Source: Escherichia phage phiP4. Taken from it: a stretch of 64,000 nt of DNA. The translations under genes were made by a program, and so were the position numbers. The DNA lies in sequence record PP993145.1; one strand, given 5' to 3'. Within the stretch, counting starts at the first letter, position 1. The number at the start of each line of letters is the position of its first letter. A model generated the notes under the pieces. That model saw nothing but the letters and a program-made list of their open reading frames with translations, was not told the origin of the DNA and did no database searches. This document shows, one piece after another, positions 1 to 64,000 of this stretch.

Positions 1-12
1 ATTTCATCACGA

Positions 13-150
13 TTAAACTGCACAAAAGAACCCCCCAATCCCCACAGAAGAAACTATTCTCTTTTTAACATACTTATATGGTTTCTTTCTGCTATTAAGA
101 AGTGCAGCTCTATTTATCCTGGCTAAACGTTTTGCTTGTTCCGCTAACAT
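13..150 (-). CDS. small hypothetical protein (about 46 aa)
   Basis: ATG preceded by GGAGG-type RBS; sits directly downstream of a TTGCTA-N17-TATAAT promoter (minus strand, 155-200). Below ORF-track size cutoff. Confidence 0.3.
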   Translation of the reverse strand: MLAEQAKRLARINRAALLNSRKKPYKYVKKRIVSSVGIGGFFCAV

Positions 151-212
151 TTAATCCTCCAATCAATTTATATAACTATTATACCAAAATTTTTAGCAAA
201 AAGCAAGTAAAA

Positions 213-245
213 TAAAAGCCTGATCAGCTAAGATCAGGCTTTGTT
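213..245 (-). terminator. rho-independent terminator
   Basis: Perfect hairpin agcctgatc/gatcaggct followed on minus strand by a T-run; lies just downstream of gene 248..538. Confidence 0.6.
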
Positions 246-247
246 TA

Positions 248-538
248 TTAGTCCTCTGGATTATCATCCAGGAAATTTTTAATAGCTTCGTGCATAGTTT
301 CTTTACGAAGCTGACGTCCAATCAGAATATGATTAGCTTCTACTCGACCATTGGGTAAACGATCCGCCAGAACTACTACAGGAACTTGGCGCACACCAAA
401 TTTCTGCATTAATTCTGTATTATCAGTCTCTTTATGGATTTCCAAATTATAGTCACTGACTACTTTATCAAATACTGGCTCAAACATTTTGCAAGGGTTG
501 CAAGTGGAACCTTTCAATAGATATACTAATTTACTCAT
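248..538 (-). CDS. thioredoxin/glutaredoxin-like redoxin
   Basis: 96 aa; CNPC (CxxC) near N-terminus followed by a VPVVV segment as in the thioredoxin fold. Confidence 0.5.
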   Translation of the reverse strand: MSKLVYLLKGSTCNPCKMFEPVFDKVVSDYNLEIHKETDNTELMQKFGVRQVPVVVLADRLPNGRVEANHILIGRQLRKETMHEAIKNFLDDNPED

Positions 539-962
539 AGTTATTAATGGCCTCTAAGAAGTTTTTCATAGTTTTTACGGTTGCGGTGCTTAGATCAAGA
601 TTTACACCCAAACACTCGGTTAATGCTTCCTGATAAGGAGCCTTCAATCTGCCTTCTGGGACTTCTACCTTTTTATACTCTTTATTTTTGACCTTTTTAA
701 TCATAGTCTCTAGTACAAGAAGCGGTAATTTAGCACCTTCAATATCAGTACCCAAAAGTTCAGTTAAAATTTTATTAAGATCAAGACGAGTTAACTTTTT
801 GCCCTTAGACATAGATGCACCTACCTTTGTATCAATAGATTTTTCCGCTTTCTTTTCGAGCTTTTTGTACTCAGGAGAGTCATGATCACGGAGTGCAATG
901 TTTAGCTCGTAATGTGGTATACGAAAATGTTCCGCCATTTGAGTATAGAAACGATCAGACAT
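531..962 (-). CDS. hypothetical protein
   Basis: 143-aa ORF, ATGA overlap with downstream gene, phage-like codon usage. Confidence 0.5.
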   Translation of the reverse strand: MSDRFYTQMAEHFRIPHYELNIALRDHDSPEYKKLEKKAEKSIDTKVGASMSKGKKLTRLDLNKILTELLGTDIEGAKLPLLVLETMIKKVKNKEYKKVEVPEGRLKAPYQEALTECLGVNLDLSTATVKTMKNFLEAINNYE

Positions 963-1037
963 AATATATACCTCTCTTAACTAATTTATGTATATATTAT
1001 ATAATAACTAGGGCTAAAAGTCAACTACTTTTTTATC

Positions 1038-1454
1038 TTAATCTACTACATGTATAAATCTTTTCCTAACTAGATACATAGTTATTGGGTAAATTGAGTA
1101 CATAAGTATCGGGGAGAAAAGGGTGAAATACGCTGTAACTCCCCCAGCTAACATCAAAGGTATTAATGCTAGAGTAAGGGCCATAAGAATCATGCCGAAT
1201 GAAACAGCCAAAGCTATGGATATAGGATTCTCTAGTTCCATCCATAACCAACAATATTTCGTATCTCTATGGCAATTGCATTTACAAACGCCGAATGAAC
1301 CCATAATTATATACTCTAGTCCGTGAATAACCTTTATTAATAAGCTATTTCGGGTAGTTAATGCAAGGATAGTAAAGACTATCATTAAAACGAATACTAC
1401 TAGACTTATTTTCCAGATACCTAGCAGCATCATAGTGAATAGTTCTGCAAACAT
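1038..1454 (-). CDS. small multi-pass membrane protein
   Basis: 138 aa with several hydrophobic helices; adjacent to endolysin. Confidence 0.45.
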   Translation of the reverse strand: MFAELFTMMLLGIWKISLVVFVLMIVFTILALTTRNSLLIKVIHGLEYIIMGSFGVCKCNCHRDTKYCWLWMELENPISIALAVSFGMILMALTLALIPLMLAGGVTAYFTLFSPILMYSIYPITMYLVRKRFIHVVD

Positions 1455-1493
1455 GGCTTTCTCCTATCTTTAAAAATTATTAAAGCCCCCTTT

Positions 1494-1520
1494 GCCTAAA
1501 AAGGCGGGAATATTCCCGCC
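1494..1520 (-). terminator. rho-independent terminator
   Basis: Hairpin ggcggg-aatatt-cccgcc with T-run on minus strand, immediately downstream of endolysin stop. Confidence 0.55.
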
Positions 1521-1531
1521 TCAGTTATTAA

Positions 1532-1945
1532 TTAAACTAGTTCGACATGACCGCCATCATAGGTACCACGTTTTATTTCATCGTGGTAATCTCCCGAAGC
1601 ATTCCAATCAGCACCAAAACGAAGTTTAATGCCTAGTTCTTTACCAGCTTGTTCAAAAGCCTTTTTAACTGCCCAAAATGCTTCTAAATCATTCCAATCA
1701 ATTTTGCCATTAATGTATGGAGCAAAATCAAGGGCATCCCCAGTAATATGCTTGCTTTTACTAGGATCTTTTAAAAATGAAGTACCATTAGCAATATTCT
1801 GGGCACTTTGTGCTACTGTACGAATACCCTGTACGATTGTGAAATCATATGGAGATAATTCTAAAGCTCTACGAGCTACTTTTTGTAGCTCTGGCTTAAC
1901 GGTAGCTAATTGTTTTTCGCTATTTTTACCAAATTTAAAACTCAT
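1532..1945 (-). CDS. lys: endolysin, L-alanyl-D-glutamate peptidase (M15-type)
   Basis: 137 aa; resembles the zinc peptidase-type endolysin of T5 (same length as I recall); overlaps upstream holin-like gene by 4 nt. Confidence 0.8.
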   Translation of the reverse strand: MSFKFGKNSEKQLATVKPELQKVARRALELSPYDFTIVQGIRTVAQSAQNIANGTSFLKDPSKSKHITGDALDFAPYINGKIDWNDLEAFWAVKKAFEQAGKELGIKLRFGADWNASGDYHDEIKRGTYDGGHVELV

Positions 1946-2598
1946 ATTGATCTACCTAAAGATCTCTGTTGTGGGGAACAGAGCTTTGTTAAATACTCGT
2001 TAAATTTCTCAGAATCGGCTGCATCTACAGGATTATCTTTCCAAGCAATACCAATATATCCAGCATAGATATTGTTTAGATTGAAATACGGACAAGTGTA
2101 TATGTAATTAAAAGTAACGTTCTTAAACGCAGGTATATTTAACCCCATATATTTATTTACTTTTACACTTAAATCCGATGCGTAGTTAAAGCCTTCCAAG
2201 TGACGTCTATATAGCTCAGACGTTTTATTTACCGCTTTATCGGCCAAGTCAGCCCTATCTAATTGCGCATTGCTTTCCCATGCAATAATGTTAGAATAAT
2301 CATTAATGGCATCGGGTTTATACTTGACGACAAAAACAGCATCCGCACCCGTTTGAGAAAAGAGTACCATGCTCTTTTCTCTAGCTACATTAGGAAAGTT
2401 ATCTATCCTTTGAGTTTGAACATCCTGTAGAACCGCAGACGTGGAGAAAGTCTTTAAGAATGACATCACCTCGCTAGTATTACTAACAAATAAGAAAATA
2501 ATGACAGCAACTAAGATAGTTAGCAGACGTTTAAGAAGCGATGCTGGATCTTTCGCTTCTTGGAGCAGTACCGTTAATAATTGTAAGAACTTTTCCAA
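1942..2598 (-). CDS. holin-like membrane protein
   Basis: 218 aa with N-terminal hydrophobic segment; translationally coupled to the endolysin. Confidence 0.5.
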   Translation of the reverse strand: MEKFLQLLTVLLQEAKDPASLLKRLLTILVAVIIFLFVSNTSEVMSFLKTFSTSAVLQDVQTQRIDNFPNVAREKSMVLFSQTGADAVFVVKYKPDAINDYSNIIAWESNAQLDRADLADKAVNKTSELYRRHLEGFNYASDLSVKVNKYMGLNIPAFKNVTFNYIYTCPYFNLNNIYAGYIGIAWKDNPVDAADSEKFNEYLTKLCSPQQRSLGRSI

Positions 2599-2711
2599 TT
2601 GTAACCTCCTCTAACCAGTACCATTATACTAATTTTGGAGGAAAATTACAATGTGTTTTTAAAGATCACTTCTGGAGCATAAAATTTTGTCGTTGTCAAG
2701 AAGAATTTTAG

Positions 2712-2745
2712 ATAAAAGAAAAGCCAGGGTCGTTAAACCCTGGCT
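2712..2745 (-). terminator. rho-independent terminator
   Basis: Hairpin agccagggt/accctggct with T-run on minus strand downstream of 2755..3354. Confidence 0.55.
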
Positions 2746-2754
2746 TAAAACTAC

Positions 2755-3354
2755 TTACTCTTCTTTATGCTCCTCTGATTGAGGTAACTGGGCTTTATTA
2801 TATTGCTCAGATCGATATTTTGCCAAGATTTCAATACGCTTATGGATTTCTTTGCTATCTAGATAGATATTTTTGTTGTCTTTTACCATCTCGTCGATTT
2901 CGTCTATTGAGAAGAACGGATAGTAGACATCTAGCATCATATCTTCTACGAACTTGTTGTAAGATTCATAGGCTTTCTTGATTTCTTGACCCTTCTCACA
3001 GAATCCGCCAGAGAACGTGTGTCCCATTAGCGTAGCATGTGGATGTACTACCCACCCATGGCAGGATAAGAAAATTGTGCAGTAAGCAGAAGCACTAGGA
3101 CCAACCAGATGTCCTATAACTGTTCCACGGCAATTAGCAATTAAGTTAGATAACTGTGCAGCAGTATCAACATAACCACCCGGGCCATTAATCATCAGAT
3201 TAATTTCGTCGTCCTCATGTGCCTGCATAAGTACCATTGATAAATCACGGTATTCATCAGGTGGACCTAATTCTTCATCAAAGAAAAAGGTATACTCATT
3301 AGATTGGCGAATGGAGTGAAACAGGTTAGTCTTTTCTTCTTTTTTATTAGTCAT
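2755..3354 (-). CDS. ClpP-like serine protease (S14 family)
   Basis: 199 aa; INGPGG, GPSAS and HPHA..H segments resemble ClpP catalytic core. Confidence 0.55.
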   Translation of the reverse strand: MTNKKEEKTNLFHSIRQSNEYTFFFDEELGPPDEYRDLSMVLMQAHEDDEINLMINGPGGYVDTAAQLSNLIANCRGTVIGHLVGPSASAYCTIFLSCHGWVVHPHATLMGHTFSGGFCEKGQEIKKAYESYNKFVEDMMLDVYYPFFSIDEIDEMVKDNKNIYLDSKEIHKRIEILAKYRSEQYNKAQLPQSEEHKEE

Positions 3355-3366
3355 AGCGATCCTTGA

Positions 3367-4119
3367 TTATCCAACTAGTGGTTCTAGCTCTAAGTCACAG
3401 AAGTTATAAACTTCTAGTTTAAGGTTATTGATACCATCGAATTTATTAACTAATTCGTGAGTAATATATTTTGCAGGAATACCACTTTCAGATGGATGAT
3501 CTGATTTAATAGTGAACTTCTGCTCAGCGGGCACTACATTTACTATCAAAGAATCCATATCTAAATGGTTTGTTTCTCTGAGTAACTCTCCTTCATTGGG
3601 GAATCTAACATCTGTTATTACGGCGACATCTGGGTCGTCTTTAGCGATGGATTGCTCCAGAATTATGAGCCAAATGCGTTCATGCACCAGCTGCCTTCCT
3701 AGCTCTGTCCCTACGAGCTGTAACATTTTTCTCGGAGAAATAAATAAACTATAAAGTCCGTCTTCTTTATTCTCTGAGATAAGTTGTTGAGGATTAAGGT
3801 ATTTTTCCTCAAAAATAGGCCAAACGTACGAGAAGTCTTCAAACTTATCGATACCGTACTTAAACCATACATCTCTGGCTCGCTCCAATTGAGATTGTGT
3901 GACCGTAAACCATTGGTCAATCTCTTTTCCTCTGCGCTCTCCTAGAAACTCTGGAGTTACACCGAGGATTACGGATGCAAGTTCATAAACTGGCTTAGCA
4001 AAACTATAACGACGAGAAAAACACGTTGGATACGTGTCATTACACCAATCGATAATTAATTTTGCAACGGTATCTTTTCCCGAACCAGCTTCACCATGTA
4101 AACCGACTAATACTGACAT
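3367..4119 (-). CDS. dnk: deoxynucleoside monophosphate kinase
   Basis: 250 aa; N-terminal P-loop GEAGSGKDT as in T4 gp1 / T5 dNMP kinase. Confidence 0.65.
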   Translation of the reverse strand: MSVLVGLHGEAGSGKDTVAKLIIDWCNDTYPTCFSRRYSFAKPVYELASVILGVTPEFLGERRGKEIDQWFTVTQSQLERARDVWFKYGIDKFEDFSYVWPIFEEKYLNPQQLISENKEDGLYSLFISPRKMLQLVGTELGRQLVHERIWLIILEQSIAKDDPDVAVITDVRFPNEGELLRETNHLDMDSLIVNVVPAEQKFTIKSDHPSESGIPAKYITHELVNKFDGINNLKLEVYNFCDLELEPLVG

Positions 4120-4472
4120 TAATCTTTCCTATTGTTAATTGGTGGATAATATACTAAACAACGTTTTTCTTGCAAATCTTGACGATAGAAGCAAACCATA
4201 CTTGTCAGTCGTGAAATATATGAATATTCTGCCTCACGGCATTTTGCCAACATATTCCAATCTTTATATGGTACAACAACTACTACGCCATCTTCTCCAT
4301 TTGTAGCTAATTTCTTTTCAAACTTAAAGTCAAAGCTACAAGGTTGAAGTCCTTTAGGCCAATCTACATGAGCTGTTGGTAACTCATGTGAGGGTTCTGA
4401 CTCTATTTCTTGTGCACAGCCTGTGATTGTGATTGCGGCTGCGAGCAGTATTCCAAGTTTCCAGTTAAACAT
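4119..4472 (-). CDS. lipoprotein (candidate outer-membrane spanin)
   Basis: Signal peptide with lipobox ITGC; overlaps the upstream membrane coiled-coil gene. Confidence 0.4.
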   Translation of the reverse strand: MFNWKLGILLAAAITITGCAQEIESEPSHELPTAHVDWPKGLQPCSFDFKFEKKLATNGEDGVVVVVPYKDWNMLAKCREAEYSYISRLTSMVCFYRQDLQEKRCLVYYPPINNRKD

Positions 4473-4852
4473 GCTAATCTTTCCTCGAACTCTTTACTCT
4501 GCTTTTTAGCAATTAATGTTACCAATCCAGGCTTTGCAGCTATAATGTCTTGACGACTAAGTGCTTTATCAAGCTGACTAATTTTCTTATCTAAGTCTGC
4601 TTGAGAAATATTATTCATCGTGAAATACTGATTCATTCTAGTCTCACGAAGTTCACTTTCAGCTTTCACCTTATTAAGGGAAGTCTCTAGAGAAGAAATC
4701 TTTTTAGTAGCTACTGCAAGATCTCCCGCTAAAGTCTCCACTTTATCTACTAAGTGATAAGCACCGAATCCGATGCCTATCGCTAGACCTGCTCCCAGGA
4801 TATACCACTTACCGTGCCATATTCCTGAAAGAAGTTTTTGTATCAAATCCAT
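4403..4852 (-). CDS. membrane-anchored coiled-coil protein (candidate inner-membrane spanin)
   Basis: N-terminal TM helix then heptad-like coiled coil; 3' end overlaps lipoprotein gene. Confidence 0.4.
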   Translation of the reverse strand: MDLIQKLLSGIWHGKWYILGAGLAIGIGFGAYHLVDKVETLAGDLAVATKKISSLETSLNKVKAESELRETRMNQYFTMNNISQADLDKKISQLDKALSRQDIIAAKPGLVTLIAKKQSKEFEERLACLTGNLEYCSQPQSQSQAVHKK

Positions 4853-5507
4853 GCGCTGCTAACCTGTCTTTATCTGATACTTTAATCATATCAGGCTCAC
4901 CAGTTCCTAGTACACCGAAGATATACTGTTCGAGAACTTGGTGTAAACGGTATAAGTTACTTTCAATTTCCTGCCACGGAATACCTGACTGATGGAAACG
5001 AATGTTAGTCTGAATTACGAAGTTACGAACATCATCGTTATCGTTCTTTTTAATACCTTTCACATATGCAATCGGTACGCGCAGTTCGGATAAGATACGT
5101 TCTGCTTTAGGTTTTGCTTCAGCTAGCAGATCACGCATTGTTTCACGAACATCTCCACGACTCTTATCCATTAAGTAAGAGCGAGCATGCAATCCCATCT
5201 CTTCCATTTTATCGAACATAGTGTCGAGATTAAACGTTTTGAAGCTAAATGCTGGATGCCAGCAGTACAGCTCGTGTAACCAGTAAACTTCACCTGCAAC
5301 AAACAGTGGATTTACGAAGTATTCGAAATCACCACGGAAAGATAGTGAACCATCACGAAATACCTGGCGAGTATGCACAATGTTCTTTTCTGCATCATCG
5401 GTTACTTTAACCAGCAACTCCTCAGTTTTACGTTCCCACACACGATCTGGGTCGAACAAACTGTTCTGCAAATCATACACATCGGCGAACTTAGAAATAA
5501 TCCTCAT
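4809..5507 (-). CDS. hypothetical protein
   Basis: 232-aa ORF, no recognised motif. Confidence 0.5.
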   Translation of the reverse strand: MRIISKFADVYDLQNSLFDPDRVWERKTEELLVKVTDDAEKNIVHTRQVFRDGSLSFRGDFEYFVNPLFVAGEVYWLHELYCWHPAFSFKTFNLDTMFDKMEEMGLHARSYLMDKSRGDVRETMRDLLAEAKPKAERILSELRVPIAYVKGIKKNDNDDVRNFVIQTNIRFHQSGIPWQEIESNLYRLHQVLEQYIFGVLGTGEPDMIKVSDKDRLAAHGFDTKTSFRNMAR

Positions 5508-5580
5508 ATTTAATCCTCTTGCCTCAATCTATAAACATATTATACAAAAGTTTGGGCATCTAAGCAACTAAAATTTTATT

Positions 5581-5617
5581 ATAAAAATAGCCCAGTCGCA
5601 AAAGTGCAGGCTGGGCT
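5581..5617 (-). terminator. rho-independent terminator
   Basis: Hairpin agcccag...ctgggct with T-run on minus strand after gene 5662..6042. Confidence 0.55.
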
Positions 5618-5661
5618 TTGTCATTATTTGCTTTTGCTAGTAAGTTGATTTAGTATCAATC

Positions 5662-6042
5662 TTATGTAATATTAGTTTCTCTAGCTTTGCGTAGTACCCC
5701 TGCGTTTCTCCACAATTTGATGTCAGCAACTGTTTCTTTATATGGAGCAATGGTAGAACCAATTGGGCCAGCAACTAATAACCCAAAGAACCCTACAATA
5801 CGCATGTAGAACAAGCATTCTTTGGCTGTCATATTATTTACTGCTTTTTTCTGCTTTTCATCTTTAAACTTCTGTTCTTGATCATCAATACGTAGATACT
5901 TAATAAACCATTCAGCAGAATATTCGTCCAAATGTCTAATAATAGCTATCGCATATACAGCACCGATTAAAAACCAAGTTGTAACAAGAATTAGTAATAT
6001 AGTCATATTATCTCCAGTTATGGCTAGCAGCCACCTCACCAC
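5662..6042 (-). CDS. membrane protein
   Basis: 126 aa with two hydrophobic helices. Confidence 0.45.
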   Translation of the reverse strand: MVRWLLAITGDNMTILLILVTTWFLIGAVYAIAIIRHLDEYSAEWFIKYLRIDDQEQKFKDEKQKKAVNNMTAKECLFYMRIVGFFGLLVAGPIGSTIAPYKETVADIKLWRNAGVLRKARETNIT

Positions 6043-6116
6043 TTACCGCACTAAGGGGCACGACTCCCTTATCCGTAACAGTTGCAGGTGACGCAACTCG
6101 GTCCTACGCGAGTTCT

Positions 6117-6401
6117 TTAAGTATTCTGCATTTCAGCTTTAAATTTTTTCATATTACGAGTTTTTCTATAAAAGAAAAACACAGATGTTGGGCCTAGAAG
6201 AATATCTACAATAAATATCATAGATCTAGCACATCTGAGTAATGTTTTATCATCAAGAGGTGGCAGATCTAACGGTCGAGTTTTATGTATAACGTATAAT
6301 ATTACATCTTTATTCTTAGAAATATACAGATCATCAACCAAGCTGTAAATAGCAACCACAGATCCAATGACGAACCAAAGAGCAAATGGAGAGATAATCA
6401 T
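6117..6401 (-). CDS. small membrane protein
   Basis: 94-aa ORF, hydrophobic N-terminus. Confidence 0.4.
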   Translation of the reverse strand: MIISPFALWFVIGSVVAIYSLVDDLYISKNKDVILYVIHKTRPLDLPPLDDKTLLRCARSMIFIVDILLGPTSVFFFYRKTRNMKKFKAEMQNT

Positions 6402-6694
6402 TTCAGATCCTTTTCATTAATTAGAATATTAGTAAACAGTGGAGTAAATCCTAGACTCATAGTGGGTCCAAAGGTTTTCATAGCTACCCATAACTGCAGG
6501 GTAATCATCCCATCTTTAATCTCTGGATCTTTATATTCACCAATACGTTTTTTGGCAAAGGCAACTACATCTGGGTTATTTTTATTTTCCTGAATATAGT
6601 CATGCCAAAACTGAGTATTCTCACTACGTAGGAATGTTAAAACATCCTTAGTTGCTGGGATCTGCACTGTGCTGTTGATGTTTAGTCTTTTCAC
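6398..6694 (-). CDS. hypothetical protein
   Basis: 98-aa ORF in tightly packed minus-strand array. Confidence 0.4.
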   Translation of the reverse strand: MKRLNINSTVQIPATKDVLTFLRSENTQFWHDYIQENKNNPDVVAFAKKRIGEYKDPEIKDGMITLQLWVAMKTFGPTMSLGFTPLFTNILINEKDLK

Positions 6695-7091
6695 GTTCTT
6701 CTCTCCGACGTTTACTTTCTTTCATCATATGAGCTGCTACAACTTCATGGTAGTAGTCATTAATGTTACCTTCTGGCAAGAAATGCTTAATAGTCTCTAA
6801 CTGACAAATAACTCGATGAAGATGGTTATTTGGTAGACACAATTTTATACCTGCAACAAATCCTGAGAAGCCTGGAATACTGAACATGGGTTTGGCTTCT
6901 ACTCTACCTTCAGAGTTGATGTTAAGCTCAATTGAAATACCCATTTTCATGCTATAAAGCTGGCAATATTCTCCATTACCAGACCTTGACCAAACAGTGA
7001 AGTCCTCATCAATTTGATCTTGGATTTCTGTAATTGCAAATTTAATTCTAGGGTCTAAATTATTCATCTTCACCTTCAAAGTCGCAATCAT
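6648..7091 (-). CDS. hypothetical protein
   Basis: 147-aa ORF. Confidence 0.4.
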   Translation of the reverse strand: MIATLKVKMNNLDPRIKFAITEIQDQIDEDFTVWSRSGNGEYCQLYSMKMGISIELNINSEGRVEAKPMFSIPGFSGFVAGIKLCLPNNHLHRVICQLETIKHFLPEGNINDYYHEVVAAHMMKESKRRREEREKTKHQQHSADPSN

Positions 7092-7365
7092 AACGACAAG
7101 TAAAAGAATCAGAACTATTAGTACGTTGAGTGGTTATTTCACCGCGTTTGCTAATAGTAACGGCTGGAGTAGAGAAGTTTTTATTAGTATATATTTCTAC
7201 TTTACCATTACGTTCCTTAACATCACGAACTTTACCATACTCGGTAATAATGCCGTTCTGTTGGACTTTAACATTACCATTTTTCATAGAAACTTTGGTA
7301 GACGCCAGAGAACCGAAACTAACTGCGGAGATCATCAGTGCAATAATAAACTTATTCATCTTCAT
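7060..7365 (-). CDS. secreted small protein
   Basis: Signal-peptide-like start MKMNKFIIALMISAVSFGSLAS; upstream part of the listed ORF is probably not translated. Confidence 0.4.
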   Translation of the reverse strand: MKMNKFIIALMISAVSFGSLASTKVSMKNGNVKVQQNGIITEYGKVRDVKERNGKVEIYTNKNFSTPAVTISKRGEITTQRTNSSDSFTCRYDCDFEGEDE

Positions 7366-7633
7366 CCTCCCCACTACAATCACGACATACATCATAATCG
7401 TTGAAAGAACGTTCGTGGGCTTCACACCACCAAGAACAAGAATCACAGAGAAACATTTCGGTTTTCTCCAGTGCTTGACCTAAAAGATCATCAGCTTCCT
7501 CAGCAGTAATCTTCAATCCGCACACATCTGCCACACGTTCTTTAATTAAACGACCTGCTTCGTGGTAAGACATACAGGTTCCCGCAACATCATGTTCAAG
7601 AACATGAACAGCACAGTCTAGACGAGTTTTCAT
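7352..7633 (-). CDS. Cys-rich small protein (putative Zn-binding)
   Basis: 93 aa with CDSCSWWC and CRDC pairs. Confidence 0.4.
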   Translation of the reverse strand: MKTRLDCAVHVLEHDVAGTCMSYHEAGRLIKERVADVCGLKITAEEADDLLGQALEKTEMFLCDSCSWWCEAHERSFNDYDVCRDCSGEDEDE

Positions 7634-7709
7634 TTCAAACCTCTCTCATCAATTTATAAACATATTATAGCAAGAAAAGAGAGGTTTAGCAAATGAATTA
7701 TTTCAGAAT

Positions 7710-8057
7710 TTAGTCATAGCACCACCATAACCCACGTTTACGCATGTCATGATCGCGATTATAATCATAATTTTCTGGATCTTTCATCACGCGGTGGAGT
7801 TCTTGACGATTCCCTTGACGAACCATTTTATTAGAATGCCACTTAACATTCTTACTAATAGAATTCCAGTTATAACCATCCTTTTTCTCATTACGAATGG
7901 TTGCTTCCTTCATTTCTTTTTTGATGTCGTCCCAGGATTTGGCATAAATAACACGAATCCAGTAGCCATTTTCTTTGAGGAAAGAATATTCTTGAGAGAA
8001 TTGTTCTTTAGACTTCCACCACTGATCACCAGATTGTCTACGATAAGTACGGCTCAT
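7710..8057 (-). CDS. hypothetical protein
   Basis: 115-aa ORF. Confidence 0.4.
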   Translation of the reverse strand: MSRTYRRQSGDQWWKSKEQFSQEYSFLKENGYWIRVIYAKSWDDIKKEMKEATIRNEKKDGYNWNSISKNVKWHSNKMVRQGNRQELHRVMKDPENYDYNRDHDMRKRGLWWCYD

Positions 8058-8134
8058 ATTACCTCCATTAAGTCTTTTAAATTAACCTAATGTGGATGAA
8101 TTTTATTATACATATATTATGTACCTTTATACAG

Positions 8135-8168
8135 AAAAACCCCAGACTACTTATTCAATAGCTGGGGT
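8135..8168 (-). terminator. rho-independent terminator
   Basis: Hairpin ccccag...ctgggg with flanking T-run on minus strand after 8179..8484. Confidence 0.55.
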
Positions 8169-8178
8169 TTGTTATTAA

Positions 8179-8484
8179 TTACAGATCGGGGCGTTCATCT
8201 TCGAACGCTACGAAGCCATCAAATTCATCATTTGAAATACCACCAGTATAGGTGATGTCCGCAATCATCGCTTCCATTTTCCTGATCTCCGAGGTTTTCA
8301 TACCTGCTTTACTATTCTTATAATATTTGCGAGGGTTCCCACACATCCAACAAGAACAGATGCAAGGAGTAGTAGTGATAATACCTAACCGCTTAGGGCT
8401 TTCTTCATGTGGAAAGACTGTCCAATACTTCTTACGGTTGTTCTTCACACGTTGCCGGTGATGGCGTCTTAATGCTCGATCCAC
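8179..8484 (-). CDS. hypothetical protein, Cys-rich
   Basis: 101-aa ORF with CICSCWMC cluster. Confidence 0.4.
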   Translation of the reverse strand: MDRALRRHHRQRVKNNRKKYWTVFPHEESPKRLGIITTTPCICSCWMCGNPRKYYKNSKAGMKTSEIRKMEAMIADITYTGGISNDEFDGFVAFEDERPDL

Positions 8485-8565
8485 ACATTTCTCCTAAAAC
8501 TTGGGAGATAAACGGAGTTTGCTCGACTACCTTGCGTAGCTGGGAGAAATCGTATCCAAACCCCA

Positions 8566-8934
8566 TTACATCGCCTGAGTAAATGTACGACTAATAACGT
8601 CGTTCTGTTGTTCACGAGTCAGTGCATTAAATCGAACAGCGTAGCCAGAGACACGGATGGTCAACTGAGGATATTTTTCAGGATGTTTCTGCGCATCCAA
8701 AAGCTGATCACGGCTTAACACATTGACATTTAGGTGCTGACCACCTTCGATTTGAGGGACGACTTCCACCTTAACTTCACGGAAGGATTCAGGATCGAAT
8801 TGCGGTGTGATACCTTCTAGATCTTCAACTAGAACTTTCTGTTTAAGTTCACCGTTGTCGGAGTATAGCTGAATAATCTGATTTTCATGAACAAGGTTAA
8901 TTACGCCAGATTTAAGATTTTGATATGCTTTCAT
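8566..8934 (-). CDS. grcA: GrcA/YfiD-like autonomous glycyl radical cofactor
   Basis: 122 aa; C-terminal half closely resembles E. coli GrcA including the glycyl-radical motif RVSGYAV ([10 protein letters not shown]...[20 protein letters not shown]). Confidence 0.75.
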
Positions 8935-8976
8935 TAGATCTCCCCGATGTTAGAATTTGGCTCAGCTTTTTATTCT

Positions 8977-9171
8977 TTATACTTTTCCATAGTATACGGA
9001 AACTGTCTTACCAGTTTGGTTCATGACATATGCTACTTCATCTTCTTTTAAAAAGATGGCTTGGTCTACTCCAACTATAGCCAATCTTTTATTTCTAGGA
9101 TTAAAGCTTACACTTTTGCCTGTATGAATCTGTTCCCCATTCTTGGCTGACATTATTTTAATTGTTAACAT
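8977..9171 (-). CDS. hypothetical protein
   Basis: 64-aa ORF. Confidence 0.35.
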   Translation of the reverse strand: MLTIKIMSAKNGEQIHTGKSVSFNPRNKRLAIVGVDQAIFLKEDEVAYVMNQTGKTVSVYYGKV

Positions 9172-9208
9172 AGCTGCTCCTAAATTTAGCTATCTCTAGC
9201 TATTTTAA

Positions 9209-9284
9209 TGGTAGTTAGTAGTGGATTTGAACCACTGTAATCGCTCCGTATGAAGGAGGTGCATAACCGCTCTGCCAACTAACT
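9209..9284 (-). tRNA. tRNA, anticodon CAU (Met-type; could be elongator Met or Ile-lysidine)
   Basis: Hand-folded cloverleaf: 7-bp acceptor, T-arm AGTGG-TTCAAAT-CCACT, anticodon loop TTCATAC, encoded CCA. Confidence 0.55.
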
Positions 9285-9380
9285 ATTATGTTTTACTAGA
9301 CTAAGTAAGTATTCTTTATACTCTTTAGTCCAATTAGCTTTTTTAAACTTTCCTGGACGCATAGTCTTAATTCCTAAATT

Positions 9381-9457
9381 TGGTACTCCGGGAGGGATTT
9401 AAACCCCCGATCTCTCGGTTATCAGCCGAGTGCTTTAGATCGCTAAGCTACCGAAGT
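9381..9457 (-). tRNA. tRNA-Ile (GAU)
   Basis: Acceptor ACTTCGG/CCGGAGT, anticodon arm CTCGG-CTGATAA-CCGAG, encoded CCA. Confidence 0.65.
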
Positions 9458-9458
9458 A

Positions 9459-9686
9459 TTAACATTTTACAGCAGAACGTTTGCCATTTCTAGGCGCACC
9501 TGGAAGTCGTGCACGTTCTGCCATTATTCGCTTAATCTTTGAGATATTTTCTAGTGTTTGTTTTTCAGGCTTAATACCTGAAACACTACACCACTGACTA
9601 CCATCCCATGCGGTAATGATCATAACACCATTACTCATGATCTTTTCTGTGAAAGTAATCCTCATTATAGCAACTCGTCTAAGCAA
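9459..9686 (-). CDS. hypothetical protein
   Basis: 75-aa ORF between tRNAs. Confidence 0.35.
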   Translation of the reverse strand: MLRRVAIMRITFTEKIMSNGVMIITAWDGSQWCSVSGIKPEKQTLENISKIKRIMAERARLPGAPRNGKRSAVKC

Positions 9687-9958
9687 GAGGTATATTTAAG
9701 TTTACCATCTTTATCTACTTTGATTTCGACTTCCGCTCGTGGTACTTGACGAACTACACCATGAATCATCTTATAGCGAATGCCTTTAGCTGGTTCATGC
9801 TCTTTTGGAAATACTTGCTTAACCGTTACTACCTTGAAACCCTCACGCGGTGTTAACACTACTACTTGATCACCTTTTTTGATCTTCCAAGAGCTAGGAA
9901 ATTCATAGGTATAGCGTTGACCACCAGTTTGGAACACAACAGAAAGATAACGTTTCAT
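9665..9958 (-). CDS. hypothetical protein
   Basis: 97-aa ORF. Confidence 0.4.
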   Translation of the reverse strand: MKRYLSVVFQTGGQRYTYEFPSSWKIKKGDQVVVLTPREGFKVVTVKQVFPKEHEPAKGIRYKMIHGVVRQVPRAEVEIKVDKDGKLKYTSCLDELL

Positions 9959-10025
9959 TTGGTTTCCCTCTCATTAATTTATATAAATATTATAACAAGA
10001 AATAAGAGAGAAAGCAAATGAATTT

Positions 10026-10193
10026 TTAATAGAGTTTAGTCACTTCATAAACTATACTACGAGATTCTTTATTACGTTCTATTAAATTAGCGTATGCTTT
10101 TTCAGCTTCGTTTTTAGTATTAAAGTCTATAACGTGGGAGGTATTAGCTCTGTTTGATTGACTATACCAGATAACTACTAGGAGTTTAAACAT
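10026..10193 (-). CDS. hypothetical small protein
   Basis: ORF trimmed to second Met to avoid overlap with the tRNA at 10208. Confidence 0.3.
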   Translation of the reverse strand: MFKLLVVIWYSQSNRANTSHVIDFNTKNEAEKAYANLIERNKESRSIVYEVTKLY

Positions 10194-10207
10194 ACTAGTC
10201 CTTAAAT

Positions 10208-10294
10208 TGGTGCTGGGCACAGGATTCGAACCTGCAGTGGGATTACTCCTCCTGATTACAAATCAGGTGCATTCAACCATTCTGCCAACCCAGC
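10208..10294 (-). tRNA. tRNA, anticodon UGU (Thr-type) with unusually long variable region
   Basis: Acceptor GCTGGGT/GCCCAGC, T-arm GCAGG-TTCGAAT-CCTGT, anticodon arm CCTGA-TTTGTAA-TCAGG; 87 nt. Confidence 0.5.
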
Positions 10295-10459
10295 AGAACC
10301 CGTTATTTCAACGGGATTTCTTTTTCAATAACAGGAGACTTATCAGTCATAACTGTCATTGCCATTTGTTGTAGAAATTCAAAGGTGAAGGCTACACGTT
10401 CTTCACCAATCTCTACTTCTACACGTTTCTTTTGTTTATCGATCTTGACTTTTAGGTTA

Positions 10460-10681
10460 TCAGCCATCTTCGGGTTCTCGTTGCTGTGCTACTTCTAGCC
10501 AGTCTGGTAGAAGAAACTTTGTACGAAATTCTTCGTAAGTTTCTTTGGGATAAAAGCTAAAACCTCCTTTCTCATCATTCAGGATAACAGAGCCGTCCGT
10601 TTGTTCGTATGCTCGGTATGTTTCTCCAATAACAATAACTCGTTTATCGGTACTTTTATTACGAAACTCAAAAACGTGCAT
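10460..10681 (-). CDS. hypothetical protein
   Basis: 73-aa ORF. Confidence 0.35.
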   Translation of the reverse strand: MHVFEFRNKSTDKRVIVIGETYRAYEQTDGSVILNDEKGGFSFYPKETYEEFRTKFLLPDWLEVAQQREPEDG

Positions 10682-10697
10682 AACGTTTCCTTAAAGT

Positions 10698-10773
10698 TGG
10701 AGCGGCTAGAGGGAATCGAACCCTACTCAGCGAGGCTTGGAAGGCCTGCGACACAACCCGTGTGCTTAACCGC
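10698..10773 (-). tRNA. tRNA-Gly (UCC)
   Basis: Acceptor GCGGTTA/TAGCCGC, T-loop TTCGATT, anticodon loop CTTCCAA. Confidence 0.5.
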
Positions 10774-10781
10774 TTATTATT

Positions 10782-10857
10782 TGGCTGGAGAAGGAGGAAT
10801 CGAACCTACCATTAACGGAGTCAAAGGCCGTTGTGCTAACCGTTACACTACTCTCCA
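10782..10857 (-). tRNA. tRNA-Gln (UUG)
   Basis: U1-A72 acceptor TGGAGAG/TTCTCCA with G discriminator as in bacterial tRNA-Gln; anticodon loop CTTTGAC. Confidence 0.55.
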
Positions 10858-10863
10858 ATTGTT

Positions 10864-10939
10864 TGGCTGGGATGCCACGGATCGAACGTGGAACCTTCGG
10901 AGTCAGAGGCCGACGATCTGCCAATTGATCTACATCCCA
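10864..10939 (-). tRNA. tRNA-Gln (CUG)
   Basis: Acceptor TGGGATG/CATCCCA, discriminator G, D-arm GATC-AATTGGCA-GATC, anticodon loop CTCTGAC. Confidence 0.55.
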
Positions 10940-10948
10940 AGAATGCTA

Positions 10949-11185
10949 TTAGCTAGATGCTGTTTCTACTGGCTGAGAAACAGCAGGCTGTTCTAACGTA
11001 TCTGGTGCTGATACAGAGAAAAGAGCTTGTAATGCTGCAATATCACGCTCGTAAGTATCAATACGAGTAGTAAGAGTATCTACCATCTGTTTATGGTAGG
11101 ATAAGTTATTCTGAGATTCATCTCGAAGAGTTTGCAGTTCTGCAAGACGTGTTAACATAATTTCACTAATTAAAGCATTACTCAT
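10949..11185 (-). CDS. hypothetical coiled-coil protein
   Basis: 78-aa ORF. Confidence 0.35.
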   Translation of the reverse strand: MSNALISEIMLTRLAELQTLRDESQNNLSYHKQMVDTLTTRIDTYERDIAALQALFSVSAPDTLEQPAVSQPVETASS

Positions 11186-11375
11186 TTGTTTCTCCTAAGT
11201 TTTCCTGTTCTTCTAAACGTTTGCCTTCATGATCTACTCGAATAACTCCGCATCCTTCGCAAATCACAACTGCACCATAACCTTCTTTGACCTCAGCTTC
11301 TGTAATCAAACCAGAAAGATCACCAGTATCTCTGCCCCACATATCAATGGAGCATTGTTTGCAGAAATCAGCCAT
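11178..11375 (-). CDS. small Zn-ribbon-like protein
   Basis: 65 aa with CKQC ... CEGC cysteine pairs. Confidence 0.35.
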   Translation of the reverse strand: MADFCKQCSIDMWGRDTGDLSGLITEAEVKEGYGAVVICEGCGVIRVDHEGKRLEEQENLGETNE

Positions 11376-11400
11376 ATTTTATTTCCTATTTAAGTTAATT

Positions 11401-11477
11401 TGGGGTGGCTAGTGGAATTCGAATCCACATAGGCCTGATTCACAATCAGGATCATTAACCAATTATGATATAGCCAC
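11401..11477 (-). tRNA. tRNA-His (GUG)
   Basis: Acceptor GTGGCTA/TAGCCAC, discriminator C, anticodon arm CCTGA-TTGTGAA-TCAGG, T-arm GTGGA-TTCGAAT-TCCAC. Confidence 0.65.
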
Positions 11478-11704
11478 AATTGAAAACTCGCAGGGTTAGC
11501 GAAACCTTCCTCAATTAGCATGTTCTAGAATACTAATCAAGTTATCTCCTATTGCACGCAGCTCAAGACGAGTACGAATTTTCAATTGTGGCGGCTCTCA
11601 GAAACTCTTCTACTCTAGCTTTAGCAGCTTACTCCCGAACGCATGTCGGGGAAGTCTTACCAAGAGCATCAAATAGCACCGTTACACTTTGAGCCATAGA
11701 TGTA

Positions 11705-11800
11705 TCAAGAAGCAGAAGGATTTGAACCTTCACGAGATAGACCAGTTATCTCAGCCGCTTTATGAGGTATGTTGCAGGGAGTGGATGTTCCCTATAAACC
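11705..11800 (-). ncRNA. tRNA-like element, not foldable as a canonical tRNA
   Basis: Perfect T-arm GAAGG-TTCAAAT-CCTTC at 11716-11732 but no complementary 5' acceptor strand found within 100 nt; bounds are a guess. Confidence 0.25.
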
Positions 11801-12040
11801 TTTTAGGCAGCCCCGTCTACCGATTCCGGCATACTTCAAGAATTTTTTATAAACCAGCAGAAGCCTCATTTAAAGCATCAACAATAGCTTCACGTTGGGT
11901 CATTCCATACCCGGTGGAATCTAGGTGTGGCAAATAAGCCATCCATCCCTTATCTGTTTCATGAAGACATGCTTTAAATTTTTTACCATCCTTCATTGTT
12001 ACAGTAACTGTTTTGCTCATAAGATTTCCTTATAGTTAAT

Positions 12041-12130
12041 TGGCAGAAGATAATGGAGTCGAACCATCACCGTATCGCTACAGCGGGCTGGTTTTCAAGA
12101 CCAGTTACGTACCACTACGTCCTATCTTCT
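12041..12130 (-). tRNA. tRNA-Ser (UGA), type II
   Basis: Acceptor AGAAGAT/ATCTTCT, anticodon arm CTGGT-CTTGAAA-ACCAG (as in E. coli tRNA-Ser UGA), long variable arm, 90 nt. Confidence 0.65.
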
Positions 12131-12143
12131 AGTATTTATTATA

Positions 12144-12491
12144 CTAATAGTCACTCGTACTAGTGAAGTTTTCTACTTTTCCACAGATTTTACAAGTCCT
12201 ACGATGATAGTAGGTAATTTTTACTTTAGACCAGCCATCGTGATCATTACCTAGGTTTTCTGTTACTCCCCAAGTATGAGAACACTCATTTTCAATTTGC
12301 TTAGTAAGAGCGTTATAGCGAGTATAAAACTCCTCCTGAGCAATAGCAAATTCTTTCTGTAGTTTATCACGAGCAATAATAGCACGTTCCAGATATGTTA
12401 AATCAGGCATTCCAGCTTTTTCAGCAACATCTATAATCTTATCTTCATCTAAAGATGCTAAAAACTCTAGAGCTTTATCTTTTGTTAGCAT
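12144..12491 (-). CDS. hypothetical protein with C-terminal Zn-ribbon-like motif
   Basis: 115 aa; CSHTWG ... CKICGK. Confidence 0.4.
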   Translation of the reverse strand: MLTKDKALEFLASLDEDKIIDVAEKAGMPDLTYLERAIIARDKLQKEFAIAQEEFYTRYNALTKQIENECSHTWGVTENLGNDHDGWSKVKITYYHRRTCKICGKVENFTSTSDY

Positions 12492-12510
12492 TATTATTAC
12501 CTCAAGTGTT

Positions 12511-12601
12511 TGGCGGAAGAGGAGAGATTTGAACTCTCAAGCCGTTTTACCAGTCAGCCACTTTCCAAGCGGTTTTCGTCACCAATTCGATTTGCTCTTC
12601 C
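12511..12601 (-). tRNA. tRNA-Ser (GGA), type II
   Basis: Acceptor GGAAGAG/CTCTTCC, anticodon region CCGC-TTGGAAA-GTGG resembling E. coli tRNA-Ser GGA, long variable arm, 91 nt. Confidence 0.55.
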
Positions 12602-12611
12602 AATAATAAGA

Positions 12612-12706
12612 TGATGCCTCTATCACACCAGGCAGTTACGCCTCGCTGGGATTCGAACCCATTAAAACAGCTCAACCGAGATAGTAGGTTTAATTTACTC
12701 TGACCA
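12612..12706 (-). ncRNA. tRNA-like element / degenerate tRNA
   Basis: T-arm-like TGGG-TTCGAAT-CCCA at 12646-12662 without an adjacent acceptor stem; distal ends (12612-12618 and 12700-12706) are partly complementary. Confidence 0.25.
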
Positions 12707-12713
12707 TCAAATT

Positions 12714-12790
12714 TGGTGCGTGACAAGGGATTCGAACCCTCAAAACCCGACTTCTAAGGACGGTATGTATGCCAATTCCATCAATCACGC
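12714..12790 (-). tRNA. tRNA, anticodon UAG (Leu-type anticodon, short variable arm)
   Basis: Acceptor GCGTGAT/GTCACGC, T-arm GAGGG-TTCGAAT-CCCTT, anticodon loop CTTAGAA; anticodon stem has one mismatch. Confidence 0.45.
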
Positions 12791-12795
12791 ATATT

Positions 12796-12874
12796 TGGTG
12801 GAGAATAACGGAATCGAACCGTTCTGATGTCCTCGGTGCAAGCGAGGTGTCCACTCCATGCAGACCCATTCCCC
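12796..12874 (-). tRNA. tRNA-Ala (UGC)
   Basis: Acceptor GGGGAAT/ATTCTCC with G3-U70 pair, anticodon arm CCTCG-CTTGCAC-CGAGG. Confidence 0.65.
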
Positions 12875-12887
12875 AAATTCTTTAGTT

Positions 12888-13072
12888 TACTAAGGCTATT
12901 AGCTCGGCGTAACTACAGCACCTTCGCTTCGAGCGGAAGGAACTGCGTCATCTCGCAAACCCAATACACTATTCAGTTGCCGCTGAATCTAGTGGACCAA
13001 TCTAGAACTTCTCCCGAATCAGGGGGATCGTGCTTTTTGGCAGCCAGTCCTAGGTCGAGCTAATACCTTAGT
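12888..13072 (-). ncRNA. structured ORF-free element closed by terminal inverted repeat (candidate small RNA)
   Basis: About 16-nt inverted repeat taaggctattagctcg (12890-12906) / cgagctaatacctta (13055-13070) enclosing a GC-rich stretch with internal hairpins; strand not determined. Confidence 0.3.
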
Positions 13073-13159
13073 GAACTATGATGAGGATTTCTCCTCATCA
13101 ATTTATATAAATATTATAACAAGAAATTAAGCATCAAGCAACTGCGTTTTTTCTTGAAA

Positions 13160-13239
13160 TTGGTAGATCGCCTGGGACTCGAACCCAGAACCTTCCGATT
13201 AAAAGTCGGATGCTACTAAACCTATTGAGCTAGCGATCT
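13160..13239 (-). tRNA. tRNA-Lys (UUU)
   Basis: Acceptor AGATCGC/GCGATCT, anticodon arm TCCGA-CTTTTAA-TCGGA, T-arm CTGGG-TTCGAGT-CCCAG. Confidence 0.7.
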
Positions 13240-13428
13240 ATTAGTAACCATTATACACTTCTTTAATAGAGTGGACTTTTAAGTAAGGGTGATTAGTACT
13301 AAACTCTACCATTACTTCATCCCAATTTTTACCATAATGAGCAAGTAAGGATTTTGATGTATTCTTACCTAATCGTTTATCACTTACTACTAATCGAAAT
13401 ACTTTCATTTCGAAATCCTCTATTAAAA

Positions 13429-13506
13429 TGGAAGCGGGTGCAGGAATCGAACCTACCTCTTTCTAGCTTATGAGACTAGCGATCTCTACCAGAGATCTAA
13501 CCCGCG
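13429..13506 (-). tRNA. tRNA-fMet-like (CAU), initiator-type
   Basis: Anticodon loop CTCATAA; 5' end CGCGGGT with unpaired position 1-72 (C1/U72), the hallmark of bacterial initiator tRNA. Confidence 0.55.
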
Positions 13507-13512
13507 ATTATT

Positions 13513-13588
13513 TGGTCAGTGCGGCAGGACTCGAACCTGCGACCCGAAGCATCCAAGGCTCCCACGCTACCAACTGCGCTACGCACTG
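13513..13588 (-). tRNA. tRNA-Pro (UGG)
   Basis: Acceptor CAGTGCG/CGCACTG, D-arm GCGC-AGTTGGTA-GCGT, anticodon loop CTTGGAT. Confidence 0.65.
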
Positions 13589-13797
13589 TTAATTTTTGTT
13601 AACTCACTTTATAAGATATATTATACAGAGAATTAAGCAGAATAGCAAATGAATTTTTAATAAATTTACTTATTGTGTAGGCCACCTAGAGGCTATGAAC
13701 CCCACGGCTGACAAAGAAGTTTGCGAGACTTCTCTTAAATGCCAGAATAGACCCGCCGATCTATCGGAACCTACATAATAAGTAAACTTTATAGTGT

Positions 13798-13918
13798 CAT
13801 TCTAGACAGGACTCGAACCTGTTATCACTTGTGCGGACTTACGAGAACCATTCTTTCACTCGAATCGAACGAGCTTCTGCCCTCGCCAAGCTGGTTTCCC
13901 CATCAACCACGCTAGAAT
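13798..13918 (-). ncRNA. unusual tRNA-like RNA of about 120 nt (tRNA with large insertion or novel tRNA-like ncRNA)
   Basis: Perfect 7-bp acceptor pairing between 13799-13805 and 13912-13918, perfect T-arm ACAGG-TTCGAGT-CCTGT, D-arm-like TGGT-loop-ACCA, but about 45 extra nt between D-arm and T-arm including a second T-arm-like hairpin. Confidence 0.4.
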
Positions 13919-14040
13919 GTTTGATTGTTTTCAGTGCAAGAGTCCGAGTCTTGGACACGACCGCTTCGCAAGTACATAGGCAGCTTATCATGAGTCAGCA
14001 CTTCCGAATTGCTAGCTCCGTGTTCTGCACTGAAATTTTA

Positions 14041-14388
14041 TTAGTTTAACCGTAAAGTATTATCTACTTCACCATTAATTGTTCGGCATTCTTCTGGGAT
14101 TGCCGGGGTAGCCTTATATTCCCACCACTCAGCACCATCATATTCCCCACGTTCTAACCAAGTTCCATCGGCAAACCATACATTACCATAAAGTAATTGT
14201 CCACCGTATCCAGAATCATATTCAAAGTCTAGGTTATTAAGAAAATCCTCAATATCTTCTTCTGTATAACCTAAAGGTAATACCCAAACTTTTTTATCCC
14301 CATAATACCCGAATTCTATTTTAATACACTTAACTTCAGAATTAGTATTTTTTAAGGCAAGTAACAACTCTTCTTTAGCATTACGCAT
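14041..14388 (-). CDS. hypothetical protein
   Basis: 115-aa ORF. Confidence 0.4.
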   Translation of the reverse strand: MRNAKEELLLALKNTNSEVKCIKIEFGYYGDKKVWVLPLGYTEEDIEDFLNNLDFEYDSGYGGQLLYGNVWFADGTWLERGEYDGAEWWEYKATPAIPEECRTINGEVDNTLRLN

Positions 14389-14413
14389 AATATATTCTCA
14401 TACTGAATTAATT

Positions 14414-14490
14414 TGGCGCGACCGATGGGATTCGAACCCACATTCTCTCCCGTGACAGGGGAGTACCATTACCAAGCCAGCCCCGGTCGC
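14414..14490 (-). tRNA. tRNA-Asp (GUC)
   Basis: Acceptor GCGACCG/CGGTCGC, anticodon arm CTCCC-CTGTCAC-GGGAG. Confidence 0.7.
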
Positions 14491-14499
14491 ATGATCTGT

Positions 14500-14685
14500 T
14501 TATTCAGCTTTGAGTTTTTCAATAGCTGCATTAAGTTCTTTAAGAAACTCTTTTCGTACATTAAGACGATTGAGACTTACTAGTATATCATGTTTAAGTT
14601 CTTCGATGTATTTCTTCTCAACTTCAATATTGTTGATAGTGCTATCACGATGAACTTCTAACTGTGCAATTACATTCTTGGACAT
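14500..14685 (-). CDS. hypothetical coiled-coil protein
   Basis: 61-aa ORF. Confidence 0.35.
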   Translation of the reverse strand: MSKNVIAQLEVHRDSTINNIEVEKKYIEELKHDILVSLNRLNVRKEFLKELNAAIEKLKAE

Positions 14686-14787
14686 GCTTATTTCCTCAGT
14701 TATTAATGAAAATGGTATCTGTGGCTGAATTCGATGTCAGCAATGATAGCTGGTTGGCTACCGGTTTACTTAACTCTACACAGAATT

Positions 14788-14870
14788 TGGCGGGCCGTGT
14801 AGGATTCGAACCTACGTTGTCTTTCGACATGGATTAACAGTCCACCGCCAAACCGCTTGGCTAACGACCC
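14788..14870 (-). tRNA. tRNA-Asn (GUU) with extended variable arm
   Basis: Anticodon arm TGGA-CTGTTAA-TCCA as in E. coli tRNA-Asn; extra GTC-GAAA-GAC hairpin in the variable region; 83 nt. Confidence 0.55.
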
Positions 14871-15022
14871 TAAATTTATATTGCTGACTAGGATTTTCAC
14901 CTAGACGGAGTTAGCACCGTAGCGTGTAGCGGCATACCTCTCCAAACCGTGCCTCATCTTTCAATTACGGAGACAGTGTTCCTACGCGTGCCTGAATTGA
15001 TTTAACAATTCTTTCAGCAAAT

Positions 15023-15098
15023 TGGACGACCGCATGAGATTTGAACTCACATAAAAAGGATTTGCAATCCTTCGCCTAAGCCATTCAGCCAACGGTCG
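15023..15098 (-). tRNA. tRNA-Cys (GCA)
   Basis: Acceptor CGACCGT/GCGGTCG, anticodon arm AAGGA-TTGCAAA-TCCTT. Confidence 0.65.
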
Positions 15099-15165
15099 AT
15101 TTATTATCTTTCATAACGTGCAGCTACATGGTCGGAACCACAACACTTAAATCTAACTAATCGTT

Positions 15166-15408
15166 TCATTTAACACGCTCCGGTAGATCTTCTAGTTTAT
15201 ATTCAGTAGCCACATTAGCAGCATCTAAAAGTAATCCCATGTGTTTAAGGATTTTAGTGATAGATTCGCCTTTGGCTTCTTCTACGAAAGAACGTAGATG
15301 AACAAAGTCAATTCCACCGTCCATACCAGAGAAAATATTTAGTAAGCGAAGCATTACCAGCTTACGTTCATTCAATTCTTGTTCTGTCATGTTGCTTCTC
15401 CAGTTCAA
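15166..15408 (-). CDS. hypothetical protein
   Basis: 80-aa ORF. Confidence 0.35.
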   Translation of the reverse strand: MNWRSNMTEQELNERKLVMLRLLNIFSGMDGGIDFVHLRSFVEEAKGESITKILKHMGLLLDAANVATEYKLEDLPERVK

Positions 15409-15440
15409 TTTATATAATTATTATACAGAACTTTTGGAAA

Positions 15441-15728
15441 CTAAGCAACTACATTTTTTAAGAATTTGATGCCTTTCTTTTTCTTCTTATATTTCCACGT
15501 TAAGGGATTCTGTCGATTATGAACGCTTGAGATCTTCGTCTCGTCAAAGTTCTTCAATATCATGTAATCACAAGATAATTGTTCTAGTGGAATGTGATCA
15601 CCGTCAAAAGCGTATACATAAGGCTGTTGACTAGCACGATAATGATAGACTTTGTTAATTCTACGTTTCAGCGACTTATCCGCGCAGTAAATAAAGAAGT
15701 TTTCAGGATGCATCAGCAGCTCCTTCAA
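15441..15728 (-). CDS. hypothetical protein
   Basis: 95-aa ORF with TTG start. Confidence 0.35.
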   Translation of the reverse strand: MKELLMHPENFFIYCADKSLKRRINKVYHYRASQQPYVYAFDGDHIPLEQLSCDYMILKNFDETKISSVHNRQNPLTWKYKKKKKGIKFLKNVVA

Positions 15729-15730
15729 TT

Positions 15731-15805
15731 TGGTGCACCCTGTTCGTATCGAACGAACCTCTCAAGCTCTTCAGGCAAGCGCTAATCCATCTCAGCTAAA
15801 GGTGC
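15731..15805 (-). tRNA. tRNA-Phe (GAA)
   Basis: Acceptor GCACCTT/AGGGTGC, D-arm GCTG-AGATGGAT-TAGC, T-arm GTTCG-TTCGATA-CGAAC, anticodon loop CTGAAGA; anticodon stem has two U-U mismatches. Confidence 0.45.
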
Positions 15806-15812
15806 AAATTTT

Positions 15813-15888
15813 TGGCAAACCTACTAGGACTCGAACCTAGACCGTACGGTTTTGGAGACCGACATGCTGTCCAGTAACACTCTAGGAA
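15813..15888 (-). tRNA. tRNA-Trp-like (CCA anticodon arm), acceptor not resolved
   Basis: Anticodon arm TCGGT-CTCCAAA-ACCGT matches E. coli tRNA-Trp, T-arm CTAGG-TTCGAGT-CCTAG, but no complementary 5' acceptor strand; 5' bound is a guess. Confidence 0.35.
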
Positions 15889-15897
15889 TGCAGGAAT

Positions 15898-15974
15898 TGG
15901 CGTCCTGTGAGGGGATCGAACCCGCAAATCCTACCTTGAAAGGGTAGTGACTTTACCAGTTTGTCTAACAGGAC
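15898..15974 (-). tRNA. tRNA-Glu (UUC)
   Basis: Acceptor GTCCTGT/ACAGGAC, anticodon arm CTACC-CTTTCAA-GGTAG. Confidence 0.65.
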
Positions 15975-15980
15975 TTAAAT

Positions 15981-16068
15981 TGGTGGGGAAAGATGGAGTC
16001 GAACCACCCGAGTCGCAATGACAACTGATTTACAGTCAGCTCTGCTACCACTTACAGAATATTTCCCC
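15981..16068 (-). tRNA. tRNA-Tyr (GUA), type II
   Basis: Acceptor GGGGAAA/TTTCCCC, anticodon arm GCTGA-CTGTAAA-TCAGT as in E. coli tRNA-Tyr, long variable arm, 88 nt. Confidence 0.65.
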
Positions 16069-16199
16069 ATATTTAGAAGTATTCAAAAAATTCTCATTTA
16101 AACACTTTTAAATATGTTTCCAAATTAGATAAATATTATATCAAGTTTTATAGCACTGAGCAAGTCAAATTTTAAAGAACTTGCTCAGTGCTGTATTAG

Positions 16200-16475
16200 T
16201 TAGTCGAACTTAGGAGTGACAGTTAAGGAGAATGGAAGTTCGAAAACTTCTTCACCCTCATCACTAACAGTAATTACACGACCTTTAAGTTCAGACATTG
16301 AAATATCAATATCAGCTTTTGCATCTGGAGCCATGCCAGCTTCAACACATTTAGCTTTAATTTCCGGTAGAAGTTCTACATCGTAGAAATAAAGCCATTC
16401 AATCTCACCTTCCCAGCCTTCCCAGGATTTACAGATTGCACTTTCAATACCAGCTGCTATAACACGATTTTGCAT
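16200..16475 (-). CDS. hypothetical protein
   Basis: 91-aa ORF. Confidence 0.4.
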   Translation of the reverse strand: MQNRVIAAGIESAICKSWEGWEGEIEWLYFYDVELLPEIKAKCVEAGMAPDAKADIDISMSELKGRVITVSDEGEEVFELPFSLTVTPKFD

Positions 16476-16565
16476 TCGTTAACTCCTCCATCAATTTATA
16501 TAACTATTATACCAGAAATTTAAAGCAAAAGGCAAGTACATTTTTAAAAATTCTGTTTGGAAGAG

Positions 16566-16772
16566 CTAAACTCCAGACTCTTCAGCCAAGTCTAGACTAA
16601 TAAGAGATATAGCCATAATTGCTGCTCCATGTTCTTTTTCTCCAGTTTCTTTAGCTAGAGTTATAATATCAAGAAATTGCTTATGAAAATCTGCAACCTC
16701 TTGAGTTAAACCCGCCTCAGCAATCATACCTTTAAGCATGAAACGTTGTGCGGTAATTTCAGGATTAGCCAT
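16566..16772 (-). CDS. hypothetical protein
   Basis: 68-aa ORF. Confidence 0.35.
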   Translation of the reverse strand: MANPEITAQRFMLKGMIAEAGLTQEVADFHKQFLDIITLAKETGEKEHGAAIMAISLISLDLAEESGV

Positions 16773-16947
16773 GTTGTTTCTCCAGTTTCATCTTTAATAG
16801 TCTACAAATAAAATCAATGTCTTCATCCGTGCCTAGATCTCTATCTTCAAGAGTTGCCTTGAAGTTTTTAGTCAATTCCATGAGAATAACTTCTCTAGAA
16901 CGACGTGTTGGCGGAGGTGGATGTCTATACATCTTATTTCCTTAATT

Positions 16948-17024
16948 TGGTAGGGGTGGTGGGATTCGAACCCACAAAACCTGAATTTTAAGTCCAGTAC
17001 CTATGCCAATTCGATTACACCCCC
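16948..17024 (-). tRNA. tRNA, anticodon UAA (Leu-type anticodon, short variable arm)
   Basis: Acceptor GGGGGTG/CACCCCT, T-arm GTGGG-TTCGAAT-CCCAC, anticodon arm GGAGT... CTGGA-CTTAAAA-TTCAG. Confidence 0.5.
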
Positions 17025-17125
17025 ATGTAATCAGTTTATTAGTTGATACATATTATAGCCTAGTGAAAATCCTACTACTAATCCCACAAACCAACCAATA
17101 TAATAATCTTTTAGTTTCACAGGTA

Positions 17126-17311
17126 TTATCCTCGTTCAATATCTAGGGAAATACCGCAGTTAGGATTAATACCTGTACCATTGCAATTTGCGCAAACCCA
17201 GATATTGCAAAAAGTATCTCCTGCTTCTGCATCAGAACTTTCACCAATTCCCCTACACTCAGGGCAGGCACATTCCTCTAGCTCTTGCTTGAGTTCTTGA
17301 AACTTGGACAT
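17126..17311 (-). CDS. Cys-rich small protein (putative Zn-binding)
   Basis: 61 aa with CACPEC and CANCNGTG clusters. Confidence 0.35.
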   Translation of the reverse strand: MSKFQELKQELEECACPECRGIGESSDAEAGDTFCNIWVCANCNGTGINPNCGISLDIERG

Positions 17312-17319
17312 ATAGTCTC

Positions 17320-17508
17320 CTAGTTAATTACTTTTGAGGCTTCTAAAGCATTGACGTAGTAAACATCTTCTACATTATACATATAGTCTACTACTTTGTC
17401 CATAGCATGGAGTTCAGATGTAGCCTTTACTAGTCTGTACCCTTGCTTAAACTCGTCCGAATGTTCTCTATCTTGTGCAAATTTAACAGAAACTATGAAT
17501 AATTCCAT
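17320..17508 (-). CDS. hypothetical protein
   Basis: 62-aa ORF. Confidence 0.35.
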   Translation of the reverse strand: MELFIVSVKFAQDREHSDEFKQGYRLVKATSELHAMDKVVDYMYNVEDVYYVNALEASKVIN

Positions 17509-17527
17509 TAGTTGTCCTTATTTAATT

Positions 17528-17605
17528 TGGTGGCTCCCCGAGGATTCGAACCTACGTACCTTCCGGTTATGAGCCGGGTGCTCATACCATATGAGCTTGA
17601 GAACC
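17528..17605 (-). tRNA. tRNA, anticodon CAU (Met-type)
   Basis: Acceptor GGTTCTC/GGGAGCC, D-arm GCTC-ATATGGTAT-GAGC, anticodon arm CCGG-CTCATAA-CCGG; T-stem weak. Confidence 0.5.
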
Positions 17606-17611
17606 AAAATC

Positions 17612-17700
17612 TGGCGGAAGAAGTGGGAATCGAACCCACAAGGCTATATTTCAAGCCGACAGATTAGCAATCTGCTGCAATACCGTTATGCTATTCTTCC
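17612..17700 (-). tRNA. tRNA-Ser (GCU), type II
   Basis: Acceptor GGAAGAA/TTCTTCC, anticodon loop TTGCTAA, long variable arm hairpin GGCT...AGCC, 89 nt. Confidence 0.65.
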
Positions 17701-17721
17701 GAATTTATAAGATATATTATA

Positions 17722-18291
17722 TTAGAAATTTAGCTTCATAGCAAGAAAATTTTTCAAGTTTTCGGTAGACATCTCATCCACATCTACAGGAGAAACAAAG
17801 CCGTTTAATTTTCTAGCAAATTTTTCACCTGCAGGGTCATTATCCCCGACAGCTACCAATTTAAAAGGTAATAATTTCAGTTGCTTTAATAACGCTTTTC
17901 CTGGAGAAGAACCCAACATTGCCAGGGCTGGATAACCAGCGTTATGTAACGCAACTGCCTTAAATACAGATTCAGCAATCAATACTACTTTTTCATCTCC
18001 ATTGAGAGTTTCTAGTCCCCATACACACTGGATAGTAGAATAAGTAAAATATTTAGCTTCAAATGGGCACTTACCATGACCTTTTGGAGCAGAAGGATTA
18101 TACGTCTGATAGCCTCTCAACATCCCAGAGAAGTCATACAACGGGACTGTTAGCCATCCTTCCGGACTTAACCAGCAATGATATTTATCTGTATCAAATC
18201 CTCTAGATAAGAGGTGCTGTGTTAGCTCATCAACATTCATATTTGGTTCCTCTCTCAAATTTATAGATATATTATACAGAGAATTTAGCAT
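17722..18291 (-). CDS. Toprim-domain protein (primase-core-like)
   Basis: 189 aa; conserved Glu segment VVLIAESVFKAVAL and DxD segment VAVGDNDPAGE typical of Toprim folds. Confidence 0.45.
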   Translation of the reverse strand: MLNSLYNISINLREEPNMNVDELTQHLLSRGFDTDKYHCWLSPEGWLTVPLYDFSGMLRGYQTYNPSAPKGHGKCPFEAKYFTYSTIQCVWGLETLNGDEKVVLIAESVFKAVALHNAGYPALAMLGSSPGKALLKQLKLLPFKLVAVGDNDPAGEKFARKLNGFVSPVDVDEMSTENLKNFLAMKLNF

Positions 18292-18409
18292 TCAAGCAAT
18301 CAAATTTTTTAACTTTTTAGAGGAAAATCATATGGCACTTAAGGGTAGCAGATAAGTGGTGAGGACCAAAATTTGTGACCCCACTAAAAATCCGGGGGTA
18401 ATTTTTAAA

Positions 18410-18450
18410 GACCCCTTGACATTTTCTCGGGGGTAGTGTAAAGTATACGT
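18410..18450 (+). promoter_or_regulatory. sigma70-type promoter
   Basis: TTGACA (18416-18421), 17-bp spacer, TAAAGT (18439-18444), upstream of the plus-strand three-gene unit. Confidence 0.5.
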
Positions 18451-18506
18451 TATGGATGAGTGATCAAAGAGACACACATTTTCTATATACTAGGAGGTGT
18501 CAAAAA

Positions 18507-19493
18507 ATGACAGAAGAAGTAGCTAAGAGTCCTGAGACCGTCGCTAGCGTTGCAGCAGAACTGCACCGTCACGAGGAATCGGATAAGAAAAAGTGGGAGA
18601 AGGTCAGAGCCTACGAAGAGAAACATCGCGAACACGACGATGAAGAAGATGACGATGATGAACATTGTCATAAATATGGAAAACATAAAATGCAAGAACC
18701 AGTAAACGTATTCACTAGTGGCTTCCCTGGCCTACTGGGTGGTTACCCAGCAAACGCAGGTGCTTTCGGTGGTGAAGGTATGGGACTATTCGGAGCTATC
18801 CTAATCGGTGCTCTATTAACAGGCGGATTCGGTGGTTTCGGTGGATTCGGTGGACGTGGTGTAGTTGGTGATGGTACCGCAGTTGATGCAGTACTTCAGA
18901 ACCAAGATACCGCTAGTATTCTAGCAGCTATTAACACTACTCGTACAGAAGCTAACCAGGGTACTGGAGCTGTTTTAAGCGCAGTTAACAATGGTTTTAG
19001 CCAGACATCCCAAAACCAGAGCCGTGATACTCAGTCTGTACTAACTACGATCTATGGTACAGGTGCTAATCTGTCTAATCAGATCTGCCAGGAAACTCGC
19101 AACGTTATTCAGGGTCAGTTCGATCTTTCTCGCCAGATTGATCAATCTTTCGCAGCTAACCAGATAGCTCGTGCACAAGATAAGTTTGATTCTGCACAGA
19201 TCGCTTTCCAGCAGACTTTACAAACTAATAACCAGTTTGCCGCTGTTCAGGCTCAGATGTGTGCTAACCAGAACTCTCTGGAACGTCAGATCGCTGAATG
19301 TTGCTGTGAACTTCAGACTGCGATCGCTGGTGTAACTACTGCGCGTATCCAGGATGAGTTAGACGCATGTCGCCTACGTGAAGCAATCGCTGCTGGTAGC
19401 GGTGCTAACGGTCAGGTAATTAATCAAATCGCTTTAAGTCTTGGTGCTATCACTCAGACTCTGGCTGGTCTGCAGGCTAAACTGCCGGCTTAA
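18507..19493 (+). CDS. Gly-rich membrane protein with Gln/Asn-rich C-terminal region
   Basis: Start ATG after AGGAGG; charged N-terminus, glycine-zipper TM (GLFGAILIGALLTGGFGGFGGFGG), long Q/N/A/T-rich domain; host-like codon usage. Confidence 0.6.
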   Translation: MTEEVAKSPETVASVAAELHRHEESDKKKWEKVRAYEEKHREHDDEEDDDDEHCHKYGKHKMQEPVNVFTSGFPGLLGGYPANAGAFGGEGMGLFGAILIGALLTGGFGGFGGFGGRGVVGDGTAVDAVLQNQDTASILAAINTTRTEANQGTGAVLSAVNNGFSQTSQNQSRDTQSVLTTIYGTGANLSNQICQETRNVIQGQFDLSRQIDQSFAANQIARAQDKFDSAQIAFQQTLQTNNQFAAVQAQMCANQNSLERQIAECCCELQTAIAGVTTARIQDELDACRLREAIAAGSGANGQVINQIALSLGAITQTLAGLQAKLPA

Positions 19494-19514
19494 TATTAAG
19501 GGGAGGAGCCCATT

Positions 19515-19919
19515 ATGAGTAAATATGGTTTTGTAAATAACGGACTTAATCAAAGTATGGGCTCCCAGCAGCCCATGCCGGGTCTGGATAACCCCTACTT
19601 ACAACAGTTGCAACAGCGTTTAGCAGAAGCGCAACAGATGCAGCAACAACTCCAGCAAAACCCTGGAAGTGTGAGTCCTATGCAAATGATGCAGCAAATG
19701 AGCGGGCAGTCGCAAATGCCTCAACAAATGCAGCAACAGGTGCCGCAGCAGCAAACCCAACAACCGCAGGTTTCTGCGGAAGGACAGGCAGTACTAGCCC
19801 TTTTCGAAGACTTCGCAAAGACAGAGGATGGGAAACAGCTTGTATCACTTATGGGTAAGTTTAATAGCTTCTGCCAAAGCCAAGTTGCAAAAGCTCAAAA
19901 TGGTGGTAATAACTCCTAA
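19515..19919 (+). CDS. Gln-rich low-complexity protein
   Basis: 134 aa, MQQ/QQL repeats; strong RBS GGGGAGGAG. Confidence 0.5.
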   Translation: MSKYGFVNNGLNQSMGSQQPMPGLDNPYLQQLQQRLAEAQQMQQQLQQNPGSVSPMQMMQQMSGQSQMPQQMQQQVPQQQTQQPQVSAEGQAVLALFEDFAKTEDGKQLVSLMGKFNSFCQSQVAKAQNGGNNS

Positions 19920-19928
19920 GGAGGAATT

Positions 19929-20123
19929 ATGTGTTGCAGAAAATCTGTTTCGTGCTGCCCAATGCCTGTAACACGTTGTTGCTCTCCAGCAATGTTTACG
20001 CAAATACCGGCGTTCAATCCGTTTGCCTTTAAACCTATTCTTATCCTGCCCCCTAGAGTAGATTTTCAGTCAAGATTGGCCTCCCGTATGGGTGGTTGCT
20101 GTACACCGAGAGTGTGGTTCTAA
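19929..20123 (+). CDS. small Cys-rich protein
   Basis: 64 aa with CC pairs (MCCRK..CC..CC..GGCC); RBS AAGGAGG. Confidence 0.45.
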   Translation: MCCRKSVSCCPMPVTRCCSPAMFTQIPAFNPFAFKPILILPPRVDFQSRLASRMGGCCTPRVWF

Positions 20124-20137
20124 ACCAAAAAACAAAA

Positions 20138-20170
20138 GCCCCTGCCGAAAGGTAAGGGGCTTTTTCTTTT
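20138..20170 (+). terminator. rho-independent terminator (plus-strand unit)
   Basis: Hairpin gcccct-gccgaaaggta-aggggc followed by TTTTTCTTTT. Confidence 0.65.
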
Positions 20171-20184
20171 GCCTTAAATACAGA

Positions 20185-20220
20185 AAAGCCCGCGCTCTCG
20201 GAGGAAACGCGGGCTTGGTT
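20185..20220 (-). terminator. rho-independent terminator (SPFH gene)
   Basis: Hairpin agcccgcg...cgcgggct with T-run on minus strand, downstream of 20240..21187. Confidence 0.6.
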
Positions 20221-20239
20221 CGAAGATTACGTGTAACTA

Positions 20240-21187
20240 TTACTTGTTACGCATATCCATGATCATTTGACCATCGTAGCCAGTACCTACCACAGTCTGA
20301 GGCACACCACCTTGATACTTCTGAGCACGAATCATTTCAACTTCCAGTTGCTTCCAGCGAATCATCTCAGGAGTAATGGTACGTTGCAATGCGGCGTTAG
20401 CTTCAGCTTCTTTTTTAGCTGCGTACAGTTTAGCATCTGCGTCACGTTCGTTAGCAATAGCCTGGTTATTACGGGCTTCACGGTCTGCTTCTGCCTGTTT
20501 AACTTTTTGCTGTGCTTCTTGTTCAACACGAGCCAACTCAGCTTTTGCAGCATTAACTTGCTCTTCACGAACTTTGGTATTCTGTACCTGTTCCATGATT
20601 ACTGGTGGCAGAGTAATATCCTGAAGGAATACCTGCTTAACTGTGTAACCATATGGGCGTGCATACTCTTCAACTTCTTGTTGAATTGCAGTTTGCAATT
20701 GAGCCTGAATTTTAGCATCAAACAAATCTTGTGCTTTAGGTACAGACTTACCAAACTCACGAATAGTAGACAGTAATTTTTCAGTTACATATTTGTCTAA
20801 CGCTTGATCCTGAGTACCCGCATTAATACGGTTAATCGGTGCCTTAGAACCATCAAACTGCAACATAACAGTCAGGTCAACAGTGGATTTAAACTTATCC
20901 TGGCTAGGAACCTGAAGTTTATCTAATTTTACAGCAATATCTTTTGTACTAAAAGTATCGAAAGATGCAAATGGGTTTACAAGATGGAAACCCGGTAATA
21001 CTGGGTTAGGATCTACTTTACCCAGAAATGTTTGGGTTTTAACCGTACCATCAGAAACAATAGTATATGAATTAAAGGCTAGAATCAAGCCTGCTAAACC
21101 AACTACAGCACCAATACCCCAACGTTTAATAGTACGAATTACTTTCTGCTCAGAAGTCAGTTCTTTCATATTTTTAGTATTAAACAT
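20240..21187 (-). CDS. SPFH/band-7 (stomatin-prohibitin-HflK/C-like) membrane protein
   Basis: 315 aa; N-terminal TM helix, SPFH-like core, C-terminal coiled coil rich in A/E/Q/K/R (AEADREARNNQAIANERDADAKL). Confidence 0.65.
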   Translation of the reverse strand: MFNTKNMKELTSEQKVIRTIKRWGIGAVVGLAGLILAFNSYTIVSDGTVKTQTFLGKVDPNPVLPGFHLVNPFASFDTFSTKDIAVKLDKLQVPSQDKFKSTVDLTVMLQFDGSKAPINRINAGTQDQALDKYVTEKLLSTIREFGKSVPKAQDLFDAKIQAQLQTAIQQEVEEYARPYGYTVKQVFLQDITLPPVIMEQVQNTKVREEQVNAAKAELARVEQEAQQKVKQAEADREARNNQAIANERDADAKLYAAKKEAEANAALQRTITPEMIRWKQLEVEMIRAQKYQGGVPQTVVGTGYDGQMIMDMRNK

Positions 21188-21221
21188 ATATTTCCTTTGT
21201 TTTAGTTACAGTTAATAAAAT

Positions 21222-21296
21222 TGGCCGAGGTGACAGGATTCGAACCTGCATAAAGGAATTTAGAAGACTCCTGCCTCTCCCTTAGACTACACCCCG
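21222..21296 (-). tRNA. tRNA-Arg (UCU)
   Basis: Acceptor CGGGGTG/CACCTCG, T-arm GCAGG-TTCGAAT-CCTGT, anticodon arm GGAGT-CTTCTAA-ATTCC. Confidence 0.6.
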
Positions 21297-21798
21297 TTTA
21301 AGTATTTTTAAGAACTCTCGTAAAAACTCTTAAAAATACAGACGATACCGGGAGAGTCATAAGTCTCACTCATTAAGTATTTCAAGACAAAATACAGTAA
21401 CGTCTATTATTTTCCAGTTTAAGTCAAGGTGACTTAGTGGTTATGTCCTGCGGTATATTGAGGACTCGGTTAGGCTTGGGGTCATGACTTCCCGCCTTTT
21501 GCTGCTACTCAACAGGAGTTATCGCGAATTACCTGTGCTATTGTGCACCATTAGTGACATCTCTCATGTCAGCATTTCCCACTTTGTGGATAGCTTGAAA
21601 AACTACTCCGATATGGAGAAAGAACTTCACTATCCTAGAATACCTTCTAAAGTTCTTCTTTAGCCTGGACATAGTTAAATCGTAATAAAACTATTCAGCA
21701 GACTGGTTGGTTAGTCTGGAACCAACTACCGCGTGGTTTAGGCAGTGCGCAACTAACCTCGGAAGCTTTTACGTTAAAAGCATCAGTTATCCAGTTCT

Positions 21799-21870
21799 TA
21801 CCGACCGTAGGATTCGAACCTACATCTTCCACCAGTTACGGCTTGATAATACCAATTATACTAGGACGGC
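21799..21870 (-). ncRNA. tRNA-like element (possible pseudo-tRNA)
   Basis: T-arm GTAGG-TTCGAAT-CCTAC and near-complementary acceptor strands, but the anticodon arm does not fold. Confidence 0.3.
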
Positions 21871-22089
21871 AGTGTTACTACATAAGTGATTTCCACACCC
21901 CACTATTTATAAATTAGAGAAGAGTTTAAGGGAGAGGTTTCAGACGCCTCATTTTACACGTTCTAGCCACTAACCGGGATTGCCGCCCCCTGTGTACTAG
22001 TTTTACAACTAACCCACCGACTCTATTCAATGCGCTCCGGTTGGGATTCTGCACTCAGCGTAATCGGCTCGCTGTTCCCTAATTTATGA

Positions 22090-22125
22090 ATATATTATAC
22101 ATAATTTATAAGCATTTAGCAAATG
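22090..22125 (-). promoter_or_regulatory. T5-type early promoter driving leftward transcription into the tRNA region
   Basis: Minus-strand TTGCTA (22117-22122), 17-bp spacer, TATAAT (22094-22099). Confidence 0.5.
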
Positions 22126-22130
22126 AATTT

Positions 22131-22565
22131 TTAGAAAAATTCACTAGCAATCAAAGCAGTTGTTTTACCGTCATAACGTCCAGGAAATTCTGCCTTAATA
22201 GTTTTCATTAAAAGAGCTTTGGTAATTCCTGGATTTAATTTAACCAGTTCTGCAAAATACTCACGAATTTCAGTTTCAGTCAGTTGACTTGGCTGATACT
22301 CTTGCAGCATGGAATAAAGCAGTTGCTCATAGTCTACATCAGTAGGAACTTTCATACCAACTTTAATAGCGCGCTGTTTTGCATTTTCTAGAGCCTTAAT
22401 CTGAGCTTTCAGATAGGCTACGAACTCGGTTCGAGTAACAATGTCTTTATCAATACGTTGCAGATCACCAATCATGGTCTGAAGATTAAGTGCCCGCTCT
22501 TTATCACCGTGAGTACGTGCTAGACTAAGCAGTCCACGAAGGGTCATTAGGATATTTTCACCCAT
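22131..22565 (-). CDS. hypothetical protein
   Basis: 144-aa ORF. Confidence 0.45.
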   Translation of the reverse strand: MGENILMTLRGLLSLARTHGDKERALNLQTMIGDLQRIDKDIVTRTEFVAYLKAQIKALENAKQRAIKVGMKVPTDVDYEQLLYSMLQEYQPSQLTETEIREYFAELVKLNPGITKALLMKTIKAEFPGRYDGKTTALIASEFF

Positions 22566-22803
22566 TATTTCATCCCCAATGCTTGGTTAAAAGATTGTTC
22601 TGTCATAACTGCTGAGACTTTGGCGAAATCAAACTTTTTAGGGTTCGTAGTGATTTCAGCAACGTTAGAAGTTTTAACAGTTTTCGTAGTACGAATACCG
22701 CGAGTGTTAACACCAATAATTACAACTGATTTCATATTTCGCTTCCTCTCATTAATTTATGAAAGTATTATACAGAAATTTAAGTAGTTAAGCAAGTAAA
22801 TTT

Positions 22804-23271
22804 TTAAGTTTTAGTGACAACAGGTTTATAGAATGTATGTCCCTTAATCTTAGTTGTTTTCTTAAATTTCTTTGTCCAGTAAGGTTTATCTTTACCACTA
22901 TGGAAGTATAGTGCTCCATGTGTAGGATCTTGTGGTAAATCAACGTAGTATATCACTCTAGCTAAATTCTTAGCTGTTTGCCAAGCCTCATCAGTTTTAT
23001 CAACTTTTGGTCTCTTAGATACCCAAGAGAACTGGTTAGACTGATATACTACTTTACAGTAGGAATCTGGGAATTTACCGGAGTTTACACGGTTTTTAGT
23101 AACATGTGCAATCGCCGTCATTCCCTTTATGCCCTCACCACGACTTTCGAAATAGATATTTTTAGCAATGCAATCTATTTCTTTTGCATCGTGCGATGCC
23201 TGACTACTAAAGCTGAAGGTAAGGGCAGCTACTAAAAGCAAAGCTGCCTTCATTCTTTTTACTCCTGCCAA
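22804..23271 (-). CDS. secreted cell wall hydrolase (SleB/Hydrolase_2-like)
   Basis: 155 aa; signal peptide, conserved segments NIYFESRGE, AIAHVTKNR, YCKVVYQSNQFSW. Confidence 0.6.
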   Translation of the reverse strand: MAGVKRMKAALLLVAALTFSFSSQASHDAKEIDCIAKNIYFESRGEGIKGMTAIAHVTKNRVNSGKFPDSYCKVVYQSNQFSWVSKRPKVDKTDEAWQTAKNLARVIYYVDLPQDPTHGALYFHSGKDKPYWTKKFKKTTKIKGHTFYKPVVTKT

Positions 23272-23576
23272 TCATATTCAACACGATTGGGATTTTCTTT
23301 ATACCCTAAGTCAAGCAAATCATTACGCATATTTTGCTTAGCTACTGGGTTCGAGGTTACTAGTACCACTTTCTTTGGTCTCTGCCCAAATTCTAAGAGT
23401 AAACGAAGAATTTGATAACCTTCCATACCATCTACAGCCAAGTCATTATCCATATAAACGAAATGGCCTGTGGTATCAGTTTTATTCAGAAACTCTACAG
23501 CGGCTTCTGGGGTTCGAATGATAATGTCCATTCCGTGAAGATTACGCACATCATCAATCAAAATATGAAAAGTCAT
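23259..23576 (-). CDS. standalone CheY-like receiver (REC) domain protein
   Basis: 105 aa; acidic pair ILIDDV, putative phospho-acceptor context YMDNDLAVDGMEG, VVLVTS and conserved Lys region. Confidence 0.5.
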   Translation of the reverse strand: MTFHILIDDVRNLHGMDIIIRTPEAAVEFLNKTDTTGHFVYMDNDLAVDGMEGYQILRLLLEFGQRPKKVVLVTSNPVAKQNMRNDLLDLGYKENPNRVEYDWQE

Positions 23577-24018
23577 AATAGCCTCGTTTCATCAATTTAA
23601 AAATATATTATACAGATAACTTAGTAAATTAGCAAATACATTTTTAAATTGTGAAACTAGTAAACCGATAAACAGCCTAGAGGCGCCACAGGCCATATCT
23701 TATGAGCCATGTACCTTTGATCTAGGGTTTGAATCATCAACGAATACTTTGCATCTTTTAGCTTTAGAAGTTTAGAAGTTTGAGTTCTTTAAACTTTTCA
23801 GCTTTCATACTTAAATGTTGATCTTTGAAGTTGTGTCGGTAATATCAACGACGCTTTGTTTTTACGTGTCAGATTAAATGTCTGATGTAATAAACATAAT
23901 CTCCAATAGATTATACTTTATAGTATGGTCAGCGGTCTTATTTAACCTCGTATTTCAACCGCTGCTGCGAGGTAAGATGCTTGGGCTTTCGTCTACCGAT
24001 TTACTAGCTTTTAAATTA

Positions 24019-24657
24019 TTACTCTACTTCAATGAAGGTAGAGGCGTTAGACTCGGACAGAACAAAGTCAACATTTGTTGCAAAGTCCTGGTATTCCTCG
24101 TCATGCTGCTTAATCAGCTTCTCCAGTTCCAGCGGATCAATCAAGAATGGAGTATTCTTGAGTTCCAGCAGATTGAGCTGCATTTTAACTTCATCTTCGG
24201 AAGTTTTCTTATCGCGGGTAGCCATGCTATCCTGCAAACGCTCATATTTAGCATCAAACTGTGCTTTCTGCGTATTAAACTTAACCGTAGCGGCATGGAA
24301 CTGCTTACGCATGTTAGCCAGCAGTTGAGCTTTAAGCTCCATAGAACGCTTAGCTTCAATTGCTTCCGCAACAGTCATTTTACGAGAACCGATCTCAACG
24401 ATTGTTTCTGCATTGCTCTTAATCAGAGCAGACTTGATACGATCACGCTGAGACATCATATCCAGCAGAGATTGGAAATCAGTCTTAATACGAGTAGACA
24501 GGTCATCTACTTCGATTGCAGCTCCAACTACAACCTGGTTTTTATCCTTACCTTCACCAACAGCAATCAGAAGCTGCTGTTCAGTAGCTTTACGGATTTT
24601 AGCTTCCAGAGATTTGATAGTTGCCAGAGCGCGAGTTTTAGAGATACGAGTAGTCAT
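24019..24657 (-). CDS. hypothetical protein, probably highly expressed
   Basis: 212 aa; strongly E. coli-optimal codons (ctg, cgt, ggt, aaa, gaa); antisense ORF 23878..24690 judged spurious. Confidence 0.55.
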   Translation of the reverse strand: MTTRISKTRALATIKSLEAKIRKATEQQLLIAVGEGKDKNQVVVGAAIEVDDLSTRIKTDFQSLLDMMSQRDRIKSALIKSNAETIVEIGSRKMTVAEAIEAKRSMELKAQLLANMRKQFHAATVKFNTQKAQFDAKYERLQDSMATRDKKTSEDEVKMQLNLLELKNTPFLIDPLELEKLIKQHDEEYQDFATNVDFVLSESNASTFIEVE

Positions 24658-24710
24658 TATTTGCTTCCTTATATGAAGTTTGAGATTTGAATTTATTTAA
24701 AGTTGGTCTA

Positions 24711-24905
24711 TTACAGACCAATTGCCAGCAGAGTGCGCAGAACAGTATCGTTACTGTTATCAATTTTAGGATTAGCACGATTTAGCAGATCAAAGATTTT
24801 CTGGACACCTGATTGACGTTCAGCCATACGACGGATACCCAGATTACGAGTAGCTTTCTTACCATTTTTACGAACATTTTTACGAACATTTTTAGATACT
24901 GGCAT
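24711..24905 (-). CDS. small basic protein
   Basis: 64 aa, Lys/Arg-rich N-terminus with KNVRKNVRKN repeat. Confidence 0.4.
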   Translation of the reverse strand: MPVSKNVRKNVRKNGKKATRNLGIRRMAERQSGVQKIFDLLNRANPKIDNSNDTVLRTLLAIGL

Positions 24906-24975
24906 ATTTGTTTTCCTTTTATTGTTTTCTCAAATTTATGAATATATTATACAGAATTTTGGAGCCGGAAGCAAA

Positions 24976-25677
24976 TCAAATTTTCATTTTTTCGATCATA
25001 GCTGCAACACAATAGCTCTCAACTAAGGCATCGAATGCTGGATCATGCTTAACTGGATAGATTCCATAACGAATAGTGTCCATTTTCTCCATTTTAGCGG
25101 TTGCCCAGCTAATACCTTCAGCCTCTAGCTCTTTGTAACTATATCCAGCTTGCATCCAGAGATTACGAAGAGATCGAACATTGCCCAAATTCCAGAATTT
25201 CCACGGAACTACCTCTTCATTGGTTCCAGCATGGAAAGTGTTTGCAGAGTAGATAGTCATATCAAACTCTGGGCCATTGCCATAATACAAAGCATTATCG
25301 CCTAGAGCCAACTCCATAATATTTTGAGCCATAGAGTAGGCAGCATAGTTAGAGCCGAGTTTATTAGTACAATGATGTTTACCGTTTTGGAATGCAATCA
25401 GCTTTGGATTACGCTCGTTCATAGCTTGCATAATGTGGATAGCAGACGGGCTGTCTTTAGCTTGATCCATCCAGAATGCTAGAGTAGATGCTGTAACTTT
25501 AGCACCAGAGTTAAGCTGATCTTGTACATCCAAAGTAACAAATACTAGATCAGGGTCTTTATCAATTCCATGCATAGCCACAAAAGCGAAAGAAGGCATT
25601 GCGATATGAGTAGTACCACAATCTCCTGGAGTTCCTAGAGATTCAATATCTAGCATACCAAATGGTTTTACTTTCAT
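24976..25677 (-). CDS. DEDD-type 3'-5' exonuclease-like protein
   Basis: 233 aa; N-terminal DxE motif MLDIESLG and C-terminal HDPAFD (H-x4-D) motif. Confidence 0.45.
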   Translation of the reverse strand: MKVKPFGMLDIESLGTPGDCGTTHIAMPSFAFVAMHGIDKDPDLVFVTLDVQDQLNSGAKVTASTLAFWMDQAKDSPSAIHIMQAMNERNPKLIAFQNGKHHCTNKLGSNYAAYSMAQNIMELALGDNALYYGNGPEFDMTIYSANTFHAGTNEEVVPWKFWNLGNVRSLRNLWMQAGYSYKELEAEGISWATAKMEKMDTIRYGIYPVKHDPAFDALVESYCVAAMIEKMKI

Positions 25678-25705
25678 AACTTATCCTTTATTGTGTAGAA
25701 AACTA

Positions 25706-25942
25706 TTAAAGAGCTGTCTCTTTAATAGACTCCCACTTCTTGGGGTCTTTAAAACCAGGAAGCATATCCTCACTGACATCCCAGTTCTCTTCCATAGAGA
25801 AGTCGGGCCATTCATTCCAGCTACCTTCCAGCTCTTCATAACAGGTGTCCATTACCTCATGACTAGAAAGTCGTGTATAATCCCTAGCTGACTTATGGGT
25901 GCTAGCACGGTTAAAATCATTCTTTGCCACAAAATTACGCAT
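25706..25942 (-). CDS. hypothetical acidic protein
   Basis: 78-aa ORF. Confidence 0.4.
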   Translation of the reverse strand: MRNFVAKNDFNRASTHKSARDYTRLSSHEVMDTCYEELEGSWNEWPDFSMEENWDVSEDMLPGFKDPKKWESIKETAL

Positions 25943-25983
25943 AGTTTCTCCAAATAAGAGGGGCTTTCGCCCCCTGATTTAAA

Positions 25984-26199
25984 TCACTTGCCCAGCAGTT
26001 TAAAGATATTTTCCATAATAGTTTGGGCAGATTTTTCACTCTTGTTGGTTTCAGCCAACTTTAAAGCGAGTTCTTCCTGCTGTTTCTGAATATCAGCTGC
26101 GATTTTTTGATCAGCCTCAATACGAGCTTGAAGCTCATCAGTGATAGTGGTAAAGGAAGCAACGATTTCAGTAACGGAACGTGGTTTCTTAGAGAACAT
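25984..26199 (-). CDS. hypothetical protein
   Basis: 71-aa ORF. Confidence 0.4.
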   Translation of the reverse strand: MFSKKPRSVTEIVASFTTITDELQARIEADQKIAADIQKQQEELALKLAETNKSEKSAQTIMENIFKLLGK

Positions 26200-26262
26200 A
26201 AAAATATCCTTGATTAGTTAGAGAATTAGTAGATTGTAGGGGCTTCTGCCCCTATTTATCTA

Positions 26263-26778
26263 TTACTTCGCTTTACGCTTGCTAGCTGGTTTAGCAGATT
26301 TACGAGCAGAATCACCCGTGAACTTAATGCCTACACCGTAACACAGAGCGCGAACGTTATCTTTACTATACTCTACGCCAAAGATATTTGGCTTAACAGA
26401 ACCAAACTGTCCACGAGCATCACGTAGTACGTCTGCCGTTGGTTTACGCTTCTGGTTAACTGCTTTCTCATAGTCTTTCATAGCCATACCATTACGAGAG
26501 AACAATTCAGCCCCAGCGTTGAAGCTCAGGGAAACTGGGGCAGATTTGTGGCCGTAATTTTCTACATACATAACCATTTTGTAGGATTTACGGGTGGCAT
26601 TTTTAGCTTTAGGCTTCTGACGAATCGGAGCCGGATTATTCAGTGCTTGTGCAGCCTGAGCATCGGTAGGATGCTTACGCAGGTGGCGTTCCAGACGAGC
26701 TTTGCGATTAGCTTCGGTCTGCGGGAAAGTTTTAACTGCCGGAGCTGCTTGAGTTTTTGCGTTTTTCTGTTTAGCCAT
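26263..26778 (-). CDS. basic protein, probably highly expressed
   Basis: 171 aa, Lys/Arg/Ala-rich termini, host-optimal codons. Confidence 0.5.
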   Translation of the reverse strand: MAKQKNAKTQAAPAVKTFPQTEANRKARLERHLRKHPTDAQAAQALNNPAPIRQKPKAKNATRKSYKMVMYVENYGHKSAPVSLSFNAGAELFSRNGMAMKDYEKAVNQKRKPTADVLRDARGQFGSVKPNIFGVEYSKDNVRALCYGVGIKFTGDSARKSAKPASKRKAK

Positions 26779-26853
26779 TATTTGTTTTCCTTTTTGTTTA
26801 TCAATTTATGAAGTATATTATACGAGAATTTGAAGCGTTTAGCAAATGAATTT

Positions 26854-27303
26854 TTAATTTATTAACTGTAAGCTTCTTTTAATTTCAGACCTTACCTGCA
26901 TCAAAAGAACTCCTAAAGTATTATCCCCGATGCCTCGGCAAACACCCCAATATGTATCTCCCCAGGTATTTCCTTCGATCAAAGTTGCATTTTTTGTTGC
27001 TAACAGTTTGTCTCTCAAATCAGGGATTGCAAACTTTAACCGTAAAAGCTCTAGCATTACATCATCTTTTACCTTATCCCAGTCAGAGCGCAGAGTTAAT
27101 TTACGTCCTCTACGTTTGGCAACACCTGCATTTAGGGAGCGCAGTACATGAGCTACATCATCTTTTTGGTCGGATTTCATAGCCTGAAAAGCGTGTTCTA
27201 CAGTATCAGCATGCCATATTTCATTTAGATATTCGAAAGTAATTGGTGATAAATAAAAGTTTGATAAGAAACTATAAGCACCTTTAAATTCAGTAATCTT
27301 CAT
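26854..27303 (-). CDS. NADAR-domain protein (YbiA-like)
   Basis: 149 aa; FLSNFY ... EHAFQAMK ... WGVCRGIGDNTLGVLLM segments as in the NADAR/YbiA family. Confidence 0.7.
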   Translation of the reverse strand: MKITEFKGAYSFLSNFYLSPITFEYLNEIWHADTVEHAFQAMKSDQKDDVAHVLRSLNAGVAKRRGRKLTLRSDWDKVKDDVMLELLRLKFAIPDLRDKLLATKNATLIEGNTWGDTYWGVCRGIGDNTLGVLLMQVRSEIKRSLQLIN

Positions 27304-27584
27304 TTTTTACGCCCCGCATCTTTAGCCTCTTCGGCTGTATAGATATACTGATAAGCCCCTTTGGAGTAGGCTGGAGCAGTACACATTTTCTTACGCTCAA
27401 TCTCTTCTTGAGCTTTTCTTTCGCGTTCAGCTAATTCTTCGTCCAGATAAACTAAACGTTGTTCTGGAGGGGGTGGAAGACGTGTTTCTGGCTCACCAAT
27501 ATTAGCCTTTCTTATTTGACGAGGTGATTGTGCACGTTTTCTCAATGGTTTAAATCCTAATGAATTTGAGTTATAAATCCGCAT
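27300..27584 (-). CDS. hypothetical protein
   Basis: 94-aa ORF coupled to NADAR gene. Confidence 0.4.
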   Translation of the reverse strand: MRIYNSNSLGFKPLRKRAQSPRQIRKANIGEPETRLPPPPEQRLVYLDEELAERERKAQEEIERKKMCTAPAYSKGAYQYIYTAEEAKDAGRKK

Positions 27585-27661
27585 AAAGCCCTCCTCACTT
27601 TCAATACGAATATTATACTAAATTAGAGGGCTTTAAGCAAGAGAATTTTTTAATTTATTTA

Positions 27662-28150
27662 TCACATCTCAGCCATTTCAGCTTCAGTAATAACTGTATT
27701 ACATAAGGCATCTACAGCTTCATTACCACTAATACCAGAATGTCCTTTAACCTTAATAAAGGTAGGGTTAGTATTATGAAAGTTGATATACTGCTGTGTT
27801 AATTTAAATGCTTCCTGCCAAAGTTCTAGATTAAGAGGAACTTCACCATCTGCTTTCTTCCAGCCTTTCCTTTGCCAAGAAAACATCCAACTTTCCATGC
27901 CATTTTTGCAATAAGCAGAGTCAGTATAGATAGCAATTGGTCTATTATCTTTTTTAACAGACCAACGTAGAGCTTCTACAATAGCTGTGAGTTCCATCTC
28001 ATTATTTGTAGTTTTAGGACTATAACCAGATTTAGAGCCTAAACGATCGTCGTTATCATCATAGACAATAAAACCCCAAGCACCTGGACCCGGGTTAGCC
28101 TTACAAGCACCATCTGTGTAAATGTGGAAAACCGACATTATACCTCCCAA
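27662..28150 (-). CDS. rnhA: ribonuclease H
   Basis: 162 aa; N-terminal YTDGACKANPGPGAWG as in RNase HI. Confidence 0.8.
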   Translation of the reverse strand: MGGIMSVFHIYTDGACKANPGPGAWGFIVYDDNDDRLGSKSGYSPKTTNNEMELTAIVEALRWSVKKDNRPIAIYTDSAYCKNGMESWMFSWQRKGWKKADGEVPLNLELWQEAFKLTQQYINFHNTNPTFIKVKGHSGISGNEAVDALCNTVITEAEMAEM

Positions 28151-28419
28151 CTAATTTTAAGACCCATGTCTACAAAGGCGGCTTCTCGGTAGTATTGTGA
28201 GAGATGATACCCCTTATCCGATAAGGTTTTTAGTACCGATTTAGCTGCTCCTGGCATTTCTCTAGGATTATATAGCCACCTAGCGTAAGGATTATCTCGA
28301 ATAATTACTTCTGTATTTCCAGACTTAGCAGCTTCTACAATCTTTTCTTCTATAAACTTTAGAAGTGCGGGGACTTCTGTTAATCCTGCAAGTTCTTGAG
28401 CTTCTTTGGCTGAAATCAT
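28138..28419 (-). CDS. hypothetical protein
   Basis: 93-aa ORF. Confidence 0.4.
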   Translation of the reverse strand: MISAKEAQELAGLTEVPALLKFIEEKIVEAAKSGNTEVIIRDNPYARWLYNPREMPGAAKSVLKTLSDKGYHLSQYYREAAFVDMGLKISWEV

Positions 28420-28435
28420 GGCTTTTCACCTTCTG

Positions 28436-28618
28436 CTACACTTCTAGTTTTTGATGGAATGGGGGGTTAGGTTTTATAGCCTCTAATTCTCTATCTAAGA
28501 ATTCCTCTATTGCTCTATCTACAAAGTAGTCATAGGGTAAATGATAATATTCTGATAGAGTAAGAAGTTTGTGTTCTTGCCCTTCTGTTAAATAAACTTT
28601 CTTTCTAAAGAGTCCCAT
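28436..28618 (-). CDS. hypothetical protein
   Basis: 60-aa ORF. Confidence 0.35.
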   Translation of the reverse strand: MGLFRKKVYLTEGQEHKLLTLSEYYHLPYDYFVDRAIEEFLDRELEAIKPNPPFHQKLEV

Positions 28619-28712
28619 ATGTGTATCTCCAATTTATAAAATATATTATATTTAAATTTCACTAAATAAGCAAATGAAATTTAAATATAATAGCCCCGAA
28701 GGGCTACTTAAG

Positions 28713-29552
28713 TTAAGAGGACATTTTAGCTTTAAGAGCTGGATGTGGGTCATATCCTTCAAGGTGGAAGGACCAAGCCGCAGTATTATTCTCTAATAAA
28801 TCATAGAGATCTACAAATTCTGGCATTACTAGAGTTGGCAAAGGACGTGGTTTACGTTTCATTTGCTCCTCTACTTGCTCTATATGATCACTGTAAATAT
28901 GTGTATCTCCACCACTAAAGATGAGATAACGAGGTTTTAATCCAGTCAATTTTGCTAGGATATGTGTTAATAAAGCATAACTAGCAATATTGAAAGGTAG
29001 GCCTAGAAAACAGTCTACAGAACGTTGTGTCCATTTAAGATCTAAGTATCCATCATTACTTACGTAACACTGGAAACCATAGTGACATGGTGGTAATGCC
29101 ATCTTATCTAGTTCGGCAACGTTCCATGCAGATACTAGGTGTCTACGACCATGTGGATTATTCTTGAGACCCTCAATGAGTTCTAGGATCTGATCTCGTC
29201 CACCAAAGTTGCGCCATTGTTTACCATATACTGGTCCTAGATTACCGTTGTCATAGCCCATACTTATAGCTTGGTCTTCATAATTTGGAGTCCAGATAGT
29301 CCACTGTCCTTCGTCACGCCCAAATGTGAATACTCGCAGATCATGGAGATTTGTAGATCCAGATAAAAACCACAGGAGTTCTCCAACTACTGATTTCCAA
29401 GCTAGACGTTTAGTGGTTACGGCGGGGAATCCCTCACGTAGGTCGAACTTAGCATAGGAATCAAAAATTGAAACTGTGCCTGTTCCTGTACGATCGTTAC
29501 GTGGTTCACCCAGTAAAATTACATCTGTTAGAATTTTTAAATATTGTTGCAT
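28713..29552 (-). CDS. thyA: thymidylate synthase
   Basis: 279 aa; NDRTGTGT, FPAVTTKR, ELLWFLSG conserved blocks. Confidence 0.95.
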   Translation of the reverse strand: MQQYLKILTDVILLGEPRNDRTGTGTVSIFDSYAKFDLREGFPAVTTKRLAWKSVVGELLWFLSGSTNLHDLRVFTFGRDEGQWTIWTPNYEDQAISMGYDNGNLGPVYGKQWRNFGGRDQILELIEGLKNNPHGRRHLVSAWNVAELDKMALPPCHYGFQCYVSNDGYLDLKWTQRSVDCFLGLPFNIASYALLTHILAKLTGLKPRYLIFSGGDTHIYSDHIEQVEEQMKRKPRPLPTLVMPEFVDLYDLLENNTAAWSFHLEGYDPHPALKAKMSS

Positions 29553-30085
29553 TAATAAGTAACCAATTCCTGTACAAATCGCAGGCTGTTATCACTGTTT
29601 GCGCCAGTTGCGTAAACTAAACGAGTAGATTCATAGTTGTAATCTAGAATCGTATTATCTAGATGTACATCTGCCTCTAGTTTTTGATCACTAAAGATTG
29701 TGGATACAAAAGCACTTTCAATATGTCCATGAATATACATTTCGTACAGTAATGTTGCACCACCTAAAACCACTGTCTGTTGATCTTTCAGAAATGTAGG
29801 TAAAGCATCCCCAATCTTAGAAATTGGAGTGTAAATATCATGTGTAATATCGTCTGGTAGTGGACGATCAGCACGAATAAATAGGTCAGAAGCTCCAATC
29901 ATACGTTCCCTAACGGCGTATGGAAGAGCTAAATAAGTACCCGCACCAATGATGATGTTATCTGGATTCAACACGTCCAGTTGAGAATAGAAAGCATCTA
30001 GTTCTTCTTTGAAGGAACCCCATGGAAGTTTACCGCGGAGGCCGAACTCCCCATTCGGCCCAACTGCATACATTGCTGTAATCAT
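29552..30085 (-). CDS. folA: dihydrofolate reductase
   Basis: 177 aa; LPW and VLGGATLLYE segments; translationally coupled to thyA and nrdB. Confidence 0.75.
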   Translation of the reverse strand: MITAMYAVGPNGEFGLRGKLPWGSFKEELDAFYSQLDVLNPDNIIIGAGTYLALPYAVRERMIGASDLFIRADRPLPDDITHDIYTPISKIGDALPTFLKDQQTVVLGGATLLYEMYIHGHIESAFVSTIFSDQKLEADVHLDNTILDYNYESTRLVYATGANSDNSLRFVQELVTY

Positions 30086-31227
30086 AAGAAATCTCCAAAT
30101 TCATTACCCAGATCTTTCAGAGTATCAGTAGAGGTCTCAGTTACCTGACCTACACGGTAAGCTGCACCAATCTGGATTTCTTGCGGAGCAGGCTGTAGAG
30201 AAGTAGTATCCAACCAGTTCATGATCCACGGAATAGGGTTTTTGGTGATTACTGGTAAGTGACTAGGCCATTCTACACCGATGTGCATAAATGCATTACG
30301 CCCCACAAAGTACAGATATTCTTCTAGAAGTTCTGCATTCAAGCCAATCAGACTACGACCTTTGAAAATGAAATGACCCCATTCAATTTCAGTTTTCAGA
30401 GTTTTCAGGAGCTGTGCTGGTGCTTTAGCCACTGCTTCATCTACCAGATCTTTGTCAAACTGCTGGAACATAATCTGGATGATTGCTTTAGACATCTGAG
30501 TGTGTAGAGCTTCATCTTTAGCAATTAATTGTAGGTTTTTAGCAATACCTTGCAGAATATCGTTCTCTGCTAATGCAAAGGTACATGCAAAGGATGCATA
30601 AAACTGCATTGCTTCCAGACCATAGATCGCAAAGTAAGCGTCTAATAGTTTAGCCTGAGTTTCACGTTTAACTTCAGGGAACTCAGTTTCTGGATATGTA
30701 TTGTCGCCACGATGATCGCGTACTGCGATGAAATACTGACCTAACTGGTACAGTTCATCGAATAGTTCAACAGAATCAGCGATGCGTGCGAATGCTTCTT
30801 GGTTTTTGGTTACAGAATCAATAAATTCTGCTGGATCAGTTAGCACATTACGAATAATATTGCTATAAGCACGACTATGCAGATCTTCGAAGTAGCTCCA
30901 CTGCTTGAGCATACCTTCCAATTCTGGACGACTTACAAGCGGCATAATAGCTGCTTCAGGAGCACGACTGATAAAGGAATCTGTTTGAGTTTGCCATGCT
31001 AAGTTCAGGAGTGTAATTTCCTGAATTTCCCGTGGGAGATTAGGCCATTGTTTCTTATCTGCTTCCAGACTGATTTCAGTTTCAGTCCAAAATTGAGAGC
31101 GTTGCAGAAGTGCCAGACGTTCTAGTTCTGGATGTGCTACACGTACATAATCTGCGATACCGAGAGAATCGCCCAGGAAAAGATCAGCGTTAGTATGGTC
31201 CCAATTCAGGTTTAGTAAAGTAGTCAT
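30082..31227 (-). CDS. nrdB: ribonucleotide reductase class I beta subunit
   Basis: 381 aa; diiron-site EALHT and conserved C-terminal region. Confidence 0.9.
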   Translation of the reverse strand: MTTLLNLNWDHTNADLFLGDSLGIADYVRVAHPELERLALLQRSQFWTETEISLEADKKQWPNLPREIQEITLLNLAWQTQTDSFISRAPEAAIMPLVSRPELEGMLKQWSYFEDLHSRAYSNIIRNVLTDPAEFIDSVTKNQEAFARIADSVELFDELYQLGQYFIAVRDHRGDNTYPETEFPEVKRETQAKLLDAYFAIYGLEAMQFYASFACTFALAENDILQGIAKNLQLIAKDEALHTQMSKAIIQIMFQQFDKDLVDEAVAKAPAQLLKTLKTEIEWGHFIFKGRSLIGLNAELLEEYLYFVGRNAFMHIGVEWPSHLPVITKNPIPWIMNWLDTTSLQPAPQEIQIGAAYRVGQVTETSTDTLKDLGNEFGDFL

Positions 31228-31333
31228 TGATTTTCCTCTTTCTCACTATTTCAGGAATATTATAGCAAATCTGGTAGCGATTAGCAAGTAAAATTTCAAA
31301 GAAAAAGGAGACCCGAAGATCTCCTTGTTTTTA

Positions 31334-33664
31334 TTAAATAGTACAACCACCGGATGCACAACCTGCTGCTTCTTCTCCAGCACCTCCACCATTTGCAGTA
31401 TTGAAGTTAGCATAGTAGAAAGTTTTCCACCCATACTTAACAGCAGTCATGAAATCACGAACTACTACTGGGCCAGGAATGATTTCATTCTCAAACTTGG
31501 TGTAGTCATAGTACATATTCGTACTGATAGACTGGCTGAAGAATTTCTGCATAGTTGCTACCCACTTGATCCACTCGATACGATCTACATCATAAGCCAG
31601 TTTATAGCTCATTAACGTTTCCCAATCGGTTGCACCTGGAGCAATTGCAATTACTTTATTCACTGCACTACCCTTGATAGATACAATCTTACGAGGCGGT
31701 TCAATAGAGTTAGTAACACCTAACAGAACAGAAGAACTTTCTCCTGGCATCTGAGCAGTCAGAACAGAGTTACGCATACCATATTTCAGAATATCTGCAC
31801 GCAGAGACTCCCAATCCATTTCTAGACCTACGGATACCAGTTCATCAACAGTTTTCTTGTAAGTGTCGATTACCAGAATTCCTTTAGATGGTTTAGTACG
31901 ATCAAACCACTCACATGCACCCTGTTCTTTAGCTAGGCGTACAGAGGCTTTATGCAGAAAGTAAGACAGTTTTTCAGCCTCACGGTGAATCCAGTTACGG
32001 GCTTCAATACCTTCATAAGCCAGACCTTCTGCTGCCATTGCACCTGCTGCGTTCATCAGGCCAATACCAACATTACGACGTTTCTTAGCCGTATATTCCA
32101 TAGTTGGGAACGGATAATCCTGAATTTCAATAATTGTATCAACGAATTTCAGGAGGATGTAGCAAGTTTTTTCCCACTCAGCCAGAGATTCCATGCGTCC
32201 AAGTACAACACCACCTAAGTTACACAGAGATACTTCACCAATATCCTCCGGCTTCATTTGATCAAGCTGCTCTTTTGTCTTATACAGCTCTGTGATATGA
32301 TGGAACGGGCGTGTAGGCTGAGTAATTTCAACACAAAGGTTTGTCATACGGATCGGATCAAGGAAGTTACCGTGACGGTTAGATTCCCCGATGTGATGAG
32401 CGTACATACGTCCTGTTTCCATTCGGATACGTAGCCAAGTATCTAGGATTTCTTTTGCAGAGACTTTAGGAGCTGCAGGAACTGTTTTTCCTTCGTGGTC
32501 GATCTTTGTAAGAGATGCCACACGTTTCTCCGCTGCCACGTAGATTTCTTCAAATTTAGCCTCGTCATCACTATAAAACGCTTCATGAACTTCTGGAGCA
32601 TAGAAGTATGACATTAGCGTAATATCTTCGTTTTTAAGATAACGTTTTAACAAAAGATTGTTAAAGCTCAGAGAATAATCCATCTTATCGATTTTATTCT
32701 CATCTGTAGCACGTTGTTGCTTAACCTGCATCAATTGAATGATTTCAGGGTCGAAGTACGGATAAGACACTGTGGCAGAACCACCACGAGTTTGCTGAGT
32801 ATTGGCCTTTACTGAGCGGTCAATGTGTCGATAATATGGCAGTTTTCCGGAATGCGGGAATGCCCCATTTCGCACCGGATCAGCAATTGATCGGCTTTCA
32901 AGATGATACCCGATTCCCGCTCTGGCTGCGACCATTTTGAAGACGATGTGCTCGGCGGTGTCGATTGAATCCAACGTGTCAGTGGAATCCACGAGGCAGC
33001 AACTAGCAAATCCACGGTCACTAGAGCGCAGACCAACCAGTGGCGGCGTAGGAACGTTGATTTTGTGGAGTGACATTGCATTGTAGAGGTCGATTGCATC
33101 TAGAATTGTCCAGTTAGGTTGAGATAACATCGCCATTGCCATACCCATGTAGGCAAACTGCGGGGTTTCATAAATTTCACCAGTGGCTATGTTACGACGG
33201 GAATACTTATCAAAGAACTGTTTCAGCCCACCACTAGTAAAAAGACGGTCACGATCGTGGTCTATAACCTGATTCAGAGCTTCAAATTGCTCATCGGTAA
33301 TCCATGCACTCATGTCTTCCCATGCACCTACGCTAACCATATGGTCATGGAAGAAGCGTAGAGAGGGTGGTTCGAAAGAATCATAAAGGCGTTTACGCAT
33401 TTGCGCAAGACGTAATTCCTTTGCTGGCACATCGTATGCTGGATTATCTTTGATAAGACTTTCAGCAGCTTTAATTAATGCATCCATCAGAGTGTCGGAA
33501 TCTACAACCCCTTTAGGCAGAGTTTTTTGAGCAGCCATAGTAATGGCTGACCAACTTACATCAACTGTTTTGCAACCATACTCTGCCCAACCATTGAGTT
33601 TTTCAGGAGCAAAGTCTTCTACAGTACCGTCACGTTTAATTACTTTTTCAATGCGATGGCTCAT
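31334..33664 (-). CDS. nrdA: ribonucleotide reductase class I alpha subunit
   Basis: ATP-cone start MSHRIEKVIKRDG with RBS AAGGAAA; catalytic core including NLCVEI; upstream in-frame Met codons of the 811-aa ORF probably not used. Confidence 0.9.
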   Translation of the reverse strand: MSHRIEKVIKRDGTVEDFAPEKLNGWAEYGCKTVDVSWSAITMAAQKTLPKGVVDSDTLMDALIKAAESLIKDNPAYDVPAKELRLAQMRKRLYDSFEPPSLRFFHDHMVSVGAWEDMSAWITDEQFEALNQVIDHDRDRLFTSGGLKQFFDKYSRRNIATGEIYETPQFAYMGMAMAMLSQPNWTILDAIDLYNAMSLHKINVPTPPLVGLRSSDRGFASCCLVDSTDTLDSIDTAEHIVFKMVAARAGIGYHLESRSIADPVRNGAFPHSGKLPYYRHIDRSVKANTQQTRGGSATVSYPYFDPEIIQLMQVKQQRATDENKIDKMDYSLSFNNLLLKRYLKNEDITLMSYFYAPEVHEAFYSDDEAKFEEIYVAAEKRVASLTKIDHEGKTVPAAPKVSAKEILDTWLRIRMETGRMYAHHIGESNRHGNFLDPIRMTNLCVEITQPTRPFHHITELYKTKEQLDQMKPEDIGEVSLCNLGGVVLGRMESLAEWEKTCYILLKFVDTIIEIQDYPFPTMEYTAKKRRNVGIGLMNAAGAMAAEGLAYEGIEARNWIHREAEKLSYFLHKASVRLAKEQGACEWFDRTKPSKGILVIDTYKKTVDELVSVGLEMDWESLRADILKYGMRNSVLTAQMPGESSSVLLGVTNSIEPPRKIVSIKGSAVNKVIAIAPGATDWETLMSYKLAYDVDRIEWIKWVATMQKFFSQSISTNMYYDYTKFENEIIPGPVVVRDFMTAVKYGWKTFYYANFNTANGGGAGEEAAGCASGGCTI

Positions 33665-33806
33665 TTGGCTTTCCTTTTTATAGTTATCAGGATTTAAGGA
33701 ATATTCTACTTTATTATCGGTCATTAGGCAAATAAAATTTTCTGATAGAAAAGGCCCGAGTATTTTCATACCCAGGCCCTGTATATTACCAGTCTAGCTT
33801 TTTAGC

Positions 33807-34028
33807 TTATTCAATTACTTTAGCTCTAGCTACTTCTTTTAATAGAATATCTATGGAGGTGCTCAGCTCGTTATAGTTGAATGGTTTATTTGGATTTGAG
33901 GTTACAATTTTCCACGCTAGGGTTGTCTTAGGACTTTCTTCCCCTTCCTTACGTGTAATCATATTAGCAGCACTCAGTGAAGTACGATGTATTTTAGTTT
34001 TACGGCTCAGATGAACGACGTTTCCCAT
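33807..34028 (-). CDS. hypothetical protein
   Basis: Trimmed to Met overlapping phoH stop (ATG/TAA overlap). Confidence 0.3.
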   Translation of the reverse strand: MGNVVHLSRKTKIHRTSLSAANMITRKEGEESPKTTLAWKIVTSNPNKPFNYNELSTSIDILLKEVARAKVIE

Positions 34029-34029
34029 A

Positions 34030-34791
34030 TTACACCTTCCCCATGTCTTTAAAAATATCATAGAATGCTTTAGACTCAACAGAACGAACGTTATCAATCA
34101 ATTCGATCATTGAGAATGGGGCATTTTCGTATTTTTCATAGACTTCCATAAGGAGTGCTAGACCTGAGTCACCTTTAATGTCTTTCTGAGCTATATCTCC
34201 GCAGATAATTAAACGGCAGTCTTGTCCTACACGAGTTAGGAGACAAATCATTGCCTCAACGGAAATATTCTGAGCTTCATCGACAATTACATAGGAGTTG
34301 TTGAAAGTTCTGCCACGAGCATGTTCGATAGCCAAAAATTTAATTTTCTGACGTTCGACATATCCTTTATATGCATGATCGCCGATGGCCCATTTCATAC
34401 CATCAGCTATTGGCTCCAACCAAGGCTCTAGCTTTTCCGCTAGATCACCAGGAAGCATACCAAGAGACTTACCTAGAGGTTCATTAGGACGTACGAGAAT
34501 CACTTGCTCAATATCTGAGTGAATGTCTACGAGTTCCTGAGCTGCAAGAACGGACGGAATAAAGGTTTTACCAGTACCTGGCTCGCCGATACCCACAGTC
34601 ACTGTGTTGTTCTTGATCATATTGATATATGATTTTTGCTCGCGGTTTTTACCTACTAGGGATTTAGCAACTGGGTTAGCGTAATCATTAGAAAAATCAG
34701 CCTGAATTACGTTGTTCTCATATTTGTTGCCACGCTTTCTTGAACCATTGCGGTTCTCTCTTTTTTGACGTGCTTTTCCCATAAATAACAC
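34030..34791 (-). CDS. phoH: PhoH-like ATPase
   Basis: 253 aa; Walker A GEPGTGKTF and DEAQN Walker B. Confidence 0.85.
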   Translation of the reverse strand: MLFMGKARQKRENRNGSRKRGNKYENNVIQADFSNDYANPVAKSLVGKNREQKSYINMIKNNTVTVGIGEPGTGKTFIPSVLAAQELVDIHSDIEQVILVRPNEPLGKSLGMLPGDLAEKLEPWLEPIADGMKWAIGDHAYKGYVERQKIKFLAIEHARGRTFNNSYVIVDEAQNISVEAMICLLTRVGQDCRLIICGDIAQKDIKGDSGLALLMEVYEKYENAPFSMIELIDNVRSVESKAFYDIFKDMGKV

Positions 34792-35069
34792 TCCTATAGT
34801 GTACTTCGCTAACAGAGGATCAACAAAAAGATCTTGTTTATCAACTTACAAATATATTATACCAATATATACAGTAAAAAGCAACTACAATTTTAAATAA
34901 GCCTATGATATTGCATTTAAATAAAAAATTTGCTTGCTTTTAACGTGAGATGTGTGATACTAGATAATCATTTTATATCGCGTGCACGAGTGCGTGATTA
35001 TACAATTTTTAATAGAGATTGGCAAATAAAATTTTTTGACTCAGATCATGTTACAGAACTTTATAGTAA

Positions 35070-35110
35070 AATATTGTTGACATCCGCCCTCGAATGAGTT
35101 ATAATAGTAG
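35070..35110 (+). promoter_or_regulatory. sigma70-type promoter for nrdD
   Basis: TTGACA (35077-35082), 17-bp spacer, TATAAT (35100-35105). Confidence 0.55.
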
Positions 35111-35134
35111 TCTTAGTTAGAGAAGGAGAGTATA

Positions 35135-37009
35135 ATGAATCGCAATGAAGAACTAAAGTATAAAGAAATGCAGGCGTTAATTAGAAACTGCAAAGAGATT
35201 ATCGAAGGGTCAGCAGATGAAGAGCTGCTGTTTAATAATGCTAATAAACCCTCAGAACGTTTCCCTACACAAAGGGATATGCTTGCAGGTGAGTTGAGTA
35301 AGTATCTGATTCTAGAAGAAATGCCAATTCAGATTCGAAATGCTCATATGATTGGGGATATTCATTTCCATGATGCTGATTATGCTGCATTAGGCATGAC
35401 TAACTGTTGCCTGGTAGCTCTGGAAGATATGTTAAAGAATGGTATGAAGGTTGGTAATGCTGAAATTAGCACTCCAAACTCTATCACTACTGCGGCGGCT
35501 ATCACTGCTCAGATTATCACTCAAGTTAGCTCCCATCAGTATGGTGGTACTTCTGTAGATCGCCTTGATGAAGTATTAGCCCCTTATGTTCGTAAATCCT
35601 ATGACAAAAATCATGCGTTTGCAAAACGTTGGACTAAGGATGAAGCCAAAGCATCTGTAATGGCTACGGAGATGACTGAAAAAGAAGTCTATGACGCTTG
35701 TCAGGGTTTAGAATATGAAATCAATACCATGTTTAACTCTAATGGTCAGAGTCCATTTATTACCTTTGGTTTTGGTCTAGGAACTTCCTGGGAAGCACGT
35801 CTAGTACAGAAAGCAATACTGAAAGTACGCATGGATGGTTTAGGTATCAATAAACGTACAGCTATCTTCCCAAAACTGGTATTTGTACTTCGTGATGGCG
35901 TAAATATGAAACCAGGAGATGTTAATTATGACATCAAGAAGTTAGCTATGAAATGTACTGCTGAACGTATGTATCCAGATTATATCAGCTATGACAAAGT
36001 TGTAGAAGTTACTGGAGACTACAAAGTTTCTATGGGCTGCCGTTCATTCCTAGCTGCTACAGAAGATGGTGAAACTGCCGGTCGTAATAACTTAGGTGTT
36101 GTTTCTGTAAACTTGCCTAGAATTGCTATCGAAGCTGAAGGAAATATTGACCTATTCTTTGATTTGCTTGAGCTACGTGTGGATACAGCATTAAAAGCGT
36201 TGGAGTGGAGAGTTGATCGCTTAAAATATATCCAAGCTAAAGCTGCACCCATCCTCTATATGTCAGGAGCTTTTGGGTTACGCTTGGAGCCTGATGAATA
36301 TGTATTCGATCATTTCTATAACCGTGCTTCTGTATCCCTAGGGTATATTGGTTGCCATGAAATGCTACAGTTCATGTTTGGCAAAGATGTAGACACAATG
36401 TCCGAGACCTGCATCAAGTTTGTTCAGCGTGTATTGCAGTACATGCGAGATAGGGTAGATCAGAAGAAGGAAGAAACTAAGTTAGGTTATAGCCTATATG
36501 CTACACCATCGGAATCCCTATGCGATCGTTTTTGTCGTCTAGACCGTGAGTATTTCCCGGAGCATGAAGATATTCTGTCCAAAGGATACTACACTAACTC
36601 GCACCACCTTGATGTAGAACGTAAAGTTGCTCCTAACGTCAAATTTGATTATGAATCTAACTTTACTCCGATTGCTTCTGGTGGGTGCATTTCCTATGTA
36701 GAACTACCAGATATGAAACGATTCCCAGATGCACTGGAATGGGTTATTAATTATGCCGCTAGTAAAGTTCATTACTTCGGTATCAATACTCCAGTGGATT
36801 CTTGTGGTAAATGTGGATTCTTAGGTGAAACAATAGCATCCGAGGATGGATTTAAGTGCCCTATCTGTGGTAATCATGACCCCGAAACTCTTGAAGTAAC
36901 TCGTCGAGTTTGTGGGTATCTTGGAAATCCGGGTGCTCGTCCCTTTAACCCCGGCAAACAGCACGAGGTGATGGGCAGAGTGAAACATCAGGATATTCGA
37001 GCTAAATAA
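35135..37009 (+). CDS. nrdD: anaerobic ribonucleotide reductase class III
   Basis: 624 aa; C-terminal glycyl radical motif RVCGYLG and Cys-rich Zn site. Confidence 0.9.
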   Translation: MNRNEELKYKEMQALIRNCKEIIEGSADEELLFNNANKPSERFPTQRDMLAGELSKYLILEEMPIQIRNAHMIGDIHFHDADYAALGMTNCCLVALEDMLKNGMKVGNAEISTPNSITTAAAITAQIITQVSSHQYGGTSVDRLDEVLAPYVRKSYDKNHAFAKRWTKDEAKASVMATEMTEKEVYDACQGLEYEINTMFNSNGQSPFITFGFGLGTSWEARLVQKAILKVRMDGLGINKRTAIFPKLVFVLRDGVNMKPGDVNYDIKKLAMKCTAERMYPDYISYDKVVEVTGDYKVSMGCRSFLAATEDGETAGRNNLGVVSVNLPRIAIEAEGNIDLFFDLLELRVDTALKALEWRVDRLKYIQAKAAPILYMSGAFGLRLEPDEYVFDHFYNRASVSLGYIGCHEMLQFMFGKDVDTMSETCIKFVQRVLQYMRDRVDQKKEETKLGYSLYATPSESLCDRFCRLDREYFPEHEDILSKGYYTNSHHLDVERKVAPNVKFDYESNFTPIASGGCISYVELPDMKRFPDALEWVINYAASKVHYFGINTPVDSCGKCGFLGETIASEDGFKCPICGNHDPETLEVTRRVCGYLGNPGARPFNPGKQHEVMGRVKHQDIRAK

Positions 37010-37016
37010 GCTAATC

Positions 37017-37050
37017 AGCCGGGTTGCTAGTCGACCTGGCTTTTATTTTA
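37017..37050 (+). terminator. rho-independent terminator
   Basis: Hairpin after nrdD stop followed by TTTTATTTTATTT. Confidence 0.5.
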
Positions 37051-37088
37051 TTTGCTTTCAGCCAAAAATTTATATATAATAGATTTAT
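37045..37088 (+). promoter_or_regulatory. T5-type early promoter
   Basis: TTGCTT (37052-37057), 17-bp spacer, TATAAT (37075-37080), A/T-rich upstream. Confidence 0.55.
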
Positions 37089-37108
37089 AAATTTGATGAG
37101 AGAAAGAT

Positions 37109-37321
37109 ATGAGAGTTCACAAGGTAGATAAAGAACGTATCTATTTTATTATGGATTCTGGGGCGTATGGTTCCATTCTCCGTGGGGATATAACTAAATT
37201 ATGTTTAGTAAATACTTGGATGAACGAAGGGAAGATTGATCCTAGGGTGGGATTGTGCTTATCCGAACCCGCCCTTTCTATTGCTAATGCAGAAATTGAA
37301 ATGTTTGAGGAACAAGAATGA
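37109..37321 (+). CDS. hypothetical protein
   Basis: 70-aa ORF with RBS. Confidence 0.4.
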   Translation: MRVHKVDKERIYFIMDSGAYGSILRGDITKLCLVNTWMNEGKIDPRVGLCLSEPALSIANAEIEMFEEQE

Positions 37322-37521
37322 AAAACGTAAAACATCTTAAATATCGCTTAATTTACAACGGACGTATGGAAACAGAAGATCTGGCCCAGTTAGCTATTAA
37401 TTCTAATGAGGTTACAGTGCGTGCGCTGGCAATTGAAAAGTTGCGTGCCTCTTATGAAAATCGTGTTATGGAACTAGAGGAGAAACTTTATGGCATTCTC
37501 GAAGCTGATGCTACCAGATAA
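37318..37521 (+). CDS. hypothetical protein
   Basis: 67-aa ORF, ATGA overlap. Confidence 0.4.
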   Translation: MKNVKHLKYRLIYNGRMETEDLAQLAINSNEVTVRALAIEKLRASYENRVMELEEKLYGILEADATR

Positions 37522-37711
37522 GGGTTTAAACGACGCTTTGGAAAACGCATTAATGCAGCAGTGGGAAACTGGCTATAAGGATGGTGTTGAATCCTGTGCT
37601 ACTATGCTAGAAGTTATTGCTAATACCTTAATGGAGAAAGGCAATAAAGAATTAGCTGAGCTATTAGACAGTATTGGGCAAAACTTCAGAGAACAGGTGA
37701 AAAATGCGTAG
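37490..37711 (+). CDS. hypothetical protein
   Basis: 73-aa ORF. Confidence 0.4.
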   Translation: MAFSKLMLPDKGLNDALENALMQQWETGYKDGVESCATMLEVIANTLMEKGNKELAELLDSIGQNFREQVKNA

Positions 37712-38519
37712 ATTAATTATTATTAGTGGTGCAGGTTTGAGTGTTGAAAGTGGTGTACGAGCTTTTCGTACTGATACTGCTAGTGGTAAAGCATTGTGGG
37801 ATGATTATGATCTAGAAGAGGTATGTAATATTCATGCCTTTCGTGGTAATTTTTATCATAAAACCCATATGTTTTACAACAAGCGTCGTGAAGAGCTAAA
37901 AACTGTTGAACCCAATCTTGCGCATTTGCGTATTGGTGAATGGTATAAACAATATCCAGGCCAAGTAGTAAACTTGACTACCAACGTTGATGACCTTATT
38001 GAGCGTGCTGGCGTTCCACATAGTGACATTCTGCACATTCACGGATATTTAAAAGAGGTTGTTGTAGCTGATAGCTACAATAGTAGCAATAAACGGATTA
38101 TTGATGTAGGGTACAATTCTATTGATCCAGACGATTATAAATGGGTTAAACCTAATGTAATCTTTTTTGGGGAGCATGCTCCAGCGTACGCAGAAATGTA
38201 CAATGTTTTTGATGGTATTACCAGTCAAGATATGATCGTTGTGGTTGGTTGCTCTAACCAAGTAATTAACTTCTACTGGGAATTATTTCCTGTTCTTAAT
38301 TTGACTGCTGCCAAGCTAATGGTTGTTAACTACTATGATAGTGCCCTAGCGGCGGAACCGAGCTATCAAGGTATGACTCGTAGTGAGATGTACCAGCTGG
38401 AAGAACGCGGTATCCCTTACTGGAGTAAAGGTGCGGTAGATGCTTTCAGTGATCCTGATTTTATTGCTCGTGTAGAAGCTCATTTAGAGGGTAGACCTTA
38501 TGTGTCAGGAAATAAGTAA
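37704..38519 (+). CDS. Sir2-family (sirtuin-like) NAD-dependent protein
   Basis: 271 aa; N-terminal GAGLSVESGVRAFR matches the sirtuin NAD-binding signature; HIHGYL catalytic-His context. Confidence 0.6.
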   Translation: MRRLIIISGAGLSVESGVRAFRTDTASGKALWDDYDLEEVCNIHAFRGNFYHKTHMFYNKRREELKTVEPNLAHLRIGEWYKQYPGQVVNLTTNVDDLIERAGVPHSDILHIHGYLKEVVVADSYNSSNKRIIDVGYNSIDPDDYKWVKPNVIFFGEHAPAYAEMYNVFDGITSQDMIVVVGCSNQVINFYWELFPVLNLTAAKLMVVNYYDSALAAEPSYQGMTRSEMYQLEERGIPYWSKGAVDAFSDPDFIARVEAHLEGRPYVSGNK

Positions 38520-39012
38520 TACTCCAATTATTTTTCTAGACATTGATGGGGTGCTCAATTCGAGCATCTCCCAATATCATGCGCCTGATGATGAAAAGAT
38601 TTTCTTTGGAAGTGATTGGGTTTTCAAACCGCTTCTCAAGGCTTTTCAGGACTTTATTCGTCCTTCTCCAATAATGATTGTTGGAGTATCATCTTGGTTC
38701 TCTGTCAGAAATGAGATGGAGAACGTTCAGATTATGACCGGATTAGGTCTTATCGATCGTTTTCTTGGTACAACGGATTTTACTGGGGGTGGATTATCTA
38801 GGGGTAATTCTGTTCTTCGCTTCGTTGAAAAGCATAAGCTCAAACATTGGTGTGTGCTTGATGATGCGGGTGCTATGATGTATCAGTATCCAACGGTTAT
38901 AGTCAACGGTAGGACTGGAATAAATCTTCAAGATTTAAGAGCTGTTAGCTATATGTTAGAATTTAGTCCGGATCTTGAAATGTGTAAATCCTTACAACAA
39001 TTTAAGGTGTAA
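38500..39012 (+). CDS. HAD-superfamily phosphatase-like protein
   Basis: 170 aa; N-terminal FLDIDGVLN resembles HAD motif I. Confidence 0.4.
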   Translation: MCQEISNTPIIFLDIDGVLNSSISQYHAPDDEKIFFGSDWVFKPLLKAFQDFIRPSPIMIVGVSSWFSVRNEMENVQIMTGLGLIDRFLGTTDFTGGGLSRGNSVLRFVEKHKLKHWCVLDDAGAMMYQYPTVIVNGRTGINLQDLRAVSYMLEFSPDLEMCKSLQQFKV

Positions 39013-39014
39013 AT

Positions 39015-39443
39015 ATGTTCAACAATGTATTCTCTAAAGAAGCTAACCCAATTTTGGTTAACTTTTGGCGTACTCTCCCAGCTAGCCTGTATAATGAGAC
39101 TATTAACTCTTTGAAAATATGGTGTGAGAATAACGAAATCTCCTTTGCTTTTAAAGATGATATTGATGAGGCTCCCTGTATTGGTTTAATTGTTCAGGTA
39201 GAGGAGGGTCTTGAAGAGATTGTCGGCTGGAAAGAGTTAGATGAAATGGGCTTAGTTTTTGCATTAAACTATAAGCTGTTTATGCCTGCTAAGCATCGCC
39301 TCGTTGTTAACTATAAAACTAGTGAATCTCCTGGTTTTCAGGTTAATGAACGTTATGGTTGGTCTTACTCACCGGAAGAAGTAAATGAGGGGATTCAGAA
39401 ACTTCGACGTTTCGGGTATATGATCCCAGGTTTAACTGCTTAA
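39015..39443 (+). CDS. hypothetical protein (paralog 1 of tandem pair)
   Basis: 142 aa; shares W..L.EMGL.FALN..LF.P and C-terminal G(Y/I)..PGL with the next ORF. Confidence 0.5.
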   Translation: MFNNVFSKEANPILVNFWRTLPASLYNETINSLKIWCENNEISFAFKDDIDEAPCIGLIVQVEEGLEEIVGWKELDEMGLVFALNYKLFMPAKHRLVVNYKTSESPGFQVNERYGWSYSPEEVNEGIQKLRRFGYMIPGLTA

Positions 39444-39452
39444 GGAGGCAGA

Positions 39453-39845
39453 ATGGAACAAGTATATTGGCGTCAGATTGATCCTAGTTTGGTGAAACGT
39501 GCGGAGAAGCTGCTACAACGTTGGTTGGGGGTAAGACAAGCCTCCTTCACTTTTCCGGAGCAGCAAATAGATGATCCCTGTGTTGGTGTTTTCCTATCCG
39601 GCTACGCGGGGGGATGGGAGTTGGATTGGAATGAATTGTCTGCTATGGGCTTGATTGTTGCCCTAAACTTCTCTTTGTTCCATCCACGTGGTTTGGCCAT
39701 ATGTCGTGTGCCGGATGATGGTTGTTCGCCATATCTTTTACAGGTGGAAGATGATATTTGGGAGTACACTCCAGATATTCTCGCAGAAGCTAAAGAACAA
39801 TTAAATCGTGTTGGGATTTATGTTCCGGGCCTAAATGATGAATGA
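39453..39845 (+). CDS. hypothetical protein (paralog 2 of tandem pair)
   Basis: 130 aa; same conserved blocks as 39015..39443. Confidence 0.5.
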   Translation: MEQVYWRQIDPSLVKRAEKLLQRWLGVRQASFTFPEQQIDDPCVGVFLSGYAGGWELDWNELSAMGLIVALNFSLFHPRGLAICRVPDDGCSPYLLQVEDDIWEYTPDILAEAKEQLNRVGIYVPGLNDE

Positions 39846-39875
39846 TTTTTATTAGCTCAACTCTGATTACCGAGT

Positions 39876-39906
39876 CATTTTGGCTCGGTTTTATCCGTAC
39901 TCAAGA
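39876..39906 (+). terminator. rho-independent terminator
   Basis: Hairpin accgag-tcattttgg-ctcggt followed by TTTTAT. Confidence 0.5.
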
Positions 39907-39929
39907 CCAATGATAGCACCATCCGGAAA

Positions 39930-39972
39930 ATTTTACTTGCAGGATGCCCAAAATCTTGATATAATATTTATA
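39930..39972 (+). promoter_or_regulatory. early promoter
   Basis: TTGCAG (39937-39942), 17-bp spacer, TATAAT (39960-39965). Confidence 0.5.
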
Positions 39973-39974
39973 TT

Positions 39975-40464
39975 GAATTGAGAGACATTAGTAAAAATTG
40001 ATTTTGCTAATTTTTCTTGTTTACAATCCGCGATACGGAACAGTTAGGCTGCCCCATTAAGGGTTGTTTTAACTGTTACGTGTTAGTTTTTAAACAAATA
40101 GTTAATAGAATACTTAGCGATCTACATCCCGTAGGAACCCTGGTAAGGCCTCGAAGCAACCTAGTGTGAGGTGGTTGTGAAGTGAGACGGGAGGAGTGAA
40201 AAACTCCGAGAAGTGATGACGTAAGGTATACTGCATCTAGTATGAGCTAGTACATGAAGCATTAGGTGAGCAAATCTGGCTTAGCGGCCATCCTCAAGGA
40301 TTTGTGCGGTATAGTGAAGCGGCAGTGTAGCGTGAAAGTGGAAGTTGCCACCCCACTTCAGTATTTGCAATTAATTTGTTGAGAAATTGACAGTAACAGT
40401 TGTTCTATTCTTTCTGAATAGTCCTAAAGAAAACTTATTTCATTTCCAACACAGGAGTATTGTT
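39975..40464 (+). other. long ORF-free leader with repeated GTGAAG-like motifs (candidate origin/iteron array or structured 5' UTR)
   Basis: About 490 nt without an ORF of 60 aa or more on either strand; purine-rich, GC-richer than surroundings; repeated (A)GTGAAG / GTGAAA units. Confidence 0.4.
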
Positions 40465-43254
40465 GTGTTCTCAATCCTACAAGGTCATGCAGGATTTCAT
40501 CGCGACTTAGCCACAGGCATTTGGCGAGAAGTTAAAGCAGAAGACTATCTTTTTGCTAAAAGATTTTCCTCAAAGCATCCTGAAGGTAAACCAGCTTCAA
40601 TGCCCTTCAAGTTTGATGTAATTGATGAAGTTGATCCTCAAACCCTAGTAGAAATGCTCCCTCTTATGAGACGTTTAACGTCTGACCCTCATATCGTTGC
40701 GGTACGAGGTCGATGTCTTGCACCTAAAAATAATGTGCGACGTAAGAAGGGCAACTTTAATGTATCTAATCCAAGTCATATAATTGCAATGGATGTGGAT
40801 GGTATTGTAGATACAGGTGGTTGTAACAAGTTTGATCTTGTTGGCATGGCTCGACATATTATTAGAATGTTAAATAGTATTAGTGAGGATATGTTTCCTC
40901 TTGATGCAGGGTTTATCGCTCATGCATCGTCTTCGGCTGGGCTAAAACCAGGTATCCGAATGCACTTAATACTAGAATCTAATGTTAAGGTAACTCAGGG
41001 TCAAATCAAGTTCTTATTTACATCTATCAACGAAAGTAGTAGACAAAAGTATGGCTTTGATATTGCCGACTTAGCTTATTACTCTTCCGTACAGCTCCAT
41101 TATTTCGCAGATCCGTTATTTACTGATGGTATAGTAGATCCGTTTAAAGCGGAGGGTGCTTCACGTCTGGTATTTGTTAAGGGTTCTAAAGTAAATTTAC
41201 CAAATAATCTGGTTGACTATGAAACAACTAGAGGTGAGTTTAAGGAGGAGTTTTACTCTTTACTCGATCAAATTAAAGGTAAAAAAGCTGCCTCTGATAA
41301 AGTAGAGGAAACTATCAGCGAACTAGAAGAAGCTGAGGATGGAGTGTATCTACGTATCATACCTAAACTCTATCACAGAGCTTTAGAGGATGGTGTTGAT
41401 TTTGCATGGCTAGAAAAAGAAATCCGTCCAGCCTTATCAGAATATATTGCAACTAAAGATAATAGTCGTAATATTCAAGATTACTTTAATAATGGTCGTA
41501 AACAGGCTCTGAAGGCGTTTGTTAATAATTCTAAACGCGATATACCTGATGTTTTAAAAGGTATTCCACTTAAAAAGCTAGAAACTAATTCTCTAGAAAC
41601 TGATAACTTCTTGAAATTAAATACTGTACCACCAGAAGGTTATATGACTTTTGTAAAAGCAAGTCTAGGTACAGGTAAAACTACGGCGGTTGTGCGTTGG
41701 TTAGATTCAGGAGTTATTAAAGGTAATTTCTTAGCAATTACCAACACTCGAGCACTGGTATCTTCAAATGCTAAGAAATTTAGTGCAGGACAATATGATA
41801 AGTCTGTAGATATGCTTAATTTTAAGCGTGGCGCTATTGACCGTATGTCCACAACTATTCACTCTTTGCATAAGTTCAAGAGTTTTATTGGTCAAATTGA
41901 TGCAATCTTTATCGATGAATGTGATGCTGTAATGAATGACCTATTATTCGCCCCGGTTGTTAAACAACGTCGTGAATGTATTCAGGTTCTTCGGGATATT
42001 CTTGCAACTGCAAAAATTATTATATTATCTGATGGGGATATTAGTGCAGAAACAATTGAAGCATATGGTTCTTTGATTGAGTTCGATAAACCGGTTGCAT
42101 TTTATAATCATCACCGTAAAATGCTATCAAAAGCTCATGCTTATGAGTTCCCGGATGAATCCAGTATTTGGGTTGCACTTCAGACTTCTCTAGAAATGGG
42201 TGAGAAATCTATTCTGGTATCTGATTGTGGTCCTGATGAACTGAATGAGAAGGGTATGGCACTGCGTCGTAATACGGGTGCATTAGTTAAGGAAATCCAC
42301 TCAAACTCTACGTCTGATGTAGATATTCGACGTATTCTGGATTACACAACTAATGAGCTAATTGACCAACAAATTGATTGCTTATTATGTAGTCCATCCG
42401 TAACGAGTGGTGTTGACTTCAACTACTTTGATAACGTATTCGTTATTACTAGAACTAGTAATCAAGCGCCAAACATGCGTTTCCAAGCAATCAGGCGCGA
42501 CCGTGGCGCTCAGAACATTTATTATTTTATTGATAAATCTACTAGTGGATTCTCTGCAGGTTCTGAACAATATAACATTGATGAAGGTTGGCTGGAGTTA
42601 GCACAGCAATTATACGCACGTCGTAGGGAGCTGGAGTCTAGGAACTATACTAGTACTTTACGTTATTACTTGCTTGATCAGGGTGCAACTATTGATATTT
42701 TCAGTGAAAGCTGGGGAACTATCGAAGGTGCAGGAAAAGAGTATACGGAAGAGCGAATCAAAGCTATTTTGTATTCAACTCCTGATTATTGTGCTCCACG
42801 CCATGCAGATGCGTATGAAGCTAAACTACTTCTTGTTCGCTATTATCATCTTGAGTCTATTAAAGATGTAACAGTTGAGCACGTTGAACAATATATCAAG
42901 GATAAACCGAATGATCGAGCGGCATTCTTCCATAAAATGCACGAGATGTTCTGGGAAGATATTAAGAAGTGTTCAAATGTCACTATCAAACCATTCATAG
43001 AAGCTCTGAAAGGTAAGAAGAAAGATTTCTTCCTTAAAACAGGCCAGAGTGCTAACCCAAAATATGCAAGAATGTATCTTGGTATGATGGGTATTGGTAA
43101 GGATATGAACACGGAGAATATTGTAGACTGGTACAGAACCTATTGTAAAATCGAGTGTATGCCAATCCCGTATAAGTTTATGACTGATGAGGAGAAACAT
43201 ATGCATGATGAAGCAATGGCAGAGCTAGGTGCTAGAAATGACAGTGAAGAATAA
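40465..43254 (+). CDS. putative replication origin-binding helicase with N-terminal primase-polymerase-like region
   Basis: GTG start after AGGAG (in frame with the 40387 ORF); Walker A SLGTGKTT, Walker B IFIDECD; N-terminal IIAMDVDG and SSAGLKPGIRMHLIL resemble AEP prim-pol motifs I/II. Confidence 0.55.
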   Translation: MFSILQGHAGFHRDLATGIWREVKAEDYLFAKRFSSKHPEGKPASMPFKFDVIDEVDPQTLVEMLPLMRRLTSDPHIVAVRGRCLAPKNNVRRKKGNFNVSNPSHIIAMDVDGIVDTGGCNKFDLVGMARHIIRMLNSISEDMFPLDAGFIAHASSSAGLKPGIRMHLILESNVKVTQGQIKFLFTSINESSRQKYGFDIADLAYYSSVQLHYFADPLFTDGIVDPFKAEGASRLVFVKGSKVNLPNNLVDYETTRGEFKEEFYSLLDQIKGKKAASDKVEETISELEEAEDGVYLRIIPKLYHRALEDGVDFAWLEKEIRPALSEYIATKDNSRNIQDYFNNGRKQALKAFVNNSKRDIPDVLKGIPLKKLETNSLETDNFLKLNTVPPEGYMTFVKASLGTGKTTAVVRWLDSGVIKGNFLAITNTRALVSSNAKKFSAGQYDKSVDMLNFKRGAIDRMSTTIHSLHKFKSFIGQIDAIFIDECDAVMNDLLFAPVVKQRRECIQVLRDILATAKIIILSDGDISAETIEAYGSLIEFDKPVAFYNHHRKMLSKAHAYEFPDESSIWVALQTSLEMGEKSILVSDCGPDELNEKGMALRRNTGALVKEIHSNSTSDVDIRRILDYTTNELIDQQIDCLLCSPSVTSGVDFNYFDNVFVITRTSNQAPNMRFQAIRRDRGAQNIYYFIDKSTSGFSAGSEQYNIDEGWLELAQQLYARRRELESRNYTSTLRYYLLDQGATIDIFSESWGTIEGAGKEYTEERIKAILYSTPDYCAPRHADAYEAKLLLVRYYHLESIKDVTVEHVEQYIKDKPNDRAAFFHKMHEMFWEDIKKCSNVTIKPFIEALKGKKKDFFLKTGQSANPKYARMYLGMMGIGKDMNTENIVDWYRTYCKIECMPIPYKFMTDEEKHMHDEAMAELGARNDSEE

Positions 43255-43471
43255 AAAATGGGAAACAAGGAAGTTCCCAGTAAAAGAGCGTAAAGTTCCT
43301 GTTTACGACACTTCGGAAAAGCTATGTAGGGTGGTACCACATAGATTAGCTGGCATCCCTAACATATCCGAGTGGTTACTTAAACAACGGAAAACAAACG
43401 TGTCTCTTCGCATCGGCTTTGAGTTAGATAAAGTCTATGCTGAACTTGCTTCTTTGCTCAAGGAATCGTAA
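43229..43471 (+). CDS. hypothetical protein
   Basis: 80-aa ORF overlapping the 3' end of the preceding gene. Confidence 0.3.
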   Translation: MLEMTVKNKKWETRKFPVKERKVPVYDTSEKLCRVVPHRLAGIPNISEWLLKQRKTNVSLRIGFELDKVYAELASLLKES

Positions 43472-43516
43472 AAATTTATTTGCTTTCAGGAAAATTTTTC
43501 TGTATAATAGATTCAT
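43470..43516 (+). promoter_or_regulatory. PN25-like strong early promoter
   Basis: AAAAATTTATTTGCTTTCAGGAAAATTTTTCTGTATAATAGATTCATAAATTTGAGAGAGGAG matches the T5 PN25 promoter as I recall it; TTGCTT 43480-43485, TATAAT 43503-43508. Confidence 0.8.
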
Positions 43517-43539
43517 AAATTTGAGAGAGGAGTTTAAAT

Positions 43540-44244
43540 ATGGCTGGTTCTCGTAGAAAGAAACACATTCATGAAATCCCGGATGAGGTCTTTAAAAAGG
43601 TTATAGAGCATCTGGAGAACGGGGGCACTAAGAAAGCAGCATGTGAAATGCTCGGCGTATCATCCAATCCAACTATGGAAAGGATGATTGAAGAATGGCA
43701 AGACCGCCAGATTCAAGTTGCCGAAATGAAGAAAAAGAAACGTGGCACACTTATTGAGGGCATCGAGTTAGCTAACGTTATTGAGCAGTATTTATCTGGT
43801 GATTCTTTCGAAGAAATTGCCGATCGTAATTACCGCTCTGTAGCAATGGTTAAATCTGTTCTGGAACGATATGGTGCTCTACTTCGTTTGAACGATATTG
43901 TAGATCCATTGAATCCCCCAATTATTCCTGATGATGCTGTAGCAGAAGAATTTGCAGTTGGTGAGCTTGTTTGGGTTCCTGGATACCAGTGTATCGGTGA
44001 AATCAAAAAAGCAATGGATAATCCTGTTGGTTGTTACCGTGTATGGCTTCTATCGGAAGGCAAACAACAGAACGTCCATTATATGAATTACGAGCTGGCC
44101 TCTGTTAAACATCTGGAAAAGCTAGGGGTTGACGTAAAGTCTCTGGGATATAAATGGACTCGTGAAGAAATTATTACGTTGATTAACGAAGCTGTTAAGG
44201 CTGCCCTGAAACTTGATAAAGAAAAAGGAAAACGCCGTGAGTAG
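43540..44244 (+). CDS. HTH DNA-binding protein
   Basis: 234 aa; N-terminal helix-turn-helix-like segment GGTKKAACEMLGVSSNPTMER; first gene downstream of the PN25-like promoter. Confidence 0.45.
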   Translation: MAGSRRKKHIHEIPDEVFKKVIEHLENGGTKKAACEMLGVSSNPTMERMIEEWQDRQIQVAEMKKKKRGTLIEGIELANVIEQYLSGDSFEEIADRNYRSVAMVKSVLERYGALLRLNDIVDPLNPPIIPDDAVAEEFAVGELVWVPGYQCIGEIKKAMDNPVGCYRVWLLSEGKQQNVHYMNYELASVKHLEKLGVDVKSLGYKWTREEIITLINEAVKAALKLDKEKGKRRE

Positions 44245-44488
44245 GCTAACTGATTTGCTTAAAGATGGGGAAGTAAAAACTCTCTATCGTAGAAGCTGGG
44301 ATAATGATAATAATGGCTTAGTATTACTAACTCTAGATGCTGACTCAGATGTAGTTACCCAACATACCTGGGTAGCTGGTAATTATCCCTATAGTGAGGT
44401 TGTTACGTTAACAGTATGCGAAGCTATTGCCGACGATTGGGAGGTTGCCAGCATCGATGATATGCTCGCTGTTGGCCTGGTGGAGTAA
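44213..44488 (+). CDS. hypothetical protein
   Basis: 91-aa ORF. Confidence 0.4.
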   Translation: MIKKKENAVSRLTDLLKDGEVKTLYRRSWDNDNNGLVLLTLDADSDVVTQHTWVAGNYPYSEVVTLTVCEAIADDWEVASIDDMLAVGLVE

Positions 44489-44499
44489 CTACAGAAAAA

Positions 44500-44542
44500 T
44501 TTCAGTTGCTTAATCCTATAATTCTTGATATAATATTCTCAT
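44500..44542 (+). promoter_or_regulatory. T5-type early promoter
   Basis: TTGCTT (44506-44511), 17-bp spacer, TATAAT (44529-44534). Confidence 0.55.
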
Positions 44543-44591
44543 AGTTTGAAAGAACTATTCTGTTTAATTCTTAATTAAGGAAATATAAAAT

Positions 44592-45002
44592 ATGACTACT
44601 CCAACTCAGTGGACTGATGAACTGTTCGAAAAAATGTCTTCCGAATACGTTGCTCGTATGGAGCAATTCCCCGAGGATGAACGTCCGGGTGTTAGCATGG
44701 AAATTGTTAGCGAAATTGCCCAGGAAAATGGTGTAACTCCGAACGGTTTTCGTATGAAGCTGACTAAAGCAGGTTTGTATATCAAGAAAGCTGCTGGCTC
44801 CGCTTCTAAATCTAGCGCATCTACTGGAGAAAAAGCTTCTGGTGGTTCTCGTACTTCCAAAGCTCAAGCTCATGCCGATCTTCGTTCAGCATTCTCTGAT
44901 GCTGGCCTAGCACCAGATTTTCTGGATGATGCAATTATCGACAAACTGACCGGTAAAGCGGCCGCTCATCTGGCAGAAGCAATCCGAGCTATCACTAAGT
45001 AA
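44592..45002 (+). CDS. hypothetical protein, probably highly expressed
   Basis: 136 aa; strong RBS, host-optimal codons. Confidence 0.55.
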   Translation: MTTPTQWTDELFEKMSSEYVARMEQFPEDERPGVSMEIVSEIAQENGVTPNGFRMKLTKAGLYIKKAAGSASKSSASTGEKASGGSRTSKAQAHADLRSAFSDAGLAPDFLDDAIIDKLTGKAAAHLAEAIRAITK

Positions 45003-45039
45003 TTTTTAGATAAATCCACCAACAAAAGGAACTACAGTT

Positions 45040-45336
45040 ATGACCAAAGCTGAAATTATCGCACAATGTGAAAAATTTGGTGAGTTTTATCTTCATTACG
45101 AGAAACTTCGTCAGAAAGGAACCACGTACCTTCAGGGTACGATGGAATTTGATCCAGCCCAAGATAAATATCTGGCTGAGCGTATTAAACGTGAACGTAT
45201 TCGTAAAGCGAAAGATGATGAGATCCTTGTCTTCTCTCGTACTAATGATAGCTTCCGTTTTATTCCTGTCGAGAAAGTCCGTCGTGTGACTAGCCTCCAA
45301 TCAGAGTTAGATCGTGCTTCTCCAGTAGGCCGATAA
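45040..45336 (+). CDS. hypothetical protein
   Basis: 98-aa ORF. Confidence 0.45.
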   Translation: MTKAEIIAQCEKFGEFYLHYEKLRQKGTTYLQGTMEFDPAQDKYLAERIKRERIRKAKDDEILVFSRTNDSFRFIPVEKVRRVTSLQSELDRASPVGR

Positions 45337-45345
45337 GAAACCAAT

Positions 45346-45376
45346 TAGCCCCTATATGGGGCTTTTTGTGTATTTG
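45346..45376 (+). terminator. rho-independent terminator
   Basis: Hairpin agcccc-tatat-ggggct followed by TTTTTGTGT. Confidence 0.6.
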
Positions 45377-45386
45377 GGATATGTAA

Positions 45387-45695
45387 ATGAGCGAACAGGT
45401 AAATCAAAACTATGAAGGACACGTTGATGACCAGTCCATCATACTTTGGGAGAAGGAGGGAGAACAAGTAAGATTAACAGTATCTGAATTTCGTGGGAAT
45501 CTATACATGGGTATTCGTTACTGGCTTCTTGATATTAATGATGAATGGTTTCCAACGAAATCTGGCTTCTCTTTTCCTTACACCCTAGAAACAACATCAC
45601 AGCTTTTCTACGCGTTTACACAGATTCTTAGCGAATCTGAGGTTTTGCATGAAGTACAGAAACGAGCTGAAGAACTCAAAGCCAAGAATGCCTAG
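45387..45695 (+). CDS. hypothetical protein
   Basis: 102-aa ORF. Confidence 0.45.
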   Translation: MSEQVNQNYEGHVDDQSIILWEKEGEQVRLTVSEFRGNLYMGIRYWLLDINDEWFPTKSGFSFPYTLETTSQLFYAFTQILSESEVLHEVQKRAEELKAKNA

Positions 45696-45712
45696 TTCTT
45701 GGCTTTTTCTTT
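45681..45712 (+). terminator. rho-independent terminator
   Basis: Hairpin gccaagaa...ttcttggc followed by TTTTTCTTT. Confidence 0.55.
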
Positions 45713-45714
45713 AT

Positions 45715-45760
45715 AAATGTATTTGCTTTCAACTCAGTTTTGTTATATAATATTTATATA
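45715..45760 (+). promoter_or_regulatory. T5-type early promoter
   Basis: TTGCTT (45723-45728), 17-bp spacer, TATAAT (45746-45751). Confidence 0.55.
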
Positions 45761-45782
45761 AATTAATGAGAGATATAAATAA

Positions 45783-46754
45783 ATGACTAATGTAAAAGAA
45801 TTTATTAAACGCTGTCAAGAAGCATATTATCAAGGCATGTCTTTAATCTCTGATGAAGAATATGATCGTCTTATTAAAAGATTCCCACTAGAGGAAGAGA
45901 TTGGGCCTAAGGGTGATATTCCACATCTGTATCGTATGTATTCTTTACAGAAAGTTTATTATAATCGTGGAGATAAACCTCCGTTTAACCCATTAGGTCA
46001 GGTAGAAACTGATAAGTTAGATGGTTGTGCGATTTCTCTGCTATATATTAATGGAGAATTTGTTCAAGCATTAACTCGTGGTAATGGTATTCTAGGGAAT
46101 GATGTCACAAGCAACGTAAGATTGCTGAACATCCCTAAAAAGATCTCCCAAAAAGTACCTACTCAAATCACTGGTGAAGTTCTAATTACAAAAGAAGTAG
46201 AAAATAAACGTAACTTTGCCTCTGGTGCTATTAACCTCAAAGATAGTGATGATTTCGTACAACGTATCGGAGAAGGTGGTTTAATCTTCGTTGCATACGG
46301 TATCCAGTGTTCTGCTGAATCTGTAGGTATTACAGAAGCATATTTAAAAGATATGCTTTGGCTGGAGAATGAGAACTTCTTAACAGTTGTTAATGTGCGT
46401 TCCTTCTTTAAATGGATTCCGACGGACGGTAAAGTTGTTCGTATTAATGATAACAACAAATTCTTTCGTGAAGGCTGGACTAATAAATTTCCTCGTGGCG
46501 CATTCGCTATTAAAGAAGATGAAGAAGGCGAAATTACAACTCTTACTAAAGTTGAATGGCAGGTAGGGGCTTCTGGTAAAGTAACTCCAGTTGGTTATTT
46601 CGAACCGGTAATTATTGATGATGCTACAATTGTTAAAGCGACTCTTAATAACGTTGATTATATTAACTCTCTTGATCTAGAGATCGGTTGCCAGATTCGA
46701 GTAATTCGTGCTGGTGGTGTAATCCCGTGTATAGTAGAGCGAGTATACGATTAA
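45783..46754 (+). CDS. ligA: NAD-dependent DNA ligase, N-terminal portion (adenylation and OB domains)
   Basis: 323 aa; KxDG adenylation motif DKLDGCAISLLY and TRGNGILGNDVTSNV block; ORF ends before the Zn-finger region. Confidence 0.75.
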   Translation: MTNVKEFIKRCQEAYYQGMSLISDEEYDRLIKRFPLEEEIGPKGDIPHLYRMYSLQKVYYNRGDKPPFNPLGQVETDKLDGCAISLLYINGEFVQALTRGNGILGNDVTSNVRLLNIPKKISQKVPTQITGEVLITKEVENKRNFASGAINLKDSDDFVQRIGEGGLIFVAYGIQCSAESVGITEAYLKDMLWLENENFLTVVNVRSFFKWIPTDGKVVRINDNNKFFREGWTNKFPRGAFAIKEDEEGEITTLTKVEWQVGASGKVTPVGYFEPVIIDDATIVKATLNNVDYINSLDLEIGCQIRVIRAGGVIPCIVERVYD

Positions 46755-46799
46755 TACATAACCCTTTGCTACCCATCTACCATATCGGAATTATAAAGT

Positions 46800-46842
46800 G
46801 GTTATTGACATTTTCGCCGCTTAGGTATATACTATTATCATT
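46800..46842 (+). promoter_or_regulatory. sigma70-type promoter inside the ligase gap
   Basis: TTGACA (46805-46810), 17-bp spacer, TATACT (46828-46833). Confidence 0.5.
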
Positions 46843-46889
46843 CAGTTGAGGGATAGAAAGTTATGGCGAGGGTAAGCAAAGTTAGTTAA

Positions 46890-46935
46890 AATTGTAGTTG
46901 CTAAATGCTTAAATACTTGCTATAATATTTATATA
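46890..46935 (+). promoter_or_regulatory. T5-type early promoter inside the ligase gap
   Basis: TTGCTA (46898-46903), 17-bp spacer, TATAAT (46921-46926). Confidence 0.5.
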
Positions 46936-46953
46936 AATTGATAAGGAAGAAAT

Positions 46954-47727
46954 TTGATGAAAATCGAAATTCCAACACAATGTCCCTCTTGTGGTTCTAA
47001 GCTAGATCTTGTCAACGGACAATTATTCTGTCGGAATAAGTCCAACTGTCCAGCGCAATCAAGTAAGTTAATTGAGAACTTCTGTACAAAAATGAAGTTA
47101 AAGGGCTTTGGTCCGAAAACTATTGAGAAGCTGGAGCTGACGAAGATTTCAGAACTATTTTACCTAACCGAAGAAGATTTGGTTAGAGCCGTGGGTAGCA
47201 AGGTTGCCGCTAAGTTAATTAGCGAATTAAATACTAAAGTTCGCGGAGACATTGACTTTGGTTCAGTTCTCGGTTCTTTAGGAATCCCTCTAATCGGAGA
47301 GGTTGCAGCAAAGAAATTATCCCAAAATTGCACTAGCTTCCACGATGTGAAGGCTGACGGCAAGGCTGGAGAAAACTACAAAGCCTGGCTAAATTCCCCA
47401 CAAGGCAAGGATGTTATCGAACTACCGTGGAAATTCTCAACTGGTGCTAAAGCTAAAACCGTCGTTACTGATGATTTAGTTGCCCAGCCAAATGGAATCG
47501 TGGTATGTATTACCGGATCTTTGCAAGATTTTGCAAATCGAACGGATGCAACAAACTATTTAGAAAGTCTAGGATATACGGTTAAGAAATCCGTTACCAA
47601 AGACGTCAAATACCTAATCTGTGAGGATGAATCAAAACGTTCCTCCTCATCTTATAAGAAAGCCGAAACGAATGGGATAGAAATCCTGTCGATTAAAGAA
47701 CTATTGGAGAAAAATAATAATGTCTAA
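46954..47727 (+). CDS. ligA: NAD-dependent DNA ligase, C-terminal portion (Zn finger, HhH, BRCT-like)
   Basis: 257 aa; Cys4 Zn finger CPSCGS...CRNKSNCPAQ directly at the N-terminus as in LigA domain 3. Confidence 0.7.
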   Translation: MMKIEIPTQCPSCGSKLDLVNGQLFCRNKSNCPAQSSKLIENFCTKMKLKGFGPKTIEKLELTKISELFYLTEEDLVRAVGSKVAAKLISELNTKVRGDIDFGSVLGSLGIPLIGEVAAKKLSQNCTSFHDVKADGKAGENYKAWLNSPQGKDVIELPWKFSTGAKAKTVVTDDLVAQPNGIVVCITGSLQDFANRTDATNYLESLGYTVKKSVTKDVKYLICEDESKRSSSSYKKAETNGIEILSIKELLEKNNNV

Positions 47728-48487
47728 ACTGAACTGGAACGTAGAAGGTGTAACCGAGTCTCTGAAAGCAAAAGCCACTGCTCTGGGTGTTGCTGTAATC
47801 TCTCAAGAACAAGTAGCTGCTATCGCTGCTGAACTGGCCGCTGAAACTGGCAAAGATGTTACCGCTCGCTCTGTTGGCTCTAAACTGCGTAAAGAAGGTT
47901 TTGAAGTACAGAAAGCTAATGAAGTACAGAAATCTCCGTGGACTCCTGAGCAGGAAGCTGAACTGGTTGATTTCCTGAACGCTCATGCTGGTCAGTATAC
48001 CTATGCTGAAATCGCTGCTGCTGTAGCTGGTGGTCAGTTCGGTGCTAAGCAGGTACAGGGTAAGATCCTGAGTCTGGAAATGACCGCTTCTGTTAAGCCA
48101 ACCGAAAAAGCTGCTGCTGTTCGTTCCTTCACTCCGGATGAAGAAACTGATTTTGTTAATCAGGTTGTTGCCGGTGCTACTATTGAAGCTATCGCTGCTC
48201 ACTTCGGTCGCAATATTAAGCAGATCCGTGGTAAAGCTCTGAGCCTGCTTCGTGAAGGTCGTATCGCTGCTATGCCGGTACAGGAAACTTCAAGTGCTAA
48301 AACTCGTGAAGATCTGTTAGAAGGTCTGGATCTGGTTAACATGACTGTTGCTGAGATCGCTGAGAAAACTGGTAAGTCTGAGCGTGGTGTTAAATCTATG
48401 CTGTCTCGTCGTGGTCTGGTTGCTAAGGACTATGATGGTGCCGCTAAGCGTGCTAAACTGGATGCAAAAGCTGCGGCTGCTGAATAA
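47720..48487 (+). CDS. abundant repeat-containing protein (possible DNA-binding protein)
   Basis: 255 aa; four internal repeats of an (E/A)IAxxxGxx...K.LSL..G unit; extreme host-optimal codon bias. Confidence 0.55.
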   Translation: MSKLNWNVEGVTESLKAKATALGVAVISQEQVAAIAAELAAETGKDVTARSVGSKLRKEGFEVQKANEVQKSPWTPEQEAELVDFLNAHAGQYTYAEIAAAVAGGQFGAKQVQGKILSLEMTASVKPTEKAAAVRSFTPDEETDFVNQVVAGATIEAIAAHFGRNIKQIRGKALSLLREGRIAAMPVQETSSAKTREDLLEGLDLVNMTVAEIAEKTGKSERGVKSMLSRRGLVAKDYDGAAKRAKLDAKAAAAE

Positions 48488-48503
48488 TCTGGTAAATTAA
48501 ACC

Positions 48504-48540
48504 TAAGGGGAGGGGGCTATGCTCCTTCCCCTTTTTGCAT
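48504..48540 (+). terminator. rho-independent terminator
   Basis: Hairpin aggggaggg...ccttcccct followed by TTTTGC. Confidence 0.5.
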
Positions 48541-48569
48541 TTAGAAGGCACGAAAGCGTGCAAAGGAGA

Positions 48570-50042
48570 ATGACCTTGTTTAACGTGCAAGCTGTAGTGT
48601 TGAAGATGCTTCTAGCTTCCGAACAGAAGCAAATAGCATTGGAAACATTCTCAAAACTGCATAAAGATCATTTTAATGACGCTTTCTCCTCAATTTACCA
48701 AGCCGTCCAGAATTATTATAAAAAATATAACACAATGCCGTCCATTGACGCACTTATGCTTGAAGCTAATAGGAACGCCCGCCTTTCTCAAGCCCTAGTC
48801 GTCTTAGCTAACACTCAAATTCCAGAAGTGAGCATGGAACAGGCACTTGAAGTCCTAGAGGCCGAATATACACAGGATTTATTCCTGAAGCTTCTAGAAA
48901 CAGACGTGCTTCAAGATTTAACAATGCTGGATCAGGGAGAAATTCTCAACCGAGTTGCCTCCCTTCACTTAAAATTAGAAGAGAAAGTAACGAATACTGG
49001 AAAAGTATTCAACGCAGATAACATGCGTATTTTCCAGAGAGAAGAAGATACCAAACTGAACTTAATCGCTCTTGGTATTTGTAATGAGTTCGACGCTCAA
49101 ATTGGTTTAGCTCGCACAGAAACGTTACTGCTTGGTGGTTGGCGTGGTACTGGTAAATCCATTATCTGTTCAAACATACAGGTTCAGCAATATTTGAATG
49201 GGGATATTGCTCCATACTTCTCAATTGAGATGAAAGAACATGAAGTATTTAGACGTAATCTAGCCATGTTAGCTGGTGTATCAGCATTAGCAATGCGTAA
49301 TAATACTCTAGAAGGTGCAGCTCTATTGAGATTAGCCAGAACTAGAGCTAGAATGTTTAATGGGGGTGAAGAGCTTTTCGATAACTTCGTTAAACAGTAT
49401 ACAATGGCTAAGATGAGTGATTTCTACGATATGGAGAGTAAGCTAATAGAAGGGTATGAGCTACATACTCCTATGATTATTGTTTATGACCCTGAGCTGT
49501 CTATTACAACAGTTGACGTAGAATTAAATAAATTAGTTGCTAGATATGGAGATAAAGTTACAGTAGCTTTACTGGACTATATTAACCAAACCCGACTTCC
49601 AGACTCTAAAACCATTGATATGTATGACTGGAAAGAACAGATGGTTGTTAGCTCGTCTTTCAAATCTATCTGCCAGAAACATAACGTGGCTGGTGTAGCT
49701 CCTTACCAGATCGATCAAGATGGTAGAACACGTATGTCAAAGGGGATTCTTGATTCCGCAGACATGGCTGCTAATCTTAATGCTGCAAAAGCTGATAATG
49801 GTCAAGGTGCCATTATGTTTGACTTCGTTAAGACTCGTTCTTCTGATAGCGTGAAGTTTATGCCTAAAATGAACTGGGAAACTCTGCGAATGGATAACAC
49901 TACCAACCTAGCAATGGAAGATATATCTCAAATGGAAGCTGAGTTCGTTATCCCTATTGAGAAGGATAAGCCGGCTCAACCTAAACGTGCTAAGAAAGAC
50001 AAAACTGAAAATTCAACAGGTGAACAGGCCAGCGATATATGA
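48570..50042 (+). CDS. DnaB-like replicative helicase
   Basis: Start at MTLFNVQ after AAGGAGA; RecA-like core with Walker A GWRGTGKS. Confidence 0.65.
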   Translation: MTLFNVQAVVLKMLLASEQKQIALETFSKLHKDHFNDAFSSIYQAVQNYYKKYNTMPSIDALMLEANRNARLSQALVVLANTQIPEVSMEQALEVLEAEYTQDLFLKLLETDVLQDLTMLDQGEILNRVASLHLKLEEKVTNTGKVFNADNMRIFQREEDTKLNLIALGICNEFDAQIGLARTETLLLGGWRGTGKSIICSNIQVQQYLNGDIAPYFSIEMKEHEVFRRNLAMLAGVSALAMRNNTLEGAALLRLARTRARMFNGGEELFDNFVKQYTMAKMSDFYDMESKLIEGYELHTPMIIVYDPELSITTVDVELNKLVARYGDKVTVALLDYINQTRLPDSKTIDMYDWKEQMVVSSSFKSICQKHNVAGVAPYQIDQDGRTRMSKGILDSADMAANLNAAKADNGQGAIMFDFVKTRSSDSVKFMPKMNWETLRMDNTTNLAMEDISQMEAEFVIPIEKDKPAQPKRAKKDKTENSTGEQASDI

Positions 50043-50929
50043 GTAGAATAACAGAACTACTTGATCTGAAAGGCATTGAATATAAAGACACAGGTGGGGA
50101 CATCCTCATCTGTTGTCTCAATCCAGATCATGACGATAAACACCCAAGTTTGCGTATTGATCCTGAAACAGGTATTATGCACTGCTTGAGTTGTGGCTTC
50201 GGTAAAGGTATACCGAGCATTTACCATTATTTTAATGAGACTCAGTACCGACAGTCTCCAAGACTATCGCAGGTACGTAAAAAGATTTCAGAGATTAGGA
50301 ATGGATCTACGAATCTTGCAATTCCTGAATCTGCTTACCTTTTCGAAGGTGATTTCCGAGGTATAAGTTCTAAGACCTTGAAGAAATATTTTGCTTTCCA
50401 ACATCAAGCAGACTGGGAAGGCAGAATTGTATTCCCAATCACAGATGCTGTTGGACGCAATATCCTATTTTTGGGTCGTTCTATAAACAGTTCTGCCCCT
50501 CCTAAATACTTAGTAAAACCAAAACAAGTTTCACCACCGATTTTCCCTGTACGATATAATACTCCAGTTCTTATTCTAGTTGAAGGTATCTTTGATATGC
50601 TGAACCTAGAGGATAATGGTATAGACTATGCTTCTTGCTGCTTTGGTACACATCAGTTTACTTCGGATAACATTGCAGATAAGTTCAGTCCTTATATTAT
50701 TGCTGGTGTAAAAGTTGTTGTTATCTTACTAGATAATGATGCTTCTGGTAATAAAGCTGCACAAGCATTGGCCAAGTTAATTCGTACAAAAACGCGTTTA
50801 ACACCTGTAGTTGCTAACTTTCTTCTGCCCGAAGGCAAAGATCCTGGTGATTTAAACAAAGATGAAATTGATATGTTAGCAAAACGTATTGAAATTTTAG
50901 TTGCTGAATCGCTTAAAGATTTGGTATAA
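50039..50929 (+). CDS. DnaG-like DNA primase
   Basis: 296 aa; CHC2-type Zn finger (C..H..HCLSCG) and Toprim segments LVEGIFDM / LLDNDASG. Confidence 0.8.
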   Translation: MSRITELLDLKGIEYKDTGGDILICCLNPDHDDKHPSLRIDPETGIMHCLSCGFGKGIPSIYHYFNETQYRQSPRLSQVRKKISEIRNGSTNLAIPESAYLFEGDFRGISSKTLKKYFAFQHQADWEGRIVFPITDAVGRNILFLGRSINSSAPPKYLVKPKQVSPPIFPVRYNTPVLILVEGIFDMLNLEDNGIDYASCCFGTHQFTSDNIADKFSPYIIAGVKVVVILLDNDASGNKAAQALAKLIRTKTRLTPVVANFLLPEGKDPGDLNKDEIDMLAKRIEILVAESLKDLV

Positions 50930-50991
50930 TATATTGGTAAGTTAGAGAAGAAACACTGAAGTTATACTTACTTACCAAGAGGAGATTAAAT

Positions 50992-53559
50992 TTGAAAATC
51001 GCAGTAGTTGATAAAGCTCTAAATAACACTCGTTACGATAAACATTTCCAGCTATACGGCGAGGAAGTTGATGTATTCCATATGTGTAATGAGAAGTTAT
51101 CCGGTCGTTTGCTCAAAAAGCATATTACTATCGGGACTCCGGAAAACCCATTTGATCCGAATGATTATGATTTTGTTATACTGGTAGGTGCCGAACCTTT
51201 CCTGTACTTTGCTGGTAAGAAAGGCATTGGTGACTATACTGGTAAACGTGTAGAGTATAATGGATATGCTAACTGGATTGCGAGCATCAGCCCAGCCCAG
51301 TTACACTTCAAACCTGAAATGAAACCAGTTTTCGATGCAACAGTAGAGAATATCCACGATATTATCAATGGTCGTGAGAAGATTGCAAAAGCTGGTGATT
51401 ACCGTCCTATTACTGACCCTGACGAGGCGGAAGAATATATCAAGATGGTGTATAATATGGTTATCGGACCTGTAGCATTTGACTCCGAAACCTCAGCACT
51501 ATACTGTCGAGATGGTTATCTGCTTGGTGTTTCTATGTCTCACCAAGAATATCAGGGTGTATATATCGATTCTGATTGTCTCACAGAGGTTGCAGTATAT
51601 TATCTCCAGAAAATTCTGGATAGTGAAAACCACACTATTGTTTTTCACAACCTGAAGTTTGATATGCACTTTTATAAGTACCATCTGGGACTTACTTTTG
51701 ATAAAGCACATAAAGAACGCAGGCTCCATGATACAATGTTGCAGCATTATGTTCTAGATGAGCGTCGTGGTACTCATGGCTTGAAATCTCTAGCAATGAA
51801 GTATACCGATATGGGTGACTATGATTTTGAACTAGATAAGTTCAAGGAGGATTATTGCAAAGCACATAAAATCAAGAAAGAAGATTTCACCTATGATTTA
51901 ATTCCGTTTGATATTATGTGGCCTTACGCTGCAAAAGATACCGATGCCACCATACGTTTGCACAACTTCTTCTTACCAAAAATTGAGAAGAATGAAAAAC
52001 TTTGCAGTCTGTATTATGATGTTCTAATGCCTGGTTGCGTGTTCCTGCAACGTGTTGAGGATCGTGGTGTACCTATTTCTATTGATCGTTTAAAAGAAGC
52101 TCAGTACCAGTTAACCCATAATCTGAATAAAGCTCGTGAGAAACTGTATACTTATCCAGAAGTCGTTCAGCTAGAGAAAGACCAGAACGAAGCGTTTAAC
52201 CCAAACTCTGTTAAGCAGCTACGTGTTCTTCTGTTTGATTATGTTGGGTTAACTCCAACAGGTAAATTGACAGATACTGGAGCGGACTCTACAGATGCAG
52301 AAGCTCTGAACGAATTGTCTACGCAGCATCCAATTGCTAAGACCCTACTAGAGATTCGTAAGCTGACTAAGCTGATCTCTACTTACGTTGAGAAGATTCT
52401 TCTGAGCATTGATGCTGATGGTTGCATTCGTACTGGCTTCCATGAGCATATGACTACTTCTGGTCGTCTGAGTTCTTCTGGTAAACTGAACCTGCAACAG
52501 TTACCTCGTGATGAATCCATTATCAAGGGTTGTGTAGTAGCCCCTGTAGGATACCGTGTAATTGCATGGGACTTAACAACTGCGGAAGTTTATTATGCTG
52601 CTGTTCTATCTGGTGATAGAAATATGCAACAGGTATTTATCAACATGAGAAATGAACCTGATAAATACCCTGACTTCCACTCTAACATCGCACACATGGT
52701 GTTTAAACTCCAATGCGAGCCTCGTGATGTTAAAAAGTTATTCCCAGCTCTGCGTCAGGCTGCTAAGGCAATTACCTTCGGTATTTTGTATGGTTCTGGC
52801 CCGGCTAAAGTAGCTCATTCTGTTAATGAAGCTCTTCTGGAACAAGCTGCTAAGACAGGTGAACCGTTTGTAGAGTGTACTGTTGCAGATGCTAAAGAGT
52901 ACATTGAAACTTACTTCGGTCAGTTCCCGCAGCTTAAGCGTTGGATTGATAAATGTCATGACCAGATCAAGAATCATGGGTTTATCTATAGTCACTTTGG
53001 TCGTAAACGTCGTCTGCATAATATCCATTCCGAAGACCGTGGTGTTCAGGGTGAAGAAATCCGTTCTGGATTTAACGCAATCATTCAGTCTGCTTCTTCT
53101 GACAGTCTCCTTTTAGGTGCTGTAGATGCAGATAATGAGATCATTTCTCTTGGCCTAGAACAAGAGATGAAGATTGTTATGCTGGTTCATGACTCCGTAG
53201 TTGCTATTGTTCGTGAGGATTTGATCGACCAATACAATGAAATCCTGATTCGTAATATCCAAAAAGACCGTGGTATCAGTATTCCTGGCTGTCCGATTGG
53301 TATTGATTCAGATTCTGAAGCCGGAGGTTCTCGTGACTATTCTTGTGGTAAGATGAAGAAACAGCACCCATCAATCGCTTGTATTGATGATGATGAATAT
53401 ACTCGTTATGTCAAGGGTGTATTACTTGATGCAGAGTTCGAGTATAAGAAACTAGCTGCAATGGATAAAGAGCATCCAGATCATAGCAAATACAAGGATG
53501 ATAAGTTTATTGCTGTATGTAAAGATTTGGATAACGTGAGAAGGATTCTCGGTGCTTGA
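50992..53559 (+). CDS. DNA polymerase, family A, with 3'-5' exonuclease domain
   Basis: 855 aa (TTG start); exo motif FDSETSAL, Pol A motif B RQAAKAITFGILYGSG, motif C LVHDSVV. Confidence 0.95.
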   Translation: MKIAVVDKALNNTRYDKHFQLYGEEVDVFHMCNEKLSGRLLKKHITIGTPENPFDPNDYDFVILVGAEPFLYFAGKKGIGDYTGKRVEYNGYANWIASISPAQLHFKPEMKPVFDATVENIHDIINGREKIAKAGDYRPITDPDEAEEYIKMVYNMVIGPVAFDSETSALYCRDGYLLGVSMSHQEYQGVYIDSDCLTEVAVYYLQKILDSENHTIVFHNLKFDMHFYKYHLGLTFDKAHKERRLHDTMLQHYVLDERRGTHGLKSLAMKYTDMGDYDFELDKFKEDYCKAHKIKKEDFTYDLIPFDIMWPYAAKDTDATIRLHNFFLPKIEKNEKLCSLYYDVLMPGCVFLQRVEDRGVPISIDRLKEAQYQLTHNLNKAREKLYTYPEVVQLEKDQNEAFNPNSVKQLRVLLFDYVGLTPTGKLTDTGADSTDAEALNELSTQHPIAKTLLEIRKLTKLISTYVEKILLSIDADGCIRTGFHEHMTTSGRLSSSGKLNLQQLPRDESIIKGCVVAPVGYRVIAWDLTTAEVYYAAVLSGDRNMQQVFINMRNEPDKYPDFHSNIAHMVFKLQCEPRDVKKLFPALRQAAKAITFGILYGSGPAKVAHSVNEALLEQAAKTGEPFVECTVADAKEYIETYFGQFPQLKRWIDKCHDQIKNHGFIYSHFGRKRRLHNIHSEDRGVQGEEIRSGFNAIIQSASSDSLLLGAVDADNEIISLGLEQEMKIVMLVHDSVVAIVREDLIDQYNEILIRNIQKDRGISIPGCPIGIDSDSEAGGSRDYSCGKMKKQHPSIACIDDDEYTRYVKGVLLDAEFEYKKLAAMDKEHPDHSKYKDDKFIAVCKDLDNVRRILGA

Positions 53560-54049
53560 TTTCAAATTGCCCGTATATGCTTTACGGGCGTTTGTATCAA
53601 TTGAGCAAGAAGGTGATTATTCCGTAATTACAACAAGGTATAATAAATATGTGCTAGATAACAGGAAGTTGCCCGGCACTTTTTCTCAACGTAGGCTTAT
53701 TCTATTTGAGAAACGGAAAGAATTACCATACAAGCTCTACCCTATTAGAGGTAGAATATCAATGTTGTCTCAATTAGTTGGGTCAAAGCGTAGCCAATTT
53801 ATAGATTCTGATGGAAATCTTATTAACTGGAAGAAAACTACGTTCTATGATGTTGTCACCTCTAAAGTTTTGCATTCAGCTAGAATTTATAACGGAAAAT
53901 ACCAATGCTATGTAGCTAAAGTTCCATATCCATTTGTATTATCCTATGTTCCAGCTTATATAAGCTATATTCTGGTAAATAATAGCCCTGTTATTTATCA
54001 AGTCCATCAAGAGGAGCCTGAAATTCCTAGACTTAGAATAAAATTATGA
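53552..54049 (+). CDS. hypothetical protein
   Basis: 165-aa ORF coupled to polymerase gene. Confidence 0.45.
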   Translation: MLDFKLPVYALRAFVSIEQEGDYSVITTRYNKYVLDNRKLPGTFSQRRLILFEKRKELPYKLYPIRGRISMLSQLVGSKRSQFIDSDGNLINWKKTTFYDVVTSKVLHSARIYNGKYQCYVAKVPYPFVLSYVPAYISYILVNNSPVIYQVHQEEPEIPRLRIKL

Positions 54050-55398
54050 AGGTTGTTATATCTAATAAAGCCTATTTCAAGCCCGATGATGAACTTTGGG
54101 ATTACTGTAGTAAGCAAACCACTTATCACATAGAGACAATGACTAGTAAATACCCTATTATGTATAAGAATAGTGGTGTTGTTGCTAAAGAGATTAAGTG
54201 GATTCCTATCACGCGTCTGGATTTATTAGATGCTAAAGGAGTAAAATACGAATTAGTTGATAAACGCACATTAGCTCCGGTAGATATACCAAAACCTAAG
54301 TTCAAGCTGCGTGAAGAAGACCAGCTCCCAATATATGAAGAGTGTGATGATACCTGTATTATTAATGGTAAGCCCGGATTTGGCAAAACTATCCTAGCTC
54401 TTGCACTTGCATATAAATTTGGTCAGAAAACTCTGGTAATATGTACGAATACATCCATTCGTGAGATGTGGGCAGCAGAAGTTCGTAAATGGTTTGGGTT
54501 TGAACCAGGCATCATAGGTTCTGGGAAATATAACATTGATCCACCAATTGTGGTCAGTAATATTCAAACAGTGAATAAACATGCGAATAATCTTTCTAAA
54601 GTATTCGGTACTGTTATAGTTGATGAGGTTCACCATTGTGTGGCTACAACTTTCACTAACTTCCTAGAAATATCATGTGCTCGCTATAAGATTGGATTAT
54701 CCGGTACATTAAAACGAAAAGATGGTCTACAAGTTATGTTCAAAGATTTCTTTGGATATAAGATCTTTAGCCCACCGGTTAATAATACTGTTGCACCTAC
54801 AATCCATAGGTACTCCGTACCTGTTGAGTTATCAGGAAACCAAAACGTACCGTGGGCATTACGTGCTAACGATGTGTATAATCATCCTGAATATCGAGAG
54901 ACTATTATAAATCTAGCACATTTATACGTGAATATGGGGCATAAAGTACTCATTGTAAGTGACAGAACAGAGTTAATCCAAACAGTACTAGAAGCTCTTG
55001 CACAGCGTGGTGTTACAACATATGAAATTATAGGGGCAACCCACTTGGATGACCGATTAAAAATTCAGGAAGATATAGCAAAAGGTGGCCCTTGTGTACT
55101 TGCAGCAGCTCAAAGTATCTTCTCTGAAGGTATTTCCCTTAATGAGCTGTCTTGTTTAATAATGGGAAGTCTCATTAATAATGAATCTCTCATTGAACAG
55201 CTTGCAGGACGTGTTCAACGTATTGTCGATGGTAAACTCGACCCTATTGTTGTGGATCTAATTATGAAAGGTGGCACTGGACTAAGACAGGCTTCTGGAC
55301 GTATGGCAGTATATCGTAACAACGGGTGGAAAACTATTACCATGACTCCGGAGAAAGCAGTTCAATTAGCTAAAATTGCATTTGGCAACAGCCCATAA
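54046..55398 (+). CDS. SF2 DNA helicase (DEAH-like)
   Basis: 450 aa; Walker A GKPGFGKT, motif II VIVDEVHH. Confidence 0.7.
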   Translation: MKVVISNKAYFKPDDELWDYCSKQTTYHIETMTSKYPIMYKNSGVVAKEIKWIPITRLDLLDAKGVKYELVDKRTLAPVDIPKPKFKLREEDQLPIYEECDDTCIINGKPGFGKTILALALAYKFGQKTLVICTNTSIREMWAAEVRKWFGFEPGIIGSGKYNIDPPIVVSNIQTVNKHANNLSKVFGTVIVDEVHHCVATTFTNFLEISCARYKIGLSGTLKRKDGLQVMFKDFFGYKIFSPPVNNTVAPTIHRYSVPVELSGNQNVPWALRANDVYNHPEYRETIINLAHLYVNMGHKVLIVSDRTELIQTVLEALAQRGVTTYEIIGATHLDDRLKIQEDIAKGGPCVLAAAQSIFSEGISLNELSCLIMGSLINNESLIEQLAGRVQRIVDGKLDPIVVDLIMKGGTGLRQASGRMAVYRNNGWKTITMTPEKAVQLAKIAFGNSP

Positions 55399-55475
55399 AT
55401 GATGTATAATATATACATAAATTTGAGAGAGAAAGTTTCGGATTAATAAGAAAGTCCGAAGCAGAAAAATAAAAA

Positions 55476-55520
55476 TTTTAGTTGCTAAATTCTCTCGAAA
55501 TCTAGTATAATATATACATA
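55476..55520 (+). promoter_or_regulatory. T5-type early promoter
   Basis: TTGCTA (55482-55487), 18-bp spacer, TATAAT (55506-55511); -10/leader segment is a direct repeat of 55405-55431. Confidence 0.5.
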
Positions 55521-55619
55521 AATTCGAGGAGAAAACAAAAAATTAAATTCTTCGATTATGAAAAGCTATACTTACTAGCTAGAGGAAATTCCGACCTAAT
55601 TATTAAGCTATTCAAAAGA

Positions 55620-55904
55620 ATGCTTACAGAGCCTGATGCTCACCAATTATTGGTCGGTTCCTCATTCATTTTGAATGAATCAACAATAGTTGATAATCCA
55701 AATAAATTGTCTAATAGACAACTGGCAGAATATCTAGGAATTTTAAGTCTACGAAATTATGCCGAATACAAGTTTACAAACGATCCTAGTTTGGACATAC
55801 AATATGTTCCAGTATGGATACCACGTTTAGTAATCGACACTAACCCACTAATCGCAATTAACAAATCGAAATTAATCTTTAAAGAGGAAATAAAATATGG
55901 CTAA
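55620..55904 (+). CDS. hypothetical protein
   Basis: 94-aa ORF. Confidence 0.4.
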   Translation: MLTEPDAHQLLVGSSFILNESTIVDNPNKLSNRQLAEYLGILSLRNYAEYKFTNDPSLDIQYVPVWIPRLVIDTNPLIAINKSKLIFKEEIKYG

Positions 55905-56670
55905 GTCTTGGGGCGAAACTACTGGCGGTTCTAACGATAAAATCGAATTCCTGAAGTTCAACAACGGCATCACTCGTGTTCGTATCGTTTCTGGTGTTCT
56001 TCCACGTTATGTCTATTGGCTGACTAATAAAGAGGGTAATGTAGCTCCTTTCGAATGTCTCCGTTTTAACCGTGACAAAGAGAGTTTTGTTCGTGGTAAA
56101 GCTGATCCGGTTCATGAGATGGGCTTCTTCGAGAAAGAGCTGGATAAAGATGGTAATCGTGTTCCACTGAAGCCGAAGAAAAACTATATCGCTTTTGTTA
56201 TCGACCGTTCTGATAACAAACTGAAAGTAATGGAAGTCAAGGCTACTATCCTGAAAGGCATTCAGTCTATCATGAAGCAGTTGAGTCTGGCAACTCCGTT
56301 TGATATTGATATTTCTATCGAGAAAAAAGGTAAAGGTTTCGATACTGAGTATGATGTACAGCAGATTGCTGCTATGCAGTTCCAGATTAAGCTGCAAGAT
56401 CCTAACAGTGCAGAATCTAAGCAATATGCTGCAGATGTAGATCTGATCGGTGAAGCTATGTGTGATGAAGATGGCGACATCATTAAGTTCGAAAAAGTTC
56501 CTTCTCTGGAACAAACCTATCCGGTTCCTACCTATGAAGAGCAGAAAGAAGCAATTCTAGCCTTCATGGAGGGTCGTGAGAATAAAGATGATGATGCCAA
56601 ATCTGGTAATAGCAATGCAGGTTCCCAGAAAGGTATTGACTCAGAAGCTGCAAGCGATCTGGACGACTAA
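55897..56670 (+). CDS. putative ssDNA-binding-like protein (acidic C-terminal tail)
   Basis: 257 aa; host-optimal codons; C-terminus GIDSEAASDLDD is acidic like SSB tails. Functional call is inference. Confidence 0.35.
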   Translation: MAKSWGETTGGSNDKIEFLKFNNGITRVRIVSGVLPRYVYWLTNKEGNVAPFECLRFNRDKESFVRGKADPVHEMGFFEKELDKDGNRVPLKPKKNYIAFVIDRSDNKLKVMEVKATILKGIQSIMKQLSLATPFDIDISIEKKGKGFDTEYDVQQIAAMQFQIKLQDPNSAESKQYAADVDLIGEAMCDEDGDIIKFEKVPSLEQTYPVPTYEEQKEAILAFMEGRENKDDDAKSGNSNAGSQKGIDSEAASDLDD

Positions 56671-56676
56671 TAAATA

Positions 56677-56700
56677 GAGGGGCTTCGGCCCCTTTCTTTT
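56677..56700 (+). terminator. rho-independent terminator
   Basis: Hairpin gaggggc-ttcg-gcccct followed by TTCTTTT. Confidence 0.6.
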
Positions 56701-56706
56701 TAACCA

Positions 56707-57684
56707 ATGAGAATATTATTTAGTGCTGATCATCATATCAAACTGGGACAAGATAAAGTTCCAAAGGAATGGCAGAAGCGTCGCTTCCTGATGCTAGGAG
56801 AACGGTTAAATGATATATTCCATAATCATAACTGTGATCTTCATATTGCTGGTGGTGATATACTTGATGTTGCCGACCCGTCGTCAGAAGAAATAGAACT
56901 GCTTGAACAGTTCATGTCAAGACTTGACCACCCAGGCAAAATCTTTACTGGAAATCATGAAATGTTAACTAAAACCATTTCATGTCTATATCATTATGCA
57001 GGAGTTATTAATAAAGTAACGAGTGGTAAGTGGGAAGTAATTACCAAACCATATCGTTCCCCTGAATTTGATATTGTTCCGTATGATGAAATCCATAAAT
57101 CTAAGTGGAAACCATCTGAATCAAAACTATGTTTCACGCATGTTCGTGGTGAAATCCCTCCACATGTAAAACCAGAAATTGATCTAACTAAGTATAACTG
57201 TTATGATACTGTAATTGCTGGCGATTTACATTCTTATACTAATAGCCAGACTATCGGATCTACTAGACTTCTCTACCCAGGGTCTCCATTAACTACATCG
57301 TTCCATAGAGAACGCACAAAAGGTACAAATGGTTGTTTTATCGTTGATACCGACACATTAAAAGTAGAATGGATTGAACTCGGTGATTTACCACAACTGA
57401 TTCGTAAAACAATCGGAGCCGGTGAAGAGATGGAACCTAGTGATTATGATCGTGTAGTCTATGAAGTTACTGGTGACGTTGTTCAATTAAAGTCTATCAA
57501 AGACTCTGATTTATTAGATAAGAAGATTAACCATCGAGTTACTAAAGACGCTAAGTTAAATCTTGTTGATCTTGATATGTTAGGCGAACTTGAACTTTAC
57601 TTCCGTGAAGTCGAGAAGCTATCTCAAGGCGACATTGATAGAATCTTGGCTAGAGCTGCGAAATATGTCAAAGATTACAATTAA
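56707..57684 (+). CDS. Mre11/SbcD-like nuclease
   Basis: 325 aa; calcineurin-like phosphoesterase motifs (SADHH, GDILD, GNHE). Confidence 0.75.
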   Translation: MRILFSADHHIKLGQDKVPKEWQKRRFLMLGERLNDIFHNHNCDLHIAGGDILDVADPSSEEIELLEQFMSRLDHPGKIFTGNHEMLTKTISCLYHYAGVINKVTSGKWEVITKPYRSPEFDIVPYDEIHKSKWKPSESKLCFTHVRGEIPPHVKPEIDLTKYNCYDTVIAGDLHSYTNSQTIGSTRLLYPGSPLTTSFHRERTKGTNGCFIVDTDTLKVEWIELGDLPQLIRKTIGAGEEMEPSDYDRVVYEVTGDVVQLKSIKDSDLLDKKINHRVTKDAKLNLVDLDMLGELELYFREVEKLSQGDIDRILARAAKYVKDYN

Positions 57685-59503
57685 GACACTAAAATTTAGT
57701 AACGTTATGTCTTACGGTAAGGACATCGTAATTCATTTCGATAAGAATCCAGTTACTCAACTAATTGGTGGCAATGGGTTAGGAAAATCCACCATCGCCA
57801 CTGTTATTGAAGAACTCTTTTATAATAAGAACTCACGCGGTATTAAGAAGGATGCTCTGTTCTCCTGGTCTTCTCCGAAAAAAGAATACGATATGCACGC
57901 TTACTTCTCGAAAGATGAAGATGAGTACGAACTGCATAAAGTAGTTAAATCAACTGCTAAAGTAACTCTTATTAAGAATGGAGAAGATATTAGTGGGCAT
58001 ACGGCAACCCAAACATACAAGATGATTGAAGAGATTATGGGTGGTGACTTCCAAACATTCACCAAACTAATTTATCAATCAGTGGGTTCCAACCTAGATT
58101 TTCTAAAAGCAACAGATGCAACACGTAAGGCTTTTCTTGTTAACTTGTTCAATCAAGAACAGTATAAAGAAATGTCAGAAACTATTAAGGCTGACCGTAA
58201 AGAAATAGCAAATACCTTAAATAATTTGCAAGGCCAAATGGCTGTAATTACGAAAATCCTTAATGGAAAGAATAATCTGGGAACTTTGCAGGAACCTGTA
58301 GAAGTACCAGAGTTTGATGAAGAGCCATTAGCACAAGAACTTACTGAATCGAAAATTAAGGCGGCATTAGCCAAGTCTCAAGAGGCTAATATTACTAAAT
58401 TGCGTAATTTGGACAAAGCTGTACAAGTTGCCGAACAATCTTTCGAGCCTTTCAAAAATTTACCCGCGCCCACTGACCAAAACGAAGAGATCTCAAGTGT
58501 TACGCGTGACCTAACGATTGTGACCTCACGTGCGGGAGAAGTTAAGAAACGTTATCAGAAGTTCAAGCAAGAGGCTTCAAATACTGAATGTCCTACTTGC
58601 GGTACTCATCTGGATACAACTGCTGCTCAAAAAGCAATGGATATGGCTAGAACAGAATATGATCCTCTGTTCAAAGAGAAGCAATCTCTTGAAGCTAAGT
58701 TAGAACAGTTGAAGAAAGAACAATTTGAGTACGTTGCGTATACTAGAGCAAAGGATGCTTTGGATAAAGCAGTGGTAGCTAGAGACGAGTTCAAAAATTC
58801 AATGAGTGATGCTTATTTTGAAGAACTCAATGTGCAAATCCTACAGGTGCAAATCCGACAATTAGAACAGGAAATCGCTGATGGCCGTTCTAAGGTTGCA
58901 ATTGCCAAAGAACATAATGCAAATGTAGAATTAGCCAATGCAAAATATAAAGCGAAACTAGAACAGATTGAGAAAGCTGAGGCAGAACTGTCTGAGATTA
59001 CTTCCAAACTGGATGAGGTATCAGAGGCTGTTGCTGATCTCGATATTCTGATCGCTGCACTAAAGAATCTAGTAGGATATAAACTAGAGCATAGTGTGAA
59101 AGTATTTGAAGAGCTTATCAATAAATACCTTTCCATTATGACTGGCGGTAAGTTCGCACTTGGATTCGAACTTGATGAAACGAAATTACAAGTAGTAATC
59201 TTCAATGATGGAAATCGTACCAGTATGGAGAATTGCTCTACTGGTCAGCAAAGTCGAATCAACCTAGCAACTCTGTTAGCTATTCGAATGTTACTAACAT
59301 CTATTAGTAAAGTTAATATTAATCTTCTATTCCTTGATGAAGTAATTAGCTTTATTGATACTAAAGGACTTGACACCCTTGTTGAATTATTAAATGAGGA
59401 AGAAAGTCTAAATTCTATCATTGTTTCTCATGGGCATACGCATCCATTAGCTCATAAGATTACTGTTAAAAAAGATGCAGAAGGATTTTCCTACTTAGAA
59501 TAA
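57665..59503 (+). CDS. Rad50/SbcC-like ATPase
   Basis: Start MSKITIK overlapping upstream stop; Walker A GGNGLGKST, long coiled coil, central CPTC hook-like motif, C-terminal signature and Walker B (LLFLDE). Confidence 0.75.
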   Translation: MSKITIKTLKFSNVMSYGKDIVIHFDKNPVTQLIGGNGLGKSTIATVIEELFYNKNSRGIKKDALFSWSSPKKEYDMHAYFSKDEDEYELHKVVKSTAKVTLIKNGEDISGHTATQTYKMIEEIMGGDFQTFTKLIYQSVGSNLDFLKATDATRKAFLVNLFNQEQYKEMSETIKADRKEIANTLNNLQGQMAVITKILNGKNNLGTLQEPVEVPEFDEEPLAQELTESKIKAALAKSQEANITKLRNLDKAVQVAEQSFEPFKNLPAPTDQNEEISSVTRDLTIVTSRAGEVKKRYQKFKQEASNTECPTCGTHLDTTAAQKAMDMARTEYDPLFKEKQSLEAKLEQLKKEQFEYVAYTRAKDALDKAVVARDEFKNSMSDAYFEELNVQILQVQIRQLEQEIADGRSKVAIAKEHNANVELANAKYKAKLEQIEKAEAELSEITSKLDEVSEAVADLDILIAALKNLVGYKLEHSVKVFEELINKYLSIMTGGKFALGFELDETKLQVVIFNDGNRTSMENCSTGQQSRINLATLLAIRMLLTSISKVNINLLFLDEVISFIDTKGLDTLVELLNEEESLNSIIVSHGHTHPLAHKITVKKDAEGFSYLE

Positions 59504-59506
59504 AAC

Positions 59507-59989
59507 ATGGCTGTAGATAGTAGAGAGAAAGGTAAACGTGGTGAATATCAGGTAAGAGATATTTTACGTGAACGTACAGGTCTTGAGTGGGAACGTGTTC
59601 CTGGCTCTGGTGCTTTTGGCCAGAGCCACGGGCTGAAAGGTGACATCTACCTTCCACCACAAAGTGGACACATTAGTAAATACTGCTTCGAAGTTAAGTG
59701 GTATAAAGATGATAATATATCAAGTAATTTATTTAATGTTGGTGAATCCACTCTAGAGAAGTGGTGGCAGCAATGCTCACGTGAAGGTGAGCAGATGAAC
59801 TCCAAACCTGCATTAATATTCAAGAAAGACAGAGGACAGTGGTTAATAGCTTTGGATAGCTCAGACCCGATGGTTGACAACTTAATGAGTCGTACCCATA
59901 TGGTGTTAAATAAGAAAGACATGGAAATCGTAATTGGTTTATTTGAGCCGTGGCTACATCATGCATCTGTTGAGGACTTAATTAAATAA
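59507..59989 (+). CDS. hypothetical protein
   Basis: 160-aa ORF between recombination ATPase and flap endonuclease. Confidence 0.5.
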   Translation: MAVDSREKGKRGEYQVRDILRERTGLEWERVPGSGAFGQSHGLKGDIYLPPQSGHISKYCFEVKWYKDDNISSNLFNVGESTLEKWWQQCSREGEQMNSKPALIFKKDRGQWLIALDSSDPMVDNLMSRTHMVLNKKDMEIVIGLFEPWLHHASVEDLIK

Positions 59990-60864
59990 TGAGTAAATCC
60001 TGGGGAAAATTTATTGAAGAAGAGGAAGCTGAAATGGCTTCCCGTCGTAACCTAATGATTGTCGATGGAACTAACTTAGGCTTTCGCTTCAAGCATAACA
60101 ATAGTAAAAAACCATTTGCCTCAAGTTATGTTTCCACTATTCAATCTCTTGCAAAATCTTATTCTGCTAGAACTACAATAGTTTTAGGAGATAAAGGGAA
60201 GTCCGCATTCCGCCTAGAGCATCTCCCCGAGTATAAAGGGAACCGAGATGAGAAATACTCGCAGCGTACGGAAGAGGAGAAAGCGTTAGATGAGCAGTTC
60301 TTCGAGTATTTGAAAGATGCTTTCGAGTTATGTGAAACTACATTCCCAACTTTCACTATTCGTGGTGTAGAAGCAGACGACATGGCAGCTTATATTGTTA
60401 AGCTCATCGGGCATCTATATGATCACGTTTGGTTGATTTCTACTGACGGTGACTGGGATACCTTATTAACTGATAAAGTTTCTCGCTTCTCTTTCACAAC
60501 ACGTCGTGAATATCATCTTCGTGATATGTATGAGCATCATAATGTTGACGATGTAGAGCAGTTTATCTCTCTGAAAGCAATTATGGGTGATTTAGGGGAT
60601 AATATCCGAGGTGTTGAAGGTATTGGGGCAAAACGCGGGTATAATATTATTCGTGAATTTGGTAACGTTCTGGATATTATTGATCAGCTTCCACTACCTG
60701 GAAAACAGAAATATATACAGAATTTAAATGCTTCGGAAGAATTGCTTTATCGAAATTTAATTCTGGTTGATTTACCAACCTACTGTGTAGACGCTATTGC
60801 TGCGGTAGGTCAAGACGTATTAGATAAGTTTACAAAAGATATTTTGGAGATTGCAGAACAATGA
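59989..60864 (+). CDS. 5'-3' exonuclease / flap endonuclease
   Basis: 291 aa; N-terminal LMIVDGTNLGFRF and acidic metal-binding clusters typical of FEN/5'-exo family. Confidence 0.85.
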   Translation: MSKSWGKFIEEEEAEMASRRNLMIVDGTNLGFRFKHNNSKKPFASSYVSTIQSLAKSYSARTTIVLGDKGKSAFRLEHLPEYKGNRDEKYSQRTEEEKALDEQFFEYLKDAFELCETTFPTFTIRGVEADDMAAYIVKLIGHLYDHVWLISTDGDWDTLLTDKVSRFSFTTRREYHLRDMYEHHNVDDVEQFISLKAIMGDLGDNIRGVEGIGAKRGYNIIREFGNVLDIIDQLPLPGKQKYIQNLNASEELLYRNLILVDLPTYCVDAIAAVGQDVLDKFTKDILEIAEQ

Positions 60865-61307
60865 TTAAAATTAAATTAACTCATCCAGATTGTATGCCTA
60901 AGATTGGTTCCGAAGATGCTGCAGGTATGGATCTGCGAGCATTCTTTGGTACTAATCCAGCTGCAGACTTACGCGCTATTGCACCAGGCAAATCCCTAAT
61001 GATTGACACCGGTGTCGCGGTAGAAATTCCGCGAGGTTGGTTCGGTTTGGTAGTTCCTCGTAGCTCCTTAGGTAAGCGTCATCTGATGATTGCAAACACC
61101 GCAGGAGTGATCGACTCAGACTATCGCGGAACTATTAAGATGAACCTTTATAACTATGGTTCTGAAATTCAAACTCTGGAGAATTTTGAAAGACTCTGTC
61201 AGCTAGTAGTAGTACCACACTACTCAACTCATAATTTTGAAATCGTTGACGAACTAGGGGAGACTAATCGTGGGGAAGGCGGATTTGGAAGTTCAGGAAG
61301 CAAATAA
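60861..61307 (+). CDS. dut: dUTP pyrophosphatase
   Basis: 148 aa; dUTPase motifs AGMDLR, RSSLG, GVIDSDYRG. Confidence 0.9.
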   Translation: MIKIKLTHPDCMPKIGSEDAAGMDLRAFFGTNPAADLRAIAPGKSLMIDTGVAVEIPRGWFGLVVPRSSLGKRHLMIANTAGVIDSDYRGTIKMNLYNYGSEIQTLENFERLCQLVVVPHYSTHNFEIVDELGETNRGEGGFGSSGSK

Positions 61308-61530
61308 TTTTACCGATCCTAATATAGTAGGTATTGATACTAGTACATCAACTTATCAGATTAAAACTACTAAACCAGAAACAGTTGTACTAAAAACAGA
61401 TAAAGAAGGTAATGTTATTTTCTGGGATCCTGAAGGTTTTGTAGAGCTTTGTACTAATAGCGACAATGAGCATTTAAAAATACTGTTAACCATTTATAAT
61501 CTTGGTATTATAGAGGGTTGTAGAAGCTAA
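61270..61530 (+). CDS. hypothetical protein
   Basis: 86-aa ORF. Confidence 0.4.
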   Translation: MGKADLEVQEANNFTDPNIVGIDTSTSTYQIKTTKPETVVLKTDKEGNVIFWDPEGFVELCTNSDNEHLKILLTIYNLGIIEGCRS

Positions 61531-61537
61531 TAATAGA

Positions 61538-61575
61538 AAAACCCCAGTGGATTTTGTCCACCGGGGTTTCTTTTT
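61538..61575. terminator. bidirectional rho-independent terminator
   Basis: Hairpin cccagtgg...ccaccgggg flanked by A-run and T-run, between convergent plus-strand replication genes and minus-strand tail fibre gene. Confidence 0.6.
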
Positions 61576-61580
61576 ATATT

Positions 61581-64000
61581 TTAACTATTTTTCATGGTAG
61601 TCAACAGATGCTCTACTACAGTTTTCAAGTCTTCCACATCTTTCTCAAGTTTATTAATACGTTCGGTTTTCTCCTCATCCCGTTGTGCTAATACTTTTAT
61701 AGCACATAGCGCGTCTAGTAAAAGCACGTTATTATCTAGAACAATCCTTTCCTTTGTATCAGTATACCCTTGAACAACCCCCTCATCATCAACAATAGGC
61801 TCTCCACATGGTTCATACGTATGTTTAACGTATGTAGGATCTATCTGCTCAATCTGCTGAGCAATAACCCCCCTGCGAGTACGTTTTTTCTCATCATCCT
61901 TAAATACAAAAGTAACAAGATCCATAGCCTTAATATTTTCTATGGAATGAATACCGTCATATTCTTCTATATTAGTCTTGTAGTTAATATCTGATGTACC
62001 ACTAAGTGCTAGGGTACCTCCCGCTGTAGGGAAGTGTATGATCCATTGTCCAGTAAGGTTACTTCTATTACGTCGAGCCAAGTAAAAACTATTGTCTGGT
62101 GCAACCTCAAATTGGTTACGTGCACCAACACTATCAGTTGAGGATGTTGTAATAAAAGAAATGCCACTATACCCTGAAGTAGTTACATCTACAGAACCTC
62201 TAGATGTCCAGCCTTGTTCAAATCTTGTGTTTAACGTGAAATACGAGCTTACTCCCAGCTTTAAATTGTTTTGGGATCGGCTGTAGTTAAATATTTCCGC
62301 ACCTCCAGTATTATCCCTATTAAGTCTAAAACCACCCCCATCTGCTACAAACATGTACGTAGAGTTATTCACGTCAGACTCTACAAAAGATAATGTAGGG
62401 TTTGCAGACGTAAGAGTAAGCGGATTGGCAGCACTACATAGAATATCTCCAATAAAGGTATTAGTACCAGTAAAGCGGTTATCCAGCTCCAACATAGCAG
62501 CACTTTTCCAGGGAACATCAGTTTTCGAAGTTGTAGGCTGATTAGTTGTTAGAAATCTGCTGTAGAGTCTTCCAGCGGCATCAATCCAGCTCTGCATAAT
62601 GCGGTTTTCAGCGTAACTAGACTGAAAACCCCCACCATTGCTAGGTGCCCAAGAGGTATCTCCTGCGTTATCACTGATGAAACCATCTCGTGCATCCGTA
62701 GGAATTTTAGGGGCTAATGTAGCAGTAATAAGTTTTAACCATTCTTTACTTTCCCCAGATTCGATACTTCTTACCCAAAATCTGGAATTACGTCCTGCAA
62801 GTTGAGTAGCATAACTTTCACTAAAACTGGTGTGAAAACCAGCATAAACAATTCCATTTTCCGGTGAGTTTACTTGTCCAGCAATAGGTTTAAACTTATT
62901 TACTCCATCTGTATGTTGAGTATTCCAATCTTGGTTTAAGTATGTTGCAACACCATTTGCCGGCTGGATAGTGCCATTTGCTGATATTACTGAGTAAGGA
63001 TCTCCATACTTATTACGATATGTATCAGAGCAATAAAACCCTGCTGCACCCGATGTAAAATCAAGTAAATTTCCGTATATACCTAGACCACCGTCAATGC
63101 CGTCATTTGCATCTGAGATACCCCATTTATAAACAGGAGCATCACTTGCAGTTGCTGGCGACCAATCTGCTGTAGGAATGGTGATAGTAGATCCTACTGT
63201 TGCAGCAAGTCTAATTGGAAAAGCGTCACCGCGAACATAGATCGCGTTATGTGGATAGTATGCCTTGTCAGTACCACGCACACAAAGTATAGCTACCTCA
63301 CCAGAATCATAGCAATGGTAGTGCCCAAAAGCTCCCTGACCCATATCAGACCAACCAGCATCACGAATCCACATATGTATCATGTTACAGTTTGGCTCTT
63401 GTGATCCACTAAGAGATCGTGTACGCATTGACACTTCTACAAATGCATCGCCATTCCATCCTGCCGGATGACTAATAATTACTGGGTAATATTTTTTAGC
63501 TTCAGCTCCTGCAGGGGCGTTATAGTCATACCAACGAGATAATCCAGTATTAGGAATTAATAGACTATCTTTTGTTTGTTGCAATCTTGCTTTGGGAACA
63601 GATAGGAGATTAGCCCGTACATTTGGTAAGTCAATCTGGTCATCCCTATAACTGTAACCTATTACGTATTCACCATTATACCCGTCTCCATCTTTTTGTA
63701 TACGCCAGTTACCACCATCAAAAATGAAGTTGTAGTAAGGGGCATCAGATGGACGATCACTTTCATCAAACTTAATAGTAGGATGCTGGCTTGTCAGAGT
63801 TAATGGATTATTTACATTAGACCTTAAGTTAGCACTAGAACCAATGAACTTTCCATAAGTAGCAACGTTACCATCTTCATCCAGTCCAAGATACTGATTT
63901 TTATCACCTGTTTGCAGGTGCAGTGTAGCCCACCCTCTATTATCTCCTCGAAATTCTGGGTATACTCGGAGCCGCATTCTTTGTGAACCAGCACCGTCAT
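61581..64000 (-). CDS. tail fibre protein, 3' portion (gene continues beyond window end), with C-terminal chaperone-like domain
   Basis: ORF runs to the window edge; Gly/Ser/Thr/Asn-rich beta-type sequence; C-terminal about 130 aa end in a coiled-coil segment, resembling intramolecular-chaperone domains of phage fibres. Confidence 0.6.
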   Translation of the reverse strand, partial: DGAGSQRMRLRVYPEFRGDNRGWATLHLQTGDKNQYLGLDEDGNVATYGKFIGSSANLRSNVNNPLTLTSQHPTIKFDESDRPSDAPYYNFIFDGGNWRIQKDGDGYNGEYVIGYSYRDDQIDLPNVRANLLSVPKARLQQTKDSLLIPNTGLSRWYDYNAPAGAEAKKYYPVIISHPAGWNGDAFVEVSMRTRSLSGSQEPNCNMIHMWIRDAGWSDMGQGAFGHYHCYDSGEVAILCVRGTDKAYYPHNAIYVRGDAFPIRLAATVGSTITIPTADWSPATASDAPVYKWGISDANDGIDGGLGIYGNLLDFTSGAAGFYCSDTYRNKYGDPYSVISANGTIQPANGVATYLNQDWNTQHTDGVNKFKPIAGQVNSPENGIVYAGFHTSFSESYATQLAGRNSRFWVRSIESGESKEWLKLITATLAPKIPTDARDGFISDNAGDTSWAPSNGGGFQSSYAENRIMQSWIDAAGRLYSRFLTTNQPTTSKTDVPWKSAAMLELDNRFTGTNTFIGDILCSAANPLTLTSANPTLSFVESDVNNSTYMFVADGGGFRLNRDNTGGAEIFNYSRSQNNLKLGVSSYFTLNTRFEQGWTSRGSVDVTTSGYSGISFITTSSTDSVGARNQFEVAPDNSFYLARRNRSNLTGQWIIHFPTAGGTLALSGTSDINYKTNIEEYDGIHSIENIKAMDLVTFVFKDDEKKRTRRGVIAQQIEQIDPTYVKHTYEPCGEPIVDDEGVVQGYTDTKERIVLDNNVLLLDALCAIKVLAQRDEEKTERINKLEKDVEDLKTVVEHLLTTMKNS

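What the first reader, a model, noticed from the sequence alone, without database searches (positions are those of the whole stretch)
26854..27303. NADAR-domain protein: candidate ADP-ribose-processing / anti-defence enzyme
The ORF has the conserved NADAR/YbiA blocks (FLSNFY, EHAFQAMK, WGVCRGIG..LG). NADAR enzymes have been reported to remove ADP-ribose from DNA guanine, the modification installed by DarT toxins, so a phage copy is a plausible counter-defence gene. It sits in an early-gene block next to RNase H and nucleotide-metabolism genes.
Basis: partly seen in the sequence, partly recalled or inferred. Interest (0 to 1): 0.6.

Follow-up and report, generated by a model that had tools for sequence, protein, structure and literature searches.

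The report
Known phage anti-DarT1 NADAR enzyme (AdfN)

Summary

The window is a T5-like phage, 99.2% identical to Escherichia phage slur09 over a 2-kb stretch. The protein is 148/149 identical to the NADARs of BASEL phages Bas32 and Bas33 and sits in the same gene order. That protein, AdfN-Bas32, was shown in Nat Commun 2025 (PMC11825919) to neutralise DarT1 toxicity and to restore plaquing of RB69, T5 and Bas25 on DarTG1 hosts. It did not help against DarTG2.

The gene is accessory. T5 lacks it through a clean indel of about 450 bp, and 95 phage records carry it. A 60%-identical allele sits at a neighbouring site in another T5-like phage.

Verdict: observation confirmed, interpretation supported, already known. 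Most database records still mislabel the gene "swarming motility protein YbiA" or "GTP cyclohydrolase II".

The parts
26854..27303 (-). NADAR-domain CDS (149 aa), ortholog of AdfN-Bas32, an anti-DarT1 DNA ADP-ribosylglycohydrolase
27196..27198 (-). Codon for E36, the catalytic glutamate. It aligns with T4 AdfN E36 and, from the shared 7-residue Glu-Lys spacing rather than a direct alignment, E. coli C7 NADAR E88.
   Evidence: Invariant in the 10-sequence and 118-sequence alignments. Mutational evidence is in PMC11825919 and PMC11543638.
27175..27177 (-). Codon for K43, the phosphate-coordinating lysine. It aligns with T4 AdfN K43; equivalence to C7 K95 and PnNADAR K50 is inferred from the shared 7-residue Glu-Lys spacing.
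   Evidence: Invariant. Literature.
27103..27117 (-). Codons K63..R67 of the AKRRGR motif, aligned with PnNADAR K75/R79, which shield the ADPr pyrophosphate.
   Evidence: Alignments. K63 is nearly invariant and R67. The residue roles come from PMC11543638.
26956..26958 (-). Codon for D116 of the GDTYWG motif, the conserved Asp taken by motif position (no C7 sequence was aligned here) to correspond to E. coli C7 NADAR D171.
   Evidence: Invariant across 118 homologs. Literature.
27300..27584 (-). Upstream gene, a T5.090 homolog (94 aa, phrog_4593, function unknown). Its stop codon overlaps the NADAR start (ATGA at 27300-27303), so the two are probably co-transcribed and translationally coupled.
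   Evidence: 91% identical to T5.090. Only the last 10 or so residues differ from T5, at the insertion junction.
27585..27661 (-). Probable promoter region for the T5.090-like/NADAR pair, homologous to the promoter annotated in T5 between rnh and T5.090.
   Evidence: T5 annotation. The sequence is nearly identical to T5 in alignment A1. It contains TTGCTT-17 nt-TATAAT, read from the sequence. Function is inferred, not shown.
26817..26845 (-). Promoter-like site (TTGCTA-17-TATAAT) homologous to T5 promoter P-H207. It belongs to the downstream DUF7022 gene and marks the downstream edge of the NADAR insertion.

Best explanation
The gene encodes a stand-alone, minimal-core NADAR ADP-ribosylglycohydrolase, the ortholog of AdfN-Bas32. 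It is probably expressed with the early genes of a T5-like phage, as the second cistron behind the T5.090 homolog. When a host DarT1 toxin (DarTG1 defence) ADP-ribosylates guanine N2 in phage DNA and blocks replication, the enzyme binds the ADP-ribose and cleaves the ribose-guanine N-glycosidic bond. K43, K63 and R67 contact the phosphates, and E36 and D116 act at the distal ribose. This restores unmodified DNA, so the enzyme acts as an orphan antitoxin. Shown here: the ORF, the fold, residue conservation, near-identity and synteny with the tested protein, and accessory-gene status. Shown by others on a protein differing by one residue: DarT1 neutralisation and phage rescue. Inferred: the timing and promoter of expression, and that this phage needs the gene on DarTG1 hosts.
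Against: No experiment was done on this exact allele. The published tests used ectopic expression, and the text I read reports neither a deletion in Bas32/Bas33 nor their native DarTG1 phenotype. In sequence and fold the protein is closest to E. coli YbiA, and YbiA failed to protect against DarT1 in vivo despite activity in vitro (PMC11125620). Resemblance alone would therefore not have predicted the function. The natural substrate range could be broader than DNA guanine-ADPr.
Confidence: 0.88

Rival explanations
1. It is a YbiA-type housekeeping enzyme, an N-glycosidase that destroys reactive riboflavin-biosynthesis intermediates, carried by the phage as an auxiliary metabolic gene beside its nucleotide-metabolism genes.
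Against: The TIGR02464 score is below the curated equivalog cutoff of 73.7. No riboflavin gene is among the neighbours examined between 24 and 31 kb. A protein differing by one residue has demonstrated anti-DarT1 activity in vivo. The gene is dispensable and patchy among T5-like phages, which fits an anti-defence gene better than a metabolic one. The published phylogeny places AdfN-Bas32 with archaeal NADARs and outside the YbiA group.
Confidence: 0.04
2. Its principal natural target is a different ADP-ribosyl modification, and DarT1 reversal is a side activity. Candidates are guanine- or cytidine-ADPr on RNA or DNA made by pierisin/ScARP-like, YarT-like or other ART toxins and defence systems.
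For: NADARs of several families also remove G-ADPr from RNA. The NADAR and YbiA families, which this protein most resembles, remove cytidine-ADPr, whereas DarG1 and T4 NADARs do not (PMC12945103). YbiA-like proteins act as antitoxins to a non-DarT ART, YarT (PMC11125620). The authors of PMC11825919 raise this possibility themselves.
Against: No such substrate has been tested for AdfN-Bas32. DarTG1 rescue restored full titre for three phages, which is what a cognate activity would give. No ART partner gene is adjacent.
Confidence: 0.07
3. It is a chance ORF or a decaying pseudogene remnant with no function.
For: The gene is absent from T5 and from most T5-like phages.
Against: The domain is full length, all catalytic residues are intact, 95 records hold the gene at 95% or more nucleotide identity over at least 80% of its length (the 60 records listed individually are all full length), the synonymous-to-nonsynonymous ratio is about 9:1, and the model has pLDDT 97.4.
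Confidence: 0.01

Closest known systems
AdfN-Bas32 (bas32_0066 / bas33_0070; Johannesman et al., Nat Commun 2025, PMC11825919)
   Same: 148/149 residues, the same length, the same position in the same gene order in a T5-like (Markadamsvirinae) genome, and the same catalytic residues.
   Different: One substitution against each record: K104E against Bas32 and A9T against Bas33, both at positions that vary among homologs. The host phage is slur09-like rather than a BASEL isolate. The two GenBank proteins differ from each other at these two residues, although the paper calls them identical.
AdfN-T4 (gp30.3), the T4-type phage NADAR (Pfam PF08010)
   Same: NADAR fold, the E36/K43 catalytic pair at the same residue numbers, and an anti-DarTG1 role.
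   Different: Only 22% identity. No PF08010 hit was returned at E<=0.01. T4 AdfN works fully only during T-even infection and does not neutralise DarT1 alone, whereas AdfN-Bas32 does. The published analysis infers independent acquisition.
E. coli YbiA (PDB 2b3w)
   Different: YbiA did not protect against DarT1 in vivo and is linked to riboflavin-intermediate cleavage. The window protein falls below the TIGR02464 cutoff.
DarG1, the DarT1-associated NADAR antitoxin (G. lovleyi 8bat, E. coli C7)
   Same: The same chemistry and the same toxin neutralised, so it is a functional analogue acting as an orphan antitoxin.

Membership tests
NADAR superfamily (Pfam PF08719 / DUF1768) | Profile match above Pfam's gathering threshold over the full domain | tested here: met
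   78.9 bits against a cutoff of 35.1, covering profile positions 9-163 of 163
NADAR superfamily (Pfam PF08719 / DUF1768) | YbiA-like alpha-helical core fold | tested here: met
NADAR superfamily (Pfam PF08719 / DUF1768) | Active-site Glu, Lys and Asp plus the phosphate-binding Lys/Arg | tested here: met
   E36, K43 and D116 are invariant in 118 homologs. K63 and R67 align with PnNADAR K75 and R79 (residue roles)
NADAR superfamily (Pfam PF08719 / DUF1768) | Guanine-ADPr glycohydrolase activity | not testable with these tools
   Activity was shown in vivo for the 99.3%-identical AdfN-Bas32, not for this allele
AdfN-Bas32 ortholog group (T5-like phage anti-DarT1 NADAR) | Near-identity to the tested protein | tested here: met
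   148/149 to both Bas32 and Bas33
AdfN-Bas32 ortholog group (T5-like phage anti-DarT1 NADAR) | Same genomic position (rnh, T5.090-like, NADAR, DUF7022) | tested here: met
   Searches compared
AdfN-Bas32 ortholog group (T5-like phage anti-DarT1 NADAR) | Rescue of phage on DarTG1 hosts and neutralisation of DarT1 | not testable with these tools
   Published for AdfN-Bas32 only
YbiA / TIGR02464 riboflavin-intermediate N-glycosidase (equivalog) | Score at or above the NCBIfam curated cutoff | tested here: not met
   66.5 bits against a cutoff of 73.7
YbiA / TIGR02464 riboflavin-intermediate N-glycosidase (equivalog) | Fusion to, or neighbourhood with, riboflavin (ribA/ribD) genes | tested here: not met
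   The protein is a single domain of 149 aa. Its neighbours are RNase H, a T5.090-like gene, DUF7022, an exonuclease, thy and frd
DarG1 (DarT1-linked NADAR antitoxin, BC4488 family) | Encoded next to a DarT1 ADP-ribosyltransferase | tested here: not met
   No ART domain was found in the flanking genes scanned
DarG1 (DarT1-linked NADAR antitoxin, BC4488 family) | N-terminal beta-beta-alpha extension forming a basic DNA groove | tested here: not met
T4-type phage NADAR (Pfam PF08010, Phage_30_3) | Profile match to PF08010 | tested here: not met
   Only PF08719 was returned at E<=0.01. Identity to gp30.3 is 22%
DS-32 NADAR anti-phage protein (NF053876) | Score at or above the curated cutoff | tested here: not met
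   44.9 bits against a cutoff of 240. PADLOC returned only a weak PDC-M42C match at 27.7 bits

The most novel reading that the evidence does not exclude
The minimal, YbiA-like AdfN clade of T5-like phages may be a broad-spectrum eraser. Besides DarT1's guanine-ADPr on DNA, it might remove cytidine-ADPr and RNA-linked ADPr, as the NADAR and YbiA families do and the T4 and DarG1 types do not. It would then protect against ART-based defences not yet identified. The two independent insertions of divergent alleles either side of T5.090 would mark a small anti-defence hotspot downstream of rnh in Markadamsvirinae.
Probability: 0.2. Interest if true: 0.4.

Novelty: already known. Interest (0 to 1): 0.15.

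Why it matters
The biology has been published: phages carry orphan NADAR antitoxins that erase DarT1's ADP-ribosylation of DNA. What this check adds is practical. It gives a firm functional label for a gene that most of the 95 public T5-like phage records call "swarming motility protein YbiA", "GTP cyclohydrolase II" or "hypothetical". It shows that the gene is a clean presence/absence marker, which should predict DarTG1 resistance among otherwise near-identical T5-like phages and is useful when choosing therapeutic or typing phages. It also shows that a second, 60%-identical allele was acquired separately at the adjacent intergenic site.

Tried and rejected
Four classifications and one other check were tried and gave negative results.

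1. YbiA equivalog. TIGR02464 scores below its cutoff.

2. DarG1-type or defence-system NADAR. NF053876 is far below its cutoff. PADLOC has no DarG-type hit, only PDC-M42C at 27.7 bits. No DarT gene is adjacent.

3. T4-type gp30.3 family. No PF08010 hit was returned, and identity is 22%.

4. Supplementary tables of PMC11825919, wanted for accession numbers, are not held. Identity was established instead through the bas32_/bas33_ locus tags in GenBank.

5. The consensus promoter scan did not list the T5-homologous promoter upstream of the T5.090-like gene, because its -35 hexamer TTGCTT matches only 3 of 6 positions. The assignment rests on homology to the T5 annotation.

A literature search for later work on AdfN found only T4-focused follow-ups. 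I did not scan the rest of the window for macrodomain or ART genes, and I did not trace the cellular origin of the clade.

Full report
**Observation.** An ORF from ATG to stop occupies exactly 26854..27303, on the minus strand, and encodes 149 aa.

The profile evidence is strong:
- Pfam NADAR (PF08719) scores 78.9 bits, E 6.9e-22, against a gathering cutoff of 35.1, and covers almost the whole profile.
- PHROG phrog_1017 gives E 8e-45.
- The best solved-structure sequence matches are E. coli YbiA 2b3w (E 3.5e-15) and the Phytophthora nicotianae NADAR 8bau (E 6.7e-07).

A DUF7022 gene and an exonuclease-like gene lie downstream.

**What the genome is.** A 2-kb stretch around the gene is 99.2% identical to Escherichia phage slur09, and 441 T5-like (Demerecviridae) records match it. 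The window also holds a T5-type cluster of 22 tRNA genes.

**Structure and active site.** An AlphaFold2 model built on 118 homologs has mean pLDDT 97.4 and pTM 0.91.
- Foldseek against the PDB returns only two significant matches: YbiA (TM 0.82) and PnNADAR in complex with ADP-ribose (TM 0.78).

The protein is the minimal YbiA-like core. It has none of the N-terminal extension described for DarG1-type NADARs (PMC11543638).

In an alignment with T4 gp30.3/AdfN and the YbiA and PnNADAR segments, E36 and K43 are invariant. They fall on T4 AdfN E36 and K43, the residues whose alanine mutants lose most anti-DarTG1 activity (PMC11825919; alignment). They have the same 7-residue Glu-Lys spacing as E88 and K95 of E. 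coli C7 NADAR, from which I infer that they are equivalent; no C7 sequence was aligned here. K63 and R67 align with PnNADAR K75 and R79, which shield the ADPr pyrophosphate. D116 in GDTYWG is the conserved Asp. E36, K43 and D116 are invariant across 118 homologs.

**Identity with a characterised protein.** A tblastn search of the phage collection found the protein at 99.3% identity in Escherichia phage HildyBeyeler (MZ501074). The locus tags of that record (bas33_00xx) show that it is BASEL phage Bas33.

A direct comparison gives 148/149 identical residues, the one difference being A9T. The Bas32 record (IrisVonRoten, MZ501075, bas32_0066) is also 148/149 identical, differing at K104E. Both positions vary among homologs. 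In Bas33 the gene order is the same as in the window: nrdB, frd, thy, hypothetical, rnh, T5.090-like, NADAR, DUF7022. The Bas32 stretch retrieved shows the core order rnh, T5.090-like, NADAR, DUF7022.

Johannesman et al. (Nat Commun 2025, PMC11825919) named this protein AdfN-Bas32 and reported the following:
- It neutralises DarT1 toxicity in E. coli without phage infection.
- Ectopic expression restores RB69, T5 and Bas25 to full titre on DarTG1 hosts.
- It has no effect on DarTG2, which modifies thymidine.

The published experiments used ectopic expression. I found no deletion of the gene in Bas32 or Bas33 in the text I read, so necessity in the native phage remains an inference.

**Anatomy and evolution of the locus.** T5 itself lacks the gene. 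Alignment shows a clean indel of about 450 bp between the T5.090 homolog (window 27300-27584, 91% identical to T5.090) and the promoter P-H207 of T5.089, the DUF7022 gene. Only the last 10 or so residues of the T5.090 homolog differ from T5. Its stop codon overlaps the NADAR start (ATGA).

The NADAR is thus most likely the second cistron of a transcript from the promoter that T5 annotates between rnh and T5.090. That promoter is nearly identical in the window at about 27585-27661. This step is inferred.

The gene is present in 95 phage records at 95% or more nucleotide identity, out of 441 records that share the surrounding region, so it is an accessory gene. T5's absence of the gene fits its reported DarTG1 sensitivity.

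Differences from Bas33 and Bas32 are overwhelmingly synonymous, at 10:1 and 8:1, which indicates purifying selection.

In the Epseptimavirus UTK0009, a NADAR that is 60% identical and has the same catalytic motifs sits on the other side of the T5.090 homolog. The order there is rnh, NADAR, T5.090-like, DUF7022. This points to a second, independent acquisition at the neighbouring intergenic site. More distant relatives (35-50% identity) are widespread in phages of Streptomyces, Vibrio, Stenotrophomonas, Bacillus and other hosts.

**Rivals.**
- *YbiA-type riboflavin-intermediate N-glycosidase.* This is the most serious rival on resemblance, since YbiA is the closest structure. However, the equivalog model TIGR02464 scores 66.5 against a cutoff of 73.7, no riboflavin genes are nearby, and the gene is patchy among near-identical phages. 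YbiA itself does not protect against DarT1 in vivo (PMC11125620), whereas AdfN-Bas32 does.
- *A broader or different natural substrate.* Cytidine-ADPr or RNA-linked ADPr is not excluded. The NADAR and YbiA families, which this protein most resembles, remove C-ADPr, while T4 AdfN and DarG1 do not (PMC12945103).
- *DarG1, T4-type gp30.3 and DS-32 defence NADAR.* Each of these memberships was tested and not met.

**Verdict.** It is already known as AdfN-Bas32, so interest is low.

The residual value lies in three points:
- Most records call the gene "swarming motility protein YbiA", "GTP cyclohydrolase II" or "hypothetical"; one calls it "antitoxin-like enzyme". These labels can be corrected.
- The gene is a presence/absence marker among T5-like phages.
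- A divergent allele has been inserted independently at the adjacent site.

Noticed in passing
L004 (Salmonella phage UTK0009, OQ359889) 2489-2938, compared with window 26854-27584: A second NADAR allele, 60% identical, sits between rnh and the T5.090 homolog. In the window the NADAR sits between the T5.090 homolog and DUF7022, and T5 has neither. This looks like two independent insertions at adjacent intergenic sites, possibly a small anti-defence hotspot.
   Followed up: partly
L001 3001-3450 (Bas33) and L005 601-1050 (Bas32): The GenBank NADAR proteins of Bas32 and Bas33 differ at two residues (A9T and E104K), with 14 nucleotide differences between the genes. PMC11825919 describes them as identical. 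The window protein is one residue from each.
   Followed up: yes
window 9209-21296 (-): A cluster of 22 tRNA genes on the minus strand, including two tRNA-Met, two Gln, two Leu and two Ser. This is the usual T5-type tRNA region.
   Followed up: no
window 24976-25677 and 25706-25942 (-): Two adjacent ORFs (233 aa and 78 aa) match consecutive parts of one PHROG profile, phrog_255 'exonuclease' (profile positions 177-363 and 75-147). They look like a split or two-gene version of a protein that is a single chain elsewhere. The larger ORF is annotated 'exonuclease' in T5 but 'putative metallopeptidase' in BASEL records, and Pfam gives an Rv2179c-like 3'-5' exoribonuclease domain.
   Followed up: no
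public records OR848833, OR847649 ('Listeria phage LM 4-14-1' and 'LM 4-11-1') and OQ031075 ('Klebsiella phage KPP2018'): Short records labelled Listeria phage, and a 138-kb Klebsiella phage record, carry this enterobacterial T5-like segment at 95-99% identity. These are probably mislabelled fragments, contamination or a chimeric assembly.
   Followed up: no
window 29552-30085 (-): The gene syntenic with T5 frd (dihydrofolate reductase) reaches only 16.8 bits against Pfam DHFR_1 (cutoff 25). It is either a very divergent DHFR or something else.
   Followed up: no
window 27300-27584 (-): The T5.090 homolog (phrog_4593, 94 aa, basic and proline-rich N-terminal half, no Pfam hit) is conserved across T5-like phages. 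It is translationally coupled to the NADAR here, and its function is unknown.
   Followed up: partly

What the first reader, a model, noticed from the sequence alone, without database searches (positions are those of the whole stretch)
37704..39012. Sir2-like NAD-dependent protein followed by a HAD-like phosphatase
GAGLSVESGVRAFR is a good match to the sirtuin NAD-binding signature, but the protein lacks the usual Cys4 zinc module. Together with the NAD-dependent ligase and the NADAR gene, the phage carries several NAD-consuming or NAD-linked activities. A phage sirtuin could deacylate host proteins, ADP-ribosylate targets or interfere with NAD-depletion defences. The overlapping downstream gene has a HAD motif-I-like DIDGVL.
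Basis: partly seen in the sequence, partly recalled or inferred. Interest (0 to 1): 0.5.

Follow-up and report, generated by a model that had tools for sequence, protein, structure and literature searches.

The report
Zinc-less phage sirtuin with HAD phosphatase
This T5-like phage carries a real but already annotated gene pair, a sirtuin lacking the usual zinc site plus a small phosphatase of an "RNA repair" family, which published comparative genomics predicts cleans up damaged RNA ends using NAD+ and which nobody has tested.

Summary
ORF 37704-38519 (271 aa) is a SIR2-family protein (Pfam E 1.2e-24). It has the GAGxSxxSGxxxFR loop, N94/D96 and the catalytic His113, and no Cys4 zinc site. ORF 38500-39012 (170 aa) overlaps it by 20 nt and is a capless HAD phosphatase of family HAD_SAK_2 (E 1.2e-19) with all four HAD motifs.

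The window is a Tequintavirus (T5-like) genome. The gene is annotated "Sir2-like" in hundreds of phage records. Zinc-less phage sirtuins were described in 2016. The sirtuin plus "Swiss-army-knife" HAD neighbourhood of T5-like phages was described in 2022, with a predicted Tpt1/KptA-like role in removing RNA 2'-phosphates. I found no experimental test.

My analysis adds the following:
- The fold and acyl/anion pocket are CobB/SIRT5-like (class III).
- The HAD-Sir2 linkage survives inversion of gene order.
- Orthologous sirtuins in rV5-like phages sit beside RNA ligase, cREC and a kinase.
- T5-like genomes lack any RNA ligase or kinase.
- The pair is dispensable (DT57C chimera).

Best reading is NAD+-dependent RNA-end healing (about 0.4). 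The main rival is a protein deacylase (about 0.3). The finding itself is already known and of modest interest.

The parts
37704..38519 (+). Zinc-less, class-III-like sirtuin (SIR2 family), 271 aa. Key residues: GAGLSVESGVRAFR 9-22; C41; Y58/R61 (YxxR); TTNVDD 92-97; catalytic H113-G114; KPNVIFFGE 149-157; GCS 182-184.
   Evidence: Pfam SIR2 E 1.2e-24. Best solved relatives are CobB, Sir2Af and SIRT5 by sequence and by fold (pLDDT 89.5, Foldseek E 5e-17). The catalytic and pocket residues are invariant in 37 homologs. 0-1 Cys in the zinc-module-equivalent segment.
38500..39012 (+). Capless (C0) HAD phosphatase of family HAD_SAK_2, 170 aa. Motif I FLDIDGVLN 12-20 (D14 nucleophile, D16); motif II S64/S65; motif III R101 (assignment inferred); motif IV D121-D122.
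38487..38519 (+). Translational-coupling junction: GAGGG ribosome-binding site (38487-38491) and the HAD start codon (38500) lie inside the last 33 nt of the Sir2 ORF, giving a 20-nt overlap in the +1 frame.
   Evidence: Read directly from the sequence. The same arrangement and RBS are annotated in phage Lindwurm.
37109..37711 (+). Three small overlapping ORFs (70, 67 and 73 aa) upstream in the same tightly packed gene string. The last one overlaps the Sir2 start by 8 nt. They are context only, with no family assignment, and are not shown to belong to the module.
   Evidence: They are variably present in relatives.
39015..39845 (+). Two paralogous DUF7415 genes (39015-39443 and 39453-39845, 31% identical) directly downstream. 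They are context only and probably independent of the Sir2-HAD pair.
   Evidence: Pfam DUF7415 E 1.7e-35 and 9.7e-32. They are retained in DT57C, where Sir2 and HAD are deleted, and absent next to the Sir2-HAD pair in L007, L009, L020 and L021.

Best explanation
The pair is a translationally coupled accessory module of T5-like phages.

Shown by computation: gene 1 is a catalytically intact sirtuin descended from the CobB/SIRT5-like (class III) lineage. It has lost the four zinc cysteines but keeps the NAD+ pocket, the catalytic histidine and the anion-binding Tyr/Arg pair. Gene 2 is a capless, aspartate-nucleophile HAD phosphomonoesterase of the family named for RNA-repair proteins.

Inferred, following Iyer et al. 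2022: the sirtuin transfers ADP-ribose from NAD+ onto a phosphate oxygen at a damaged RNA end (a 2'-phosphate left after a 2',3'-cyclic phosphate is opened). His113 then activates the ribose 2''-OH to attack the phosphorus. This releases RNA with a free 2'-OH plus ADP-ribose 1'',2''-cyclic phosphate and nicotinamide. The chemistry parallels both Tpt1/KptA and the normal sirtuin deacylation cycle. The HAD would remove the remaining terminal 3'- or 2'-phosphate from the RNA, or dephosphorylate the ADP-ribose-phosphate by-product.

The net effect would be NAD+-dependent healing of RNA (probably tRNA) ends cut by metal-independent host nucleases. It would complement the phage's 22 tRNA genes as a defence against host attacks on translation. 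Because T5-like phages encode no RNA ligase or 5'-kinase, they can heal ends but not seal them. Any rejoining or 3'-end rebuilding would have to be done by host enzymes.
For: Identity and activity:
- The profile, motif, fold and conservation data all support an active sirtuin and an active HAD phosphatase.

Functional coupling:
- The genes overlap by 20 nt with an internal RBS.
- HAD_SAK_2 and SIR2 stay within one or two small ORFs of each other in two Demerecviridae subfamilies and in four divergent metagenomic T5-like phages. In those four the order is inverted to HAD-x-SIR2, and the HAD is only 39-42% identical.

RNA-end context of the same sirtuin clade (55-62% identical):
- In rV5, BIS47, L022 and L023 the sirtuin lies in a cluster with an Rnl1-type RNA ligase, a cREC cyclic-phosphate domain, an AAA_33 P-loop kinase, a metallophosphoesterase and a MazG-like protein.
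- In jumbo phage GAP32 the next gene is a Nudt16-like Nudix + cREC fusion.
- A HAD_SAK_2 gene lies 3 kb from an RNA ligase in L011.

Other points:
- A tightly coupled phosphomonoesterase has an obvious role if the sirtuin handles phosphates. It has none if the product is O-acyl-ADP-ribose (inference).
- Capless HADs such as MDP-1, the CTD phosphatases and the phosphatase domain of Pnkp act on macromolecules (plus established knowledge).
- The hypothesis is published: PMC9503650 section 3.7.3 and PMC7824862.
- The window carries 22 tRNA genes.
Against: - There is no experimental evidence for any member of this sirtuin clade.
- The window and the complete genome of the close relative Lindwurm contain no detectable RNA ligase, cREC or polynucleotide kinase. 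The T5-like version therefore lacks the sealing half of the pathway. Producing 2'-OH/3'-OH ends would not feed the host RtcB ligase, which needs a 3'-phosphate (established knowledge).
- The active site looks like that of a lysine deacylase. C41, Y58, R61, V95 and V152 occupy the positions of CobB A76, Y92, R95, I131 and V187.
- Both proteins are acidic (pI about 5.3-5.4, family medians 5.2), which is unusual for RNA-binding enzymes.
- Sir2 occurs without the HAD in Klebsiella T5-like phages. It also occurs with no recognisable RNA-repair neighbour in Phapecoctavirus and KVP40-like phages.
- The nearest 150 HAD_SAK_2 relatives are standalone or tandem HADs with no ligase or kinase fusions.
- In GAP32 and L023 the sirtuin also lies near NAD-salvage genes, which equally fits a general NAD-metabolic role.
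Confidence: 0.4

Rival explanations
1. The sirtuin is what it most resembles: a CobB/SIRT5-type NAD+-dependent protein lysine deacylase, probably preferring acidic acyl groups such as succinyl or malonyl. It would strip acyl marks from host or phage proteins to retune metabolism during infection, for example by activating acetyl-CoA synthetase. The HAD would be an unrelated neighbouring phosphatase or nucleotidase.
For: - The best sequence and fold matches are all deacylases: CobB, Sir2Af1/2, SIRT5 and Sir2Tm.
- The class III Tyr/Arg pair and the acyl-tunnel residues are invariant.
- NCBIfam CobB-type models are the only hits.
- Skliros et al. proposed this role for the related Vibrio phage protein (PMC5107563).
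- The acidic pI fits a protein-directed enzyme.
- The gene lies in a nucleotide-metabolism region with nrdD, nrdAB, thyA, frd and phoH.
Against: - Scores are far below every CobB equivalog cut-off: 100 bits against 221-395.
- The zinc module that shapes the peptide cleft has lost its ligands.
- The conserved Pro of the peptide-binding loop (CobB VYP) is Asn, giving VIN (PMC5107563 for the CobB residues).
- This reading does not explain the persistent, order-independent linkage to a phosphomonoesterase, or the RNA ligase / cREC / kinase neighbourhood of orthologs.
- The host already has CobB.
Confidence: 0.3
2. The pair acts on small NAD+-derived molecules rather than macromolecules. One version is NAD+ cleavage or phosphorolysis by the sirtuin, followed by dephosphorylation of ADP-ribose-phosphate by the HAD. 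Another is destruction or editing of ADP-ribose-based host immune signals. Either would form part of the phage's NAD+ economy together with NADAR and the NAD-dependent ligase.
For: - NAD-linked genes co-occur in the window: NADAR and the NAD-dependent DNA ligase.
- In other phages the sirtuin lies near NamPT, PRPP synthetase, NadM-Nudix and NADAR.
- The anion-binding Tyr/Arg pair could hold inorganic phosphate or a phosphorylated ligand (inference).
- The jumbo-phage review discusses SIR2, cREC, Nudix and NADAR as processors of ADPr-derived signals (PMC7824862).
Against: - The protein has no similarity to the known NADase-type SIR2 effectors (no PADLOC hit). Its nearest folds are transferases, not hydrolases.
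- Consuming NAD+ would compete with the phage's own NAD-dependent DNA ligase.
- Capless HADs usually prefer macromolecular substrates (plus established knowledge).
- No kinase or cyclase that would generate a dedicated small-molecule substrate is linked in T5-like phages.
Confidence: 0.12
3. The sirtuin is a macromolecular ADP-ribosyltransferase that stably modifies a host protein or nucleic acid, as SirTM-type sirtuins or T4 Alt/Mod do, to take over host functions.
For: Sirtuins can act as ADP-ribosyltransferases (cited in PMC9503650). All NAD-binding and catalytic residues are intact.
Against: - There is no linked Macro or other reversing enzyme, as is typical for SirTM systems (PMC9503650).
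- The fold neighbours are deacylases.
- The retained His113 and acyl/anion pocket point to a two-step transfer-and-release cycle rather than a stable adduct (inference).
Confidence: 0.08

Closest known systems
Sirtuin + 'Swiss-army-knife' HAD neighbourhood of T5-like phages (type 3, typified by Escherichia phage SP15; Iyer, Burroughs, Anantharaman & Aravind 2022, PMC9503650)
   Same: It is the same gene pair. The SP15 HAD is 97% identical to the window's (H105), and the window is 95-98% identical in DNA to many Tequintavirus genomes. The published prediction is a KptA/Tpt1-like removal of RNA 2'-phosphates, with the HAD processing terminal phosphates.
   Different: Nothing substantive differs. 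That work is purely computational. Details added here: the class III pocket map; linkage in both gene orders; absence of a ligase or kinase in T5-likes; natural loss in DT57C; replacement of the Sir2 allele between sister genera.
E. coli CobB / human SIRT5 / Archaeoglobus Sir2Af1 (class III sirtuin lysine deacylases)
   Same: - Best sequence match (E 2e-17 for the single sequence, 2e-29 for the family profile) and best fold match (Foldseek E 5e-17, target TM 0.84).
- Shared GAGxSxxSGxxxFR, N-x-D, HG and FGE motifs.
- Shared Tyr/Arg pair (Y58/R61 = CobB Y92/R95) and tunnel residues.
   Different: - About 23-26% identity only.
- Far below the NCBIfam equivalog cut-offs.
- All four zinc cysteines are lost, although the three-stranded module is still predicted with confidence.
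- TQNID is TTNVD, and the peptide-loop VYP is VIN.
- There is an extra 60-residue C-terminal extension.
- The clade is phage-restricted.
Tpt1/KptA RNA 2'-phosphotransferase
   Same: This is the proposed functional analogue. It consumes NAD+, transfers ADP-ribose to a phosphate oxygen, then releases ADP-ribose 1'',2''-cyclic phosphate. In yeast and plants it works downstream of an RNA ligase with cyclic phosphodiesterase and kinase modules, much as the rV5-type sirtuin sits beside a ligase, cREC and a kinase.
   Different: The fold is unrelated (ART fold versus Rossmann-type sirtuin) and there is no sequence relationship (no Pfam hit other than SIR2). The activity is entirely hypothetical for the sirtuin.
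Phosphatase domain of T4 polynucleotide kinase-phosphatase (Pnkp) and other capless HADs (MDP-1, SCP1/Fcp1)
   Different: - No sequence-level hit to any solved structure.
- Standalone, not fused to a kinase.
- Motif III appears to be an Arg (R101) in a GGGxxRG loop.
- The substrate is unknown.
Defence-associated SIR2 NADases (ThsA, DSR1/2, SIR2-HerA, SIR2-APAZ/pAgo)
   Same: SIR2 Rossmann core without a Cys4 zinc site; involved in phage-host conflict; uses NAD+.
   Different: - No PADLOC model matches at E <= 0.01.
- None appears among the top 50 fold matches.
- There is no sensor or partner domain.
- The gene is carried by a lytic phage, and the deacylase-type small domain and pocket are retained.

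Membership tests
SIR2/sirtuin superfamily (Pfam PF02146) | Profile match above the curated gathering score over the full domain | tested here: met
   87.6 bits against a cut-off of 24, profile positions 1-178 of 180, E 1.2e-24.
SIR2/sirtuin superfamily (Pfam PF02146) | NAD+-binding Rossmann loop GAGxSxxSGIPxFR | tested here: met
   GAGLSVESGVRAFR at residues 9-22. G9, A10, G11, S13, S16, G17, F21 and R22 are invariant in 37 homologs.
SIR2/sirtuin superfamily (Pfam PF02146) | Catalytic His (HG motif) and the Asn/Asp of the QNID motif | tested here: met
   H113-G114 aligns with the CobB HG. N94 and D96 are invariant. The Gln is replaced by an invariant Thr93.
SIR2/sirtuin superfamily (Pfam PF02146) | NAD+-dependent catalysis (nicotinamide release) | not testable with these tools
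   Requires an enzyme assay.
Canonical sirtuin deacylases (classes I-IV, U) | Cys4 zinc-binding module in the small domain | tested here: not met
   There are two Cys in the whole protein and none in residues 114-150. All 37 family members have 0-1 Cys in that segment. The beta-strands of the module are still predicted with high confidence.
Class III sirtuins (CobB/SIRT5) | Tyr-x-x-Arg pair that binds acidic acyl groups | tested here: met
   Y58 aligns with CobB Y92, identified through the Y92A mutant chain 6rxs. R61 aligns with R95. Both are invariant. The role of these residues is established knowledge for CobB and SIRT5.
Class III sirtuins (CobB/SIRT5) | Score above NCBIfam equivalog/subfamily cut-offs for CobB-type deacylases | tested here: not met
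   Best score is 100.4 bits against a cut-off of 243; the others score 43-90 bits against cut-offs of 221-395.
Class III sirtuins (CobB/SIRT5) | Peptide-binding loop G-T-S-x-x-V-Y-P with conserved Pro | tested here: not met
   GCSNQVIN: Val is kept, Tyr becomes Ile188 and Pro becomes Asn189. The CobB residues are named in PMC5107563.
Class III sirtuins (CobB/SIRT5) | Lysine deacylase activity | not testable with these tools
   Requires acyl-peptide assays.
Defence-type SIR2 NADases (ThsA, DSR, SIR2-HerA, SPARSA) | Match to a defence-system SIR2 profile and presence of a fused or adjacent sensor or partner (SLOG, HerA, pAgo/APAZ, large C-terminal domain) | tested here: not met
   No PADLOC hit at E <= 0.01. 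The protein is a standalone 271 aa, and its neighbours are a HAD and DUF7415 genes.
HAD superfamily, family HAD_SAK_2 (PF18143) | Profile match above the gathering score | tested here: met
   71.5 bits against a cut-off of 27.5, profile positions 1-138 of 139.
HAD superfamily, family HAD_SAK_2 (PF18143) | Four HAD catalytic motifs (I DxDx[TV]; II S/T; III K/R; IV DD or DxxxD) | tested here: met
   D14-I-D16-G-V, S64/S65, R101 and D121-D122 are invariant or near-invariant in 24 homologs. Assigning R101 to motif III is an inference.
HAD superfamily, family HAD_SAK_2 (PF18143) | HAD Rossmannoid fold, capless (C0) architecture | tested here: met
HAD superfamily, family HAD_SAK_2 (PF18143) | Phosphatase activity on RNA terminal phosphates | not testable with these tools
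   This is a prediction from Burroughs & Aravind 2016, as cited in PMC9503650 and PMC7824862. The nearest 150 relatives show no ligase or kinase fusions.
Phage sirtuin-centred RNA-repair neighbourhoods (Iyer et al. 2022) | Sirtuin of the phage-specific clade adjacent to a SAK-type HAD (type 3) | tested here: met
   The genes are adjacent and overlapping here. The window's HAD is 97% identical to the SP15 HAD. The sirtuin is 55-62% identical to the rV5/Mydovirus-type sirtuins of type 2.
Phage sirtuin-centred RNA-repair neighbourhoods (Iyer et al. 2022) | Presence of a complete heal-and-seal set (RNA ligase, 5'-kinase, cyclic phosphodiesterase) in the same genome | tested here: not met
   tblastn with Rnl1, Rnl2-like, cREC and AAA_33 kinase queries against the window and the complete Lindwurm genome found nothing better than E 0.7. 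Pfam scans of 20 other ORFs found none.
Tpt1/KptA RNA 2'-phosphotransferases | Homology to the Tpt1 ART-fold domain | tested here: not met
   SIR2 is the only Pfam family hit. Any relationship is by analogy of chemistry, not by descent.

The most novel reading that the evidence does not exclude
The zinc-less phage sirtuin is not a protein deacylase at all. It is an RNA 2'-phosphotransferase, which would be a new catalytic activity for the sirtuin superfamily, convergent with Tpt1. In T5-like phages the capless HAD would have displaced the cREC domain as its aspartyl-phosphate partner, forming a minimal 'heal-only' RNA-end repair module that works together with host enzymes and the phage tRNA set to defeat tRNA-cleaving immunity.
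Probability: 0.35. Interest if true: 0.7.

Novelty: already known. Interest (0 to 1): 0.3.

Why it matters
About a thousand sequenced phage genomes carry this sirtuin clade, and no member has been characterised biochemically.

If the published prediction holds, sirtuins would gain a nucleic-acid-directed activity: NAD+-dependent removal of RNA 2'-phosphates. T5-like phages, which are widely used in therapy cocktails and as defence-system probes, would gain a second layer of protection against tRNA-targeting immunity besides their tRNA genes.

If the protein is instead a CobB-like deacylase, it would be a clear case of a lytic phage rewriting the host acyl-proteome. Either outcome can be tested with simple assays.

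For the genome scan itself, the finding is a correct re-identification of an annotated and previously discussed gene pair, not a discovery.

Tried and rejected
- **Defence-type SIR2 NADase.** Rejected: there is no PADLOC hit, and the fold neighbours are deacylases.
- **True CobB ortholog.** Rejected: scores are far below the NCBIfam cut-offs and the clade is phage-restricted.
- **Programmed frameshift or natural Sir2-HAD fusion.** No homolog among 173 Sir2 and 33 HAD database hits carries both domains, and none of the ten multi-domain proteins checked among the 150 nearest HAD representatives does. The only 'fusion' is the DT57C deletion chimera, which lacks both active sites.
- **Small ORF between HAD and Sir2 as a hidden cREC.** This ORF occurs in the metagenomic T5-likes. 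There is no Pfam hit and no BLAST similarity to the rV5 cREC.
- **DUF7415 pair as part of the module.** Rejected: the pair is kept when Sir2 and HAD are lost, and is absent from other Sir2-HAD loci.
- **RNA ligase, kinase, cREC or 2H elsewhere in the T5-like genome.** None found.
- **NARP3 (PnuC + NadR) in the window.** Not seen among the ORFs scanned. It may lie elsewhere in the genome or be absent from this subclade.
- **DUF7275 as a divergent RNA ligase.** DUF7275 recurs upstream of Sir2 in UP17 and phi-ST2. It has no BLAST similarity to Rnl1 and no hit to solved structures.
- **Burroughs & Aravind 2016.** The original definition of the SAK HAD could not be read because the paper is not held. 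I relied on how later papers from the same group cite it.
- **Experimental work on a phage sirtuin.** The literature searches found none.
Full report
**What is there**

The window is a T5-like phage. The 3-kb region around the finding is 95-98% identical in DNA to Tequintavirus genomes such as Lindwurm, mar004NP2 and IME178. The Sir2 protein is 100% identical to that of phage Lindwurm.

They overlap by 20 nt in the +1 frame, with a GAGGG ribosome-binding site at 38487-38491.

They sit in a tightly packed string of genes: three small ORFs, Sir2, HAD, then two DUF7415 paralogs. The string follows nrdD, which has a perfect consensus sigma-70 promoter (35077-35105) and a terminator (37017-37041) of its own.

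**The sirtuin**

Profile evidence is decisive:
- Pfam SIR2 scores 87.6 bits, E 1.2e-24, against a cut-off of 24.
- PHROG 2162 gives E 3.7e-121.

The closest solved proteins are E. coli CobB, Archaeoglobus Sir2Af1/2 and SIRT5. This holds by sequence (E 2e-17, or 2e-29 with the family profile). It also holds by fold, with an AlphaFold model at pLDDT 89.5, Foldseek E 5e-17 and target TM 0.84.

In an alignment of 37 homologs that are 55-86% identical to the window protein, the invariant positions are:
- the NAD loop (G9, A10, G11, S13, S16, G17, F21, R22);
- N94, V95 and D96;
- the catalytic H113-G114;
- K149, P150, V152, F154, F155 and E157;
- G182 and S184.

I compared the alignments to wild-type CobB and to the engineered CobB chain 6rxs (A76G, Y92A, I131L, V187Y). 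This maps phage C41, Y58, V95 and V152 onto CobB A76, Y92, I131 and V187, and R61 onto R95. The clade therefore keeps the class III acyl/anion pocket. The role of Y92/R95 (SIRT5 Y102/R105) in binding acidic acyl groups is established knowledge.

The protein differs from canonical sirtuins in several ways:
- There is no zinc site. It has two Cys in total, none in residues 114-150, and all 37 relatives have 0-1 Cys there. The three-stranded module is still predicted confidently.
- TQNID is TTNVD.
- The peptide-binding loop VYP is VIN.
- Scores are far below the NCBIfam CobB cut-offs.

No defence-system SIR2 model matches.

**The phosphatase**

Pfam HAD_SAK_2 ('HAD domain in Swiss Army Knife RNA repair proteins') scores 71.5 bits, E 1.2e-19.

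All four HAD motifs are invariant or nearly so in 24 homologs: FLDIDGVLN 12-20, S64/S65, R101 and D121-D122.

An exhaustive profile search finds about 13,000 representative clusters. Almost all are standalone proteins of 150-190 aa. The few longer ones are tandem HAD_SAK_2 repeats, plus one metallophosphoesterase fusion.

**Are the two genes functionally linked?**

Several observations support linkage:
- The translational overlap described above.
- The pair is conserved in Markadamsvirinae, in both Tequintavirus and Epseptimavirus. In Epseptimavirus two tiny ORFs intervene.
- It is conserved in Mccorquodalevirinae (phage My1).
- It is conserved in four divergent metagenomic T5-like contigs, where the order is inverted to HAD, small ORF, SIR2, and the HAD is only 39-42% identical.

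The linkage is not obligatory:
- Sir2 homologs occur in 999 phage records and the HAD in 498.
- The Klebsiella T5-like phage Roth39 has Sir2 without the HAD.
- In DT57C both genes are reduced to a 90-aa in-frame chimera of Sir2 residues 171-216 and HAD residues 130-170, which lacks both active sites.

The module is therefore accessory and dispensable.

**What the wider clade says about function**

The same sirtuin clade (55-62% identical) occurs in rV5 and in three related ~135-150 kb myovirus contexts (the Mydovirus BIS47 and metagenomic contigs L022 and L023). There it lies in a cluster with an Rnl1-type RNA ligase, a cREC ('cyclic-phosphate processing receiver') domain protein, an AAA_33 P-loop kinase, a metallophosphoesterase and a MazG-like protein. 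An ATP-dependent DNA ligase lies a few genes downstream. This was confirmed in rV5, BIS47, L022 and L023.

In the jumbo phage GAP32 the gene after Sir2 is a Nudt16-like Nudix + cREC fusion. NamPT and NadM-Nudix lie upstream and PhoH downstream. A HAD_SAK_2 gene lies 3 kb from an RNA ligase in L011.

These observations reproduce the three neighbourhood types described by Iyer et al. 2022 (PMC9503650). That paper names the T5-like phage SP15 as the type example for the sirtuin + SAK-HAD pair. It proposes that the sirtuin acts like KptA/Tpt1 to remove RNA 2'-phosphates. An earlier paper from the same group predicts that SAK-type HADs hydrolyse linear terminal phosphates after cyclic ends are opened (PMC7824862).

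My own inference is that HAD_SAK_2 in T5-like phages occupies the place that cREC holds elsewhere. Both use an aspartyl-phosphate mechanism.

**Why I do not rate the RNA-repair model higher than about 0.4**

- T5-like genomes lack the rest of the pathway. tblastn with the rV5-type ligases, cREC and kinase against the window and the complete Lindwurm genome finds nothing, and Pfam scans of 20 further ORFs find no ligase, 2H or kinase. Ends with 2'-OH/3'-OH are not substrates for the host RtcB (established knowledge).
- The pocket is that of a lysine deacylase.
- Both proteins are acidic.
- Phapecoctavirus and KVP40-like contexts show no recognisable RNA-repair genes.
- No experiment exists.

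Against the deacylase rival stand the lost zinc ligands, the altered peptide loop, and above all the persistent coupling to phosphoesterases. Those enzymes have no role in a cycle that produces O-acyl-ADP-ribose.

**Novelty and verdict**

- The Sir2 annotation goes back to the T5 reference record (cited in the GAP32 record), and hundreds of records carry it.
- The missing zinc site in phage Sir2/CobB proteins, with T5 named as carrying the gene, was described by Skliros et al. 2016 (PMC5107563).
- The Sir2 + SAK-HAD neighbourhood and its mechanistic hypothesis were published in 2022.

The finding is therefore a correct identification of something already known. It is of modest interest, mainly because the predicted new sirtuin activity remains untested.

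**Side observations**

- Between this phage and Epseptimavirus, NrdD is 97% identical, the HAD 89% and the DUF7415 proteins 74-76%, but the Sir2 only 52%. The Sir2 similarities also cut across phage taxonomy; for example, My1 is 70% identical to the myovirus-type L022. The sirtuin gene therefore seems to be exchanged as a cassette.
- PHROG 18062, labelled 'Sir2', matches the C-terminal half of the intact HAD (E 4.9e-58) and apparently derives from DT57C-like chimeras. This explains why many pipelines annotate the HAD gene as a second 'NAD-dependent deacetylase'.

Noticed in passing
L002 3480-3752 (Escherichia phage DT57C); affects annotation of window 38500-39012: The DT57C 'defective sir2' is an in-frame deletion chimera of Sir2 residues ~171-216 and HAD residues ~130-170. 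PHROG 18062 ('Sir2') matches the HAD C-terminal half at E 4.9e-58. As a result, intact HAD genes are mislabelled 'Sir2 (NAD-dependent deacetylase)' in many PHROG-annotated T5-like genomes.
   Followed up: yes
window 35135-39845 vs L017 (Epseptimavirus vB_EcoS-26175I): There is a sharp mosaic boundary. NrdD is 97% identical, the HAD 89% and the DUF7415 proteins 76% and 74%, but the Sir2 only 52%. Sir2 similarities cut across phage families (T5-like My1 is 70% identical to a Mydovirus-like contig), which suggests the sirtuin is swapped as a cassette.
   Followed up: partly
window 39015-39443 and 39453-39845 (+): Two tandem paralogs (31% identical) of DUF7415, of unknown function and both acidic. 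They are found only in T5-like phages among the loci examined. They are retained in DT57C, which has lost Sir2 and HAD, and some records annotate them as 'tail tube protein', which looks spurious.
   Followed up: partly
L014 1778-2719 (Phapecoctavirus UP17) and L016 2245-2859 (Vibrio phage phi-ST2): A DUF7275 protein (with DUF7277 in UP17) recurs about 2 kb upstream of Sir2 in two lineages that lack recognisable RNA-repair neighbours. The UP17 N-terminus has a GS...DLD pattern reminiscent of Pol-beta-type nucleotidyltransferases. It has no BLAST similarity to Rnl1 and no sequence hit to solved structures.
   Followed up: partly
window 9209-21296 (-): A cluster of 22 tRNA genes interspersed with small ORFs, typical of T5. 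It is relevant as a parallel strategy against tRNA-targeting host defences.
   Followed up: no
window 26854-27303 (-), 26263-26778 (-), 20240-21187 (-): NADAR (PF08719, E 6.9e-22) lies next to a DUF7022 gene, and a Band_7/SPFH gene lies 6 kb away. In the rV5-like contigs L022 and L023, Band_7, a small ORF and NADAR are adjacent, about 4-5 kb downstream of the Sir2.
   Followed up: no
window 8566-8934 (-): A 122-aa ORF whose C-terminus matches the glycyl-radical domain (PF01228, E 4e-18). It looks like a GrcA/YfiD-type 'spare part' glycyl-radical protein in a phage that also encodes the glycyl-radical enzyme NrdD. The Lindwurm record annotates it only as 'acetyltransferase-related'.
   Followed up: no
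window 45783-46754 and 46954-47727 (+): The NAD-dependent DNA ligase is split into two genes (adenylation + OB domains; HhH + BRCT domains) about 200 nt apart. This is the separated arrangement that Iyer et al. note has no cellular precedent.
   Followed up: partly
window 35077-35105 (+): A perfect consensus sigma-70 promoter (TTGACA, 17 nt, TATAAT) lies 30 nt upstream of nrdD. A near-perfect divergent promoter lies at 35025-34997 facing phoH.
   Followed up: no
window 17722-18291 (-) and 22804-23271 (-): A 189-aa Toprim-domain ORF sits among the tRNA genes. A SleB-type cell-wall hydrolase (PF07486, E 2.4e-25) lies well away from the holin and endolysin genes.
   Followed up: no

What the first reader, a model, noticed from the sequence alone, without database searches (positions are those of the whole stretch)
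39015..39845. Tandem paralogous genes
The two adjacent ORFs (142 and 130 aa) share conserved blocks in the same order (W..L, EMGL.FALN..LF.P, C-terminal PGL), indicating tandem duplication and divergence. This is typical of anti-defence or host-interaction genes under diversifying selection.
Basis: seen in the sequence. Interest (0 to 1): 0.4.

Follow-up and report, generated by a model that had tools for sequence, protein, structure and literature searches.

The report
Ancient tandem DUF7415 gene pair
Two neighbouring small genes of a T5-like phage are real, ancient duplicates of each other, belong to a widespread phage protein family of unknown function (DUF7415), and evolve under purifying rather than diversifying selection.

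Summary
ORF A (39015-39443, 142 aa) and ORF B (39453-39845, 130 aa) are paralogues: 31% identity over 124 aa, E=8e-20, shuffle z=27. The window is a Tequintavirus, and A and B are the orthologues of T5.106 and T5.107, both annotated hypothetical.

Both proteins belong to Pfam DUF7415 and phrog_2502. Pfam's 53-position model matches each half of each protein separately. The AF2 models (pLDDT 88 and 92) show the same helix plus beta-hairpin unit twice, followed by a C-terminal helix. No solved structure resembles the fold.

The duplication is old. A-type and B-type genes lie in tandem after Sir2 in T5-like phages, in phage Eos and in Sugarlandvirus, and the A|B split has 99% NJ bootstrap support. 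Serratia phage Slocum has one copy and Pantoea phage AAS21 has none.

Divergence was asymmetric. B keeps the canonical domain of the single-domain relatives (51-79 bits); A has lost much of it (8-34 bits).

dN/dS is 0.08 for A and 0.12 for B, similar to the neighbouring genes, and no 15-codon window exceeds 0.51. The "diversifying selection / anti-defence" reading is therefore not supported.

Function is unknown. My best inference is small acidic protein-binding adaptors of the early DNA and nucleotide metabolism programme. This is an ordinary, modestly interesting finding.

The parts
39015..39443 (+). Gene A, the orthologue of T5.106: a 142-aa acidic (pI 4.75) two-repeat DUF7415 protein of the 'A type', whose C-terminal repeat has diverged from the canonical domain.
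   Evidence: ORF. Pfam DUF7415 at 121.5 bits and phrog_2502. T5.106 synteny. AF2 model with pLDDT 87.8 and pTM 0.82. The C-repeat scores only 25.6 bits against the single-domain HMM. pI.
39057..39209 (+). A, N-terminal DUF7415-like repeat (residues 15-65): helix 23-36 followed by beta strands.
   Evidence: The Pfam model matches the isolated N-half at E=1.6e-19. Secondary structure is from the AF2 model.
39219..39350 (+). A, C-terminal DUF7415 repeat (residues 69-112), with the motif W.EL..MGL..ALN..LF.P. This is the most constrained stretch (pN/pS 0.02-0.06).
39444..39448 (+). Shine-Dalgarno GGAGG of gene B, directly after the TAA stop of A. A and B are in the same reading frame, 9 nt apart.
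   Evidence: Sequence, translation. Lindwurm annotates an RBS here.
39453..39845 (+). Gene B, the orthologue of T5.107: a 130-aa acidic (pI 4.40) two-repeat DUF7415 protein of the 'B type', whose C-terminal repeat keeps the canonical domain signature (HP.GLA..R...G.S...D..WEY).
   Evidence: ORF. Pfam at 109.4 bits and phrog_2502. T5.107 synteny. AF2 model with pLDDT 91.6. The C-repeat scores 68.4 bits against the single-domain HMM.
39459..39605 (+). B, N-terminal DUF7415-like repeat (residues 3-51). It ends in an indel-rich loop (about residues 48-58), which is the most variable part of the pair.
39621..39746 (+). B, C-terminal canonical DUF7415 repeat (residues 57-98).
39870..39894 (+). Rho-independent terminator that closes the operon (ACCGAG...CTCGGT followed by TTTTAT).
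   Evidence: Sequence. The homologous position is annotated as a terminator in Lindwurm and in T5.
37704..38519 (+). Co-operonic Sir2-family protein (T5.102 orthologue). It is the conserved upstream neighbour of the DUF7415 gene or genes in Demerecviridae.
   Evidence: Pfam SIR2 at E=1.2e-24. NCBIfam matches are below the cut-offs. Synteny.
38500..39012 (+). Co-operonic HAD_SAK_2 phosphatase-like protein (T5.105 orthologue), whose stop lies 2 nt before the start of A. It is present only in the Tequintavirus/Epseptimavirus type of locus.
   Evidence: Pfam HAD_SAK_2 at E=1.2e-19. It is absent in Sugarlandvirus, Eos and Slocum.

Best explanation
A and B are an ancient, tandemly duplicated pair of small acidic proteins of the phage family DUF7415. 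They are the orthologues of T5.106 and T5.107, and they are the last two genes of an early operon (small ORFs, Sir2, HAD, A, B, terminator). That operon lies between the anaerobic ribonucleotide reductase gene and the replication-origin helicase gene.

What is shown:
- Each protein consists of two helix plus beta-hairpin units followed by a C-terminal helix and a PGL tail. This is a fold with no solved relative. Pfam treats the two units as two copies of the roughly 50-residue DUF7415 domain, which elsewhere occurs as a stand-alone 60-100 aa phage protein.
- The gene duplication predates the split of T5-like phages, Eos and Sugarlandvirus.
- B kept the canonical domain signature. A lost about half of it, yet A is now the more constrained of the two.
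- Both genes are under purifying selection.

What is inferred:
- The two-repeat protein is a covalent pseudo-dimer of a domain that normally homodimerises.
- A and B have non-redundant roles and probably act together as a hetero-complex.
- The family is a non-enzymatic, acidic protein-binding (adaptor or regulator) module. It docks onto a conserved partner of the early DNA-replication and nucleotide-metabolism programme. It is not a fast-evolving anti-defence factor.
For: - Paralogy.
- Identity of the locus: about 97% identical to Escherichia phage Lindwurm and syntenic with T5.102-T5.108.
- Family: Pfam DUF7415 and phrog_2502. The Pfam model hits each half on its own at E=1e-14 to 1e-19.
- Age of the duplication: A-type plus B-type tandem genes follow Sir2 in Sugarlandvirus and Eos. 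Orthologues are 35-37% identical, against 21-29% for paralogues within a genome, and the A|B bipartition has 99% bootstrap support.
- Asymmetry: against an HMM of single-domain proteins, B-type C-repeats score 51-79 bits, single-copy types 52-64 bits and A-types 8-34 bits.
- Selection: dN/dS is 0.077 for A and 0.118 for B, and the highest window is 0.51.
- Adaptor reading:
  - All members are acidic, pI 4.0-5.2.
  - The domain is fused at either end to unrelated partners: dATP/dGTP pyrophosphohydrolase x2, DUF3850/ASCH x2, thymidylate kinase, Cox, DUF551, PGDYG and a ClpX zinc finger.
  - Stand-alone copies sit between nrdD and nrdG in Jiaodavirus.
  - Others sit next to the gpA replication nickase in P2-like prophages.
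  - In Slopekvirus they lie among dNMP kinase and NUDIX genes.
Against: - No experiment or publication bears on the function.
- The internal duplication rests on Pfam's model and on the repeated secondary structure. Direct comparison of the halves is not significant: SW p about 0.3 and hhalign P=0.045. The single-domain HMM does not detect the N-terminal repeats.
- The genomic contexts of single-domain relatives are heterogeneous. One follows RNA ligase 1, one lies in the phiCTX late operon, and one lies in the same stretch of small genes as Acb1.
- The slot after Sir2 is variable in Demerecviridae, and AAS21 has unrelated genes there. This fits an accessory gene better than a core metabolic one.
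- Several invariant polar residues (N, H, S, D, Y) could mark a ligand or catalytic site rather than a docking surface.
Confidence: 0.5

Rival explanations
1. The pair is an anti-defence or host-takeover inhibitor. On this view the small acidic early proteins bind and block a host protein, for example a defence effector or a DNA-binding host factor, and the two paralogues cover two targets or two variants of one target.
For: - They are small, acidic and phage-restricted, and they lie in an early operon.
- The slot between Sir2 and the origin helicase varies among Demerecviridae: HAD+A+B, A+B, a single gene, or unrelated genes.
- Single-domain relatives behave like mobile accessory genes. One is inserted in the phiCTX late operon, one lies in the same stretch of small genes as Acb1 in Slopekvirus, and others lie among small early ORFs of P2-like prophages.
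- B carries an indel-rich surface loop.
Against: - dN/dS is 0.08-0.12 with no window above 0.51.
- Both genes are kept in about 520 records.
- The single-domain core is 43-67% identical between proteins from unrelated phage families. This points to a very conserved target rather than an arms race.
- No similarity to any named protein was found. No anti-defence library was available to search.
Confidence: 0.25
2. The DUF7415 domain is a small ligand-binding or catalytic unit of deoxynucleotide metabolism, for example an accessory factor of the anaerobic ribonucleotide reductase or a nucleotide sensor. On this view B carries one functional site and A is a degenerate, pseudo-enzyme-like partner.
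For: - A stand-alone copy overlaps both nrdD and nrdG in Jiaodavirus.
- The T5-like operon starts right after nrdD.
- The domain is fused to thymidylate kinase and to dATP/dGTP pyrophosphohydrolase.
- Polar residues N, H, S, D and Y are invariant or nearly invariant in the domain. B retains them and A has lost most of them.
Against: - Serratia phage Slocum has no nrdD in the locus but keeps the DUF7415 gene.
- Most contexts and fusion partners are unrelated to nucleotide metabolism: Cox, ASCH, DUF551, a ClpX zinc finger, gpA, and the phiCTX late operon.
- A domain of about 50 residues with no known fold relatives offers no recognisable active site.
Confidence: 0.15
3. The pair is a partner of the neighbouring Sir2 and HAD_SAK_2 proteins in an NAD-dependent or RNA-repair-type module, for example as a substrate adaptor or regulator of the phage Sir2.
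For: - Sir2 is the conserved upstream neighbour in T5-like phages, Eos, Sugarlandvirus and Slocum.
- The HAD gene belongs to the 'Swiss Army Knife RNA repair' HAD family.
- The same Sir2 type sits next to RNA ligase 1 and Pnk in Vequintavirus.
- A single-domain DUF7415 gene follows RNA ligase 1 in Aeromonas phage avDM12.
- The domain is fused to ASCH/DUF3850.
Against: - Sir2 occurs without DUF7415 in Vequintavirus and in Pantoea phage AAS21.
- Of the stand-alone DUF7415 loci inspected, none has a Sir2 gene nearby.
- HAD is missing in three of the four Demerecviridae locus types that carry DUF7415.
Confidence: 0.1

Closest known systems
T5.106 and T5.107 of Escherichia phage T5 (NC_005859, YP_006934 and YP_006935), hypothetical proteins
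   Same: They are direct orthologues. The order is the same (Sir2 ... HAD, A, B, terminator, origin-binding helicase), the lengths are the same (142 and 130 aa), and the proteins are about 92-94% identical.
   Different: The window lacks the two small ORFs T5.103 and T5.104 that separate Sir2 and HAD in T5. No function is known for the T5 genes either.
Stand-alone single-domain DUF7415 proteins (PF24187), e.g. Klebsiella phage KP179 gp172, Aeromonas phage avDM12 gp84 and Pseudomonas phage phiCTX orf7
   Same: They share the roughly 50-residue core DWNELS..GL..RIN.EILHP.GLA..RD..TG.S.GALV..DG.WEY. B's C-terminal repeat keeps nearly all of it. They superpose on the model at 1.2-1.3 A.
   Different: They have one domain instead of two and lack the N-terminal degenerate repeat. 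They occur as a single gene rather than a pair, and in other phage families (Straboviridae, P2-like) and other contexts: between nrdD and nrdG, beside gpA, or in a late operon.
Single-copy two-repeat DUF7415 proteins of other Demerecviridae (Serratia phage Slocum gp143; cluster representatives P0049-P0051 and P0055, whose copy number per genome was not checked)
   Same: They have the same two-repeat architecture. Slocum gp143 occupies the same place after Sir2. Two of them (P0049 and P0050) are about equally distant from A and from B, at 33-39% identity.
   Different: Slocum has one gene instead of two, and these proteins' C-repeats are canonical (52-64 bits). They look like the state before the duplication, or like a lineage that lost one copy.
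Small acidic phage early proteins that bind host proteins (e.g. Ocr, Ugi). This is an analogy recalled from general knowledge, not a tested relationship.
   Same: They are small, acidic and expressed early (operon).
   Different: There is no sequence or fold similarity to any solved protein. No evidence of DNA mimicry or of a host target exists.

Membership tests
Pfam DUF7415 (PF24187) | The whole-protein score against the family HMM is above the gathering cut-off of 27 bits. | tested here: met
   A scores 121.5 bits and B scores 109.4 bits. Each half alone scores 55-70 bits.
PHROG phrog_2502 (unknown function) | A full-length match to the family profile. | tested here: met
   A: E=1.6e-62 over profile positions 2-134 of 134. 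B: E=1.5e-60 over positions 4-134 of 134.
T5.106 / T5.107 orthologue pair of Tequintavirus | High identity and conserved gene order between Sir2/HAD and the origin-binding helicase. | tested here: met
   Both genes were found in all 30 related loci examined.
Genes under diversifying (positive) selection | dN/dS near or above 1, gene-wide or in a region. | tested here: not met
   Median dN/dS is 0.077 for A and 0.118 for B. The highest 15-codon window is pN/pS 0.51. Site-wise likelihood tests were not run.
Known anti-defence proteins | Homology to a characterised anti-defence family, or an experimentally shown inhibition of a defence system. | not testable with these tools
   No anti-defence library was available. 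Pfam, NCBIfam, PHROG and PADLOC give no such hit, none of the homologues carries a functional name, and no literature was found.
Exonuclease (ACLAME 70), tail tube protein, and MazG-like (names attached to orthologues or relatives in some GenBank records) | A match to a nuclease, tail-tube or MazG/NTP-pyrophosphohydrolase family. | tested here: not met
   The only Pfam hit is DUF7415. NCBIfam gives none and no solved structure matches. The MazG-like label probably comes from fusion proteins that carry PF04447 beside DUF7415.
Internally duplicated (two-repeat) proteins | Significant similarity between the two halves of one protein. | tested here: inconclusive
   Pfam's model matches both halves, and both halves have the helix plus hairpin order. 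However, SW of N-half against C-half gives p about 0.3, hhalign gives P=0.045, and the single-domain HMM misses the N-repeats.

The most novel reading that the evidence does not exclude
DUF7415 is a new protein fold that forms a widespread, mobile phage docking module aimed at one highly conserved host or replisome protein of Gammaproteobacteria. T5-like phages have turned it, by domain duplication followed by gene duplication, into an obligate A/B heteromer. B supplies the canonical binding surface and A supplies a new one. Together they would form a previously unrecognised host-takeover or anti-defence device encoded next to the phage Sir2.
Probability: 0.2. Interest if true: 0.6.

Novelty: new member of a known kind. 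Interest (0 to 1): 0.3.

Why it matters
These are conserved early genes of the classical model phage T5 that nobody has characterised. The analysis turns 'two hypothetical proteins' into a defined case:
- It is a nested duplication: a domain became a two-repeat protein, which became a gene pair.
- The partners diverged asymmetrically.
- The fold has no solved relative.
- The family reaches into T4-like, P2-like and jumbo phages and into prophages.

If the pair proves to be a heteromeric adaptor or inhibitor, it would assign a role to a family with at least 165 clusters at 50% identity. It would also explain part of the T5 early programme next to the phage Sir2. As it stands, the result mainly corrects an over-interpretation, since there is no diversifying selection, and exposes several propagated mis-annotations.

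Tried and rejected
- The afdb50 fold library was not available.
- IMG/VR scans with P0059 and P0049 found nothing, and a divergent B-type alignment had no stretch conserved enough to search with. GenBank phages were used instead.
- Literature searches for DUF7415, T5.105-107, protein accessions, and T5 plus Sir2 gave nothing relevant.
- Direct tests of the internal repeat were not significant: blastp/SW of the halves and hhalign.
- A first NJ bootstrap gave 31%. It was invalid because distances above the Kimura limit became NaN. After capping the distances, support is 99%. An earlier attempt timed out.
- Chance similarity, and a recent redundant duplicate, were both considered and rejected.
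- An obligate Sir2 partnership was rejected, because Sir2 occurs without DUF7415.
- An obligate nrdD partnership was rejected, because Slocum lacks nrdD in the locus.
- Rfam and repeat scans of the flanking non-coding DNA found nothing.

Full report
**1. What is there**

The region holds two adjacent + strand ORFs: A (39015-39443, 142 aa) and B (39453-39845, 130 aa).
- A's TAA stop is followed directly by GGAGG, and B's ATG lies 9 nt after the stop. The two ORFs are in the same frame.
- Upstream, tightly packed or overlapping, are a Sir2-family gene (37704-38519) and a HAD_SAK_2 gene (38500-39012).
- Downstream are a terminator hairpin (39870-39894), about 540 nt of non-coding DNA, and the large origin-binding helicase gene.
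- The window is a T5-like phage. The 1.9 kb around the finding is 97.3% identical to Escherichia phage Lindwurm and matches 525 phage records.
- In phage T5 the two genes are T5.106 and T5.107, both annotated 'hypothetical protein'.

**2. Is the similarity real?**

Yes.
- BLASTP of A against B gives 31% identity over 124 aa with a single gap, E=8e-20.
- The Smith-Waterman score is 27 standard deviations above that of shuffled sequences.
- Both proteins belong to Pfam DUF7415 and to phrog_2502.

**3. Anatomy of each protein**

Evidence for two repeats:
- Pfam's DUF7415 model has only 53 positions, and it matches the N-half and the C-half of each protein independently (E from 1.6e-19 to 9.8e-15).
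- AF2 models are confident: A has pLDDT 87.8 and pTM 0.82, and B has pLDDT 91.6 and pTM 0.85.
- Both models have the same order of elements: helix, three strands, two short helices, two strands, then a C-terminal helix and the PGL tail. Each protein is thus two helix plus hairpin units.

I treat the internal duplication as plausible but unproven:
- Direct comparison of the halves is not significant (hhalign P=0.045).
- An HMM built only from single-domain relatives sees the C-terminal repeat but not the N-terminal one.

The fold has no solved relative:
- A profile search of PDB sequences finds nothing.
- In BFVD only other DUF7415 proteins match. These include a B-type orthologue at TM 0.84/0.91 and single-domain proteins that superpose on 59-65 alignment columns at 1.2-1.3 A.

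**4. The wider family**

An exhaustive profile search found 165 cluster representatives at E<=1e-3.
- About twenty are two-repeat proteins of 130-160 aa.
- Most of the rest are 60-110 aa proteins with a single copy of the C-terminal unit. Its consensus is DWNELS..GL..RIN.EILHP.GLA..RD..TG.S.GALV..DG.WEY.
- A few very long multi-hit proteins are probably artefacts. The one I read, P0053, is 13 exact copies of a 53-aa unit.
- None of the 300-plus further homologues carries a functional name.

The single domain is fused, at either end, to unrelated partners:
- dATP/dGTP pyrophosphohydrolase (2)
- DUF3850/ASCH (2)
- thymidylate kinase
- phage Cox
- DUF551
- PGDYG
- a ClpX-type zinc finger

Stand-alone copies occupy varied positions:
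- between nrdD and nrdG, overlapping both, in Jiaodavirus
- after RNA ligase 1 in an Aeromonas Chrysonvirus
- next to the gpA replication nickase, Dam methylases and DUF3850 in P2-like prophages of Aeromonas and Erwinia
- among dNMP kinase, Acb1, NUDIX and GmrSD_N genes in Slopekvirus
- between capsid gene L and gene X in phiCTX

All members examined are acidic, with pI 4.0-5.2 for the two-repeat proteins and a median of 4.8 for single-domain ones.

**5. History of the pair**

- Sugarlandvirus has Sir2, then an A-type gene, then a B-type gene, with no HAD.
- Phage Eos has the same arrangement, with overlapping A and B.
- Serratia phage Slocum has Sir2 followed by one two-repeat gene, and no nrdD in the locus.
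- Pantoea phage AAS21 has unrelated small genes in that slot.
- Orthologues across these lineages are 35-37% identical, whereas paralogues within a genome are 21-29% identical.
- An NJ tree separates A-types from B-types, with 99% bootstrap support once the distances were computed correctly. The 31% figure came from invalid distances.

The duplication therefore predates the divergence of these Demerecviridae lineages. Two of the other two-repeat types, P0049 and P0050 (the Slocum-like form), are about equidistant from A and B.

**6. Asymmetric divergence**

I scored the C-terminal repeats against an HMM of single-domain proteins:
- B-type repeats give 51-79 bits.
- Single-copy types give 52-64 bits.
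- A-types give only 8-34 bits (window A 25.6, Sugarlandvirus A 8.9, Eos A 17.2).

In A, the HP.GLA and G.S signatures are replaced by MPAKHR and S.S. Yet within T5-like phages A is the more constrained gene, so it is re-specialised rather than decaying.

**7. Selection**

From 31 T5-like loci I computed pairwise Nei-Gojobori dN/dS:

| Gene | Median dN/dS |
|---|---|
| A | 0.077 |
| B | 0.118 |
| Sir2 | 0.100 |
| HAD | 0.087 |
| Origin-binding helicase | 0.056 |

- Sliding windows of 15 codons never exceed pN/pS 0.51.
- The W.EL..MGL..ALN helix is nearly frozen, at 0.02-0.06.
- The loosest parts are the N-repeat hairpin region, especially an indel-rich loop in B, and in B also the stretch just after the WEY motif (about residues 106-125).

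This refutes gene-wide or regional diversifying selection at this resolution.

**8. Function**

Nothing is known experimentally. Four observations guide the inference:
- the proteins are acidic;
- the domain is very small;
- it is fused promiscuously at either terminus to enzymes and to DNA-binding modules;
- the single-domain core is 43-67% identical between proteins from unrelated phage families.

Together these suggest a protein-docking module aimed at a conserved partner. It is often encoded in early replication or nucleotide-metabolism operons. The long-term retention of both A and B, their translational coupling, and A's loss of the canonical surface suggest that they work together, probably as a hetero-complex. 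All of this is inference, and I give the functional part about 0.3.

Three rivals remain open:
- An anti-defence or host-takeover inhibitor. The variable slot, the mobile behaviour and a position in the same stretch of small genes as Acb1 favour it; the selection data and the strong cross-family conservation argue against it.
- A ligand-binding or enzymatic accessory of dNTP metabolism. The nrdD/nrdG position, the Tmk and pyrophosphohydrolase fusions and the invariant polar residues favour it; Slocum and the many unrelated contexts argue against it.
- A partner of the Sir2/HAD module. Conserved adjacency favours it; Sir2 without DUF7415 in Vequintavirus and AAS21, and stand-alone DUF7415 loci with no Sir2 gene nearby, argue against it.

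**9. Comparison and novelty**

The genes are members of an already catalogued but uncharacterised family (Pfam DUF7415, phrog_2502), and they are orthologues of T5.106 and T5.107. This analysis adds the following, none of which turned up in the literature searches:
- the nested duplication
- its age
- the asymmetry between the partners
- the selection regime
- the family's distribution and fusion partners

The finding is real and tidy but not surprising. Its interpretation as fast-evolving anti-defence genes is not supported.

Noticed in passing
window 38500-39012: The HAD_SAK_2 phosphatase-like gene (T5.105 orthologue) is named 'Sir2 (NAD-dependent deacetylase)' in T5 RefSeq and in phrog_18062, but it matches only the HAD_SAK_2 family. 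This looks like a propagated mis-annotation from its neighbour.
   Followed up: partly
window 39015-39845 and its orthologues in GenBank: Orthologues of A and B carry the names 'exonuclease (ACLAME 70)', 'putative exonuclease' and 'tail tube protein' in several records. A single-domain relative is called 'MazG-like'. No family search supports any of these names.
   Followed up: yes
window 38500-38519; L002:2244-2602: In this window Sir2 overlaps the HAD gene directly. T5 and L007 have two extra small ORFs (T5.103, T5.104) between them. There is also a difference of about 167 nt from Lindwurm between the end of nrdD (37009) and ORF 37109-37321, which shortens the T5.100-like ORF.
   Followed up: no
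L004:4522-5381; L035:4001-4787; L036:3905-4399; L046:3752-4498: The slot between Sir2 and the origin-binding helicase is variable in Demerecviridae: HAD+A+B (T5-like), A+B (Sugarlandvirus, Eos), one two-repeat gene (Serratia phage Slocum), or unrelated small genes (Pantoea phage AAS21).
   Followed up: yes
window 37704-38519; L047:1199-4490: The T5-type Sir2 also occurs in Vequintavirus (ECP32) directly after RNA ligase 1 and near polynucleotide kinase. It is 56-57% identical to the window's Sir2. That is more than the 52% shared with the Sir2 of several other T5-like Salmonella and Escherichia phages (e.g. S133, DaisyDussoix), which suggests exchange of Sir2 alleles between phage families.
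   Followed up: partly
L003:3995-4213: Klebsiella phage KP179 gp172, a 72-aa stand-alone DUF7415 protein, is encoded between nrdD and nrdG and overlaps both. The same arrangement recurs in many Jiaodavirus genomes.
   Followed up: partly
L006:2636-2833: Pseudomonas phage phiCTX orf7 is a stand-alone DUF7415 gene inserted between capsid-completion gene L and gene X of the late operon. This is an unusual, moron-like position for this family.
   Followed up: partly
protein P0053 (metagenome cluster representative): This 718-aa 'protein' is made of 13 exact copies of a 53-aa unit that resembles the C-terminal helix region of the family. It is most likely an assembly artefact. Several other very long multi-hit proteins in the same search were not examined.
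   Followed up: no
window 39846-40464: This is a long non-coding stretch before the origin-binding helicase gene. It contains the operon terminator (39870-39894), a promoter-like site (39998-40027) and a 12-nt inverted repeat (40035-40046 / 40070-40081). There is no Rfam match. The helicase ORF can start at TTG 40387, but Lindwurm annotates the start equivalent to 40465.
   Followed up: partly
proteins P0040, P0044, P0047: Partial copies of gene A are deposited under Enterococcus faecalis and Salmonella enterica assemblies on contigs of 560-854 nt. These probably reflect T5-like phage DNA in those sequencing samples rather than bacterial genes.
   Followed up: no
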